A DNA stretch of 59,120 nucleotides, the filler included. It is 8 parts of 8 records of this genome, joined end to end, with 100 filler letters (N's around TTAATTAATTAA, not from the genome) between each part and the next. Parts side by side here need not be neighbours in the genome. Positions count along the whole stretch, not along the records: positions 1 to 5,360 come from SRR31147125_167851; 7 more parts are not named here. One strand, written 5' to 3'. Each line of letters starts with the position of its first letter. The first letter of the stretch is position 1. Below, piece by piece: positions 1 through 59,120 of this stretch. A program made the position numbers and the translations under genes. The notes beneath the pieces were generated by a model that did not search any database, was not told where the DNA came from, and saw nothing but the letters and a program-made list of their open reading frames with translations.

Positions 1-68
1 GGCCTTTTTCAGCCGCTGATTCTCGCTGATTGACCCTTGCTTCACCGACCATAAACAAATAACAGGAC

Positions 69-97
69 GGCCGGAAAGTAAATCCGGCCTCTTTTTT
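69..97 (+). terminator. Probable intrinsic terminator hairpin
   Basis: GGCCGGA (69-75) pairs with TCCGGCC (83-89), followed by TCTTTTTT. Confidence 0.55.
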
Positions 98-129
98 AAG
101 GCGTTCCCCTTCAGATTGACAATTCACCC

Positions 130-294
130 TCAGCTCTTCTTGCTGGTCTTCGCAAAGAAGGGTGTGTATTGCTGTACGACCGAGGTCCCCTTGCACTCCG
201 GGCAGATAACCCCCCCTTTGTCGTGTTCTTCCATGTGCATGGTGACCGAAAAAATCTTCCCACACGTCTCGCAACGGTACTCATAGATAGGCAT
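130..294 (-). CDS. FmdB-family zinc-ribbon protein (54 aa, below the ORF-track cutoff)
   Basis: Manual translation MPIYEYRCETCGKIF...VICPECKGTSVVQQYTPFFAKTSKKS shows the MPxYEYxC start and two CxxC pairs; GGAGG upstream. Confidence 0.85.
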   Translation of the reverse strand: MPIYEYRCETCGKIFSVTMHMEEHDKGGVICPECKGTSVVQQYTPFFAKTSKKS

Positions 295-478
295 GCCTGT
301 CATCCTCCCCGATGGTAACAGTGTCAGTTTCCTGAATATAAATTTAAAGAACCTTCGACGTTTGTCAACACGGAACCCGGAAGGCTTTGGGGCGGCACCC
401 TTCCGTACAACAGGATTTCAGTGAGAGCACGGTCTCAACATGGCCCTTCAAGACCTGGTTCCGTTTTTGGATAATGCC

Positions 479-1018
479 TCAGGGGACTTTCACGAATTCA
501 AAACGGTCCATCAGTTCGCGGCTCAAAAGAGACACACCGCAGCGGTCACCCACCGTTTCAATGGCCACAATGGCGTCCGGGTTGGCAAAGTCAACCGTTG
601 CGGCGGCCCCTTGTTCCAACAGTTTTTCCAGGATAAACGCGTCCAGAGACCGCTCCACCTCGGGCGAGATAATTTTTCCCTTGAGCCCGCGCCGTTCCAG
701 ACGGACGTAGAATCTCTTCCCCGGAAAGTGTTCAAGATAGGGTGTGACGGCCTCCCGAACCTTATCCGCAAAGTTATCCTGGCGGAAGACGAAAAAGCTG
801 TCGAATGGCACTATCCGGCTGATTTCCTGATAAAAAGGGTCCTTTTCAATTCCGCGCTTGTGGATGTCCTCCAGAAAATCGTTGAGGTTCGGGACCTGCC
901 CGAGAATGACCCCGAAAAACTCGCTCTTCTGAAACACCCCGTAGCTGGACAACTCTCTCAGCAGGTATCCAAAATGGGCCCCTTCCGCAATCGTGACCAG
1001 CAGGTTGCAGGTTTTCAT
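479..1018 (-). CDS. THUMP-domain RNA-binding protein
   Basis: 179-aa ORF with FYVRLERRG...VDFANPDAIVAIETVG, typical of THUMP. Confidence 0.75.
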   Translation of the reverse strand: MKTCNLLVTIAEGAHFGYLLRELSSYGVFQKSEFFGVILGQVPNLNDFLEDIHKRGIEKDPFYQEISRIVPFDSFFVFRQDNFADKVREAVTPYLEHFPGKRFYVRLERRGLKGKIISPEVERSLDAFILEKLLEQGAAATVDFANPDAIVAIETVGDRCGVSLLSRELMDRFEFVKVP

Positions 1019-1344
1019 GTCTTTAAGTTTAGCGTAAACAGAGCTTTTTTGGGGAGAGGGGGATTGGAAAACCGTTCAGTCTTCCATCTATCGACTGGGT
1101 TTTAATGGCTGCTTTCCCTTCAGTCTTCAGCCTTCGGTCTATTCACCTGATTTAATACCCGCTTTTTCTTGATTGATCGGAACAACAGGAGTACCCTATG
1201 AAAGATTTAATGTAGGGGGATGAAAAGATGATGCACAGCCAAAATGGATTTTTTCCGAACCGCTATAAATGGAACTTACCAGATAGCGGTTTTTTTGTAC
1301 CTTAAATCATCCTCGTTTTCATTATTTGAGGAATTATTGGAATT

Positions 1345-2903
1345 ATGACCAACGGACAAAAAAAGAAGCTGGAACAGCAACTTTGGAATATTGCCGATTC
1401 GTTGCGTGGCAAGATGCACGCAGACGAGTTTCGCGACTATTGCCTTGGGTTTATTTTTTACAAGTACCTTTCCGAGAAGATGCACCGCTACGCCAACAAC
1501 ATCCTGAAAGAGGATGGGATAGACTTTCTCGACATTGACGAAGGTTCGGCTGACGGTCAGGAGATGCTCGCAGCCTTACAGGAAGAAGCCGTTGCTCAAC
1601 TCGGATACTTTCTCAAGCCTGAAGAACTCTTCAGCACCCTCGCCAAGCGGGGAAGCGACCCGGAGCAGTTTATTCTCGACGATCTCACTGCTGTGCTGCG
1701 GAGTATTGAGCGCTCGACCCTGGGGACCGAAAGCGAGGACGATTTTGAAGGTCTATTTGATGATCTCGATCTGACCTCGACCAAGCTGGGGCGGACCGAG
1801 AAGGCGAAGAACGCGCTGATCGCCAAGATTCTGACCCATCTTAACAAGATCGATTTCCGTCTCGATGAGACCGACGCGGACGTCCTCGGCGATGCCTACG
1901 AATATCTGATCGGTCAGTTTGCCAGCGGAGCGGGGAAAAGGCCGGGGAGTTCTACACGCCCCGCGAAGTTTCGACCATTCTTGCCAAGATCGTTACTACC
2001 GGCAAAGATCGCCTCCAATCGGTCTACGACCCCACCTGCGGTTCCGGTTCGCTGCTGTTGCGCGTGGCGCGTGAAGTGGAGGAGGTCGCCGACTACTACG
2101 GCCAGGAGATGAACCGCACCACCTTCAACCTGGCGCGGATGAACATGATTCTGCACGATGTTCACTTCCGCAACTTCGATATCAAGCAGGAAGACACCCT
2201 GGAACATCCGCAGCACAAGGATCTGCGTTTCGAGGCCGTGGTCGCCAATCCGCCGTTTTCGGCCAAGTGGAGCGCCAACCCCATTCACCTGAGCGATGAC
2301 CGTTTCAGTCAGTACGGCAGGCTGGCGCCGTCATCCAAGGCCGATTTCGCCTTTGTGCAGCATATGCTCTATCAGCTTGATGAGAGCGGCACCATGGCCG
2401 TGGTACTTCCCCATGGTGTGCTGTTTCGCGGCGCGGCCGAAGGGCATATCCGCAAATATCTGATTGCCGAACAAAACTGGCTCGATGCGGTCATCGGCCT
2501 GCCCGCCAACATCTTCTACGGCACCTCGATTCCGACCTGCGTGCTGGTCTTCAAAAAATGCCGGCAGCAGCCGGAGGATATACTCTTTATCGATGCCAGC
2601 GCCCATTTTGAAAAGGCCAAAAACCAGAACCTTCTGCGGGTTGAGGATATCGGCAAGATTGTCACCACCTACCGTCAACGTCTGGTAGAGGACAAATACA
2701 GCTACCGCGCCTCTCTCGCCGAAATTGAAGAGAACGACTACAATCTCAATATCCCGCGTTATGTTGACACCTTTGAGGCAGAGGAGCCGGTTGATCTGGC
2801 GGCGGTGACGGCGGAGTTGAAGGAGCTGGAAGCCGGGATGGGCGACATCGACGAGAAGATTCGCGGGTTTTGTGACAAGCTTGGAATTGAGGCGCCGGTG
2901 TGA
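1345..2903 (+). CDS. hsdM: Type I restriction-modification methyltransferase subunit (one-base frameshift near 1936-1939, probable sequencing error)
   Basis: LWNIADSLRG N-terminus, GDAYEYLIGQFASGAGK[K]AGEFYTP, YDPTCGSGSLL, ANPPFS; adding one A in the A-run joins ORFs 1345-2112 and 2058-2903. Confidence 0.93.
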
Positions 2904-4048
2904 TGGTTGCGGTGGAGAAAGGACATCTTCCGGAGTTGCGGTTTCCTGGGTTTAAAGGTGATTGGAGGGAAGGCAAGATTATTGAATTTTGTCCTTTGCA
3001 AAGAGGTTTTGATTTACCCGTAAGTAGCATTATCAGTGGCAAATACCCAGTTGTTTTTTCGAATGGAATCCTTAAAACGCACAATGAATATAAAGCAATA
3101 GCTCCAGGGGTAGTAACCGGGCGTTCTGGCACTATAGGCAAGGTTACATTCGTTGAAGAAAATTATTGGCCGCACAATACATCATTATGGGTAACTGACT
3201 TTAAAGATAACGACCCAAAATTTATTTACTTTTTCTTATTAAGGTTGGATTTAACTAAATTTAGTACTGGTTCCGGTGTCCCAACTTTAAATAGAAATGA
3301 TGTTCACGTATTCAAGACTCTGATTCCAAAAACAAAGTGCGAACAACAAAAAATCGCTGCCTTTTTGGGTGCGGTTGATGACAAGCTGACGGCTTTGCGG
3401 CGCAAACGCGAACTGCTGCAAGACTACAAGCGCGGCATGATGCAAAAAATCTTTTCCCGGGAACTGCGCTTTAAACGTGACGACGGTTCTGATTTCCCTG
3501 ATTGGGAGGAGAAGACAGTTGGCGATTTTATGGCAGAAAGCACCGAAAAGGGGTCTAAAGGTGATGGTGCAAAAAAAATTACCGTAAAATTATGGGGAAA
3601 AGGGGTTTTTGCTAAAGAAGAAAAGATGCAAGGTAGTGTAAACACACAATATTATAGAAGAAGATCTGGGCAGTTCATTTACAGTAAGCTGGATTTTCTT
3701 AATTGTGCTTTTGGCATTATCCCAGATTATCTTGATGGCTTTGAGACGACAGTGGATTTGCCGTGTTTTGATATCGAAGACGGGATTAATAGAACTTTTA
3801 TTCTTGAATATATCAAACAGAAGTCCTTTTACAAAAAGTATGGGGAAACAGCCGATGGTTCGAGAAAGGCAAAAAGAATTCATGCAAATATTTTTCTTCG
3901 CTTTCCTGTGAATCTCCCATGCATCGCTGAACAACAAAAAATCGCCGATTTCCTTTCAGCCATTGACGCCAAAATCGAAGCCGTTGCCAAACAAATCGAA
4001 AAGGTCGAAACATTCAAAAAAGGCCTGCTCCAAAAGATGTTTGTATAA
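2900..4048 (+). CDS. hsdS: Type I RM specificity subunit
   Basis: PELRFPGF start, two TRDs, two EQQKIA conserved helices, ends KKGLLQKMFV; start overlaps the hsdM stop (GTGA). Confidence 0.95.
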   Translation: MMVAVEKGHLPELRFPGFKGDWREGKIIEFCPLQRGFDLPVSSIISGKYPVVFSNGILKTHNEYKAIAPGVVTGRSGTIGKVTFVEENYWPHNTSLWVTDFKDNDPKFIYFFLLRLDLTKFSTGSGVPTLNRNDVHVFKTLIPKTKCEQQKIAAFLGAVDDKLTALRRKRELLQDYKRGMMQKIFSRELRFKRDDGSDFPDWEEKTVGDFMAESTEKGSKGDGAKKITVKLWGKGVFAKEEKMQGSVNTQYYRRRSGQFIYSKLDFLNCAFGIIPDYLDGFETTVDLPCFDIEDGINRTFILEYIKQKSFYKKYGETADGSRKAKRIHANIFLRFPVNLPCIAEQQKIADFLSAIDAKIEAVAKQIEKVETFKKGLLQKMFV

Positions 4049-4116
4049 AGCAATGGTGAATGGTAAATTACTGAATTGTGAATAGAAATTCGATCTTCAT
4101 TGAGGGAATTTTTGTC

Positions 4117-4536
4117 ATGACTCAAGACGTTCGCTGGAAACAAAGATTCGACAGCTGGACTAAAGCCATGGAGCGGTTGCATCGATTCATGGCGCTTGAA
4201 AAGATGGACGAGTTTCAGGAGCAGGGCCTGATTCAATGCTTTGAATACAATCATGAATTGGCCTGGAAGACCCAGAAAGATTTTCTCGTGGCCCAGGGTG
4301 CTCAGGATCTTTACGGTTCGAAAAATGTTGCCCAGCAGGCCTTTGCCACCGGTCTGATCGAAGATGGTGAGGTCTGGATCGATATGATCAAGAGCCGCAA
4401 CCTGTCGGTTCATACCTATAACGAAGAGACCAAGAACGAAATTATCACCGCCATTATCGAAAAATATTTCGCCGCCTTCTGTAAACTGCACAAAAAATTA
4501 ACCGCGCTGGCAAATCAATATCCGGATGAAGGCTGA
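4117..4536 (+). CDS. HEPN-family nucleotidyltransferase substrate-binding protein (HI0074 type), putative RNase toxin
   Basis: DVRWKQRF, GLIQCFEYNHELAWKT and the Rx4HxY motif RNLSVHTY; GAGGGA RBS before ATG 4117. Confidence 0.9.
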   Translation: MTQDVRWKQRFDSWTKAMERLHRFMALEKMDEFQEQGLIQCFEYNHELAWKTQKDFLVAQGAQDLYGSKNVAQQAFATGLIEDGEVWIDMIKSRNLSVHTYNEETKNEIITAIIEKYFAAFCKLHKKLTALANQYPDEG

Positions 4537-5360
4537 CGATCTACAGTTCGGTCTCAAGGCCGATGTCATCGACAAGGTACGAGCGGCTCTGGCCGGATTC
4601 GAGCAGATTCGTTCGGCGACATTGTACGGCTCGCGTGCCAAAGGAAACTTTAAACCCGGCTCGGATATCGATCTGACGTTGACTACCGAAGGGGATCTGC
4701 CGCCATCGTTTCTTAATCGTGTCGCCATGGCCCTTGATGATCTCGACCTGATTTACACCTTTGATGTTTCGCTCCTGGATCAGATCGACAACGAAAACCT
4801 TCGCGACCATATCGAGCGGGTCGGGGTTGAATTCTACAACGCCGGGGAATACGCCCGGTGCCGGGAGGCCCGCAAAAAAGCGCAGTCTTACGTCCGGGAA
4901 GCCCATCAGTCCGAGGCCCAGCTGGAGGAAAACCTCATCAGGCGGCTGCAGGGACTCGGATACGAACGTGTCACCATCGCCGACAGCGACGAGCTGCGAT
5001 CCAATCTCAAGCGGCAACTGGAAAAACACAACAAGGTCAGCCTCTCCGATGGTGAATTCAACCGGGTGCTCAACCACCTCGACAAGGGAAGTGTGTTCGA
5101 GCGCTCCAAAACCCTGCGCGACCGCATGCACCTGACCCGTGACGACGGATCATCCCTCTATCTGCAATTCCTCAATACCGAACACTGGTGCCGGAACGAA
5201 TACCAGGTCACCAACCAGGTTTCGCAGACGGGAAGCTATCTCAACCGCTATGATGTGACCCTGCTCGTCAACGGCCTGCCGCTGGTGCAGATCGAACTGA
5301 AGCGGCGGGGGATGGAGCTGAAAGAGGCGTTTAATCAGATCAACCGCTATCAGCGGCACT
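4526..5360 (+). CDS. hsdR: MNT minimal nucleotidyltransferase fused in frame to the N-terminus of type I restriction subunit R (3' truncated by the contig end)
   Basis: aa 1-103 MNT (LYGSRAKGNFKPGSDID = GSx10DxD; LRDHIERVGVEFY), then a linker, then HQSEAQLEENLI...RYDVTLLVNGLPLVQIELKRRG, characteristic of HsdR. Confidence 0.88.
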
Positions 5361-5460
5361 NNNNNNNNNNNNNNNNNNNNNNNNNNNNNNNNNNNNNNNN
5401 NNNNTTAATTAATTAANNNNNNNNNNNNNNNNNNNNNNNNNNNNNNNNNNNNNNNNNNNN
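5361..5460. other. Artificial contig linker (N44-TTAATTAATTAA-N44); identical linkers at 18361-18460, 26286-26385, 31588-31687, 40485-40584, 45826-45925 and 51713-51812
   Basis: Identical six-frame-stop spacer seven times, with abrupt changes in gene content and composition across each. Confidence 0.99.
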
Positions 5461-7688
5461 ACAAACCCATGAGTTCTTCAAACATTGCATCGACATTTTC
5501 ATCTGCATCCAGGAAGTCATCCTGTTGTGGACAATGAGTCGTGTACTGCAAAAAGCGAAGCAGGGACGTACCCATACAACAGACATACGCTTCTGGAGGC
5601 GTGCTCCCCAATCCACCTCTGCAAGATTGATTGAGTGGATGGGCATGTGAGGAGGAACGACACGAAAACGCACCTGCATTATTCGTCGCTAGTTCATCAT
5701 AACTCTCTTGTTGACACGTTTCCATGTACTTTTTCAACTGAGCGGTAGCCACAGATCCGAGCATGTCGGCGTGCCTTGGGGGTGTCAGGCGTTCGTACAC
5801 TCGATGGAGAAACAGAGAATCTATGCACTTTGAGAGTTGTCGAACACCTTCATTGCCAGACGTGCGGTCACGCGGAGTCACAAGTGTTTCCACAAGATCA
5901 CAAGCATCTCCATCGTTGGGTTCAGGTTCATCTTTTCGGTTGGCCATACCCTCGTCGTCCTGGTCCCCGACACACATCAGAACTACACACATCAGAACCA
6001 CACACACATACCAACTCATCTCCCTCTTGTTCCTGTTTGGAGAGGGGATAGGACTTGCCTCGTCCCTTCTCCCTTGTTCTGCGAGCGGCTCGCGGAGCCC
6101 CACCTCGTCGCATCCATGAGCGTTTGAATGTCTTGGCACCCTCAATATCCAAATCTTCTTCAGGCTCTCCCTTTAACAAGCTTCGCAATTTCCCTTGCCA
6201 ATTCGTGTTGCTCGTGTTCTGATGGTTCCGTGTCAAAGACTATGCCCAAGACAAGCAGCGCCTGCCATACCGTCATCTTCTTGCGGGCCGCTCGCACCCA
6301 CGGATGCTGCCTAAGTTTGGTTGCCGATGCACGTAGATTCGGATCCTTCTGAAAGCATTCAATCAAGAAGTCGCGACACGCCTGTATCATCACACCACGA
6401 TCAGAAACAAAGGAGACGGTATCCTTACGGAATCCTACAAACCGGCGATATGTCATCAGGCAGTGGCGGATGATCGTCTTGTACAATACGAAACAGGGCA
6501 GGCATAGGAAGCAAGTCATAATAGGGGGGATGCCTGTCTGAAGTTCAATAATTGTACAACCGACACTCCTGTGCCGATAGGGCGGTGAGGAGACAAAGAA
6601 GGAGGCACAGCGACAAACCAGATATCGGAGGCAGTACTCTGACTTGACATTTCAATCACCTCCGGGGCCACTAGCACAATGTGAGGATCACACACATCAA
6701 ATCACAAATCACGAATCGCATACTCCAGTAGGGAGTTCCTACAACGGAGGCATCTCCATTCTTCTCCTCTTCAAGCTTCGCGGATACACCGAAATCCGCT
6801 AGCTTGATGAGACCATCTTTCGTAGTCAACAAGTTAGCACCCTTTAAGGTGGGATGGACAAGTAAGGAACACGAACGGCGAGAAGGAGCGGGGAAGAAAT
6901 CGGACCTTAACGTCTCGGTGGACCACACCCTGCTCGTGAAGATACACAAGACCATCAAGGACTTGTGCAATGTACCTTGAGGAAAACGTGAAAAGGGTGT
7001 TCGCGTGTCATCGATGACGTACATGGAAACAAGTGATTCATTGAGTGGACCGAATTTCTTCAAGATGTGTGCCAGGGAGCCAGATTCCACGTACTCCAGG
7101 GCAATGAAGAAATGATCGGCCGTCTCACCCCTGTGATGCAACAATGAGGAGAATGGAAGACAAGACACGTCTCAACGACACACGAATCAATGTACTTGAC
7201 GATGTTTGGATGGTCAAGCATCCGCAACAACCCAATCTCCGCCTGAAAGGAAAGGTTCACGCCAATGATCATCCCTCTTGTCTCCTGGGGATATATCACA
7301 CCTTAATAGCATCGAGTTGGTCTTGGCGTATGTCATTGAGGGAGATTTGCTTGACGGCCACAAAATCCCCAGTCTCAGTGTTCAAACCTTTGTACACTTT
7401 CGCAAATCCTCCTTTCCCAATAACCTCCCCGAGTTGCTAGAGGGTGCGAAAGGGTGTGTGAGCGGGGAAGAAGGAGTACGCGCTCAAATAGCTCACGACA
7501 CGACTTCTTCCTCTCCCTCTTCTCTCATCATGGGATCACAACGGACACCATACGTAGCGTGTCACACCCCACGCCCACCCCACGGGATGGTTTGAATACA
7601 CGAGACTCCAACCGACCGACCGACCAACCGCGGCACGCACAAACTTCCCCGCGACTTTTGTCCCCTCCTCCTTCTTATCCATCGACAT
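5461..7688 (-). CDS. Eukaryotic multi-exon STE-group Ser/Thr kinase, Cdc15/SepH/MAP3K-epsilon-like (3' truncated)
   Basis: Spliced exons give [106 protein letters not shown] introns. Confidence 0.88.
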
Positions 7689-8089
7689 CCTGTGCGCGTC
7701 AAACGGACAGGACGCTTTCTTTCTGTCCCGGCATGCACCACACGCAGGCACACAGTCGTACACGTAGACAGAACGGTGTCACTGCGTGACACACACAGAC
7801 CTCGAAACCAGAAGTACCAAGAAGGAAGTGAGGGGACGTTTCGCGTTTGAAGTTTGTTTGGATCCAATGGCAATGAGATTCACATTCAAGTTGGGAAGGT
7901 AGTGGATTGAATAATGTGATATGATTCAGAGAGACCTGGGGAGCCAATCCATCTAGTGATCCAATCCATCGAGTGATCCATCTCCATCTATCTCTGGAAT
8001 CAGTGGAAATTGGAACATTTGCTTGAGGGGCGTTCTTCCTTCCCCCTTCTCCTTCTCCATTCTCCTCTGTGTTCCGCCACGGGTCTGCG

Positions 8090-8891
8090 ATGCGGGGGGT
8101 GTTTGTGTTCCTCGCTGTACTCATGCTGGCGGTGTCTGTCGCCGCACGGGCGAGCACTCCCGTGCCCATGGACGAGGAAACGGAACAGTCTCTTCTCCAA
8201 CTGAAGGCTGAGAACAAGGGCCCCCACTCATCCCTCAACAAACTCACGAGCAAGATGCGCACAGAGGCAGCGTCCAGTGGCAACATCCTCAAGTCCCTGG
8301 AACGTGACCTGAAGAAGGAGGTGAAGAGCATCAAGGACTCCGTCAACGAGCTGGGCCGAGCGGACCCCGTTTCCAAGGGCCACTCGGAGAAGGCACGAGC
8401 AAAGGCTGAGATGAAATGGGACTGGGAGGGGGACGAGGACTTCGGTAGCGACCTCCCAGACCCCCGTAACGTGGCCAAGGGACGGTGTGAGATCTGCATC
8501 TTCGTGTTGGAAGAGAAGGAACAACACCGACACCCCCTCTGCTCCGCCCTGCGATCCAATCCCGTGTTCTACGGAACGGTGCGCTCTTCCCTCCCTCTCC
8601 CGTCTTCTCCCTCCCTCTTTCCCTCTCTCCCTCTCTCCCTCCTTCCTCCTCTCTTTGGTTCTTTCTCATTCGGACGTGGCCCCTCAGTGTGTGGGCGTTT
8701 TGGAGGCTATGCTGATGTACGATCGTTGGTACGTCTGGTGGATCTATGCCGGCTGCATCAAGCGCAATGGAGTGGGGCAACTCGAGAAGGTCAGGCCATG
8801 CCCAGCACACGCTGTGTGCTCGTGGATCTACAACCCAGAGGACAAGAGGACCTTCTGCCCACAAGACACCAACTATCACCCTGGCGTGTGA
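8090..8891 (+). CDS. Secreted Cys-rich protein with a saposin-like Cys pattern, one intron (8579-8687)
   Basis: Signal peptide MRGVFVFLAVLMLAVSVAARA; CEIC...LC...|CVGVL...GC...CPAHAVC...FC continues in frame after removing the GT-AG intron. Confidence 0.65.
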
Positions 8892-9044
8892 GGAGGGAGA
8901 CCGCGCAATCTACTGGGGGGGCCTAGGTTCTCATTCTGTCCATCACAATCACTACAGGCGTGCCCTTGTACTGACAACTCTTTTTCCTTGCCACCACGAC
9001 GAACCACATCAGACTGTCCTCTTTACGGCAGAAACACTGTCGCG

Positions 9045-11296
9045 TCACGTTTGCATGTATCGCATAATAGAGTGGAGTCCGTACAAGAGGCCCGCCTGTC
9101 TGCGTGCCTCAACAACCAGCAACGTGATATGCACCTTCTCGTAGGGCTGCACCTCGAATCCGAGGTTCGAGATGTCTGCATTCGTCACAAGTTCTGAATG
9201 ACACGCCACCTTCTTGATGAATTGCTTAATGGGGATGTTGAGAAGTAGATTCACCTGAAATCCGATGGTGACTGAGACGTGAGGCAAGGACACGGAACAA
9301 ACATTGCGATAGTCGTAGTCGTCGTGGAGCATCCCCATGAGACGGTGGACGTAATACCAGATCGCCTGACGAAGGGGTTTCGTATTGATGTTCCGACACT
9401 TGCTGAATCTACGCGCCGATCATCAGGCAGGACATGGGAAGGGGGGAGGGGAGTGTGGCTCCATACGCACGAGTGATCGGTCATGTTGTAGATAAGAGAA
9501 AACTCCTCGTCAAGAAGGGGGGCCGCGCCACGGTAGTAACGATTCACAAGAGAGTAGCCGTGATCGGACCACGAGTACTCGTTCACACGAAATATGTCGT
9601 ACTCCTTAGCGTGAACATCAAAGTCGACATGACGAAGGGGAAAGGCTCCCATGTAGTTGCGGGGATCGGAATGGACAGGGGAGGAACTACACACACAATG
9701 AGAACGGAACGTCCGATCTCTCTCTCCTGTTTCGTCTCACATTTCAGGAGTAGGGGGAGAGGGCAAGGAGGAACTGCTGAGGGAGAACTTGGAGTTAAAA
9801 TATGCTGCGGCTGGACACAATGTGAAGTGAGATGCATCGGTATGGTTCTCCGGTCTCAGCACATACTGTCCTCGGCCTTTTCAAACAACTGCTCTCTGTC
9901 TGGCTCCTCTCTCTCCTCCCCTGATTCTTCCTTCTCTTCTTGAGCTTTCTGCCGCAGAAGTTTGATCACAATCTCCGTATCTTTCCTCATAGCGGATGTA
10001 TCTGATACAACACACCATAGCCAGAAGTTACCACAAACAGCGAACGTGAACAAGTGTACCTTTTGGTGGGACATCGACGGGCGCACTCGGTTGGGACTCG
10101 AGAGGGTTTTCAAAGTCCACTTCCGAGGTAATGCCACACCCCCAGACCAAATCGCTCAGGGCATGAAAGGTGGACAGGATCACAAAGGCGTGGACCAACT
10201 CGCCGATCGACCACGAGTCCGCCCCCCGGACAAGTCCCTGATCTCACGGTGGGAAAACCGTGGCACAATACAAGAGAGTGCACCTCAATGTGTTCTCGCG
10301 TCATGAGCCACGGTTGGTGCGCAAGGACGGCATTGACCTGAAGTAGATTCGCGAGTTTTTTCGGTACGGCATCCATGCCTCCCAGCCACTCCTGAGGGCC
10401 ATCGGCCTCCAGAAACAGACGCTCATGAAGCCACACAAGATAATGACAGCGATGACGACTGGCAGCCTGAGACGTGTGGGGTCCATTCACCAACGCACCG
10501 CAATCCCAAAATCCAATCACTAAACGTACCATAAGCGCCAGGAAATGACGCCAGATCACAGGCAGAGGACCGGTCTGTCGCATAATGAACTCATATGCTG
10601 TATGAAATACTCGAAGGAACGAGGGGTGCACGCTGCAGGAGTCCGTTATACCAAGGATCTACCACCACCACCATCACCACCCTTGCCCTTCACAAACCCC
10701 ATCACCACCATATAGTGGGGAACACGTCCCCATATAAGAAAGATCTCTTCCATGAGTTGACCGACCATGGCTTGTGTGTTATCAAGAGAGGGAACAGTTT
10801 CTCGTGGGAAAAAGGTAGAGGGACCAGCAGATGGCTTGGGAATGACAATCCCAAGCTCCTACACCGACCGTCACCAGAGAGCCCCATCCCATCCCATCCC
10901 ATCCCATCAGGGAACACACCTCCCGTGCCCACAGAAGGAAATCCGAAAAGCGTTGCCTTACATCACGGAAGGGACTCTCTGTTGCCAAGAGCAGCATTGT
11001 TCGTACGTAGTGATTGATCAACCGTACCCCCCGATCCACCTCTTGATTCACGGACACCTTAGGGATAGATGGGTAGCGAACGCAGGGGTCCTCGCCCACT
11101 CGCACACTTTGAATTGTTTAAAAATCCTCTCGCACTCCATGGCACGAACGGGTTCATCTGGCACCAGAATGGGATAGAAGAGTTTGCCTGGAGTGTTATC
11201 AAGGCTGTGTCCCCCGTTGTCATTACAACCGTCATCGCCGTCTCCTCGTCTCCTCTCCTCTCCTGTCGTCTCTCCTGTCCTGTCTCTCTCCCCCAT
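9045..11296 (-). CDS. SESN: Sestrin (multi-exon; start approximate)
   Basis: GPLPVIWRHFLALM|AASRHRCHYLV, PKKLANL...LAHQPWL, WSIGELVHA, YSWSDHGYSLVNRYY, HDDYDY, EKVHITLLVVEARRQAGLLYGL. Confidence 0.9.
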
Positions 11297-11631
11297 GAAA
11301 AAGGCTCACAATGCACCTTAGAAACATAGACGGAATCGGGGAGGAGGGGCCGTCGTACGACTTGGGGGCACCCACTGGGGAAGAGGGATGGGGTTTACGT
11401 GGGGAGTGGAGTCTGCCACGTCACCACACCACACAAACAATGCACACACCTGCAGGTCTTTGCTCGGGACACGTGTCGTCGGAGTCCCTCTCGACGGTGG
11501 CCATTCCCAGGACCCCCTCTTCTTTCACACGGGGAAGCGACACAAGACGACCCAACCGTAGCGTACTGTGCTGCGTCTACGCGCCCCTCACCGCCTAACG
11601 AAACTGAAGGGCTGGCGGTCGACTAGGGATT

Positions 11632-13982
11632 TTACATGGGCGTGTCACGTGCGAGTGAACATCCGAAGGACATAGGATGACAATTGAGGGTGCGTAGATT
11701 CACAAGGACAATTGTGCCTTGCATGGCTCTCGTGTCAGATGAAATGGGAATGGGGAGAAGAATCGCACCACTTTGAGCAAACGATGGTAAGGAAAGAAGT
11801 CGGATCTGTTGTCCTTGCCGTCCTGAAGTGCATGCATGGATTGGGGGGAAACAGAAGCAGAAGGAAGAAAAAAAGCAATCGGATACCTTCTACCGTGCGT
11901 GTCATGTACGCGCTCTGGTTCCCTACAAAGTAAACATGGGGACATGTGTGAATAATGAAGGGATCTTGGTCGTGGAAGGGGTAGCAAGCTGTTAGAGAGG
12001 CGTGAGTTGTCCGTCGATGCATGGAGACCGCCCATTTTTATCACCCAAGGTATCCGGAGCCGTGGGTGAGAGGTGACGCCATCGTAATGTCGACTCCATC
12101 ACATCCAAGATAGAATCACTCTTGACCACGCGAAGAAGATCATCGATCGGTTGTCCTGAGGTACCGAGGAACCTTGTTGGAGGGAATATCACATGAAATG
12201 CCATACGGAGCGGTAGAGGTGGATCGTCCCACCTCACACCACCAATGGAACATTCAAACGGATTTGTTGTGGAACTGAATGTTGCGTATTGACCCACCGA
12301 GGGAAGAAGACACGGTTGCATGGGCTGTGTGAAGGAGCGCTAAGGACGAGGAGAGAGGAAAAGGGGGATTTCGTACAAACTTGTTGAGGAAGTGCAAAGT
12401 TTGTGGGATCAGTGCCTCCCGGCATGAGATCCACAGGAACAGAGGCGGCCACTTGCGTCAGAAGCTATTTCCCCCATAAGGGATCATCACCCCCAACCGC
12501 TTCCCAACTTCTTCATAATCCCACGCACCAGGTCCAACTCACGGATGGGACCGGTGAGTTCAATGGGTTGTCGCGTTCCAGGAGCCTTGGCACCATCATG
12601 CCTCATGCAATGGTCCCCCCACATCTCCGAGCACGACACACGTACATGCAACAACTGGAACCCTTCCATGTGTTCCGGATCAAACGCCGTCACCGAGTTC
12701 CCTGCAATGATTACTCGTACAATTCGCGACTCGAATTCTTGTTCCTTAAGGAGCCACGTGTGTTGGAGTCCGCGACGTACAACCCCGAGATCCCAATGTA
12801 CCCGATCGCTTCCGAGATGTCCACTCAAGTAGTCTGCCAACAACTGAAGAGCAACGGGATTGTTTCTGCACAACGTGTGAGAAGGCAACAACAGCAGAAG
12901 GGAATTCACACACTCTGGTTGTCCATAGACGAGCCCAGACAGCAGTGCAACATAGCAATCGTCCTCTCCTGTCCCAATCACGTCATGAGGAGGGCCATGG
13001 ACAGAGAGTCAGATCAACATACGTGCGGGAAAGGGTGGTTGCACGGGAAGATCAGGGAAGCATAGATCTTCAACTGCGAAGTCACCACCAGATTGAAGAG
13101 TCCCCAGAAGCGCCACTACGACACCTGGGGGTACATCAGACTTCAAACTCCATTGTACACAAAGAATCACGCACCCGTAGCCAGGCACTCGACATCAAGC
13201 ATGCTGTCTGTCCCTTCTCCCGTTGCAGCTGTCAGTCGGCATCGTCCCGTCTCATCTTCCAACACAAGTGTGTCGGAATCACTAACAAAGCTAGAGAGCC
13301 GATCTTTCACGCGTGTACGCTGATCTCGTACTGTAAAACGACCAACCACAACACAACCAATCCATCACACACACCTCCTTTGCAAATTCGTCTAGGACGC
13401 TTGGTTTCAGTGCCATTTCCTTGTATAATGTGCCGATCACAACCGAGCGAACACCCTCTTCCAGACGAAGGATGTGTTCCACAAGACACACCCCACCTGC
13501 GACCGTCCTCAATCGTGGCACCGCATTATCACCAGAACGACGCACGAGAAGAGCATCCCCAATGACCTTGTACGACATCACGCAGAATCATACGAAGATC
13601 ATTCAAGCGTGTGTAGTAGATGTGGGAGTACTGTGTGTGTGTGTGTGTGGAATGGCGGGAAACACGCATGAGAACCTATGGGTCAAAGAGTGTCTCGGGG
13701 GAGAAGAGCGCACCTGCTTGTCAAAGGTTCGCTTTCCGAGTCGCCAGCGACGAGATGGTTCGGCGTCATAGGGAGCCGTGTGTCGCGGGAACCGTTTCTC
13801 TTTGTCGTGAATGTCATCCTCTGATGTCCCATCTCCTCCTCTGGCGCTGTGCGTGTGAGAGAGGTCTTCCACACCCAACCCCAAAGCACATCCTCCCCAT
13901 CCACACACCTAGCGGTACATGAAATGACTTCATCACATCCTCCATTGGCAAAGAGAGATGACGCATGCGACCCTGTCTCCAT
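11632..13982 (-). CDS. POLD2: DNA polymerase delta small subunit (multi-exon)
   Basis: VIGTLYKEMALKPSVLDE, LVLEDETGR, RVIIAGNS, VDLMPGGTDPTNFALPQQP, FLGTSGQPIDD, LRWRHLSPTAPDTL, CYPFHDQDPFII..CPHVYFVGNQ. Confidence 0.93.
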
Positions 13983-14045
13983 GGTGAAGGGGGAAGAGAG
14001 GAGATCTGTTTCCTCTGTTTCCTCTGTTTCCCCTTCCCTCCCGCC

Positions 14046-14400
14046 ATGGAGAGCCCTAGACGCATCTCTCGCACGCTCTATCGCTCTCTTCTTCGAACAG
14101 CTGTCTCCTTTCCTGAACATAATCTTAGGAGAAAACTCGCCAACAACGTCAGGGAAGTGTTTGCCTTTCATCGAGACGAGAAGGATCCCATACGCATTGC
14201 CTACCTCCAGCATCAGGTGGGGAGGAGGGAAGAGGAGAAGGATCGTGCACAAGACGTAAGACGACGGTCTTAAGGGATCGAATGTCCTGCGGGTGCTACG
14301 ACGCCTCGCATCTCTTGACAAGCAAACGTTCAATTTGCTCTTTTCTCGGTGTGGACCTCCACCTCAACCCCATGAACAAGGAGACGGGGCTACACAATGA
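14046..14400 (+). CDS. LYR-motif (Complex1_LYR, Isd11-like) small mitochondrial protein, one intron (14217-14274)
   Basis: MESPRRISRTLYRSLLRTAVSFPEHNLRRKLANNVREVFAFHRDEKDP...|GSNVLRVLRRL: LYR tripeptide plus the conserved downstream Phe. Confidence 0.75.
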
Positions 14401-14404
14401 ATCT

Positions 14405-16120
14405 CTACGAAGGGACGCTACGCCGCAAGGCTGGTACCATACCCACAAACGGCTTCTGGCAAACGGGGCAGAGCGAGACGTGGATGGCATGATAGATCTC
14501 CGCGCATTCCGTGCACAAACACACGTGAGGCTCTGAGGACGCTCGATCAACGGCACGACACCACGACACACCATCCCGACGCACCACTTTGTTCATGGAC
14601 CAATAAAACATTCGTAGGACGGGATTGACACACCACACACATGCCTAATGGTGCACGTGGGGCATTGGAAAGGCATGATGGTCCTGAATTCTCATTTTCC
14701 GTTGGACACTACAGCAATAGAATGGGGTCATTCTATCCACGCGCACACGTGGCGTTACCTCAGAGGTTGGCGACTCGCTTGAAGATGGGGAATCTGGTGG
14801 AAGTGTCTTTGTTTCTGGAGTGGTTGCTATCTCGGCAACAATCGAATCCCAAAAACCTTCAGCCCTAGGGTGGTTCAATGGATGGCGTTCTCTGGGATAG
14901 TGAAGGGTTAGGGAGTCGGTTTCCATGAACTCCTTAAGGGTCATTCGAGCTTTGGTCTGCGGCATCGAAACTGAGGTACAGAACAGGTAGGACAATGACA
15001 GCAAATCTCAAACCTTTTTCTCTTTCTTGCTCTTCTTCTTTGTTGACGCATTCGAAGCGAACATTTGATCCAAGGGGGAATCGTCCTCGATGGATGTGGG
15101 CGTCAACGGGATCATCTCGCGTGGAAGGGGTGGAATGTTCAATTCCTGTCGGGAGGGGACATCCTCCCTGTTGTGATGAATGTGATGGTCTGAGGGACTC
15201 TCTTGACAGTCTGGAGGTGTCTCCTTTCCCCTGTACGTGGGAGGAGAAGACAATTCCTTCGTCTTTCCTTTTTTCGTCTTGTTCTTTGTCGAAATCGAAG
15301 CAGATTCCAGACTTGAAGATTGCATCCGGACTGTGAGGGCTGAAAGTTTCGTCTTGTTAAGAACCCAATCATGCTTCTTGTTGTGTTCTCTGTTGCCACG
15401 CATCAGAGAAAACTCGACACACACACACGCGCAACGGTAAAGCCCACCCATGTTCATGAATGCTAATACACTTGATGAATCCTGTGCAGTCGGGCGTCAA
15501 ACAGCGTTCTCCCTCGTCCAATGCAAGCCGACGGGACAATGCCCTCCAACACGACTGTACACATCCAGGGGATTCCTGAGGCGTACCACGGCACAAAGAA
15601 GGGCCATCTTACCTGATGATACGTGATCGTGCACTTCTCTGAGCAACTCACTACAACCCACTTCCCCTTCTGTATAATAACTGCTCCGTTTTCGTGACAA
15701 TCAACACGACGACAGATTCCCACGACTCTTTGTTCATCCTCTGGCTGATTCTCTTGTTTTTCGTCGCCTTCCTTCTTCTTCTGTTCAATCAATGTTTTCA
15801 CGACCTCGGGAACCTTCCTCACAAAGCAGAATGAAAAAGACCCATCTCTTCCATTGCCTTTGGAACATACCACTGGGGGTTCCTGGGCTTGTCGCATCTC
15901 CTGTGCCCTTCTCTGTCTTTCTTCCCGTCGTTCCTCTCTGAGAACAGTGTCGCTATGGGCAGAGGGATGGATATTCCAAATCTGTACCTCAATTTCTTCG
16001 CTTCCCTCTGGCGAGCGAGACGCTGCAAGGTTGCCTCGCGTTTTGCCTCATATGCTTCCAAATTACGAATTTGATTGGGTACGGGCCTACATGCGTCAGA
16101 GAGCGAGGAAGTGAGGGGGG
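14405..16120 (-). CDS. Multi-exon RING-finger protein, putative E3 ligase (start uncertain)
   Basis: C-terminal CVWC...HVCLCTEC...CPVC; internal CSEKCTITYH...CW...CLTPDCTGFI Cys/His motif. Confidence 0.6.
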
Positions 16121-16183
16121 AAATCCTATTATCCACAAAATCGCACTTTGCATCCTCGACAGCGGGTGGCTCCAGGCCCGTTG

Positions 16184-18114
16184 TTAAATGTAACGACCTT
16201 GGAATTGCACCGGGAGGAGGGGATGAACCACCTGACAAAGTGGGTGCGTGAGAAGTGGTGATTCTGTGCCGCCTGGTTCCACACCAAGCCTAATGCAAAT
16301 GATCTCCCCGGACCCGTCATTCACTACTACGACCTGCTCCTCTACCACTCGCTCAAGCGTTTCGCCCGGTGTATCGAAAACGCTCCACCGCAGCATCCCC
16401 GTGGACAAAATAACGCCCCCGTAAACTTCATGAACGTATCCAATGAGAATTCTTATTATTCGGCTGGACGTCTTTTGATACATGCTTTGCCCACATCACA
16501 CCATTGGGATACATACGGAACAAGAGATGTCTTGCCCTTCATCCATTGTTTCCTTCCCAGAGCGTAATTCCACTGACGACCGCCCCGTTGTGTCAGCTGT
16601 ATACAGGATATACAACGCGCGTACATGTCTGTCTGGATCATCGAAGTTGCCTTTTGCATTCTTTTTTATGTGACCGTAGTCGTGACGTTGATGGATCGCT
16701 GTCAGTGTCTTGCCTAAGTGAACAACACAAAGGAATGAGACAGTCCATCTTATCGTCTGAACACATGAAGACGCACTAGCATCAACCGTGGTGATGTTCA
16801 ACGTGTACCACGCCTGGTGTAAGAGCTGTTGCGTAACGAGAATGATGAGTTTTTCACACGAGATGGATCGTCCCAACAACGACGAACCCAGTTATCGTAT
16901 GCGGGACGACCAATGGCAAATGGGAGTACAATCTCGGTGAACAGACCCACTGTGTGCAGAAAATAGTCTTGACCCCATCCTGTGAAGCGCTGCAGGTGAA
17001 AATGAGACGGACTGCTTAGCTTCCACATCCCACACGTACATGTCCTACGGCGCGGATGTTGGTCAATAGGTTCGCTTCCCAATTCTGACGGGAAAAATTG
17101 ATACGGGGCTGTGATAGGTACATCAGATTCGTGATCCTCTTCGCTTTGCTCCCTTACACACAGATATGTCGAGGTTGGTCCTACGTCCAACAATAAGAAA
17201 CGGAGAAGGTGAAAATCGCTGTACAGTGGCCTGCAGAGCAATGAACGCCTGGGGACAAAATACCCATATCAGGTTCCTTACGTTGAGAGTTGTGATGAAA
17301 TCCGATGTAAAAATGATATCGGAGTTGGCAAAACAGATCAATGTGGTATTGGCCACAGCCTCGCCGTATTTGAGAATAAAATCAAGTGTAGGAGTGCCAC
17401 GAGGCGTACGTGCTGTTGGTGAACGAACATTCAAAGACATGCGGGAGGTTCGTACACCCCAAGGAATGCCTAACGCACCAATGTTTGGTACATGCAACGC
17501 CCCTATTGCTTGTGCGACCTCTTCAATTCCAGGCTCATCCCCAAAGATAATAATATCTGGCTTAGGACGCAGCATCGACCATGACCGAAGGGCTGACGAC
17601 GAGAGTGTGTGAGGGAACACCCCCAAGATACCACCAGCAACCATTTAGTTGCGCGCGAGCCACTTGAGGATTGATATCAAATCGTTTAGGTACACCCAGA
17701 AACGTCACTCGCAGTGTTTCGGGCTGTAGACGCGTGTAAGGAACACTTCCTTCCATACGCGATACCCAGCCTTACATTGAACTCCTTGTTGGGATTCGCA
17801 GGATCAAAGGAGGGGATAGGTACGGGAGATGGCCACTTGGGCCGTTGTTGAAGGTTTAGTGGGGGTGAGGGTGCCACGGGTGCCGTGGGTGCCGTGGGTG
17901 CCATGGATGCCATGGGTGCCAACACCTGTTGTGGGATGTCATCTTCGCTTTGTTTGTCCTCTGAAGGGTACGACTTGTGCACTTGCACCGTCCGTCCGTC
18001 CGTCAGCTCAGTGGTGGCACAAGAGGACAACGCACCATTTAACAACACTTCCCCACCCAAAATACAAAGTAGGCCTAGTAAGAGGAGGGCTTGCGACCAC
18101 CGCACGCGCCTCAT
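16184..18114 (-). CDS. Type II membrane GT-A-fold glycosyltransferase-like protein (multi-exon; ends approximate)
   Basis: N-terminal TM helix, Pro/Ala stem, then ALRSWSMLRPKPDIIIFGDEPG, GTPTL, FANSDII, FLIVGRRTN, FAIGRPAYDNW, AIHQRH. Confidence 0.65.
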
Positions 18115-18652
18115 CGCGGCAGGGAGGGAATTACACACGAGAAGGCCTCTTGCCCTCTCCATTCTTCCCCCGCTTTCCACCAGCCGATGGGGGGTGTGGG
18201 GCACGTTCGTGGTGCTAGTCCTCTGCACGTGGAGTCTTCGCGCAGTTCACATCCGGGATGATGTCACAGAACCCGACACCACAGCGTCCCGACAGGTGGA
18301 TACCCCTCTTGATCCTGTGGAGGAACTCATTGCAGTACGTACAAGGGCCAGAGAGAGGACNNNNNNNNNNNNNNNNNNNNNNNNNNNNNNNNNNNNNNNN
18401 NNNNTTAATTAATTAANNNNNNNNNNNNNNNNNNNNNNNNNNNNNNNNNNNNNNNNNNNNTTATTTGCTCAAAATCCGGACTATTTTGCCATTCCCGTGT
18501 AAAAAATAAAATTCCCTGTCAAAAAGCCCATATTCCCACCCAAATGGGCCCCAAAAAGGGTCCGGTTTCCCCCTGTCTCCCCCGGGAAAGGGGAGATCCC
18601 TAAATTGATCTGCCTAACCGAAAAGAAAGATCCGGACGGTTTTAACTGAATC

Positions 18653-18680
18653 AGGGGCGGTGCCCGTCGGAACCGCCCCT
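18653..18680. terminator. Hairpin downstream of the PEP-CTERM gene cluster
   Basis: AGGGGCGGT (18653-61) pairs with ACCGCCCCT (18672-80), 39 nt after the stop at 18719. Confidence 0.6.
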
Positions 18681-18718
18681 TTGAACATCAAGGCCCCAGA
18701 ATTTTGGGGCCTGTGCCC

Positions 18719-19357
18719 TTATGGTTGTCTTCTCACACCGGCAAGGCCCAAAAGCCCCGTCCCCATCAGCCATACCGTACCTGGAACCGGGACCGGCGAT
18801 CCCATATCCCCTGCGATGATGGCCTTGCCCACCTCGGTTTCCCAGGCCATATCATAAAGGGTGATATATATATTGTCCGGATTGACCCGGGCCCGGATCC
18901 AGCCGTAATAAAAGGCATCATCGCCGTCCATGAACCGGAAGCCCAGATAGGCGGCATCGCCTTGGTCCATATTGTCCCAATTGCCCCATTTAACATAGGC
19001 AGCGTCCCAGTCATCCCAGTATTCGCTGAGCATGGTGGTATCATTTTTAAAGGTCAATGCGCTGTTGATCGTCTCACCTGCAGCCATTTTCAGGGCCAGG
19101 GCACCGGAGGCGGCAAACCCGTTTGCATCATTCCCGCCAAAGGGAATGGCCGCACTGGCTGTGGTGGAATCGTCCCAGTCCTCGTAGCTCCAGACCACAC
19201 CCAGATCAGCACTGCCGTTGCCGTCAATGTCCCAGTATTCTGAGCTGTGTGTGGTGAATGCATTAAGGTCGGTATAGACCACCTGTGCAGACGCCAAACC
19301 GGGAAAGAGCCCTAAAAAAAACGCCCATGCCAATAAGAATTTCATCATTTTTCTCAT
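18719..19357 (-). CDS. PEP-CTERM/VPLPA-CTERM exosortase-sorted surface protein
   Basis: Signal peptide; YLGFRF...YYGWIR beta domain; C-terminal VPVPGTVWLMGTGLLGLAGVRR. Confidence 0.85.
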   Translation of the reverse strand: MRKMMKFLLAWAFFLGLFPGLASAQVVYTDLNAFTTHSSEYWDIDGNGSADLGVVWSYEDWDDSTTASAAIPFGGNDANGFAASGALALKMAAGETINSALTFKNDTTMLSEYWDDWDAAYVKWGNWDNMDQGDAAYLGFRFMDGDDAFYYGWIRARVNPDNIYITLYDMAWETEVGKAIIAGDMGSPVPVPGTVWLMGTGLLGLAGVRRQP

Positions 19358-19376
19358 CTCGGTCTCCGTATCCATA

Positions 19377-20249
19377 TCAAGTTCTGTTTTCAGACCGCCC
19401 TGCCCTCCGGGTGAAACCGCCAAGGGCCAGGATGCCCGAGAACAACAGCACCGAGGCAGAGGGAAGGGGTACGGCAGATACAGGCGCGGCAACAGGTGAT
19501 GCCGGGGCCTGTTTATGGTTCATATATGCCTGTGTCCCAGGTCCTTCAAAATTTTCCATTTCCAGGCCTCCGGCAGCCACAGACCATCCCACCCAGGAAC
19601 CGTTTTTCAGTTCCAGGCTGGTAATGCCGCTCCCGGAAAAATCCCACTCACCGTGATGGCCTCCGAAAAATCCCTCCTTAGTAAAATAGGTGTCCGGTCC
19701 CCGGTCCGGGGCAGCGTCAAAACCGCCATTACCGCCCTGTTCGTGCCACAGCTCCCAATTGGGGCCGAACCATCCCCCCCAATAGAGATCTCCGGAATCC
19801 GTGGGCTTGAAATTATCACCATCGCCATAGGCCCGATCCGCCAGAAGACCGCCTGTAAAATCCCCTGCTGTATAGGTGATCGACCCGTTGCTCAGCCCGA
19901 ACTGGCCGTCCCGGTCATAATCATACCCGATTCCGAAGACGGCCATGCCCAAACCGGGCTGCCCTCCGGCAAATACGTAAAGATTGGGATCGGCGGCTGC
20001 CAGGGCCTGGAGCATATCTTCGGCCGTGGCATTACCGTCAAACCGATAGCCCCAGGCATAGGAAACCTCGGCCACCGGAGCAGGCATGGATGTCTTATTG
20101 AACACTTCGGGGGCGGACCAGTGCACCACCAGGCCGGCCTGGGAGCCCCCGCTGCCGGCCCACAAATCTATATCGTTAAACGTAAATGCCTGGGCAGGCA
20201 GAGCGCCCATGATTATTGCCAGAACCATCAGACTGTAAAATTTAATCAT
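19377..20249 (-). CDS. PEP-CTERM/VPLPA-CTERM surface protein (W-x-G-x-G...WGYRFDG domain)
   Basis: Signal peptide ...LPAQA; IDLWAGSGGSQAGLVVHW...YAWGYRFDGNATAEDMLQALAAADPNL; C-terminal VPLPSASVLLFSGILALGGFTRR. Confidence 0.85.
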   Translation of the reverse strand: MIKFYSLMVLAIIMGALPAQAFTFNDIDLWAGSGGSQAGLVVHWSAPEVFNKTSMPAPVAEVSYAWGYRFDGNATAEDMLQALAAADPNLYVFAGGQPGLGMAVFGIGYDYDRDGQFGLSNGSITYTAGDFTGGLLADRAYGDGDNFKPTDSGDLYWGGWFGPNWELWHEQGGNGGFDAAPDRGPDTYFTKEGFFGGHHGEWDFSGSGITSLELKNGSWVGWSVAAGGLEMENFEGPGTQAYMNHKQAPASPVAAPVSAVPLPSASVLLFSGILALGGFTRRAGRSENRT

Positions 20250-20375
20250 TCTCACAATTTCACCTTTTTTTATCATCGGATAAAACCGGCGGCCGCGCCA
20301 TGGAGGCAGGAATCGGCCACCGGTATAAACCATTTTTCATGGGGCACAAGCCCCCCTGCCTATCACGGATCCAGG

Positions 20376-21218
20376 CTATCCTTTTTTCCGCCGGGTCATG
20401 CCGGCCAGGCCCAGAAGACCGGACCCCAGGAGCCAGATGGCTGTGGGAACCGGAACCGGAGCCGCGCCATTGAGATCGTCCATGACGAAATATGCGGGGG
20501 TGTTCATGCCCCAGGCACCTACATCAGAAGAACTGAGGGCAAACTCCAGGCCAATCACATTGCCCAGTCCGGAAAGGTCCAGCCAGGTCCAGTCTTTGAC
20601 AATATAGTCCTGGGCATTATCGGCAAACCTGTAATCGGCCAGGAAAAATTCCACGGTATCAGCCGTATAATCGCCTGTGTCAGTGATCCCTTTAACACTC
20701 AGTTTAAACCAATCCGCATCATTGCCGGTCTCTCCACCGAACTTTTTGGCAAAAGAGTCCCCCACCGCCATGGACAGGGCGGCATAGGTGGTGTTGGTCA
20801 CGTACATTCCGGAAATGGTGGTGTTGTAATCCTCCCCGGTATTGGCGCCAAAACTGACGGTGGGTCCGGATTCACCCCCATATGTACTATAGTAGGCCAC
20901 CCCGTAATTGCCAGAGCCGTTGACGCCGCTGCCGGTGATGGCGGAGTACTGATTGGCCATTCCGGGTGTGACGGTATCCGTGGTATTGGAATAGCCAAAC
21001 CCGGTCCAGCTTCCGTAGGCAGCAGTATAATTGTTTATAAACATAGCATCCCCGCTGGTAAAAAAACCGGAGCCGTCACTGCCGTTATAATATGCGCCGC
21101 CGCCGGGCCCGGAGTAGGACGTGGGCGGCACCAATGCCTCAAAATCCGCGGTTGCAGCCCAGGCGCTGGCCGAAAAGACTAACAGAAAACCCAAAATCAA
21201 CAAAAAGCGTTTGTTCAT
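20376..21218 (-). CDS. DUF4465-domain PEP-CTERM surface protein
   Basis: WTGFGYSNTTD, NQYSAITGSG, GMYVTNTTYA, GDSFAKKFG, DWFKL, FFLADYRF, WTWLDLSGLG, SSDVGAWGMNTPAYF; VPVPTAIWLLGSGLLGLAGMTRRKK. Confidence 0.88.
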   Translation of the reverse strand: MNKRFLLILGFLLVFSASAWAATADFEALVPPTSYSGPGGGAYYNGSDGSGFFTSGDAMFINNYTAAYGSWTGFGYSNTTDTVTPGMANQYSAITGSGVNGSGNYGVAYYSTYGGESGPTVSFGANTGEDYNTTISGMYVTNTTYAALSMAVGDSFAKKFGGETGNDADWFKLSVKGITDTGDYTADTVEFFLADYRFADNAQDYIVKDWTWLDLSGLGNVIGLEFALSSSDVGAWGMNTPAYFVMDDLNGAAPVPVPTAIWLLGSGLLGLAGMTRRKKG

Positions 21219-21254
21219 GATTCCTCCGTTCTGTACATAGATGTGTGTTTTAAT

Positions 21255-21340
21255 TCAGGCAACCCGGCGGTCTTGGGAGAAGAAGAGATAAGATCCGTGG
21301 TTTTCCGGCCCCGCCTCTCAACGGGTGTGGCTTTTTCTTA
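21255..21340 (-). ncRNA. c-di-GMP-I (GEMM) riboswitch upstream of the three-gene PEP-CTERM cluster
   Basis: Minus strand GCCACACCCGTT-GAGA-GGCGGGGCCGGAAAACCACGG...CCGCCGGGTTGCC: GNRA-capped P2, GGAAA junction, P3 and GGGTTGCC end. Confidence 0.85.
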
Positions 21341-21611
21341 TGGCTCAGTTACAGACCATACCCCCTATTTTGTTTAAATGCTGGTATTTATTTGCCCAAT
21401 ATCTGGATTCTTTTGCCATACCTAAAAAAACCATTCCGGATGGCAAAAAAAGTCAAGAAAGGCAAAAAAGATCAAGGTTATCACCTTGCCTTTTGGGGGG
21501 TGAAATGATCTTATCATCCCACCTGTGACCCAGAAATCGAAAACGGGATAAACGGCCCCCTGAATCCAACTTCCATACGGGCATCTGCCGTATCCCCCCA
21601 AGGAGAATGAT

Positions 21612-24030
21612 ATGAAAACAGCAATACGACAATCCCTGGCCTGCCTTTTGATCCTTGCGGCCATGGCCCATTTCCTCGGGTGTTCGAGCCCGGAAGATAA
21701 AAAAGTCAAATTCATGGACAAGGGCGACCGGCTTTTTTCGGAACAGGCCTATGACCGGGCCAGGCTGGAATATAAAAACGCCCTCCAGATTGATCCTGAA
21801 TATGCACCTGCCTATCTGGGCCTGGGAAAGGTCATGATGAAACTCAAACAATTTAAAAACGCCTATCCCGCCTTTGCCAAGGCCGTTGAACTGGATCCGG
21901 AAAATATTGAGGCCCGGGTTGAACTGGGCCGGCTGCTTCTGGCCGGCCGGGCGGCAGACAAGGCAGGGGAACAGGCCGATGCCGTATTGGCAAAGGATCC
22001 GGACCATCTGAAAGGCAGCCTGCTCAAGGCCTCTGTCCATTATGTACAAAAAGCCTTTCCCCAGGGGGATGAGGTGCTTTTGGGCCTCTACCGGGACGGC
22101 CGGACGGATCCGGCACTGTATATGATGCTGGCCGCCAGTGCCAAGCGCCGGGGGGACATGGCCCAGGTGAACAATTACCTTGATGAGGGACTTGAACATT
22201 TCCCGGAAAATGTGGACCTGATGCTTCTGAGGGTCCAGAGGGATGCCCAGGAGAAACAATGGGACCGGGTGGAGGACGGTTTTAAAAAAAGTCATCAGCC
22301 TGAAGCCTGGGAGTCTCAAGTACCGGCTGAGCCTGGCCAAGGTGCTTTTGACCCGGAAGGAAACCCAAAAGGCCGAAGAAGTCCTGGACGCCGCTATGAC
22401 GCTTGAAAAAAATGAACCCGGGACCAGGATTGCCATCGCCCGTCTCTGGCTGGCTGCCCGCCAGGTTGATAAAGCCAGGGTTCTGCTGGAACAGGGGATT
22501 GAAACATTCCCAGACAACTTTGATTTCCGCCTGGCCCTGGCCCAGATCCATATGGGCACAAGGCAGGCGCAAAAGGCAGAGGACTGTCTGAGAAAGGCAT
22601 TGGAACTGGATCCGGATCCGGCCCACCCACAGATCATTAAAACCAAACTGGCCCTGGCGAAACTCCTCCTGGTCACCTCACGGGGCGCTGACGGAGAAAG
22701 TCTCATCGACCAGGTCCTTAAAGACGATCCCAAAAATCTGGACGGACATTTTATCAAGGGAAAGATTTTTTTAAGTAAAAAAGACGGGCGCAATGCCGTA
22801 ACCGAATTCAGGCTGGTGGTTCAGAAACGGCCTGAAGAACCCAAGGGGCATCTGAACCTGGCTGCGGCCCATCTGCTGAGCCAGGAGCCCGATCTGGCCA
22901 TGGAAGTGCTTAAATCCGCCAATAAGGCCATGCCTGAAAACAATGAACTCTTAACGGCCATGGCCAGACTCAACCTCATGAAAAAAGACCTGCCGGCTGC
23001 CGAGGAAAACCTGAAACAGGCCGTTGAAAATACGCCCAGGGCACTGGGTCCCAGAATCGCCCTGGGAGATTTCTATATGGCATCCAAAAATTTTGATAAA
23101 GCCCTGGCCCAATACCGGACAGCCAGGGACCACACCCCTGGCAAGCCAATAGGCTATCTAAAGGCGGCATCTGTGCTCGGGGCACAGGAACTGCACCAGG
23201 AAGCCATGGATGAACTGAGGCTCGGGTACGGCAGCAACCCCGACTCCGCCCCCATTATTTCCGGCCTGGCCAGGGGGTATCTGGCCATGAGAGAGCCGAA
23301 AAAGGCTGAAGCATTGTGCCGGGAGCGGCTGGATGCCAATCCCAAAGAGCCCTTTACCTGGAACCTTTTGGGGAATGTGCTTTTGGCAGGCAATAAGATG
23401 GACCAGGCCCTGACTGCATATGAAAAAGCGGCCGAACTCACCCCCCAATGGGATGCCCCATACGACAATATGGCACGGATATTCCTGGCCCGGGGGGAAA
23501 AAGAAAAAGCAGTGAAACGCTTCCATTCTGCCCTGGAAAAAAATCCCAAAAACATGGGCGCATGGATGGTGCTTGGCAGTATATACACCCGGGATAAAGA
23601 CCATGCCGCTGCAGCCCGGACCTATGAGCAGGCCTTTGAAAAAAACCCCCGGCTCTGGGCGGCGGCCAACAATTATGCCTTTACCATGAGCGAACACACC
23701 GATGATCCCGCAGCCCTGAACAAGGCCCTGGTCCATGCAAAAAAGGCCCTGGTCCTGAATCCCGGTTCCGGGGTCATCCTGGATACCCTGGGGTGGATCC
23801 AGTTTAAGCTGGGAGACACGGACCAGGCCCTGGAACATATTACCAAGGCCCTGGAGCAGCATCCGGACAGCGCTATTCTTAATTACCACATGGGGATGAT
23901 AAAGGACCGCCAGGGTAAGATCCTGGACGCCAAAAGCCATTTGGAAAAGAGCCTGGCCGGGGGAGAGGATTTTCCCGGGTCTGACCAGGCCAGACGCCGC
24001 CTGGCAGAATATGGGAGCCAGTCCGGTTAA
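21612..24030 (+). CDS. TPR-repeat lipoprotein, PrsT-like (PEP-CTERM system); frameshift in the A7 run at 22284-22290
   Basis: Lipobox FLGC, ARLEYKNALQIDP, many TPRs, C-terminal AANNYA...ILDTLGWI...LNYHMG. Confidence 0.82.
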
Positions 24031-24047
24031 CCCCCGAAGAGGTGAAT

Positions 24048-25150
24048 ATGCCCATTGTTTTTTTAGCCGGGGCCGGCTCGGACTTCATGGTGCTGGCCCC
24101 CATTGCCAGGGCCTTTGAGGCCTGCCCGGACATCGACTGTAAAACCGTTTATACCGACCGTTACCAGAACGGAAGAAGGGGCCGGGGCTTCTTTGATGAC
24201 ATGGGGCTGGGGGATCCGGACCTCATTCTCAATGCAGAAGGCCGGCCCCATGCCCGGCACACGGCCTCCGTGATGACGGCCTTTGAAGTGCTGTGCCGGG
24301 ATAGTTCCCCGGACCTTGTCCTGGTGGCCGGGGACGGGGACCCGGCCCTGGGTGCGGCCCTCACCGCCAGCAGGCTGGGCATCCGGGTGGCCCATGTGGA
24401 GGCAGGCCTGAGAAGCTTCAACCGTTCCCGCCGCCCCTGGGAAATCAATGGCCTGGCCATTGACGCCGTAAGCGATATCTTTTTCGTTACCGAACCCCAG
24501 GCCATGGTAAATTTAAAGAAGGAAAACCCGGCGGGGCCATCCATTATGTGGGCCAGCCCCTGGTGGACAGCCTGTACTACCGCCTGGGCCGCCTGGGCAA
24601 TATCCCCAAAGAACGGCTGAGCAGCACCCGCTTTAAATCCAGGGCCAGGGACTATGGGGTGGTGGACGTTACCCGGCCTGATATGGTGGATGATCCGGAA
24701 AGGCTTGCCGCTCTCATGGAGACCCTGGGCAGGGTGTCAAAGCGGATCAACCTGGTTTTCCCCATTTTATCCGGAATCCGGAAAAACCTGACCGCCTTTG
24801 ACATCCGCCCCTCCCCTGATATTTTCTTTCTGCCCGACCTCTCCCATCTGGCCTTTCTGGACCTGTGGAAAGACGCCTCCCTGGTACTCACGGATTCAGG
24901 ACGCCTCCAGGAGGAAACCTGCGCCCTGGGCATTCCCTGCCTGACCCTGGCAGACACCACGGAACGGTCGGCCACCGTCACCCTGGGCACCAATGAACTG
25001 GTGGGCTTCTCCCCTGAAAAAATCCTGGAACATGTGGATCTCGCTGTATCAGGGCAATGGAAACAGGGACGCCGTCCCGATTTCTGGGACGGGCTTTCCG
25101 CCCGGCGCATCGTGGAATTGATCATGATAAAAACATTTCGCTTCAATTAA
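24048..25150 (+). CDS. wecB: UDP-GlcNAc 2-epimerase (WecB) homolog with degenerate motifs; frameshift near 24533-24536
   Basis: PDLVLVAGD, VAHVEAGLRSFNR, VLTDSGRLQEET, IPCLTL..TTER..TV..GTNELVG, FWDG.SARRI. Confidence 0.75.
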
Positions 25151-25272
25151 ACTTCACCCCTGGCCACAAGGGGTTCGCGCCCCTCTTCATCTGTCTCAAA
25201 AAAAAAGTGATGTCCCCGGCGAAACCGGGAACACCACTCTGAAATAACAGCGTTCTTCTATTCTTTATAGAC

Positions 25273-26127
25273 TTAGCAGTCCTGTTTTCTTTTCCATCCC
25301 AGGAGACCCAGCAGGCCGGAGCCCAGCAGCCAGAAAGCGCCCGGTACCGGTACCGCCGCGACATCTGAAAAGGCATCGATTTCACCGCTGCCGCCTTCCA
25401 CCTTAATGTACTGAATCCAGGCAAATCCGGATTCCGCCAGATCAAAACCGGTTCCCCCACCGGACCCGTTATACATTTCTATGGCGTCAGCTGCAGAAAT
25501 TCCGCCGCCAACCAGGGTTGCGGCCAGTGTCGGATCCACAGGTTTGGTAAAGTCCATTTCATTGTCGGTCCAGGCTGCATTTTCCCGATCCCATTCAAAG
25601 GCCTGGGTGGGAAACGCGGTATCGCCAAAGGGGCCGTTTGTATAGGTATACCAGTCTTGGCCATCCTGACTCACCGAAACAATGACCTCTTCAAACCATC
25701 CGCCGCCGGCCAGGTTGTATTCATTCAGGTTGGTTTTATCAGTTACAGAGCCACTCCCAGTATAAAAGCCATTGCCGAAAACCAGAAAATCAAGGCCGAA
25801 TGGATTGTTCGGATCATCTTGGACCTGATGGTCGAATTTTACGGTAATATATCCCCCCGCTTCCACGCCGGCAATCACGTTATTGCCTTGAAGGTCTCTG
25901 TTGTAGGCCGGTTCCACCAGTTTAATCCGGGCTGAAGGTGAAGAGCCCCAGCTATTGGCAATCCGGAGAGTGGGCTTACCCAAAACAGCCTCAGGATCAG
26001 AATATAGGGGTGATCCATGAAACGGACCCTGGGAATCCACAGCTTCCGTGGCATAGGGACTGGCCCAGGCAAATGCAGGAACCAATAACAAAACAGACAG
26101 CAGGGTTAAAATTCGAAATGACTTCAA
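25273..26127 (-). CDS. PEP-CTERM/VPLPA-CTERM surface protein (GGYITVKFDH...DFLVFGN domain)
   Basis: TTG start at 26127 after an AAGGAG RBS; signal peptide PAFAWA; C-terminal VPVPGAFWLLGSGLLGLLGWKRK. Confidence 0.85.
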   Translation of the reverse strand: MKSFRILTLLSVLLLVPAFAWASPYATEAVDSQGPFHGSPLYSDPEAVLGKPTLRIANSWGSSPSARIKLVEPAYNRDLQGNNVIAGVEAGGYITVKFDHQVQDDPNNPFGLDFLVFGNGFYTGSGSVTDKTNLNEYNLAGGGWFEEVIVSVSQDGQDWYTYTNGPFGDTAFPTQAFEWDRENAAWTDNEMDFTKPVDPTLAATLVGGGISAADAIEMYNGSGGGTGFDLAESGFAWIQYIKVEGGSGEIDAFSDVAAVPVPGAFWLLGSGLLGLLGWKRKQDC

Positions 26128-26159
26128 TGGTCTTCTCCTTTGCTTACTATATAAATTAG

Positions 26160-26238
26160 TGAGGCAACCCGGCGGTCTCGGGAAAAAGAAGATCCGTGGC
26201 TTTCCGACCCCGCCTCGCAACGGGTGTGGCTTTTTCAA
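26160..26238 (-). ncRNA. c-di-GMP-I (GEMM) riboswitch, second copy
   Basis: Minus strand GCCACACCCGTT-GCGA-GGCGGGGTCGGAAAGCCACGGATCTT...GAGACCGCCGGGTTGCC, near-identical to the copy at 21255-21340. Confidence 0.88.
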
Positions 26239-26385
26239 TTAATGCCGATTATAAAGATCTTTTCGAATACATGCTTAGACTTTTTNNNNNNNNNNNNNNN
26301 NNNNNNNNNNNNNNNNNNNNNNNNNNNNNTTAATTAATTAANNNNNNNNNNNNNNNNNNNNNNNNNNNNNNNNNNNNNNNNNNNN

Positions 26386-26606
26386 TCCCCTCCGGAGACA
26401 ACAACGCCATCTATAAAATTCTTGCGCTGCTCCAATTCTCCAAGAATCTGCTCCAAAGGGAAATCGGGATACTGGTCCGAGTCAAGAACCAACCCGGGGT
26501 TATGACAGAAGGGACAGGTCAGGTTGCACCCGCCAAAAAAAACAAGGGAAGAGATTTTTCCCGGAAAATCGAGCAGACTGGTGCCCTGAAAACCTTTAAT
26601 CGCCAT
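26386..26606 (-). CDS. nrdG: Anaerobic RNR activating radical SAM enzyme (3' truncated)
   Basis: IKGFQGTSLLDFPG...GCNLTCPFCHN...IDGVVVSGG. Confidence 0.9.
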
Positions 26607-26754
26607 TCTCTCCCAGCGCCTGAGAGGAATTCAGAACGAATTCACGCCGCTCCTGAAACTCTTCTTTTTTGCCTTTATTCCACTGCTGAACGGGCCGAAA
26701 AAAACCGCACACTCTGGAATAAACTTCTGTTTTTTCACTACATTTTTTTGCCAT
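26596..26754 (-). CDS. Stand-alone glycyl-radical C-terminal segment of class III RNR (52 aa)
   Basis: MAKKCSEKTEVYSRVCGFFRPVQQWNKGKKEEFQERREF; own GGGGGAG RBS. Confidence 0.85.
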   Translation of the reverse strand: MAKKCSEKTEVYSRVCGFFRPVQQWNKGKKEEFQERREFVLNSSQALGENGD

Positions 26755-26799
26755 TACTCTCCCCCCAATTAAATAATAAAGCAACAATTTGAATAATTT

Positions 26800-28789
26800 T
26801 TAAGCGGCCTGCCAGTCCTGATCGTTGGGACAGGAAAAATGTTCACCCGGGATGTAACCATGCACCGGACAGATGGTAAATGTCGGGCTGATAGTGAAGT
26901 AAGGAAGATGAAAATTTTCGGCAATGCGCTTGACCAGAATACGAGCGCTGCGCCAGTCTTCAAGGCGCTCACCAAGAAATCCATGAAACACGGTTCCTCC
27001 GGTGTAGAGGGCCTGGAGCGGATCCTGGTGGTTAAGAGCTTCAAAAATATCATCGGTGGAACCGACCGGTAGATGGGTTGAATTGGTATAGTAAGGTTCC
27101 CCACGCCCGGCGGTCTGGATATCAGGGTGAATCTGGCGGTCCTTGTTGGCCAACCGGAAACTGGTCCCTTCGCCCGGGGTGGCTTCGAGGTTGAACAGAC
27201 TCCCGGCCTCCTCCTGAAACACTTCGAGCTGTTTGCGCATGAAGTAAAGTGTTTCCGTGGCCAGCCCATGCCCGTCCTCGGTCTCAATGCCTGAGCCGAT
27301 AAGATTCTGGCAGGCTTCGTTCATGCCGATCAGCCCGATGGTCGAAAAGTGGTTGTCCCAATACTGCCCTCGCTGCGACCGGACATCACTCAAGTAAAAA
27401 CGGCTGAAAGGATAGAGGCCGTCCTCGGTAAAGCGTTCGAGTTGTTTCCGCTTGATAATCAGGGATTCAGCAGCCAGCTTCATCAACTCGCCGATACGAC
27501 CAAAGAATTCATCCTTGCTGCTGGAGGTATAAGCGGCACGGGGCAGGTTGAGAGTGACCACTCCGATCGAACCGGTCAACGGATTGGATCCGAAAAAGAC
27601 CTCCCCCGCGGCGCCTTAGTTCACGGTTGTCGAGACGCAGGCGGCAACACATGGAACGGGCATCCTCGGGGTCCATGTCGGAATTGACGAAATTACTGAA
27701 ATAAGGGATGCCGTATTTGGCTGTCATCTCCCAGATCGGCTGGAAGCGCGGGCTGCTCCAGTCAAGTTCCGAAGTGATGTTGTAAGTCGGAATCGGGAAG
27801 GAGAAAATCCGCCCGGAGAAATCCCCCTGCATCATCACCTCACAAAAGGCCCGGTTGAACAGATCCATCTCAGCCTGAAAATCCCCGTAGCACTCATCCA
27901 TAAGCATGCCGCCGATAATCACAGCTTCATTGGCCATATTCCGCGGCGGGGTCATATCGAAAGTAACATTGGTGAAAGGGGTCTGAAAACCGACTCGGGT
28001 CGGTACGTTCATATTGAAAATGAATTCCTGGACCGCCTGCTTGACTTCGGAATAGCTGAGCTTGTCATAACGGATAAAAGGCGCCAGCAGAGTGTCGAAA
28101 TTGGCAAAAGCCTGAGCCCCGGCGGCCTCTCCCTGCAGGGTATAGAAAAAGTTGACAGCCTGGCCCAGGGCCGTTCGGAAATGGCGCGGAGGCGCACTCT
28201 GAACCTTTCCGTAGGCACCGGCAAAACCTTTAAAGAGAAGATCCTTAAGATCCCAGCCGCAGCAATAAACCGACAACATGCCGAGGTCGTGGATATGAAA
28301 ATCCCCCTCCTTGTGCGCTTCGGCAAGGTAGTCGGGATAGATCTTGTTGAGCCAGTAATTGCTGGTAATATTGGAAGCGATGTGGTTGTTCAGTCCCTGC
28401 AGCGAGTAGCCCATATTGGCGTTTTCGTTGACCCGCCAGTCCTCCTGCGTCAGATAGGAGTCGATCGCCTCGATCGACTTTTTCATGAACTCCCGGGTTT
28501 CGCGCAGGGCCTCGTGTTGTTTACGGTAGAGAATGTAGGACTTGGCCACCTTGGCATGGCCGTTTTCAATCAAACATTTCTCGACCAGATCCTGAACGTT
28601 TTCTACGGTAGGTATGCGTTCGTCTTTATAAAAAACCTCGAGAATCCCAACCACCTGGCGGGAAATCTCCCGAGCTTTTTCCAGATCCTGGCCTCCGACC
28701 GCACGCACGGCCTTAATGATGGCTTCGGCAATATTGTTTTCCTCAAAAGGTACGAGTCGACCATCTCTTTTGCGGATAAACTGAAGCAT
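26800..28789 (-). CDS. nrdD: Class III anaerobic ribonucleoside-triphosphate reductase large subunit with ATP cone (frameshift in the run at 27593-27597)
   Basis: IRKRDGRLVPF ATP cone, DWRVNENAN, HIHDL, YCCGW, RSMCCRL, NLEATPGEG, YTGGTVFH, CPVHGY..GEH..CP. Confidence 0.94.
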
Positions 28790-28888
28790 ACCGGGCCTCC
28801 ATCAGGATAAAAATGGCTTGCATGTTCCACAGGACCGTGGTCAATTGTTGAATACTCTAGCATAGTAATTTTCAGAGTCAAGACTAAA

Positions 28889-28947
28889 AGCACTAGATAT
28901 TGTTTTTGCAAATATTGTCACCACAACATATTGTTAATATGTTGTGG
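28889..28947. promoter_or_regulatory. Tandem NrdR boxes upstream of nrdD
   Basis: AGCACTAGATATTGTT (28889-904) and ACCACAACATATTGTT (28920-935), 31 bp apart, match acaCwAtATaTwGtg; a third inverted copy completes a 12-bp inverted repeat (28921-947). Confidence 0.8.
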
Positions 28948-28953
28948 GCAGTC

Positions 28954-28962
28954 TGTGGATAA
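28954..28962. promoter_or_regulatory. DnaA box
   Basis: TGTGGATAA is the reverse complement of the consensus TTATCCACA, in the nrdD upstream region. Confidence 0.55.
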
Positions 28963-29050
28963 CCAGGGGATTCTTTGTGCATAGCAAATAACTTGATTTG
29001 TTAACTATCCTGTGCTAAACGACAAAAAACATTCAACTTTGTGAGGTGCC

Positions 29051-29470
29051 ATGTCCGACCTGACTCGTTTTGGAATATCCATTGATGATCGGTTACTGAA
29101 ACTTTTTGATGAGCTGATTTCAAATAAAGGCTATGTCAACCGTTCGGAAGCAATCCGTGACCTTATCCGCAAGGCTCTGGTGGAAGAACAGGCCACCAAC
29201 GAAGAAGAAGAAATAATCGGAACCATTACCCTGGTTTATAATCATCACACCCGGGAGCTTGCTGAAAATCTGACTGACCGCCAACATTCCCATCATGAAT
29301 CGGTCCTTTCCGCCCTTCATGTCCACCTTGATGCGGAAAACTGCCTGGAAGTCATTGTCGTCAAAGGCAAGGCGAATACCGTGCGACACCTCGCCGACGG
29401 CCTGATCGGAACCCGAGGCGTCAAACACGGTAAACTGGTAACCACTACTACCGGTAGAGACCTCCTCTGA
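29051..29470 (+). CDS. nikR: Nickel-responsive regulator
   Basis: [12 protein letters not shown] strand, [20 protein letters not shown]...LHVHLD..NCLEV. Confidence 0.96.
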
Positions 29471-29612
29471 TCAATCCTGAGCTTTTCTTAAGGCCCTTAT
29501 GTCGCCCTCTTGGTAGCACGTTTTTAAAATTTTTATTCTTTTGTTGCTATTAAAATTATTTTTTGGTATTAATCCTCCTGCTTTTTTATTTTTTTATTAC
29601 GGGAGGATGAAA

Positions 29613-30392
29613 ATGAAAAAACATCTTTTGTTAAGTCTAACTATTTCCCTGCTTTCTCTTGCCATGACTACCCCGACTCTGGCGCATTTTGGAATGCTCA
29701 TTCCTTCTGACTCCATGGTCATGCAAAATGATCCTCGGACCCTTAAAATTGAGGCCTCTTTCTCCCATCCTTTTGAAGGAATCGGGATGATCCTTGAAAA
29801 ACCAAAGGTATTCAACGTGCTGAGCAACGGCGAAACAAGCAGCCTCCTGGATAGTCTTAAAGAAATCAAAGTCATGGATCAGAAAGCTTGGGAACTAGAT
29901 TACAAAATAAAACGTCCCGGTATTTATCAGTTCTATATGGAACCTCAACCTTACTGGGAGCCGGCTGAGGACTGTTTCATCATCCATTACACCAAAACTC
30001 TGGTTGCTGCATTCGGTGACGAGGAAGGCTGGGATGAAGAAATCGGTCTTAAAACCGAGATCGTTCCCCTTACCCGCCCAGTCGGGCTCTACGCCGGCAA
30101 TGTGTTTCAGGGGGTTGTTAAGCTTGACGGCAAAGCAGTGCCATTTGCTGAGGTGGAAATTGAATATTACAATCGGGATGGTTCCGCGGCAGCGCCAAGC
30201 GATTATATGATCACCCAAGTTGTCAAGGCAGATACCAATGGAGTTTTCACTTATGCCGTCCCCAAGGCCGGATGGTGGGGATTTGCGGCATTGAATACGG
30301 CTGATGAAAAAATAAAGCTGGAAGGGGTTGAAAAAGATGTGGAACTGGGTGCGGTCCTGTGGTTAGAATTTGTGGACTGGCTAACCCGATAA
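29613..30392 (+). CDS. DUF4198 periplasmic Ni/Co uptake protein
   Basis: Signal peptide ending [41 protein letters not shown]. Confidence 0.85.
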
Positions 30393-30489
30393 ATATTCTC
30401 TCTGTTCCGGAAGTAATCAAATTAACCAGTATGCTGGAACTTCTTTTAAACCGGACCATACATCGACTTTCAGGCACCAGGACATATTA

Positions 30490-31086
30490 ATGCACATTTC
30501 CGAAGGGGTTCTTTCCGGCCCGGTACTCATTACCGGGATGGTTCTGGCTGCAGCCGGCACAGGGATCGGACTGAAAAAACTCGATTTTGACCGCATCGGA
30601 CAGGCCGGAATACTATCCGCCTCCTTTTTCGTCGCTTCCCTGGTTCATGTCCCCCTCGGCCCTTCCAATGTCCACCTGATCATGAACGGGATGGTCGGCC
30701 TCCTCCTCGGCTGGAGCGCCTTCCCGGCCATACTGGTCGCCCTGACTCTCCAGGCCATTCTTTTTCAGTATGGGGGGATCACCACCCTGGGCATCAACAC
30801 AGTCATCATGGCCCTGCCCGCGGTTGTCGGTCATCACGCATTCAGGGGAATCGTCCGGGTAAATCCCAAAGCTTTTCTTCCCGCTGCCTTTATCACCGGG
30901 GCTCTGGCTGTACTCCTGGCAGGTGGCCTGGCCGCCCTGGCCCTGATATCCGCCAGCGAAAATTTTCTGGAAGCGGCCATCCTGCTCGCCACGGCACACC
31001 TTCCCGTCATGATTATTGAAGGGATTATAACCGCTTTCTGTGTCGGCTTCCTGAAGAAGGTACAGTCCGGAGTCATACCCGTTTAA
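30490..31086 (+). CDS. cbiM: ECF Ni/Co transporter substrate-binding membrane component (CbiM/NikM)
   Basis: MHISEGVL N-terminus, FFVASLVHVP, QAILFQYGGITTLGIN, HLPVMIIEG. Confidence 0.92.
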   Translation: MHISEGVLSGPVLITGMVLAAAGTGIGLKKLDFDRIGQAGILSASFFVASLVHVPLGPSNVHLIMNGMVGLLLGWSAFPAILVALTLQAILFQYGGITTLGINTVIMALPAVVGHHAFRGIVRVNPKAFLPAAFITGALAVLLAGGLAALALISASENFLEAAILLATAHLPVMIIEGIITAFCVGFLKKVQSGVIPV

Positions 31087-31102
31087 TCCGGAGAGATTGA
31101 CA

Positions 31103-31587
31103 ATGCTCGACCAAAAAACTACAGACTGCTGGCAACTCTTCCTGATCATGATTTTTTCGACACTTCTGCTGCTGGCCCCTTCCCCGTCCCAGGCTCATCG
31201 CGTCACCATCTTTGCCTGGGTGGATGGGGACACCATTCATACGGAGAGTAAATTTGGCGCCGGACAGAAGGTTCGGGGTGGTGAGGTATTGGTTATGGAC
31301 AAAGCGGGAAACCAACTCCTGGCGGGAAAAACTGATGACAACGGCGAGTTCTCATTTCCTGTCCCGCGGAAAACCGCTTTAAAAATCGTCCTCGACGCCA
31401 CCATGGGCCACCGGGCCGAATGGTTCATTCCGCTCAGCGAAATTATTGGGACTGACGAGAGCGCCAGCACAACAGTTGAACAGTCGCCCGATGCGCCAGC
31501 GCCTGCGACAGCGACCACTTCGGTACAAGAAATCGAAAGTATCGTGGAGAAAGTTCTGGAGCGCAAGCTCGCACCCTCAACCGCATG
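31103..31587 (+). CDS. CbiL/NikL-like accessory periplasmic component (3' truncated)
   Basis: Signal peptide, AHRVTIFAWVDG, GKTDDNGEFSF, MGHRAEW; follows cbiM. Confidence 0.75.
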
Positions 31588-31687
31588 NNNNNNNNNNNNN
31601 NNNNNNNNNNNNNNNNNNNNNNNNNNNNNNNTTAATTAATTAANNNNNNNNNNNNNNNNNNNNNNNNNNNNNNNNNNNNNNNNNNNN

Positions 31688-32279
31688 GGGGAAGCTGAAG
31701 GAAGACACCGCCATCGGCGTCGTATTCACCGGATTCTTTGCCCTCGGCATATTGATGCTGAGCCGAGTGGCCACTTTTACAGATCTGAGCCACATCCTGT
31801 TCGGCAACATCTTGGGAGTGACCCGGCAGGATCTCGTCCTGATGGCTATCGTCACTGTCGTGGTTGTCCTGGTGACTTTCTTCTCTTTTAAGGAAATCGT
31901 CACCGCTTCGTTTGATCCGGCTCATTCCACAGCCATCGGTCTGTCGCCCTCCCTGGTTCGCTACATCGTTCTGGCCATGCTGGCCCTCACCACCGTGGTG
32001 GCCATCCAGACCATCGGCGTGGTTCTGGTTCTAGCCCTCCTGGTAACCCCGGGGGCGGCGGCATCTCTGGTCTCCCGCAGGCTGCGTAACATCATCCTTC
32101 TCTCTCTGTTTCTGGCCGCCGCAGCGACGATCATCGGTTATTACGCATCGTACTATCTGGATCTGTCCTCCGGTCCTTCGATCGTCCTGGCCCTGACAAT
32201 CGAGTTCCTCGTCTGCAGTGTGATAGGCTGGGCGAAACGTCTGCGCAGAACATCCCCGTCCGGCACCCGTTCAGAATAG
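31688..32279 (+). CDS. Mn/Zn/Fe ABC transporter permease (5' truncated)
   Basis: LKEDTAIGVVFTGFFALG, DLSHILFGNILG, SFDP, IGVVLVLALLVTPGAAA. Confidence 0.9.
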
Positions 32280-32293
32280 GGAACAGCGTACCA

Positions 32294-33304
32294 GTGATCC
32301 GTCAACGCAATCCTCTCATATATGGCCTGATACTGCTGCTCGTGGCGATCGGGACAGTCGTATTCGGCCGGGTGATCGTCTTTGCGGAATCCGGCAGCCT
32401 CCAGGCTCTGGTGACGATCTTCCTGGGCATCATCCTGGAAGCCATCCCGTTCCTTCTCATCGGGATTCTGGTCTCATCGGCAATAGAAGTGCTCGTTTCG
32501 GAGCAGCTTCTTGAACGGCTCATTCCGAAGAAGACGGTTCCAGCGATTCTGGTGGCTTCCGTCGCCGGCCTGGTCTTTCCGGTTTGCGAATGCGCCATCG
32601 TCCCCGTGGCCGGTCGGCTTGCGAAGAAAGGCGTTCCCCTGCCTGCGGTGGTCACCTTCCTCCTGGCTGTACCCATCATCAATCCACTGGTGATTCTCAG
32701 TACCTTCTATGCCTTCAACGGTCGCCTGGTATTCCTGTGGCTGCGGTTGGGTGGAGGACTGACGATTGCCGTACTCGTTGGCCTGGCAATATCAGTCCTG
32801 TACCGGAAAGGTTCGGATACCGCTGAGGTATACCTGTCGGCGAGTGAGACCTGCGGATGCAACTGTCACTGTGATAGTCACTATCAGGAATCCCGACTGG
32901 ATAAAGTCCGCTCCATTCTGAATCACTCCTTCGACGAGTTCTTCGATATAGGCCGGTTCTTCATCGCCGGTGCGTTTCTGTCCGCCATCTTCCAGACCTA
33001 TGTGCCGAGAAGCGCTATGCTCGGTGTCGGAAACCATGTTCTGCTGTCCGTTCTGATACTCGGAGCCCTCGCTTACCTACTCTCGGTCTGTTCCGAAGCC
33101 GACGCATTCATCGCACGATCGTTTCTCGGACAGTTCAGCCCGGGCGCGGTTACCGTGTTCATGACATTGGGTCCGATGATCGATATCAAGAACACACTGA
33201 TGCTCCAAAGCCGCTTCAATCGGCGATTCATCGTGATTCTGATAACCCTGGTCATCATTCTGAACATCGTTCTGGGTATGGCGGTTAACAATGCACTCCG
33301 ATAG
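32294..33304 (+). CDS. DUF318/YcgR-type permease
   Basis: EAIPFLLIG, FPVCECAIVP, P.INP, Cys/His-rich loop, LSVCSEADAFIA, GPMIDIKN. Confidence 0.88.
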   Translation: MIRQRNPLIYGLILLLVAIGTVVFGRVIVFAESGSLQALVTIFLGIILEAIPFLLIGILVSSAIEVLVSEQLLERLIPKKTVPAILVASVAGLVFPVCECAIVPVAGRLAKKGVPLPAVVTFLLAVPIINPLVILSTFYAFNGRLVFLWLRLGGGLTIAVLVGLAISVLYRKGSDTAEVYLSASETCGCNCHCDSHYQESRLDKVRSILNHSFDEFFDIGRFFIAGAFLSAIFQTYVPRSAMLGVGNHVLLSVLILGALAYLLSVCSEADAFIARSFLGQFSPGAVTVFMTLGPMIDIKNTLMLQSRFNRRFIVILITLVIILNIVLGMAVNNALR

Positions 33305-34076
33305 GACAACCGGGCGAATCGATTGGCTGACGCTTGTGCAATCCATCGTTCTGCTGGTGTTTGCGGTATTCATCGTCCATCTGATCGTCTCACAACGGCT
33401 GGATGGATACCTGCATCCCAGGATGCTCCCGTACATGATTTTCACCGCCGTGATATTCCTCCTCCTTGCCGGCGGTGAACTCTGGAGAGGGATGAGGAGT
33501 GAACACCGGGAACGAAGCCGCCGCTACGGGATCCTGCTCTTCATCGTTCCGTTGTGCCTGGCGTTTTCTGTCCCGCCGACGTCCATCCACAGAAACGTGG
33601 CGGAAACCAGAGGAACCAGAATCGGCGACTCGACAGTGGTCATGGGATCTTCCCGGAACGAGTCGGAAGCCGAGAGAATAGCCGGACCAGAGGATACTGG
33701 CGAACCGTCATCGGACGATTCGGTACTGCACATTGAAGCTGATAACTTCTTGCCCGTACTGATACGGCTTTACGAAAATCCTGAACTGGAGATTGGAAGA
33801 CGGGTCCGAATATCAGGATTCTCTGCCCATTATCCGGAATTGGGATCTGATGAGTTCGTTATCTCCAGACTGGCCATCAACTGCTGTGTCGCAGATGCCG
33901 TCGCCGTGGGCCTTCTCTGTGATTACCCTGATGCTATGGAGGAGTTTCCGGAAGGTGCGTGGTTCCAGATCGACGGTATACTCGTGGACTACCGTTACGA
34001 CGGAATTGACACACCGAAGATCAGGGTGGACAGCTTCCAGCCGATGCTGGAACCTGAAAATGTCTATGTGTACTGA
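33291..34076 (+). CDS. TIGR03943/YcgQ-type membrane protein
   Basis: YLHPRM, GRRVRISGF, SRLAINCCVADA, W..IDG, PENVYVY; coupled to the DUF318 gene. Confidence 0.85.
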   Translation: MHSDRTTGRIDWLTLVQSIVLLVFAVFIVHLIVSQRLDGYLHPRMLPYMIFTAVIFLLLAGGELWRGMRSEHRERSRRYGILLFIVPLCLAFSVPPTSIHRNVAETRGTRIGDSTVVMGSSRNESEAERIAGPEDTGEPSSDDSVLHIEADNFLPVLIRLYENPELEIGRRVRISGFSAHYPELGSDEFVISRLAINCCVADAVAVGLLCDYPDAMEEFPEGAWFQIDGILVDYRYDGIDTPKIRVDSFQPMLEPENVYVY

Positions 34077-34118
34077 AGGCTGGAAGACCGGCTCAATCCG
34101 ATCTGTTCGGTTTTCTGC

Positions 34119-35155
34119 TCAAGGCAGTGACAGAATAGCCGTTTCCAGTGCTTCGTCCTGGCCTGCAAGCAGATCGGTACTGTCGTTCAGGACAATCGTG
34201 TCCGGCACCAGTCCGACTCCTTCATAGAAGACTCCTGCGGAATCGGCCCATTGACCGATACTCAGGGAGTACCCCCAGCCGTTCGGCAGCTCTCTGTTGA
34301 TTTGATTGGAGAACGCTCCGGCGGTTGTATCGCCTATGAATGTCACGTTCGGTCTGGGTTTTAGTGCCAGTGCGAAGGTTTCTCTCGCACTGATAGTGAA
34401 TCGGTGGGTTAGGACGACAATCGGTTCCAGATACTGCGAATTGCCTTCCGGGCTCACCGTCCATTCCTCCCAGTCGGTAAAATCGTTCTCCTCGGGGCCA
34501 TTTTTTACCCGGGTTCTCATGTATGGATAGGCCTGATCCGTGAACCTTCCTGCAATATATTGACCTGCCAGATCCTCGCCACCCCAACCGCCGCGGATGT
34601 CGATGATGATGCCGGAGGTATCACCCAGGTGGCCAATAATCTCATCCAGGGTTTCTCCATTTTCCGGGGCATCTCCCCGAAACCTTCAATATGGAGATAG
34701 CCGATATCCGTTCCGTCAAGAATCCCGTATGTGTAATACGGCTCGGCGAATCGTTTCTCCGAGAGATAGTTGTCCGTAACAATATCCAGGTCGAAGTCGT
34801 CCATACTTGTAAGAGTTCCCAGGTAGCCGGACTGGTACCGGGGCAATCCCGAATCGACGGTTGGCAGGAGTCCGACATGGGAGTCGTTCAAGTTGCCCAG
34901 CATTGTGGTGAGTGTGGTATAGAGTTCCAGATCTGTACTGCTGGAGGTGACAGTGGGACGGTAGGTAGAGTACAGGGTATCCCAGTCGATGCCCTTGGGG
35001 GCAAAGAGACCGTATTTCTCGTCGAACTCCTTCCATAGGACCTCGAAAGTGGATTCCGGGTCGTTTGAAGCTACGTCTCCGAGCAGAAAGGCATCACATG
35101 AACAGGTGATGATGAGAAGGCCTGTGAGAATGATGCTGCTTATGTGTTTCTTCAT
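34119..35155 (-). CDS. S41-family peptidase lipoprotein (frameshift near 34652-34654)
   Basis: Lipoprotein signal, FEVLWKEFDEKY, LNDSHV, IGYLHI, IIIDIRGGWGG, TISARETF, IGDTTAGAFS, ELPNGW, EGVGLVPD. Confidence 0.85.
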
Positions 35156-35997
35156 GGTTCGTACCTGTAGGTGATGGCGATGGAATTCGAGTACTGCCGG
35201 AAGTTACGGTCGGGAATGTTGCCCAGATTCGACCAGCGGAAGCGATAAGTTCCTCCGAGCGAATGTCCATTCTTCATCAGCCATGTGTAACGAAAAGTCA
35301 GATCTACCTGCTGAAAACTCCCCAAACTTACCAATTCCGAACCTGTGATGATATAGGCGGTGAAGTAGGAATCCACAGGAAGGCTTGGGTCCAGAGTATA
35401 GGGCTGTCTGACTATCCAGGTGACGATGGGAAAGTTCAAAAAAACTTCGATTCGGGAACACGGACCGGGTGAGTATTCGTAAAACGCTTCCGGTCCCAGG
35501 CTCAGTTGGTTCAGGAACCAGGAATCGGCTCCCATGCCGGCGTAGCTGAAACGTTCGGAGAGTTCCGGTCCCAGGTAGAACTTGTGTTTGCCGGAGGTGA
35601 GTCGCCAGAGCCAGGAGAACTTCAATCCGGCGTTCACGTACGAGAGCCAGGGGTTTACGTCGAACGAGAATGTTTCTCCCGGACCCGTCAAGGTATCCGG
35701 ATCTGTCATTTCGAATGCTCTCTGCCCGAATCGAACCGATTGATTACTGCCGACCGCGGTATCAAGGGTCAGGCTCCACAAGTGTTTTGGTGTTGTTTGT
35801 CGGTAACCAACATCCAGCAGAAGGCTGTTTGCTCCGTAAACCAGAGGGGATGTGTTCTGATCCAGCATCCGTTGGTGCTCGTATCCCATCGAGAAATTCC
35901 ACTGCGAGCCAATATTCGAGGACTCTTCCGCGACCGCTGCGTCGGCGAGTGTGATCAGGATCAACCAGAGCAATAAGTGATACTTCAAAGAATTCAC
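35152..35997 (-). CDS. Putative outer-membrane beta-barrel protein
   Basis: GTG start after AAAGGA, signal peptide, D..TSPLVYG, aromatic alternating strands ending IAITYRY; overlaps the S41 start. Confidence 0.6.
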   Translation of the reverse strand: MNSLKYHLLLWLILITLADAAVAEESSNIGSQWNFSMGYEHQRMLDQNTSPLVYGANSLLLDVGYRQTTPKHLWSLTLDTAVGSNQSVRFGQRAFEMTDPDTLTGPGETFSFDVNPWLSYVNAGLKFSWLWRLTSGKHKFYLGPELSERFSYAGMGADSWFLNQLSLGPEAFYEYSPGPCSRIEVFLNFPIVTWIVRQPYTLDPSLPVDSYFTAYIITGSELVSLGSFQQVDLTFRYTWLMKNGHSLGGTYRFRWSNLGNIPDRNFRQYSNSIAITYRYEP

Positions 35998-36004
35998 AAT
36001 TCCT

Positions 36005-36300
36005 TTAAACAATTCTTTTGTCGTTTCTGTTACTTTTAGTATAGAAAAAACCATGAGCACAGCGATTGATGCTAGACTCGATGCCTTTGTTACATATGAC
36101 TTCGAGGCATCGAATAACCGCATGTTGAGTCTTCTCATCATCTTGGAAATCAGCAAGAGACATACCGGATGTAAGGGATAAAGTCAGCTCCATCGATCTC
36201 TGAATGTCATCCAGATAATCGCGGAACTCCCGTTTCAAAGGTATACAACCTCCGAGAGAATAGCTTTACCCAGAGGCGGCCGTCGAGTCAACTTCTTCGG
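36005..36300 (-). pseudogene. Relic MNT-HEPN (DUF86/HepT) toxin-antitoxin pair
   Basis: MNT-like tail PPLGKAILSEVVYL* overlaps the TTG of MKREFRDYLDDI...DEKTQHAVIRCLEVI, which then loses similarity and lacks RNxxxH. Confidence 0.7.
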
Positions 36301-36449
36301 AGAGAAAGTACGCTTGATCTGATCCAGGGCCGTCATACCTCATCTACCAATAAGGCATGGGCCAACCTATTGAACACAGGTATTTGCTGACGCCGATATC
36401 GATGCCATAAAAATACGGATCCAGAAGGCATATATGACTCTCATTGGCA

Positions 36450-37331
36450 TTACCCTTTCACACCACCGATCATAAGACCCGAGACGAAATGTTTTTGAAT
36501 GAAAGGATAAACGATTAGCACCGGGAGCATTCCCAATACCATAACGGCCATCTTTAGATTGTTATACACGTAATGTCCACCGCCCAGCGACTCATCGGCC
36601 TCGAACATAAGGCTGCGCAATACAACCTGAAGGGTGTACTTTCGACTGTCGTTAATGAACATAATTACTTCGAAATAACGATTCCAATAGCTGACGAAAT
36701 AGAACAGCGTAACAGCTGCAATCGCCGAAATTGCCAGGGGAACGACGATTTGGAGAAGAATCCGAATTTCGCTGCAACCATCCAGAGTCGCCGATTCAAC
36801 CAGAGATGTCGGAATACTTGACATGAAGTTCTTGAGGATAATCAGATTAAACGTGGATACAGCAACAGGCAGAATGATGGCCATGTGGTGGTTAATCAGT
36901 CCCAATGAACGTACGACGATGTAGAAGGGCATAATCCCAGCATCGAAAACCATCGTGAACACGATGATTCTCATTAAATGATTCCGACCGATCAGATCTT
37001 TCTGTGATAGAGCATATCCCAGCGGAAGAGTGATGGCCATGGAGACGACCGTTCCAAGGACCGCAACCAATGTCGAGTTCACAAAGGCCTTCATATAACC
37101 GCTCTGCAAGACTCTGGAATAATTAACGAAAGTAAATGAACGGGGTATCAGAAGGTAATCCCCTCCTATGACGTCAATATCTTTCGCGAAGGAGGTGATT
37201 AGCACATTCCAAATGGGAATGATGAAGACCAAGCAGACTAAGGTCAAAATCAAGGCGTTGATGATATTGAAGACTCTACGGCCGACAGGCTCTTTATGTT
37301 GTGGTAGATAGTTCATTGCTTTCTTTCTCAT
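36450..37331 (-). CDS. Carbohydrate ABC transporter permease (LplC/MalG type)
   Basis: IPTSLVESATLDGC EAA loop, YWNRYF, YPFIQKHFVSGLMIGGVKG. Confidence 0.92.
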   Translation of the reverse strand: MRKKAMNYLPQHKEPVGRRVFNIINALILTLVCLVFIIPIWNVLITSFAKDIDVIGGDYLLIPRSFTFVNYSRVLQSGYMKAFVNSTLVAVLGTVVSMAITLPLGYALSQKDLIGRNHLMRIIVFTMVFDAGIMPFYIVVRSLGLINHHMAIILPVAVSTFNLIILKNFMSSIPTSLVESATLDGCSEIRILLQIVVPLAISAIAAVTLFYFVSYWNRYFEVIMFINDSRKYTLQVVLRSLMFEADESLGGGHYVYNNLKMAVMVLGMLPVLIVYPFIQKHFVSGLMIGGVKG

Positions 37332-38263
37332 AGAATAGGTTCGTCGAGGAATTTGCTGCTGACCTTGTTTGTCCCGAACACCAAAAACATACTGATAATG
37401 GAAGTGAACATTCCAACAGCGATGGAATAACCGATGTCCCCTGCCAACACGCCCTCTCTGTATACGTAGGTCTGAAGAACGTCAGCAACGTCGTAAACCG
37501 CGGCATTGTACATCACCAGGACTTGTTCAAAAATCAATAAAACATGGGAGAGGTTCAATATGAGCATTGTGACAATGGTCGTACTGATCCCTGGTAGGGT
37601 TATATGCTTCAGCCGCCCCCAATATCCGGCTCCGTCGATTGTAGCCGCCTCATAGAGCTGCGGTTCAACAGTTGTAAGTGCTGCGATATAGATGACGGCG
37701 CCATACCCCATTTGCCGCCAAATGTACGAACTGATGAGCACTGGACGGAAATAGTGGGGATTGGCCATGAAGTAGATCGGCTCTCCTCCGAGGGCCTCGA
37801 TTATGTTATTTACAAAACCGGAGGAAGGGGAAAGCAAGTTTACGAAGATACTTCCCACAACAACCCAGGAGAAGAAGTAAGGAATATAAATAAGGAACTG
37901 AATGGAACTTTTCAGTTTGGCGCTTTGCAGTTCGTTAACGAGCAAGGCGACTATCAACGGAGCTGGGAAATAGAAAAGGATATTGGCCAGGCTGATTATC
38001 AGTGTGTTCCGAAAAGCATTCCAGAAGATACTGGAGGATAGCAGCCTTCTGAAATTGTCGAATCCAACGAAAGAAACTGTCGCCCTGAAACCGTAATCTG
38101 TGAAAGCCAGGCCCAGTCCAAGTAATGGGAGTAACTTAAAAATGGAATACCAGAGCAATCCAGGAAGCAACATCATCAGCAGCAGACGCTGTTTTCGCAT
38201 CTTCACCCCTAGATGACCTCCGAGCTTCAATGGCTTGTCGGGGATTGCTAGATCTTTCTTCAT
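37328..38263 (-). CDS. Carbohydrate ABC transporter permease (LplB/MalF type)
   Basis: FVGFDNF, AFRNTL, PYFFSWVV, LYEAATIDGA, DVLQTYVYREG. Confidence 0.92.
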   Translation of the reverse strand: MKKDLAIPDKPLKLGGHLGVKMRKQRLLLMMLLPGLLWYSIFKLLPLLGLGLAFTDYGFRATVSFVGFDNFRRLLSSSIFWNAFRNTLIISLANILFYFPAPLIVALLVNELQSAKLKSSIQFLIYIPYFFSWVVVGSIFVNLLSPSSGFVNNIIEALGGEPIYFMANPHYFRPVLISSYIWRQMGYGAVIYIAALTTVEPQLYEAATIDGAGYWGRLKHITLPGISTTIVTMLILNLSHVLLIFEQVLVMYNAAVYDVADVLQTYVYREGVLAGDIGYSIAVGMFTSIISMFLVFGTNKVSSKFLDEPIL

Positions 38264-38310
38264 GCTAACTCCTGGTTTGGCGATTTCTTCACTACATTTA
38301 CCCTCGGGGC

Positions 38311-40424
38311 CTATAACCGCGAGACTTTCAACTCACATACGGAAGATCCACTTGAGGAAGACCTTCCTTTGCCGGGCTGATGCCCCCCGATATACAAATA
38401 CCATTCTCCAGACGGCGATACTCTCGTGCCATTTCGACAGACAACAGTGAATGCACCTTCGGGAATTTCTATAGAGACTTCCTTTTGGCTGTTTCTCGGT
38501 ATAAAAGCTGTCTGGAATCCGGCCAATACCGGATTCGACGGGAAATCCGGATGGTCGATCCAAAGGTAGGTTTGGGCGGTCTCCCGGCCATCCATCGCTC
38601 CAGAATTGGAGATAACCACGGATACTGTCACCCCTTCTTTCCCTTTGTCATCCAGGTGAGTATCACTGTACTCAAAATGCGTATAAGAGAGTCCGAAACC
38701 AAAGGAGTACAGTGGTACTCCTTGATAGTACCGATATGTTCTCTCTTCCATCCGATAATCGGTAAACTCGGGTAGGATTGTCGCGGCCTTGTAGAAAGTA
38801 ACAGGAAGCCGACCCGACGGATTGAATTGACCGTAGAGCAATTCTGCGATCGCCTGGCCGCCTAGAGCTCCCGGATACCAGGCTTGAACCAAGGATTTTA
38901 CATCAGGATACTCGTCTATTTCAGGATCTATGGCTCCGCCTGAGAAGAGAACGACGATAATTGGCGTACCCAGGCGGGCTACGGCCTTCAATAGCTTTCT
39001 CTGGCATTCGGGCAGCCGGAGATCCTGTTTGTCACCTGCCCAGCCGCCGTTTCCATCATCATGCATCTCTCCTTCGACAGTCTCATCCAAGCCAAGGCAC
39101 AAAATGGCGACATCCGCAGCGTTGACCGAACATATTGCTTCCGATATTCGATCGCCTTCTTCTCCCAAGCGCTCAGTTCTGTCCTCGGTGAGATGACTCC
39201 CTTGGGCGTACAGAATGCGCGTGGCCGGAGAAAGATGAGCCTTGAGACCTTCCAGGACGGTGATATGACGACTGGAGGTTCCGTGATAATTGCCCAGCAA
39301 TGCTTTCCTGTTATCAGCATTGGGACCGATGACAGCGACTGTTGGAAACGCCTCTTCTCCCAATGGCAAGAAAGAACAGGAGTTCTGCAGAAGCACCAAT
39401 GATCGTCTGGATGCTTCCAGAGAAACTGCCGCATGTTCGTCCGTGTCGATTTGGTCGAATCCTATATTGTTATAGGAACATTCGGGGTCGAACAATCCAA
39501 GCTGATACCTGGTTGTCATCACTCGAGTACAGGCCTCTCGGATCCGATCTTCCGAGACGATCCCCTTCTCCAGGGCCGTATCTAAATGGCGATACATACT
39601 GCCACAATTGAGATCGCAACCGGAGTTCAGCGCAAGAGCAGCCGAGTCTTCTTCTGAGCTGGTTATTCCATAGGAAAGGTGCAGGTCTTTCAGAGCCCAG
39701 CAATCTGAGATGTAGATCCCGCCAAAACCCCAGCTTTCGCGCAGAAGAGATTGAATCAGGAAGGAATTAGCACAACAGGGCTTGCCATTCAGCGCGCTGT
39801 AGCCTCCCATGACTCCGTTTACCTTTCCTTTCTGCACACAGGCCTGAAAGGCTGGAAGATAGGTTTCAACAAGATCTTTCGGAGAGACGATAGCATCGAA
39901 TCGATGTCGAAGGGGCTCCGGACCGCTGTGAGCGGCAAAATGCTCACGCAAGCGGCCGTCTTCAGGTAAGTGCCGTCTCCCTGGAGTCCCTTGATGAAAG
40001 CGACACCCAAAACCGAAGCAAGAAAGGGATCTTCTCCGTATGTTTCCTGCCCGCGGCCCCAGCGAGGATCGCGAAAAATGTTCACATTGGGTGCCCAGAC
40101 TGTCAGGCCTTTGTAGATTCCCCGATCACCGATTTTTGATAAGGCATTGTACTTGGCCCTCTGCTCGGTCGACGTGATATCTCCGATAGTTCTCAAGAAC
40201 TCAGGATCGAACATGGCGGCAAGGCCGATAGCTTGCGGAAATACCGTCGCCGTGCCTGAACGTGCCGCTCCGTGTAGTCCTTCGTTCCACCAGTTGTATT
40301 CGGGGATATTCAGCTTGGGGATTTCTTCGGCATCAAAACGAAGCTGCCCAATCATTTCGCTCGTCGTCATTCGGGAAACGAGGTTCCTCGCCCGGTTTTC
40401 GGGAGCGTCGTGCTCGGACTCCAT
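38311..40424 (-). CDS. GH3 beta-xylosidase/glucosidase (frameshift near 39944)
   Basis: YNWWNEGLHG, FPQAIGLAA, NIFRDPRWGRGQETYGEDP, [K]HFAAHSGPE, ISDCWA nucleophile, AWYPG, PSGRLPVTFY. Confidence 0.93.
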
Positions 40425-40627
40425 ATGTTCATCCACTTTCTTTATAGATTGCACCGGAAACGAAATCTCCGGCCCAAAGGGCCGNNNNNNNNNNNNNNNN
40501 NNNNNNNNNNNNNNNNNNNNNNNNNNNNTTAATTAATTAANNNNNNNNNNNNNNNNNNNNNNNNNNNNNNNNNNNNNNNNNNNNGTGTGTGTGTGTGTGT
40601 GTGTGTGTATGAATTGGTGTGTTTCAG

Positions 40628-43600
40628 GTGTGCGTGCAACAATGGAGTAGAACTCTGTACTGAGGCCCCTGTGGAGAGTATCACTCCCGTGGCGGGTGAA
40701 GAACAGATGTTCGAATTGTCCACTCCCAAACGTACCATTCGTGCACGATGGGTGCTCAATGCTGCGGGGGTATCGGCCGATAAAGTCGAACAGATGGTCG
40801 GACTTCACACGTTCACTATTTGCCCTCGTAAGGTGAGAATGGAACCGAACCCAACACCCCCCTTTTCAACCATCCCCAAAGGGTGAAGAGTTCATTCTTG
40901 ACAAGAAGGGTCGGAACACATGCCTTGTCAATCGAATTGTGTTTCCCACACCCAAACCCAAGACCAAGGGAATTCTCTTGATTCCTACAGTTGACTACAC
41001 GTTGATGGTGTGTGAAGTCATGTGTTTCTTCAACTCATGTGTGGGAAACCAGGTGGGACCCACGGCCGAGAGCACAGAGAATGGCATGAACCTCGACACT
41101 ACCACCGCGGGATGTCACGCGGTCTTCACTGCGGTTCAAAAAATCTGTCCATCTATTCGTGAACGAGATGTTATTGCCTCCTTTGCCGGTGTCCGCGCTG
41201 CTTCGGACACAGAAGACTTTGTCATCGGAACTACAGCTGTTCGTGGCTTCATCAACGTAGCGGGTATTCAATCTCCAGGTCTTACAGCAGCACCCGCCAT
41301 CGCCGAGGACGTTGTGGCCCTACTCACGAAAGAAGGCTTGAACCTTGTCCCCACAAAGGCGTTCAATCCCATGGTGTTCCCCAAACCTCGCTTCTTCCAA
41401 TTGAATCCCGAGGAACAACAGGCCCTTGCCTCCCAAGACTCCCGCTACAGCCACATTGTTTGTCGATGTGAGCTTGTAACTGAGGGAGACGTTCATTCCG
41501 CTATTGATGAAGGTGCATGCTGCTTGGATGGAGTCAAATTTCGCACGCGCTGTGGAATGGGACGTTGTCAGGGAGGATTCTGCACATCTCGTATCCTTCA
41601 AATTCTTTCCGATCGGTACGTCACGCACACATTCTCCTCTCTCGCTCACCAACCTTTTCGGCACACGTGTAAGGTTGCGAATTCCAGTGAGTGAAGTGAC
41701 AAAACGTGGTGGTGAATCGTACGTGCTTTCCAAGAATGCTGTTGCCACAACCACGAGTCCAGACATGGAGGACCTCATGAAAACCGAGAATCCCTTTGAA
41801 GCCAATCCGGAACTCTCTTTCCAAACATTGTTCGATGTCGCCATCATTGGAGGAGGACCCGCAGGACTTGCTGCAGGAGCAGGCGCAAAGAAGGCCGGGG
41901 CTAAGAACGTACGTGGTGCCTGGAACATAACGAATGAAGATGCACACCGTTTGTTCCTCTGTGCAGGTTGTTATCTTTGATCGCGAACCGTTGGCGGGCG
42001 GTATCCTTCTTCAGTGCATCCACTCTGGATTCGGGCTTCACTACTTCAAGGAGGAACTCACAGGTCCCGAGTATGCCCAACGATTTCTTGAGGAGGCACT
42101 GGATGCTGGCGTGTCCATTTGCGCAAGTTCCTTTGTCATGGATGTGCAATCACAGGATGATGGGAGCAAATTGCTGCGTGTACTGGTCGGGAACGTTGGC
42201 ATCCGCACCATCTGCACCAAGTCCGTCGTGTTAGCCATGGGATGCCGTGAGCGCACGCGCAGTGCCATTCGTATCCCAGGAGGACGTCCTTCGGGAGTGT
42301 TCACAGCGGGACTTGCACAGAAATTTGTCAACATCAACGGACACATGCCCGGAAAGCGTGTGGTGATCTTGGGCTCTGGAGATATCGGTCTCATCATGGC
42401 ACGTCGTTTAACTCTGGAGCACTATAATGTTCTCGGTGTCTTTGAGATTGCACCCTATTGCAATGGTACGGCCAGGACGAGCGAGGTTTTTTTTTGTGTG
42501 TGTGCGTGCGTTCTCTGATGTGTGTGGCAGGATTGAGCCGTAACGTTGTCCAGTGTCTCCACGACTTCAACATTCCTTTGTACCTTTCGCGTACGGTCGT
42601 ACACATTCACGGCAAAGATCGTGTCGAGAAGGTCACTGTGGCTCCTGTGGATAAGAATTGGAATCCCATCATGGAAGGAGCCGAGGACATTGAGTGTGAT
42701 TGTCTTCTGTTGTCTGTGGGATTGATCCCCGAGAACGAGCTGTCAGAATCCCTGAACGTCGAAATCGACCGGCGAACCAATGGTCCCTTTGTGAATTCTT
42801 GCTTCATGACAAATCGTGACGGTGTATTCGCATGTGGAAATGGTTTGGCATGTCCTCTGTCTGTGTGCTGTTTTCTTACCCGCATTTTCATCCAGTTCTC
42901 CATGTTCATGATTTGGTGGACAATGTTTCTGTGGAGGGCTTAGCTGCCGGAGAGGCCGCTGCGAAATGGGCCGGGGGATGGGACAGCATCACCCTGGAGG
43001 CGGGAGAGAATGTGATGTATGTTCTTCCCGCGACAATGTCCCTCAACACCACCCAGACGATTTCCCTTCGTGTGCGCAAGGCAATGTCCCCCGCTTATGT
43101 TCATATTGGGGACATTGCGGTGGTGGAGGAGAGGCGAGCAATCCCTGCAGAAATGATTCGCGTCAAGGTGTGTCGTTCCGAGGCAAGGTTTCTGTACGCT
43201 CACACCTGCTTTATATACAGGTGAAGAAATCAAAGATTCAGCGCTGGTATGAAGGCAAGAAGCGTACCGGAGATGGAGGCGAGGGACGATTTGTTGTCAG
43301 GATCAGTTGCACAAGTGCCGCTCCTTCGCTTCCCATTGCCTACGAAAATGTCCCGGAAGCCAGTGCACATCGTGTTCCAGGGCCTCCCGCTGTCGAGCGG
43401 AATCGCCCTATGGAGCTGGATGAGAATCAGAAACTTGTGGAACTCATTTGTCTGGGCTGTCCCAACGGATGCGGGTTGGAAGTCCTCACAGAGGAGGGAC
43501 GGATTGTTCATGTCTCAGGATTCGAGTGCAAGAAGGGGATTGAGTTTGCTCGCCAAGAATTTGTGGATCCTCGTCGTCTCTTCTCAACCACAGGTACTGT

Positions 43601-45825
43601 TTGTGTTCCACCTTCTTTCTTGACCGTGTGTTCGTTTTGCCAGTTGCGATTAAAGGGGCTCTGATCGAAAAAGTGCCTGTCAAGGTCACAGCCCCCGTAC
43701 CGAAAGCGCAACTTGTCGAAGCCGCCACTGCCATTCAGGCGATTACGTTAACTGCTCCTGTGGCTTGTGGTCAAGTGATTGCTCGTGATCTTCTGGGAGA
43801 ACCAGGTGTGGATGTCGTTGTCTGTCGAACGGTGTACAAGATTGGGGAGAAGCGGCCTGTCCATGTTCGAAAGAGCCTCAAACAAGTTATTCCCGGTACG
43901 TTGGGCGTCGTTTGTTGCGATGATTTTCACTTACAGGAGATTCAGAGAAAGGCGGTCCTTCCATATTGATTCTGTACGGTTCTGAAACAGGAAACTCAGA
44001 AGGACTGGCTCTGCAATTTGCCACAGAAATGCAAACGCGAGGATTTACGACTCGGTTCGGTGGTGGTGGTGGTGGTGGTTAGTTGATATGACAATGCGTC
44101 CTCACAGTGTCCTCGAGCTGAACGATTTCGAGGTAGAGGATATGGAGGCAGAGCCCTTGGTGATTGTTTTCACTTCCACGTATGGACAGGGCGAGTTCCT
44201 GCGAATGCCAAAGGTGAACATGGGTAGCGTGTAAGGGGGCGACGGCTGCTGATGACACGTGGTAGGGTTCTGGGAGGATTTGTGTGAAGAACGCCCCTCA
44301 GACTTTCTTCGTAACACACGCTATGCCGTGTTTGGTCTTGGTGATTCCAACTACTGCTACTTCTGCAAGGCCGCCAAGCTCATTGATGAACGAATGGCAA
44401 AACTCGTGCGTGAGAGACAACGGGACGAAAGCCAGCCATGCCTAAACTGGTTTCTGTAGGGTGCAAGTCGTATCGTTCCAATAGGATTCGGGGACGATCA
44501 GCATGCGGACAAATTCGAAGCCGGATACGAAGAATGGGTTCCCGATGTCTTTTTGCAACTCAATGCCAAGAAAACAACAACAGAACCCCCTCATCCCTCC
44601 TTTGTGCTCACAAAGGTTTGGCGTGGTGCTCGTGCACGCTCATCAACTCAGTATTGTCCAGAACCCTCCAGGGACCCATCAGGCCGATCTTCCGGCACGA
44701 ATTATCCCCCAGGGTGCTTCTTTGGTCTCTCTGATCCAGAACAAGCGGTTAACACCTGAGGATTACGATCGCAACATCATGCATCTGGTGTTTGATTTGA
44801 AGGGTACGAAACTCTCCTATTCTCAGGGGGATGCCCTACAAATCTTCCCCCACAACCCTCCGGAGAAAGTACGCATAGAGGATGGAAACGGGTGATACAC
44901 TCACCCTCCGTTTCAGGTACACGAGTTCTTGGAGTTCTACGGACTGAGACCCGATGAAGAGATCACGATTCAGCAAGTTGGGACAACGCGTGGAAGTCGT
45001 ATCCTTCCTGCAGTCTCCACGGCCCTGCAGCTCTTCTCTGAGGTGAATTTGCGTGCATGTGATGTAACGGCACTAACCCTATTCAGGTCCTTGACGTCTT
45101 TGGGAAACCCACGCGACGATTCTTCGAAGCACTAGCCCACTTTGCTGTGGACGAAGGAGAAAAGGCCTTTTTGGTTCGCCTAATGAGGTGCGATCTCCGT
45201 ACGTCAGTGCGTGCTCGCTCAGTAAGGATTAGTGCGGACGGAAAAGCGGACAAGCAAGAACTGTTCAATGAGTCCGTAACCTACGCCGATCTGCTGCGAC
45301 GTTTTCCGAGTGCCAGAATCCCACTACACTTTCTTATTGATCTCCTCCCGAACATCAAACCGAGGTGCATCATGTGTAATGTATTCCCCTATTCATCCCC
45401 TAATCACCAACCAACAGAGCCTATTCGATTGCCTCCTCTCCACGCGTGGATCACAGCAAATTGGAACTCTGTGTCGTACTAGTAGATTGGACAACGTCCA
45501 AGGGAAAGTTGCGCTATGGTATATGCCCCGTGTATTTTGTGGGGTGGATGGTGGGGTGCTGATAGGCAATCGATCACAAGGCCTCTGTACGTCCTACTTG
45601 ACGCGACTGCAACCATCAGATCAAGACAAGGTCTATGTGGCCGCTAGTGTGCGTGAGGCTGTTGTGACGCTTCCAACGAGCCATACCGTACCTCTCGTGA
45701 TGTCTGGATTGGGAACGGGATTGGCACCGTTCCGTGCCTTTATTCAAGGTGCGACGGGTGGATCCATGGGTTGCTGTCTGACACGAGATTGATCCCTTCA
45801 GACCGAGCCGTGCTCAAAGCCAAGG
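40628..45825 (+). CDS. Eukaryotic spliced multidomain oxidoreductase: GlpA-like FAD G3P dehydrogenase + BFD [2Fe-2S] + NAD(P)/FAD oxidoreductase + DUF1667 Fe-S + flavodoxin + FNR (CPR/CysJ-like); both ends truncated
   Basis: In order across short GT-AG introns: [35 protein letters not shown]...[110 protein letters not shown]. Confidence 0.88.
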
Positions 45826-45925
45826 NNNNNNNNNNNNNNNNNNNNNNNNNNNNNNNNNNNNNNNNNNNNTTAATTAATTAANNNNNNNNNNNNNNNNNNN
45901 NNNNNNNNNNNNNNNNNNNNNNNNN

Positions 45926-47294
<1,369 letters not shown>

Positions 47295-47399
47295 GTTGTC
47301 AGCCGTGTCTTTGTATTATACAAGGTCCATGAAGTTCTGTTTGTTGTCGGTCTACTTTGTTCTCTTCACTGCTTGACGGAATTGCCTTCCTATCTCTTT

Positions 47400-50300
47400 C
47401 AACGGTACCTTGTACCTAGAACAAGAAGATGAGAGGGTGGTGGCGGCAGAGGCGTGTGTGTTATGTACTTGAGGGTTTTGGCTGCAAAGACCTCACTCAG
47501 CCATTCATCGAAACGGTGAAACATGACCTGATGGAACCCCATGAGACACATGTGTTCACAACAATGTAACGCTTGACCTTTTCAAGGAAGGCCTTCTTTG
47601 CCGTGAGCTTGTGAAACGATCGAGCACATCGTGTCGCAAACGTGAAGTAGTCGTCGCAGCTTGATCCATCCTATCAACAACAATGCCAACATCGACAACG
47701 AACACACCTGTCATGATAGGTATTGAGATAACGTGTAAATGTGTTGATTGCAGGCAAGGTGAGCAGTTGTTCCTCTTCCAATGTTGGTTGCTAAATACGC
47801 GCAACACCTCAGCGACAGGAAACACATCACACGTGCCCACAATCGCACCGCTACTTCAATGTTATCTTGATGCCTCCAGACAAATTCCACCTCCTCCTGA
47901 AATCAAGCTTGTTGGTTTGCACGGCAATCAGATCAAACAAGACACGTCACCTTTCCCGGTTCTTCCACAGCTTTGATCGGGGAAGAAACAGTCACCTCCT
48001 CACACACAACCGTTGTCTCGGCCTCGACTTCGACCTCGTCCACTCCACGGGAAAGATCATGACTACATCACACAATTAATGGAGAGGTACTATCGCAAGA
48101 CGGCAAACCTTTCACTCTCAGTGCGTGGGCGCGTCACGGCAGGCATGCCAAGGATCGTTCGCAAATGATCCTAGACTCCACACCGTCAACAAAAGAAAAA
48201 CCAGGGCGCTTGTCTCGCACCTTGTCGCGTTCGACCTGTTTCGTCTTCTCTTCAATTCCCACTAGAAGACTCTGCCAACAACACAGCGTGAGGATTCCTT
48301 GCAAGCATCCTGCGCACAACAAAGACTACCTCGTGGGTCAGAGACGCCTTCTCAACAAGCGTCATCAACTGCCAAATGCTCGACTGAAGTGTTGTCACAC
48401 GCACTTGCGCACGCCTAATCGTGGATCTAGAACTAGGTGTTAATGGAGGATCCACATCACAGTGAAGAGAGACCTGAGCTGTTCCGCATTAGCAGCAGCC
48501 GCGCCCGCAATTTTCTCTCGCAGTTCATCTCGTTCGGATTTCAACTCCGCTAGCTTCACCTTTGTCACCTTGAATTCATTCTCCTCTGCGCATGTGTACA
48601 CGTATCACGAAGGAAGGTTGTGCATGGCGGAATTCGTCGCGTACTTGCTTGAAGGGAGTCCAATTCTTTCAAAAGGTGTTCAATCTTTTCCTCGAGCCTA
48701 GCAACCAGAGATACAGTCAATCAATTAATCAATCAATCAATCAGCCAGCCACATACGCATGTTGCACGGTCCGTGACTGTTCCTGCATGATCTGATTCTC
48801 CTTCTCCAGTTGAGAACATTGTTGAGATATCTGAGCAAGTTCCTTTTCCTTTGCTCTGAGCACTTCCAATTCGTTTTCACACTCCAACACTTGTTTGTGT
48901 GCGGTGTAGTAGTCCTGCGCACATTGAAGAACCGGTCATACAGATGCGAATCGTTGCTGTGTTCCAACACACCTGCTTGAATTTTTCCTTCATTTGTGAG
49001 AGGTCCACAACTTGTTTCTCCAGCAAGGCCACGCGTTCACTCTCTTCGCCCTGCTTTGCCTCGTTCAATAGGGCGTTCTCCACTTCCAATCGTGCCATCT
49101 TCTCCTTTCTGCCAAGGAAGCGGAGGTCAAAGATAAGCAAGCGAGGACCAGCCGTACAGTTCAGGTGTGAAGACATTCTCGGGGGGCACAACTTCAGAGG
49201 CGATCCGTGCGGATTCTACCAACAAGTGAGGCCCTTGTCACACACACACACACTCACTCACACACTCACACCACCATACCATTATGGGCTTTGGCAAGAT
49301 CCCCCTCAAGTTTCTTGATTCGCTCTGTCGCTTCGTCTACCTGAGCGCACAATTTTCGCACATGTTCGTCCTTTTCCGTATGGTCCCCACGCTGCCGCTC
49401 CAAGGAATACACGAGTCGGGAGATCTCGAGATCCTATGCATTGGGATGTCGGGTTCATGTTCCTCGTTGCCCTCTCCCACCTTTTGCTGCGCGGACAGTG
49501 TCATCTGACTTGATTCCTCCTCTAGTTGTCGTAATTGTTGTCGGTACATCTCCACCTAACAAGAAGAAAGGAGTTAGACGAAAGAAGGGGGAGATGAGAA
49601 CGGTACCTGTGTGTTGAGAACAGGGATCTTCTGGTTGGCCACTTGGAGATCATCACTCTTCCGCTGTAGCCCTTCCATAGTTGTTTCCAGTTGTTCAACA
49701 CGCGCTTCAGCAGCATCCGCCTGGTGGAAAAGGACGATCACACCAATGGGATACTACAAGGGGCACCCTCAGCATACCATCGCCGCTCGTGCCTGAAGGG
49801 CCTTCATTGTCGTCTCCAGTTCGGATATCTTTCGTCCCGCCTCATCTCCCTTGGCAAATAGGTTCGCTTTTGCTTCCTACGCTCCCCTACCGTGATGAAC
49901 CGAGCCCCACAAGAGAACGGGAGGGGCACAAACCTCTTCATACTGCACCGCTTCCTGACGTTTGGCTTCAGCCTCTCGCAGGTTTACGCGCAACGTCTCT
50001 ACTTCCTTTTCCAGGTCCAATGCCTGAGTGTGCATCAACGTGTCAGAGGACGATAAGAATATCATGCGACAACCCTCTGATTAGCTCCGTGGAAGTCATG
50101 TTTGAACTTTGATTTCAACTGTTCCATGTCTGTCAATTGGGTCTCAAGAAGAGCAATTCGCTGTTGAATCTCTTCTTTCTCTACACGAAGAGTTGTTGTC
50201 TCCTCTTCAAGACGAGACATCTTTCGCTTTCTGGAACGATCAAGCGATCAAGGCATGTGACGTGGAGGGAAGCATACAAAACACCACACGTACAAGGTTG

Positions 50301-51712
50301 GCGTCAAGATATCCTCGGTTGTCTTGGCTGGTACAACTTCGGGTACCTTATTCCGCTCTAACTCTACGAGTGTTTGTCGAAGTCGTTCAATTTCCTTCTC
50401 TCGCTCCTGTCCAACCTGGAACAAGGGGTCATCCCACATTCCTGTCCCCGGCACGACGATGCACCGTCTCAGATTTTGTTTTGAATTCAAGTTCCTCTTG
50501 AAGGGTTTCAAGGGTACGTCGTAGTCGTTCGATCTCTGCATCCTGCACTCGTTATGGTGAGACAACCCTCGCCTTGAACGGATACTTCCGTGAGACCTTC
50601 TGTTGGTTGGCCAGTGTTGCTTCACTGGATTCCTCTTCCAACTGGCCCAGTTGCTGGCGGTACATGTCCACTTGGACAAGAAGCGCCGGAATTTTTTGGG
50701 TGCTTGTCTGGAGATCGGCATTTCGCTTGCCCAGTGCACCCAATTCGACCTGCAATTCCTCGCAGCGAGCCTTGGCGGCATCTCCCTTTGTGCGTGTCAC
50801 ACCTACTCAGGGTACAAACGCGGGTCATACCTCTTTGATACCCTTTTGAAGCGTTTCGGCCTCTGCCTCCATGGTCGCACACCGCTTCTTTGTCTCATCC
50901 AGCTGATTTTCCAGGGATGTGGCTGTCTCCTGCACAAAAGAACGTGGGCTCCTAACACGAAACAGCGTGTTTCCTACCCGAGCCCTCTCCACAGTGCGAG
51001 CAAGCCCTGATTCCATCTCCTTCACACGTCCTCGTGCGAGATCCAACTCTTTCTCTAACTCCAAAACCTTCTGATTGGATGTTAAGTGTTCGTGTCGGAA
51101 TTTCGACTTGAGTTGCTCCATATCGGCGAGTTGTGTCTCCAAGAGGGCAATTCGTTGTTGTGTTTCACCCTTTTCCTCACGAAGCATCTCTGTCTCCTCT
51201 TCTAGTCGTGTCATCTTCCTCTTGCTAAGGGCAAGACGCGTCAAGAGAACAACAAAAGGGGATCAATGCCTCACGTACAGTGCTGGTGTGAATAAATCTT
51301 CGACAACAACCTCTCGGGCACTCTTGACTTCAATCTCTGTAATGATGACACGCTAAGCATGCGAAACGAAGAAGGAAACCTCTGTCCCAACCATGTTTCT
51401 CCCGTTCAAGGTCCGTGACCTTTTTCTTGAGGTCGGTGATTTCATTGGCCCCTTCGTTTGAGGCCTGTAGAACCACCACACATGCGTTGGAGGGAGACAG
51501 GAGTCCCCAAAGGATCACCTTTTGTTCTCGCTCGAGTGATCGGGTGAGGCGTTCGATTTCAAAGGTCTTCTGTTGATTGCTCACTGTTCCGTCTCTTGAG
51601 GTGAGGAGATAGTTTTGATTCTTGAAAGGTGGTACACACCTGTGAGCTCACTGGTCTCAGTTTCCATTTCTGCCAACTGAGAACGATATCTTCACATCAC
51701 ATCGGAAGAGAG
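47400..51712 (-). CDS. Eukaryotic multi-exon long coiled-coil protein with internal duplication (boundaries uncertain)
   Basis: E/K/Q/L-rich heptad exons such as MTRLEEETEMLREEK..., QVDMYRQQLGQLEEESS and VEMYRQQLRQLEEESS, separated by short introns. Confidence 0.55.
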
Positions 51713-51812
51713 NNNNNNNNNNNNNNNNNNNNNNNNNNNNNNNNNNNNNNNNNNNNTTAATTAATTAANNNNNNNNNNNNNNNNNNNNNNNNNNNNNNNN
51801 NNNNNNNNNNNN

Positions 51813-53576
51813 AAAAATCCCTTTTTACGTGGAGCGGGCCGGCAAAAAAATCATTTACAAGAAACCCTTTGAAGGGGTGATCCCCAACCTGTCCCGTAGA
51901 TTCAATGAGACCTCATCAGCCAGTGTGCGGGAGGATTTGGGACGATACATGGGAGCCTCGGCATGCCAGAGCTGTCGAGGCAGTCGACTCAATCCGGGGG
52001 CTTCCGCTGTAACCGTGGCTGACCGGCATATCTGGGAAATCACGGCCCTCTCTGTCAGGGAAGCCGGGCAGTTTATAAAGGAAATGGTATTAACCGGAAA
52101 AGACAAGGTGATTGCCGATGCCATTGTCAGGGAATTAATCCAGCGTCTGGGCTTTCTTGAGGATGTGGGACTTGACTACCTGACCTTGAACCGCTCGGCC
52201 GCCACCCTTTCGGGTGGGGAAAGTCAGAGGATCCGTTTGGCCACCCAGATCGGTTCCAGGCTGACAGGTGTCCTCTACGTTCTGGACGAGCCCAGCATCG
52301 GCCTGCACCAGCGGGACAACGCAAGACTTCTCAAAACCCTTATGGACTTAAGGGAGCTTGGGAACACAGTGCTTGTGGTGGAACACGATGAGGAGACCAT
52401 TATGGCCGCGGACCATGTCATTGACATTGGCCCGGGGGCCGGCATCCACGGTGGTGAAGTGGTTTTTCAGGTCCTCCGGAGGCCCTTGTCAAAGATTTGG
52501 CCTCACTGACCGGAGCCTATCTTTCCGGAAGGCGAAAAATTGAAATACCGACCCAACGGCGAAGGGGAAACGGCCATTTTATAACCCTAAAAGGGGCTTC
52601 GGCCAACAACCTTAAAACCATTAACGCGGCATTTCCCCTGGGATGCTTTACCTGTGTGACCGGTGTCTCTGGTTCGGGAAAATCCACCCTGGTCCTGACC
52701 ACACTCTACCAGGCCCTGGCCAGCCAGCTGAATCGGTCCCGAACCCCTGTGGGCAGTCATAAGGGAATAGACGGGATCCAACATCTGGACAAAGTCATCC
52801 ACATTGACCAGTCCCCCATCGGAAAAACCCCGCGGTCCAACCCCGGTACCTACACCGGGGTGCTCACCCTGATTCGGGAACTCTTTGCCCAGACCCGGGA
52901 TGCCAGAGCCAGAGGATACAAAGCCGGACGGTTCAGCTTTAATATAAAAGGCGGCCGATGCGAGGCCTGCGGCGGAGACGGCATCGTTAAAATCGAAATG
53001 CATTTTCTTCCCGATGTCTACGTCACCTGTGACCTCTGCAAGGGGCAGCGGTATAATAAAGAAACCCTGGAGATCAAGTACAAGGGAAAAAATATTGCCC
53101 AGATCCTTGACATGACCATTAATCAAGCTGTCCGTTTTTTTGAAAAAATCAACAGTATCAGGACCACATTGGCCACCCTGGTAGACACCGGCCTGGGCTA
53201 TATCAAACTGGGCCAGTCCGCCACCACACTTTCCGGAGGAGAGGCCCAGCGGATCAAGCTGGCACGGGAGTTGTCCAAACGGAGCACGGGAAACACCATT
53301 TATATTATGGATGAACCCACCACAGGACTTCATTCCGAAGATATCCAACGATTGCTGACCGTATTGGATAAATTAACCGATGCCGGAAATACCGTTGTGG
53401 TCATTGAACATAACCTGGACGTCATTAAATGTGCAGACCACATCATCGACCTGGGTCCTGGAGGGGGAAACAAAGGAGGGGACATTGTCGCTTCAGGGAC
53501 ACCGGAAGAGGTCGCCTCCCATTCCCGTTCCCATACCGGATTTTACCTGGCCAAAACCCTGACCCCCGGCCATTGA
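51813..53576 (+). CDS. uvrA: Excinuclease ABC subunit A, C-terminal half (frameshift in the T-run at 52463-52467)
   Basis: [69 protein letters not shown]. Confidence 0.96.
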
Positions 53577-53694
53577 ATCCCCACCAGCCCGGGATAAATG
53601 GGTCCCCATTTATTTTCTATCTTCCTAACCAAAACCTAACCCCGGCAAGGTATATAATAGTAGATGTTTAGGAACTAAAATGGGGGGCATTGCA

Positions 53695-53838
53695 ATGTTT
53701 AAAGACATAGACCCGGGACAAATCAAGTCCATTCTTCTCATTGGTCTGATTCTCGGCAGCATTTTTTTTGGGCGATTTATTCCCGTTGAAATCACACACA
53801 GCCAGGCATTCAAAGAAGTTCACTGGCTTGACAACTAA
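53695..53838 (+). CDS. Small single-TM hypothetical protein (47 aa)
   Basis: MFKDIDPGQIKSILLIGLILGSIFFGRFIPVEITHSQAFKEVHWLDN; G-rich RBS; stop overlaps the stop of the convergent gene. Confidence 0.4.
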   Translation: MFKDIDPGQIKSILLIGLILGSIFFGRFIPVEITHSQAFKEVHWLDN

Positions 53839-54425
53839 TCTGTGGTCTTGTCCTTATAACAATACCAGGTGTCACACTTGAAATCATTGTCCACCAGACA
53901 GGATCCGTCAACCTGGCAGGCATAGACAATGCGGGAGGCCTTTTCAACCATATCTTTTGATAGGGGCACCGGCGGATCAGGGATCTGGGTCATGAGCGCA
54001 TCTTTTGGCCCGGGTATGGCATGAATGCCCTCCCCTAACACCTTTCCGGTAAGACCGCAGATCACCTCGGCATCTTCTCCGTTGGTGGTTACCACCAGTG
54101 GAATATAGGAAGGCTGAATCATTCTGCCCAGGGCCAGATTGGAAAGGCGGCGGGTGACAAGGGATCCGGGGGCGTACTTTATAAGCATATCCACCCGGTT
54201 TCCTTTCCCCACCAAAAAATCCACGGGAACCCGTGCAAATTGTTCACCAAGGTGAATATCCACCCCTTTTTTCTGCCTGACCTGATCCCTGGTATATCCC
54301 AGGGTCTGAACCAGATGCCTGGCCAGTTTTTGATGATATCGTTCATCATGGGTATCGGCAATGGTCCGGCCGGTGAGAAAATCGATCAACTCACCCATGA
54401 CCAGGTGATGGGAATTTTTTTCCAT
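53835..54425 (-). CDS. Stand-alone HsdR-N-terminal-like (PD-(D/E)xK fold) protein
   Basis: DFLTG...DERYHQKLAR.LV..LGY, PVDFLV, PGSLVTR, VVTTNGEDAE. Confidence 0.65.
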   Translation of the reverse strand: MEKNSHHLVMGELIDFLTGRTIADTHDERYHQKLARHLVQTLGYTRDQVRQKKGVDIHLGEQFARVPVDFLVGKGNRVDMLIKYAPGSLVTRRLSNLALGRMIQPSYIPLVVTTNGEDAEVICGLTGKVLGEGIHAIPGPKDALMTQIPDPPVPLSKDMVEKASRIVYACQVDGSCLVDNDFKCDTWYCYKDKTTD

Positions 54426-54518
54426 ATGATCCTTTCCAGTATGATCCTCGCCAGTTTTTTATTGGCCCCATTCTAATATACTAAAACGGCTCAACCCAAA
54501 TAACAATAGGGCCCGGAT

Positions 54519-55617
54519 CTAAACAAAGGTAAGATCCGTCTTTCTCCGGGATTGCTGCATCAGCTCACAATCGGCCAGCACAAGGGCTGCCATGCTTTCC
54601 ACAATGGGCACGGCCCGGGCCACCACACAGGGGTCATGACGGCCTTTGGCCTCCAGAGTCACCGGCCGGCCCTGGAAATCCACAGTTTCCTGAGGCAGCC
54701 CAATGGTTGCCGGAGGCTTGAATGCCACCCGGAAGAATATGGGCTCTCCATTGGAAATCCCCCCTGCACCCCGCCGGAGAAATTTGTCCTTGTCCCAAGC
54801 TGATTTCCTTTTAAGATAAAAGGATCGTTGTGCCTTGAGCCTGTCATCCTGGCCCCGGAAAACCCAGACCCGATTTCAAAGCCCTTGGTGGCGGGAATAG
54901 AAAGCATGGCCCGGGCCAGCATGGCCTCCAATTTGTCAAAGCATGGTTCTCCAAGGCCCAGCGGGACATGTCTGCACACACAGCAGACAACCCCCCCACA
55001 GAATCCTTGGCATCTTTGGTCTTTTGAATCAGGGTTTCCATTTTCCCGGCAGCATGGCCATCCGGGCAACGGATAATGGTTTGGTCCACGGTCTTCCTGT
55101 CCAGGGTCATCATATCCGGCAGATCCGCATCAATGTCACCCACACGGCTGACCCAGGCCACAATCTCAACCCCATGGGTCTTTTTCAAAAACTTTTCAGC
55201 AATGGATCCGCCGCAGACCCGGCCGATGGTCTCCCTGGCAGAGGATCTCCCGCCGCCGCTGGAGGCCCGGATTCCATACTTTTCCTGATAGGTAAAATCC
55301 GCATGGGAGGGACGGGGAATATCTGCCATTTCCGAATAATCCTGGGGATGCTGGTCCATATTTCCCACAAACATTGAGATGGGAGTACCAAGGGTTCTGC
55401 CGTTTTCCACCCCGGACTGGATCATGACCTGATCCCGTTCGGACCGGGGGGTGGCCACATCGCTCTGCCCCGGCCGGCGCCGGTCCAATTGGGGCTGGAT
55501 ATCCGCCTCGCTGAGGGCCATGCCCGGAAGGCAACCGTCCACGATGGCCCCGACCCCTTTGCAATGGGATTCACCAAAGGTATTGACCCTGAATAATGTA
55601 CCAAATGTACTTGCCAT
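54519..55617 (-). CDS. aroC: Chorismate synthase (two homopolymer frameshifts near 54995 and 54760)
   Basis: [65 protein letters not shown]. Confidence 0.95.
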
Positions 55618-55895
55618 TTTATTTTCCCCTTGTATTAACTTTATGAATCATCATTAAACCCTGATCCCGGCATTCCGTAAAGGGGAAAATATCTCAAGTA
55701 GTCTTTTACACCTTTGCAAGCCAACCCCAACATTGCAATACATCATCCCATAAAAGATTAGTCTATTATTGGAAATATTCTGGATAATAAAAAGGTATTT
55801 TGATATAGGAACATGTCCAGGAGAGACAGTCCATGGGTTGAGCTTGCAAAATCCTTGAAAAAGCATTTCTATCCTTCGGAAAAAGGAGAATTCTC

Positions 55896-57901
55896 GTGAA
55901 AAAATTGCGTGATATCAAGTTGCGGTCAAAACTGATCTGGGGTGGTCTTATCATGGTGCTATTGCCCATGCTGCTGGTGGGGGGCATTTGCGTAAAACAA
56001 GCGGGCAAAGGCTTGATGGAAGGAGGCAAACGCGAAATGGGCCAGGTATCTGCCAGTCTTGCCGAGATGACTCAAATTATGCTGGCCGACCAGGTGGCCT
56101 TGGCCAAATGCATCACACAGGCCCCCCTCTTCCGGGAAATGACTCAGACGATTATGGCTTCAGGCATTGACAACGCAGGTCAAGCCCCCACGCATCTGGA
56201 TCGCTATCTCAAGGATGTGTTTGCCGATCATTCCAAAGCATACGAAACCTTCTTTGTTGCCGATACCAGCGGGCTCATCATCTCGGACAGTATGGGGGGC
56301 ATACTTCGGGAAAAAAGATAAGTATCCGCGACCGCAATTATTTTACATCCGTCAGCAGCAGCCAAAAACCACTCATAGGAGAACCTGTTGCCTCTAAAAA
56401 TTCCGGCGAAATAGTGATGGTGGTCAGTATTCCCCTCAAATCGGCTTCAGGCGATTTTGGCGGGATGTTCGCAGCGGTGCTCAAACTGTCCATTCTCTCG
56501 GATCATATTCTTTCAAAAACCCTGGGTAAAACCGGTTACACCTATGTCATCAACTCCGAAGGCCTGATAATCGCCCATCCCAATAAGGATCTGGTCCTTA
56601 AACTTGATCTTAAAACCGTAAAAGGGATGGAATCCATCAGCCGCAGAATGCTTGCCAAAGAAACCGGGGTTGAAGCGTATGAGTTCAAACAAGTGGAAAA
56701 GATTTCAGGCTTCGCCTACATTCCCATCACCGGATGGTCCATTGCAGCGACCCAGAACAAGGACGAGTTTATGGCACCTGTAAATGCCATGAGCCGATAC
56801 ACCCTGGTGGTCGGTGCCTGTGTCATGGCTGTCATGACTGTATTTCTTTTCTTCTCCTCTGTTGCCATTATTCGTCCCATCAACCTTGCAGTTAAAGGAC
56901 TGCGGGATATTTCAGAGGGAGACGGAGATCTCACCAAACGTCTGACGGTCTCTGGGAAAAACGAGATCGGAATCCTCTCCTATGTATTCAACCGTTTTAT
57001 CGCCAATCTCCAAACCATGATCACAGAAATTGCAGGAGGGGTCGAGACCCTTTCCAATGCATCGGGAAAATTATCCGGTATTTCCACAGAAATGGCCGGA
57101 GAGGCAGACCAGACCTCTGACCGTTCTGCAAAAGTGGCTGAAGCAGCCGGTGAAATGACGGTCAACATGAACTCTGTGTCCTCTGCCATGGAAGAATCCA
57201 GCGCCAACCTCAACACCGTGGCTGCCGCCTCGGACCAGATGAGCGCCACCATCGGAGAGATTGCCCGAAACGCAGAAAAGGCCCGGGCCATTTCAGATAC
57301 AGCTGTAAATAAAGCCTCGGAATCCACCGAGAGAATGGACCAACTCGGGCTTGCCGCCCGGGACATCGGACAGGTTGTTGAAACCATTACCGACATTTCC
57401 GAACAGGTCAACCTCCTGTCTTTGAACGCCACCATTGAGGCTGCCAGAGCCGGGGAGGCCGGTAAAGGCTTTGCGGTTGTGGCCAATGAAATCAAAGAAC
57501 TGGCCAACCAGACCTCTGACGCCTCAATGGATATCAAAGCCAGGATCGAAGATATCCAGTCCTCCTCAACCCATACCCTGGCCAGCATCAATGAAATCTC
57601 AGAGGTCATCCGTGACGTAAACGACATCGTGGCCACCATTGCCACGGCAGTGGAGGAACAGTCCTCAGCCACCCGGGAAATTTCCGAAAACATTTCCCAG
57701 GCCTCGGGCGGTGTTGAAGCCGTGAATCAAAATGTCAGCCAGAGTTCTGTGGTGGTTGATGAAATCAGCCGGGATATTCAGGATGTCAACCATGCTGCAG
57801 ATACCATGAAAGACAAAAGCGGCCGGGTCAATGAAAGTTCGCAGGAATTATCAGCCCTGGCAACCCAACTGGGTGACATGGTGGGACGATTTAAAATTTG
57901 A
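55896..57901 (+). CDS. Methyl-accepting chemotaxis protein, Cache-HAMP-MA (frameshift in the A-run at 56311-56316)
   Basis: Two TM helices, [61 protein letters not shown]. Confidence 0.94.
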
Positions 57902-57925
57902 TGGCGGGGTTACACAAACAGACCG

Positions 57926-57952
57926 CGGCGGCCCGAATTTTTCGGGCCGCCG
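57926..57952. terminator. Hairpin between the convergent MCP and cbiK genes
   Basis: CGGCGGCCCGAA pairs with TTCGGGCCGCCG, a 12-bp perfect stem. Confidence 0.7.
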
Positions 57953-57961
57953 GCATTTCCC

Positions 57962-58810
57962 TTAATAAAAGCTTGAAAGTTCCAAGGCCCGGTCCAGACG
58001 GCTCATGAATCCTTCATTGACCTCCGGATAATGGGCAAGCCCCTTAAAATAGGTTTTCCCCTGGATCTGAAGGGTTAAGCATTCCACTTCGAATCCCATA
58101 TCTTCCAATGCCCTGCGCCAGCTGTCCTCATCCCCCATCAGATCCTCTTCCACATGGAGTCCGGCAAAGTACATCATGGGGATAATCCTCACCCGCCGGT
58201 ATCGGGCGGCCAGGCCTTCTTGTTGAATTTTTGAAAACACAGCCCCATGGTCGGGTACCCCTTCAACAGATGCCGTGATCACGTTGGGGTACATATCAGA
58301 CACCAGCCGTTCAAATCCCAGGTAGACGATATTCACCGGATCGGCGGCCAGAGGCGTGCCGTGAATCGCCAGAATGTTCAGCCCCTCCTCTGGGTCTATG
58401 AAATCGGTTTCCACAGATCCAAGGATCTCTTTTACAAAATCCCAGCGGTGCAGAAGCGTTTCCCCTGGAAACACCCGCAGGCCCGGAAAACTACAGGTTT
58501 CTGCCAGCTGCTGGTATTCTGTCCCGGGGAAAACATGGAGGGGCTGTACCACAGCCTTTCGGTATCCGGCGGCCTCAACCTTGGCAAGGGTTTCCTGGAG
58601 ACTGGGCAGCTTGAGCTTTTTACGTATAATTTCAGAGGTATAGGCCCAAAAGATCTCCCTATCCGGATAAGCGTCTTTTATCTTAGCCTCGATACGGTCA
58701 AGGGCAGCTTTGGCCCGGGTGGTGCTGCCAAAGGCGGCAATAACAATGGCGGGGTCTGATTTCAACTTGGGCAGACGAATTTTACGGCCTACATATCCGT
58801 TCTGGTGCAT
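57962..58810 (-). CDS. cbiK: Sirohydrochlorin cobaltochelatase, CbiK family
   Basis: AAFGSTT, WAYTSEIIR, VVQPLHVFPGTEY, HGT, SVEG.P, PMMYFAGLHVEEDL.GD..SW; B12 riboswitch upstream. Confidence 0.88.
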   Translation of the reverse strand: MHQNGYVGRKIRLPKLKSDPAIVIAAFGSTTRAKAALDRIEAKIKDAYPDREIFWAYTSEIIRKKLKLPSLQETLAKVEAAGYRKAVVQPLHVFPGTEYQQLAETCSFPGLRVFPGETLLHRWDFVKEILGSVETDFIDPEEGLNILAIHGTPLAADPVNIVYLGFERLVSDMYPNVITASVEGVPDHGAVFSKIQQEGLAARYRRVRIIPMMYFAGLHVEEDLMGDEDSWRRALEDMGFEVECLTLQIQGKTYFKGLAHYPEVNEGFMSRLDRALELSSFY

Positions 58811-58967
58811 TTATGGGGTACTCCTTTGGAGTTGCGGCGGCACTCTCCTGTATTTAAGAGATCAAGTCCCAAAACCTTGTCGCCGTATGGGTCAGGGGAA
58901 GCCGTTTTAATTCCCGGGATAAACGCAAGACAGGCCGCTTTTTTCCCTCAAGCGGTCTGCAAGACGT

Positions 58968-59120
58968 TACAGGCAGGTCTTCTGGCTTCTCTCCCCTTTA
59001 GAAGGCCTTCCCACCCGGATATCCCGGCCAGTGGCCATGTTTTTCCAAAGGCTTTGCTTTTCCTTTATACTCGCAAAAAATATGAGAGTGACAGCGGCGG
59101 GTCCGCTCCCGATTTTAACG
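58968..59120 (-). ncRNA. Cobalamin riboswitch (5' end outside the window)
   Basis: Minus strand CCCGCCGCTGT...GCCACTGG...GGGAAGGC...AGCCAGAAGACCTGCC (B12 box), upstream of cbiK. Confidence 0.92.

Follow-up and report, generated by a model that had tools for sequence, protein, structure and literature searches.

Class I HepT/MntA modules, i.e., type VII toxin-antitoxin systems, are defined by a HEPN protein of family PF01934 or PF08780 with an RX4HXY motif and an adjoining MNT protein of family PF01909 with a GSX10DXD motif (PMC7641770). The closest characterised pair is that of Legionella pneumophila (8xdj and 8xeh), whose HEPN is described as a Mg-dependent RNase with Q44 and E47 as active residues. 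Its MNT, which has no alpha4 helix, poly-AMPylates this HEPN; unmodified HEPN persists and is also restrained by a dimer-tetramer equilibrium (PMC11586414). PrrC, in which an ABC-ATPase is fused to HEPN, is kept latent via a restriction enzyme (PMC12707154; PMC3710099). Furthermore, PF08780-type HEPNs have been reported to be occasionally fused to MNT, REase or methylase domains (PMC3710099), and the term HsdR does not occur in the available part of that source. In FhepTA (PMC13000451), MNT likewise lies within a larger polypeptide, but its partner is its own toxin, and the available text contains no occurrence of restriction, HsdR or HsdS. Additional genes have also been described among the core genes of type I RM, BREX and DISARM operons (bioRxiv 10.1101/2024.01.29.577857), but as separate genes, and neither MNT nor nucleotidyl occurs in the available main text.

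The locus analysed here combines elements of these systems in another way, since the antitoxin is joined to a subunit of a different defence system while the toxin remains separate. It lies in a stretch of DNA of 59,120 nucleotides, filler included, which is referred to as the window. The initial annotation had proposed the order hsdM-hsdS-HEPN-[MNT::HsdR], and this is borne out by gene calls and by Pfam domains within a single frame (Table 1). The intact motifs that it had listed, RNxxxHxY (here RNLSVHTY) and GSx10DxD, are present, as is an overlap of 11 nt between the HEPN 3' end and the MNT start. Its statement that no ATG or GTG precedes the HsdR part also holds, as the fused frame has no in-frame ATG, GTG or TTG between codons 68 and 181. 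The nuclease motifs RYDVT and QIELK of HsdR are found at residues 241 and 255 of this frame. A THUMP-domain gene (479-1018, - strand) is divergent from hsdM and lies outside the module.

Table 1. Features of the type I operon with the fused MNT::HsdR frame in the window.
Feature	Coordinates	Strand	Support and remarks
hsdM, type I methyltransferase subunit	1345..2903	+	HsdM_N, N6_Mtase; TIGR00497 on both pieces
hsdS, specificity subunit, 382 aa, no MNT fusion here	2900..4048	+	Methylase_S, two stretches; PADLOC Specificity_I
HEPN toxin gene, HI0074/PF08780 type, 139 aa	4117..4536	+	PF08780 E 9e-38; TIGR01987
Fused MNT::HsdR open frame, one frame	4526..5360	+	Polbeta residues 17-105, HSDR_N 128-277 (Pfam)
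MNT antitoxin domain, codons 1-105	4526..4840	+	Polbeta, NTP_transf_2; GSx10DxD at 4628-4672
Linker, 22 codons, predicted single helix	4841..4906	+	no in-frame start codon
HsdR N-terminal nuclease domain, ended by contig edge	4907..5360	+	HSDR_N 128-277; REase_I E 3e-54 (PADLOC)

As in class I HepT/MntA, the window contains a PF08780 HEPN with RX4HXY and an adjoining PF01909 MNT with GSX10DXD. However, HepT/MntA is a two-gene module with a small free antitoxin of approximately 100-150 aa, whereas here MNT continues in frame into HSDR_N and, judging from relatives, is the first domain of a protein of approximately 1085 aa, and the pair lies inside a type I operon. From these domain assignments, we file the system as a variant of class I HepT/MntA and not as a plain member. 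Unlike the Legionella MNT subfamily, which is devoid of the alpha4 helix, MNT is followed here by a 22-residue predicted helix. The likeness to PrrC/EcoprrI consists of an HEPN RNase gene within a type IC-like operon, here between hsdS and hsdR, and of a possible second-line role; in contrast to PrrC, the HEPN stands alone, with no ABC-ATPase fused to it, and the restriction subunit carries an enzymatic antitoxin as a fused domain. EcoR124I HsdR (type IC) matches the relative P0001 (E 1e-172), which has EcoR124_C, nuclease, Walker A and DECHR motifs as in EcoR124I HsdR; the latter lacks an N-terminal MNT, and the match begins at P0001 residue 119. The window itself holds M, S and the nuclease motifs, with the motor motifs, Walker A and DECHR, known from relatives only (kept in 49/49 MNT::HsdR among the matches listed), and the RM system is, by its likeness, probably EcoR124-like (IC). 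The available parts of the open literature (including PMC2701414 and PMC12839542) yielded no description of MNT::HsdR or MNT::HsdS, and subscription papers or supplements may list such proteins. The fusion, which joins two known kinds of system and whose function we only infer, was thus apparently undescribed before. Public annotation names the fused proteins plain HsdR or HsdS, so that the antitoxin domain is hidden.

The initial annotation had left unsaid that the window consists of eight contigs joined by N spacers, that HsdR is cut at 5360, and that hsdM carries a one-base slip at approximately 1935. The fused locus is on the first contig, which ends at 5360 inside hsdR, so that HsdR is present for approximately 151 codons only. 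Positions 5361-59120 hold seven further contigs, with spacers of the form N44-TTAATTAATTAA-N44. Some of them look eukaryotic, with low coding density and fragmented frames at 5461-18360 and 45926-51712, and others bacterial; the window is therefore a mixed assembly. A Logan contig from sequencing run X1 covers 1-5360 with 0 substitutions and without any indel within 4526-5360. Two one-base gaps, at 91 and 1935, separate it from the window, and neither touches the fusion. Since X1 is possibly the source of the window DNA, this match is not independent. A 221-base piece from run X2, which belongs to another study, spans 4856-5076 and crosses the linker-HsdR junction with 2 differences and 0 gaps. 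The X1 contig agrees with the uninterrupted MNT-linker-HsdR frame reported initially, and the X2 piece with its linker-HsdR junction; runs X3-X7, with small shares, were left out of the evidence. The split of hsdM at approximately 1935 is an assembly error, because the slip is absent from the X1 contig, and a truly broken hsdM was rejected for the same reason. An assembly artefact as the source of the fusion was rejected by the junction matches in X1 and X2 together with the recurrence in other loci. The window proteins had no exact match in the protein collection checked, and a scan of the + strand over 1000-5360 yielded no promoter-like site, an absence that is uninformative.

The HEPN toxin is a stand-alone protein of 139 aa with a single Pfam family and without a PADLOC match. 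Its motif RNLSVHTY corresponds to Rx4HxY (R94, H99 and Y101) and is accompanied by Q40/E43, which align with the metal-site residues Q44/E47 of the Legionella HEPN; E43, R94, H99 and Y101 are invariant in 59/59 aligned sequences. The model of the HI0074 subfamily, TIGR01987, scores 88.2 bits (cut-off 55.8), and the closest solved chain is 8xdj from Legionella (E 5e-31). The NCBIfam equivalog cut-offs for HepT and MntA were missed (19.4 and 31.9 bits versus 60). For MNT, PF01909 scores 30.7 bits (cut-off 21), the motif GSx10DxD is GSRAKGNFKPGSDID at residues 35-49, and the MNT of P0001 matches the solved MNT 8xeh. An AlphaFold2 model of P0001 (mean pLDDT 76.5, pTM 0.60) contains a folded MNT followed by a linker modelled as one helix (106-126) and a hinge at 121-127 with pLDDT <50. 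The spacing HIxRVG-QSE is 27 residues in 51/67 fused proteins, and the linkers are rich in A, Q, R, E and K, with Met in only 11/67. Among 50 full-length proteins with the 27-residue linker, MNT is 56% identical on average (minimum 40%), the linker 27% and the HsdR body 73%; distances in MNT are correlated with those in HsdR (Mantel r 0.41, p 0.001). The linker is accordingly best described, on model and alignment, as a predicted variable helix of mostly fixed length.

Where dN/dS could be estimated, in 14 locus pairs, values were 0.02-0.18 for HEPN, 0.05-0.31 for MNT, 0.01-0.15 for HsdR_N and 0.08-0.95 for the linker, several of them saturated; these estimates indicate purifying selection on HEPN, MNT and HsdR. 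A predicted complex of four HEPN copies and a 278-aa fusion scored 0.56, versus 0.04 for the best control, with at least 74% of contacts agreeing between runs and partner pLDDT of at least 70. This lends weak support, as scores of at most 0.60 were reached by only 5/78 solved complexes, yet by all 4 passing mismatches, and since a comparable complex has already been solved, the score may be memory.

A protein search with query residues 1-125 against targets of 488-2000 aa gave 170 matches. The 120 listed comprise 49 MNT::HsdR and 71 MNT::HsdS, and GSx10DxD is kept in 120/120; full-length MNT::HsdR relatives have 1081-1087 aa. Carriers among the matches listed include Desulfuromonas carbonis, Syntrophotalea carbinolica, Methylophaga nitratireducenticrescens, Marinomonas transparens and Vibrio spartinae, and cultured, non-pathogenic carriers include Rheinheimera baltica, R. 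lutimaris and Marinobacterium ramblicola. A junction-pattern search revealed 21 genome loci (19 fused and 2 unfused) as well as 25 metagenome loci, 22 of them fused, with L116, L124 and L131 dropped because they had no profile match. Two further fused loci came from the class sample described below. After merging near-identical copies, at least 38 distinct fused loci with full-length, motif-intact HsdR remained besides the window, which disposes of the concern, voiced in the initial annotation, that a Polbeta plus HSDR_N protein might be a one-off. These counts are lower bounds, since the junction pattern admits only linkers of 19-29 residues. The named fused loci belong to Thermodesulfobacteriota, Alpha- and Gammaproteobacteria, Sulfurovum and Verrucomicrobiota. 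As anticipated, an HI0074-type gene is conserved upstream: HEPN with Rx4HxY and QxFE was found in 37/37 distinct fused loci having upstream DNA (L132, which has none, is outside this count; L005 is included although ISL3 cuts its HEPN end). An unfused HEPN-MNT-hsdR locus, L012, was also identified. No relative of the fusion was found in the viral contigs scanned, and no plasmid record covered 80% of the fused query. The fusion is confirmed as real and recurrent.

Longer MNT proteins are mostly joined to type I subunits. Among the best 150 representatives, 48 have at least 170 aa, and 42/48 carry parts of a type I subunit: 36 HsdS (one assigned by eye), 2 the HsdR N-terminus and 4 the HsdR C-terminal domain only, with 6 others; the HsdS share among long fusions is inflated by HsdS variability. 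The class sample comprised 301 genomes belonging to a single class. Of 284 PF08780 matches in it, the 82 best were considered; 9 are near type I genes and 73/82 away from them, and in a further count, 11/11 HEPN/MNT pairs were away from type I genes. Within these top 82, five MNTs are fused, 4 with HsdR, 1 with HsdS and 0 with others, and fusion occurs in 5/7 cases when an hsd gene follows MNT versus 0/26 when another same-strand frame is close behind. Seven distinct loci (L001, L013, L018, L122, L127, L129 and L135) have HEPN2-MNT2::hsdS followed by HEPN-MNT::hsdR, and the second pair in these double-tagged operons is divergent (in L018 at 4384-6286). The Met at the old HsdS start is kept in 43/71 MNT::HsdS among the matches listed. 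Furthermore, four proteins of 205-286 aa (P0338, P0339, P0359 and P0373) consist of MNT and only the last 100-160 HsdR residues. Other short proteins of this type are 34-37% identical to P0338, which is the closest to a full-length fusion among those compared (66-70%). The short forms may have arisen by in-frame deletion or may represent a minimal tether kept by selection; a locus encoding one was not found in the 151 genomes searched.

In the HsdR tree, fused and free forms are interleaved, with no fewer than 17 changes over 162 rows, 11 of them forced by well-supported branches, and a single clade of forms with 26-27-residue linkers was rejected in a 40-row subset (p-AU 1.5e-56). For the HsdR part, a single origin with plain vertical descent was rejected by both results. 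Linkers of 13 to 54 residues also exist. In the MNT tree, fused MNTs are interleaved with free antitoxin MNTs, and a second, divergent MNT clade is fused to HsdS. This tree has only 104 columns and many open forks. Taken together, we infer that an ancient fusion was probably lost or exchanged several times and that additional fusions used other linkers. Several other arrangements were observed in relatives. P0206, an HsdR of the same clade, has an N-terminal Mrr-type nuclease domain in place of MNT, and the HsdR N-terminus thus accepts other fusions. The protein encoded at L003:6725-10561 has an extra C-terminal domain of approximately 200 aa after residue ~1085, without a Pfam match in L003; its clade includes P0048, P0034, P0019 and P0133, and the domain seemingly also occurs in unfused relatives of approximately 1155 aa. 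A 260-aa frame lies upstream of HEPN in three Rheinheimera loci (L003:5486-6259, L011:8114-8893 and L017:5491-6270); in two of these it matches Abi_C weakly. A pair of AAA_21 ATPase and RloB precedes HEPN at L119:4056-5758.

Not all fused loci retain the methylase core. For 22/38, hsdM and hsdS could be scored: 16 are intact and 6 deleted or split by IS elements (L002, L013, L019, L039, L085 and L113), and all six keep HEPN and a full-length, motif-intact MNT::HsdR. As controls, 401 genomes of the class gave 27 toxin-free HsdR matches, 23 of them scorable, with hsdM/hsdS lesions in 0/23 (one hsdM was seen only in part, and one M-S was in a single frame). The difference (6/22 versus 0/23; Fisher p 0.009) is uncorrected for kinship, several fused loci being related and 26/27 control HsdRs stemming from other subfamilies (39-46% identity). 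Within the class sample, the corresponding values are 4/5 versus 0/23 (p 0.0002), again uncorrected for kinship, and 3/5 of the fused genomes had initially come from the targeted pattern. In four deletions the breakpoints differ, the sequence upstream of hsdM is retained and HEPN is not reached. Scars with hsdM 5' and hsdS 3' leftovers were found at L002:5460-5640, L019:8090-8260, L113:8090-8420 and L014:3491-3673; in L002, the leftovers form one 59-codon open frame. In the single-chromosome genome G001, no close hsdM was found elsewhere (best 48%). L113 and L136 have one common scar, and between their fused genes there are 18 silent and 6 replacement changes; this may reflect persistence of the orphan under selection, but recombination could explain it as well. 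In L014, a stop 4 codons into HsdR frees MNT, and the HEPN there is without its His; in L114/L125, hsdR is split by a stop near codon 365.

Since HEPN and MNT::hsdR are intact where hsdM and hsdS are lost, silencing of the toxin does not require the methylase core, and loss of the cognate core in cis alone appears not to fire the toxin. The initial annotation had suggested either a guard or a module stabilising the RM locus. The latter suggestion gains from deletions that take hsdM and hsdS and spare the upstream region and HEPN-MNT::hsdR, while a guard that fires on loss of the methylase core is weakened.

We tentatively interpret the locus, with a probability of roughly 45%, as a type VII toxin-antitoxin variant in which the supply of the antidote would follow HsdR and the module would function as a lock or dead-man switch. 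With MNT as the N-terminal domain of HsdR, one protein is predicted both to restrict DNA and to AMPylate the HEPN RNase. By analogy with the characterised family, MNT would add AMP to Y101 and thereby silence the RNase. Because the HsdR part lacks its own start codon, restriction depends on the MNT frame, and the restriction and toxin-antitoxin systems would lock each other: the toxin would penalise loss of the promoter, loss of the hsdR 5' end, or a drop in HsdR during continued HEPN synthesis. The tether would serve as a dead-man switch on HsdR abundance and not as a sensor of the methylase core; such an HsdR-level module is favoured, since HEPN is always kept and under selection and hsdM/hsdS can be lost from a locus that otherwise persists. 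Because AMPylation is covalent, the switch would act mainly on newly made toxin, and the persistence of unmodified HEPN in the closest characterised pair, as described in the available part of PMC11586414, would leave room for toxicity once the antidote is lost. However, loss of the locus would also end toxin synthesis, and with covalent AMPylation, killing after loss would not be assured. The hsdR stops in L014 and L114/L125, by which escape is possible, speak against a strict lock. Furthermore, the locus would equally be stabilised by an unfused cassette at this position, and the fusion itself may not be needed.

A PrrC-like guard stays in play because of the bias towards type I subunits and the double tags; here, the tether would place the antitoxin on the holoenzyme, so that a phage anti-restriction protein blocking MNT would leave new HEPN unmodified and abort the infection. 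We regard this as unlikely, although long MNT fusions are nearly all to type I subunits (all 120 listed of the 170 matches; 42/48), fusion in the class sample is confined to MNTs before an hsd gene (5/7 versus 0/26), and in seven loci HsdS and HsdR bear different MNTs, each MNT being paired with a HEPN of its own. The HsdR C-terminal domain, which binds the methylase, is the only HsdR part kept in the four short proteins. In addition, the cassette occupies the prrC slot of an EcoR124-like system as given in the available part of PMC12707154. On the other side, six loci with lost or broken hsdM/hsdS keep an intact HEPN, which argues for neutralisation without docking on a cognate core; the low linker identity and low-confidence hinge are more readily reconciled with a passive tether than with an allosteric relay, and few independent events underlie the fusions in the class sample. 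A broader version, somewhat unlikely in our view, is a family of guards evolved several times, with an enzymatic antitoxin on HsdR, HsdS, both or the HsdR C-terminal domain, in which phage attack would stop AMPylation and free the HEPN RNase. Guarding would then be exerted through a tethered modifying enzyme, and double tags would watch two subunits independently of each other. As doubtful as the PrrC-like guard is the idea that an autonomous HEPN/MNT cassette before hsdR merely lost its stop codon, with the fusion tolerated, toxin and restriction independent, and persistence explained because reversal needs both a stop and a new HsdR start. The interleaving of fused and free HsdRs, the rejected single clade, the range of linker lengths, the Met retained at the old HsdS start, the many HEPN/MNT pairs away from type I genes and the unfused locus L012 all speak for it. 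However, it accounts for the open frame and not for the type I bias or for two tagged subunits per operon, and the toxin is intact in 37/37 fused loci although its inactivation would be cost-free under independence. Very improbable, finally, is an MNT redirected to the restriction machine or a phage protein, with AMP regulating restriction, e.g., on entry into a new host. A tethered transferase would have its carrier within reach, and type IC restriction alleviation is described as proceeding by a non-ClpXP route (PMC12707154, available part); yet the cognate HEPN and its acceptor Tyr are retained throughout, and fused MNTs are interleaved with free antitoxin MNTs. The same source describes ClpXP proteolysis of HsdR for types IA and IB and another mechanism for IC, so that triggering HsdR proteolysis by ClpXP, a test in line with the initial annotation, is a doubtful one for this EcoR124-like HsdR family.

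According to the available part of PMC7641770, the trigger of type VII HEPN/MNT systems is a stated open question, for which the fusion of MNT to restriction subunits offers a concrete candidate. If the interpretation of the locus as a lock is true, it would explain why type I loci keep hsdR after the loss of hsdM and hsdS. In cells carrying such loci, survival is likely tied to the continued production of the restriction protein.
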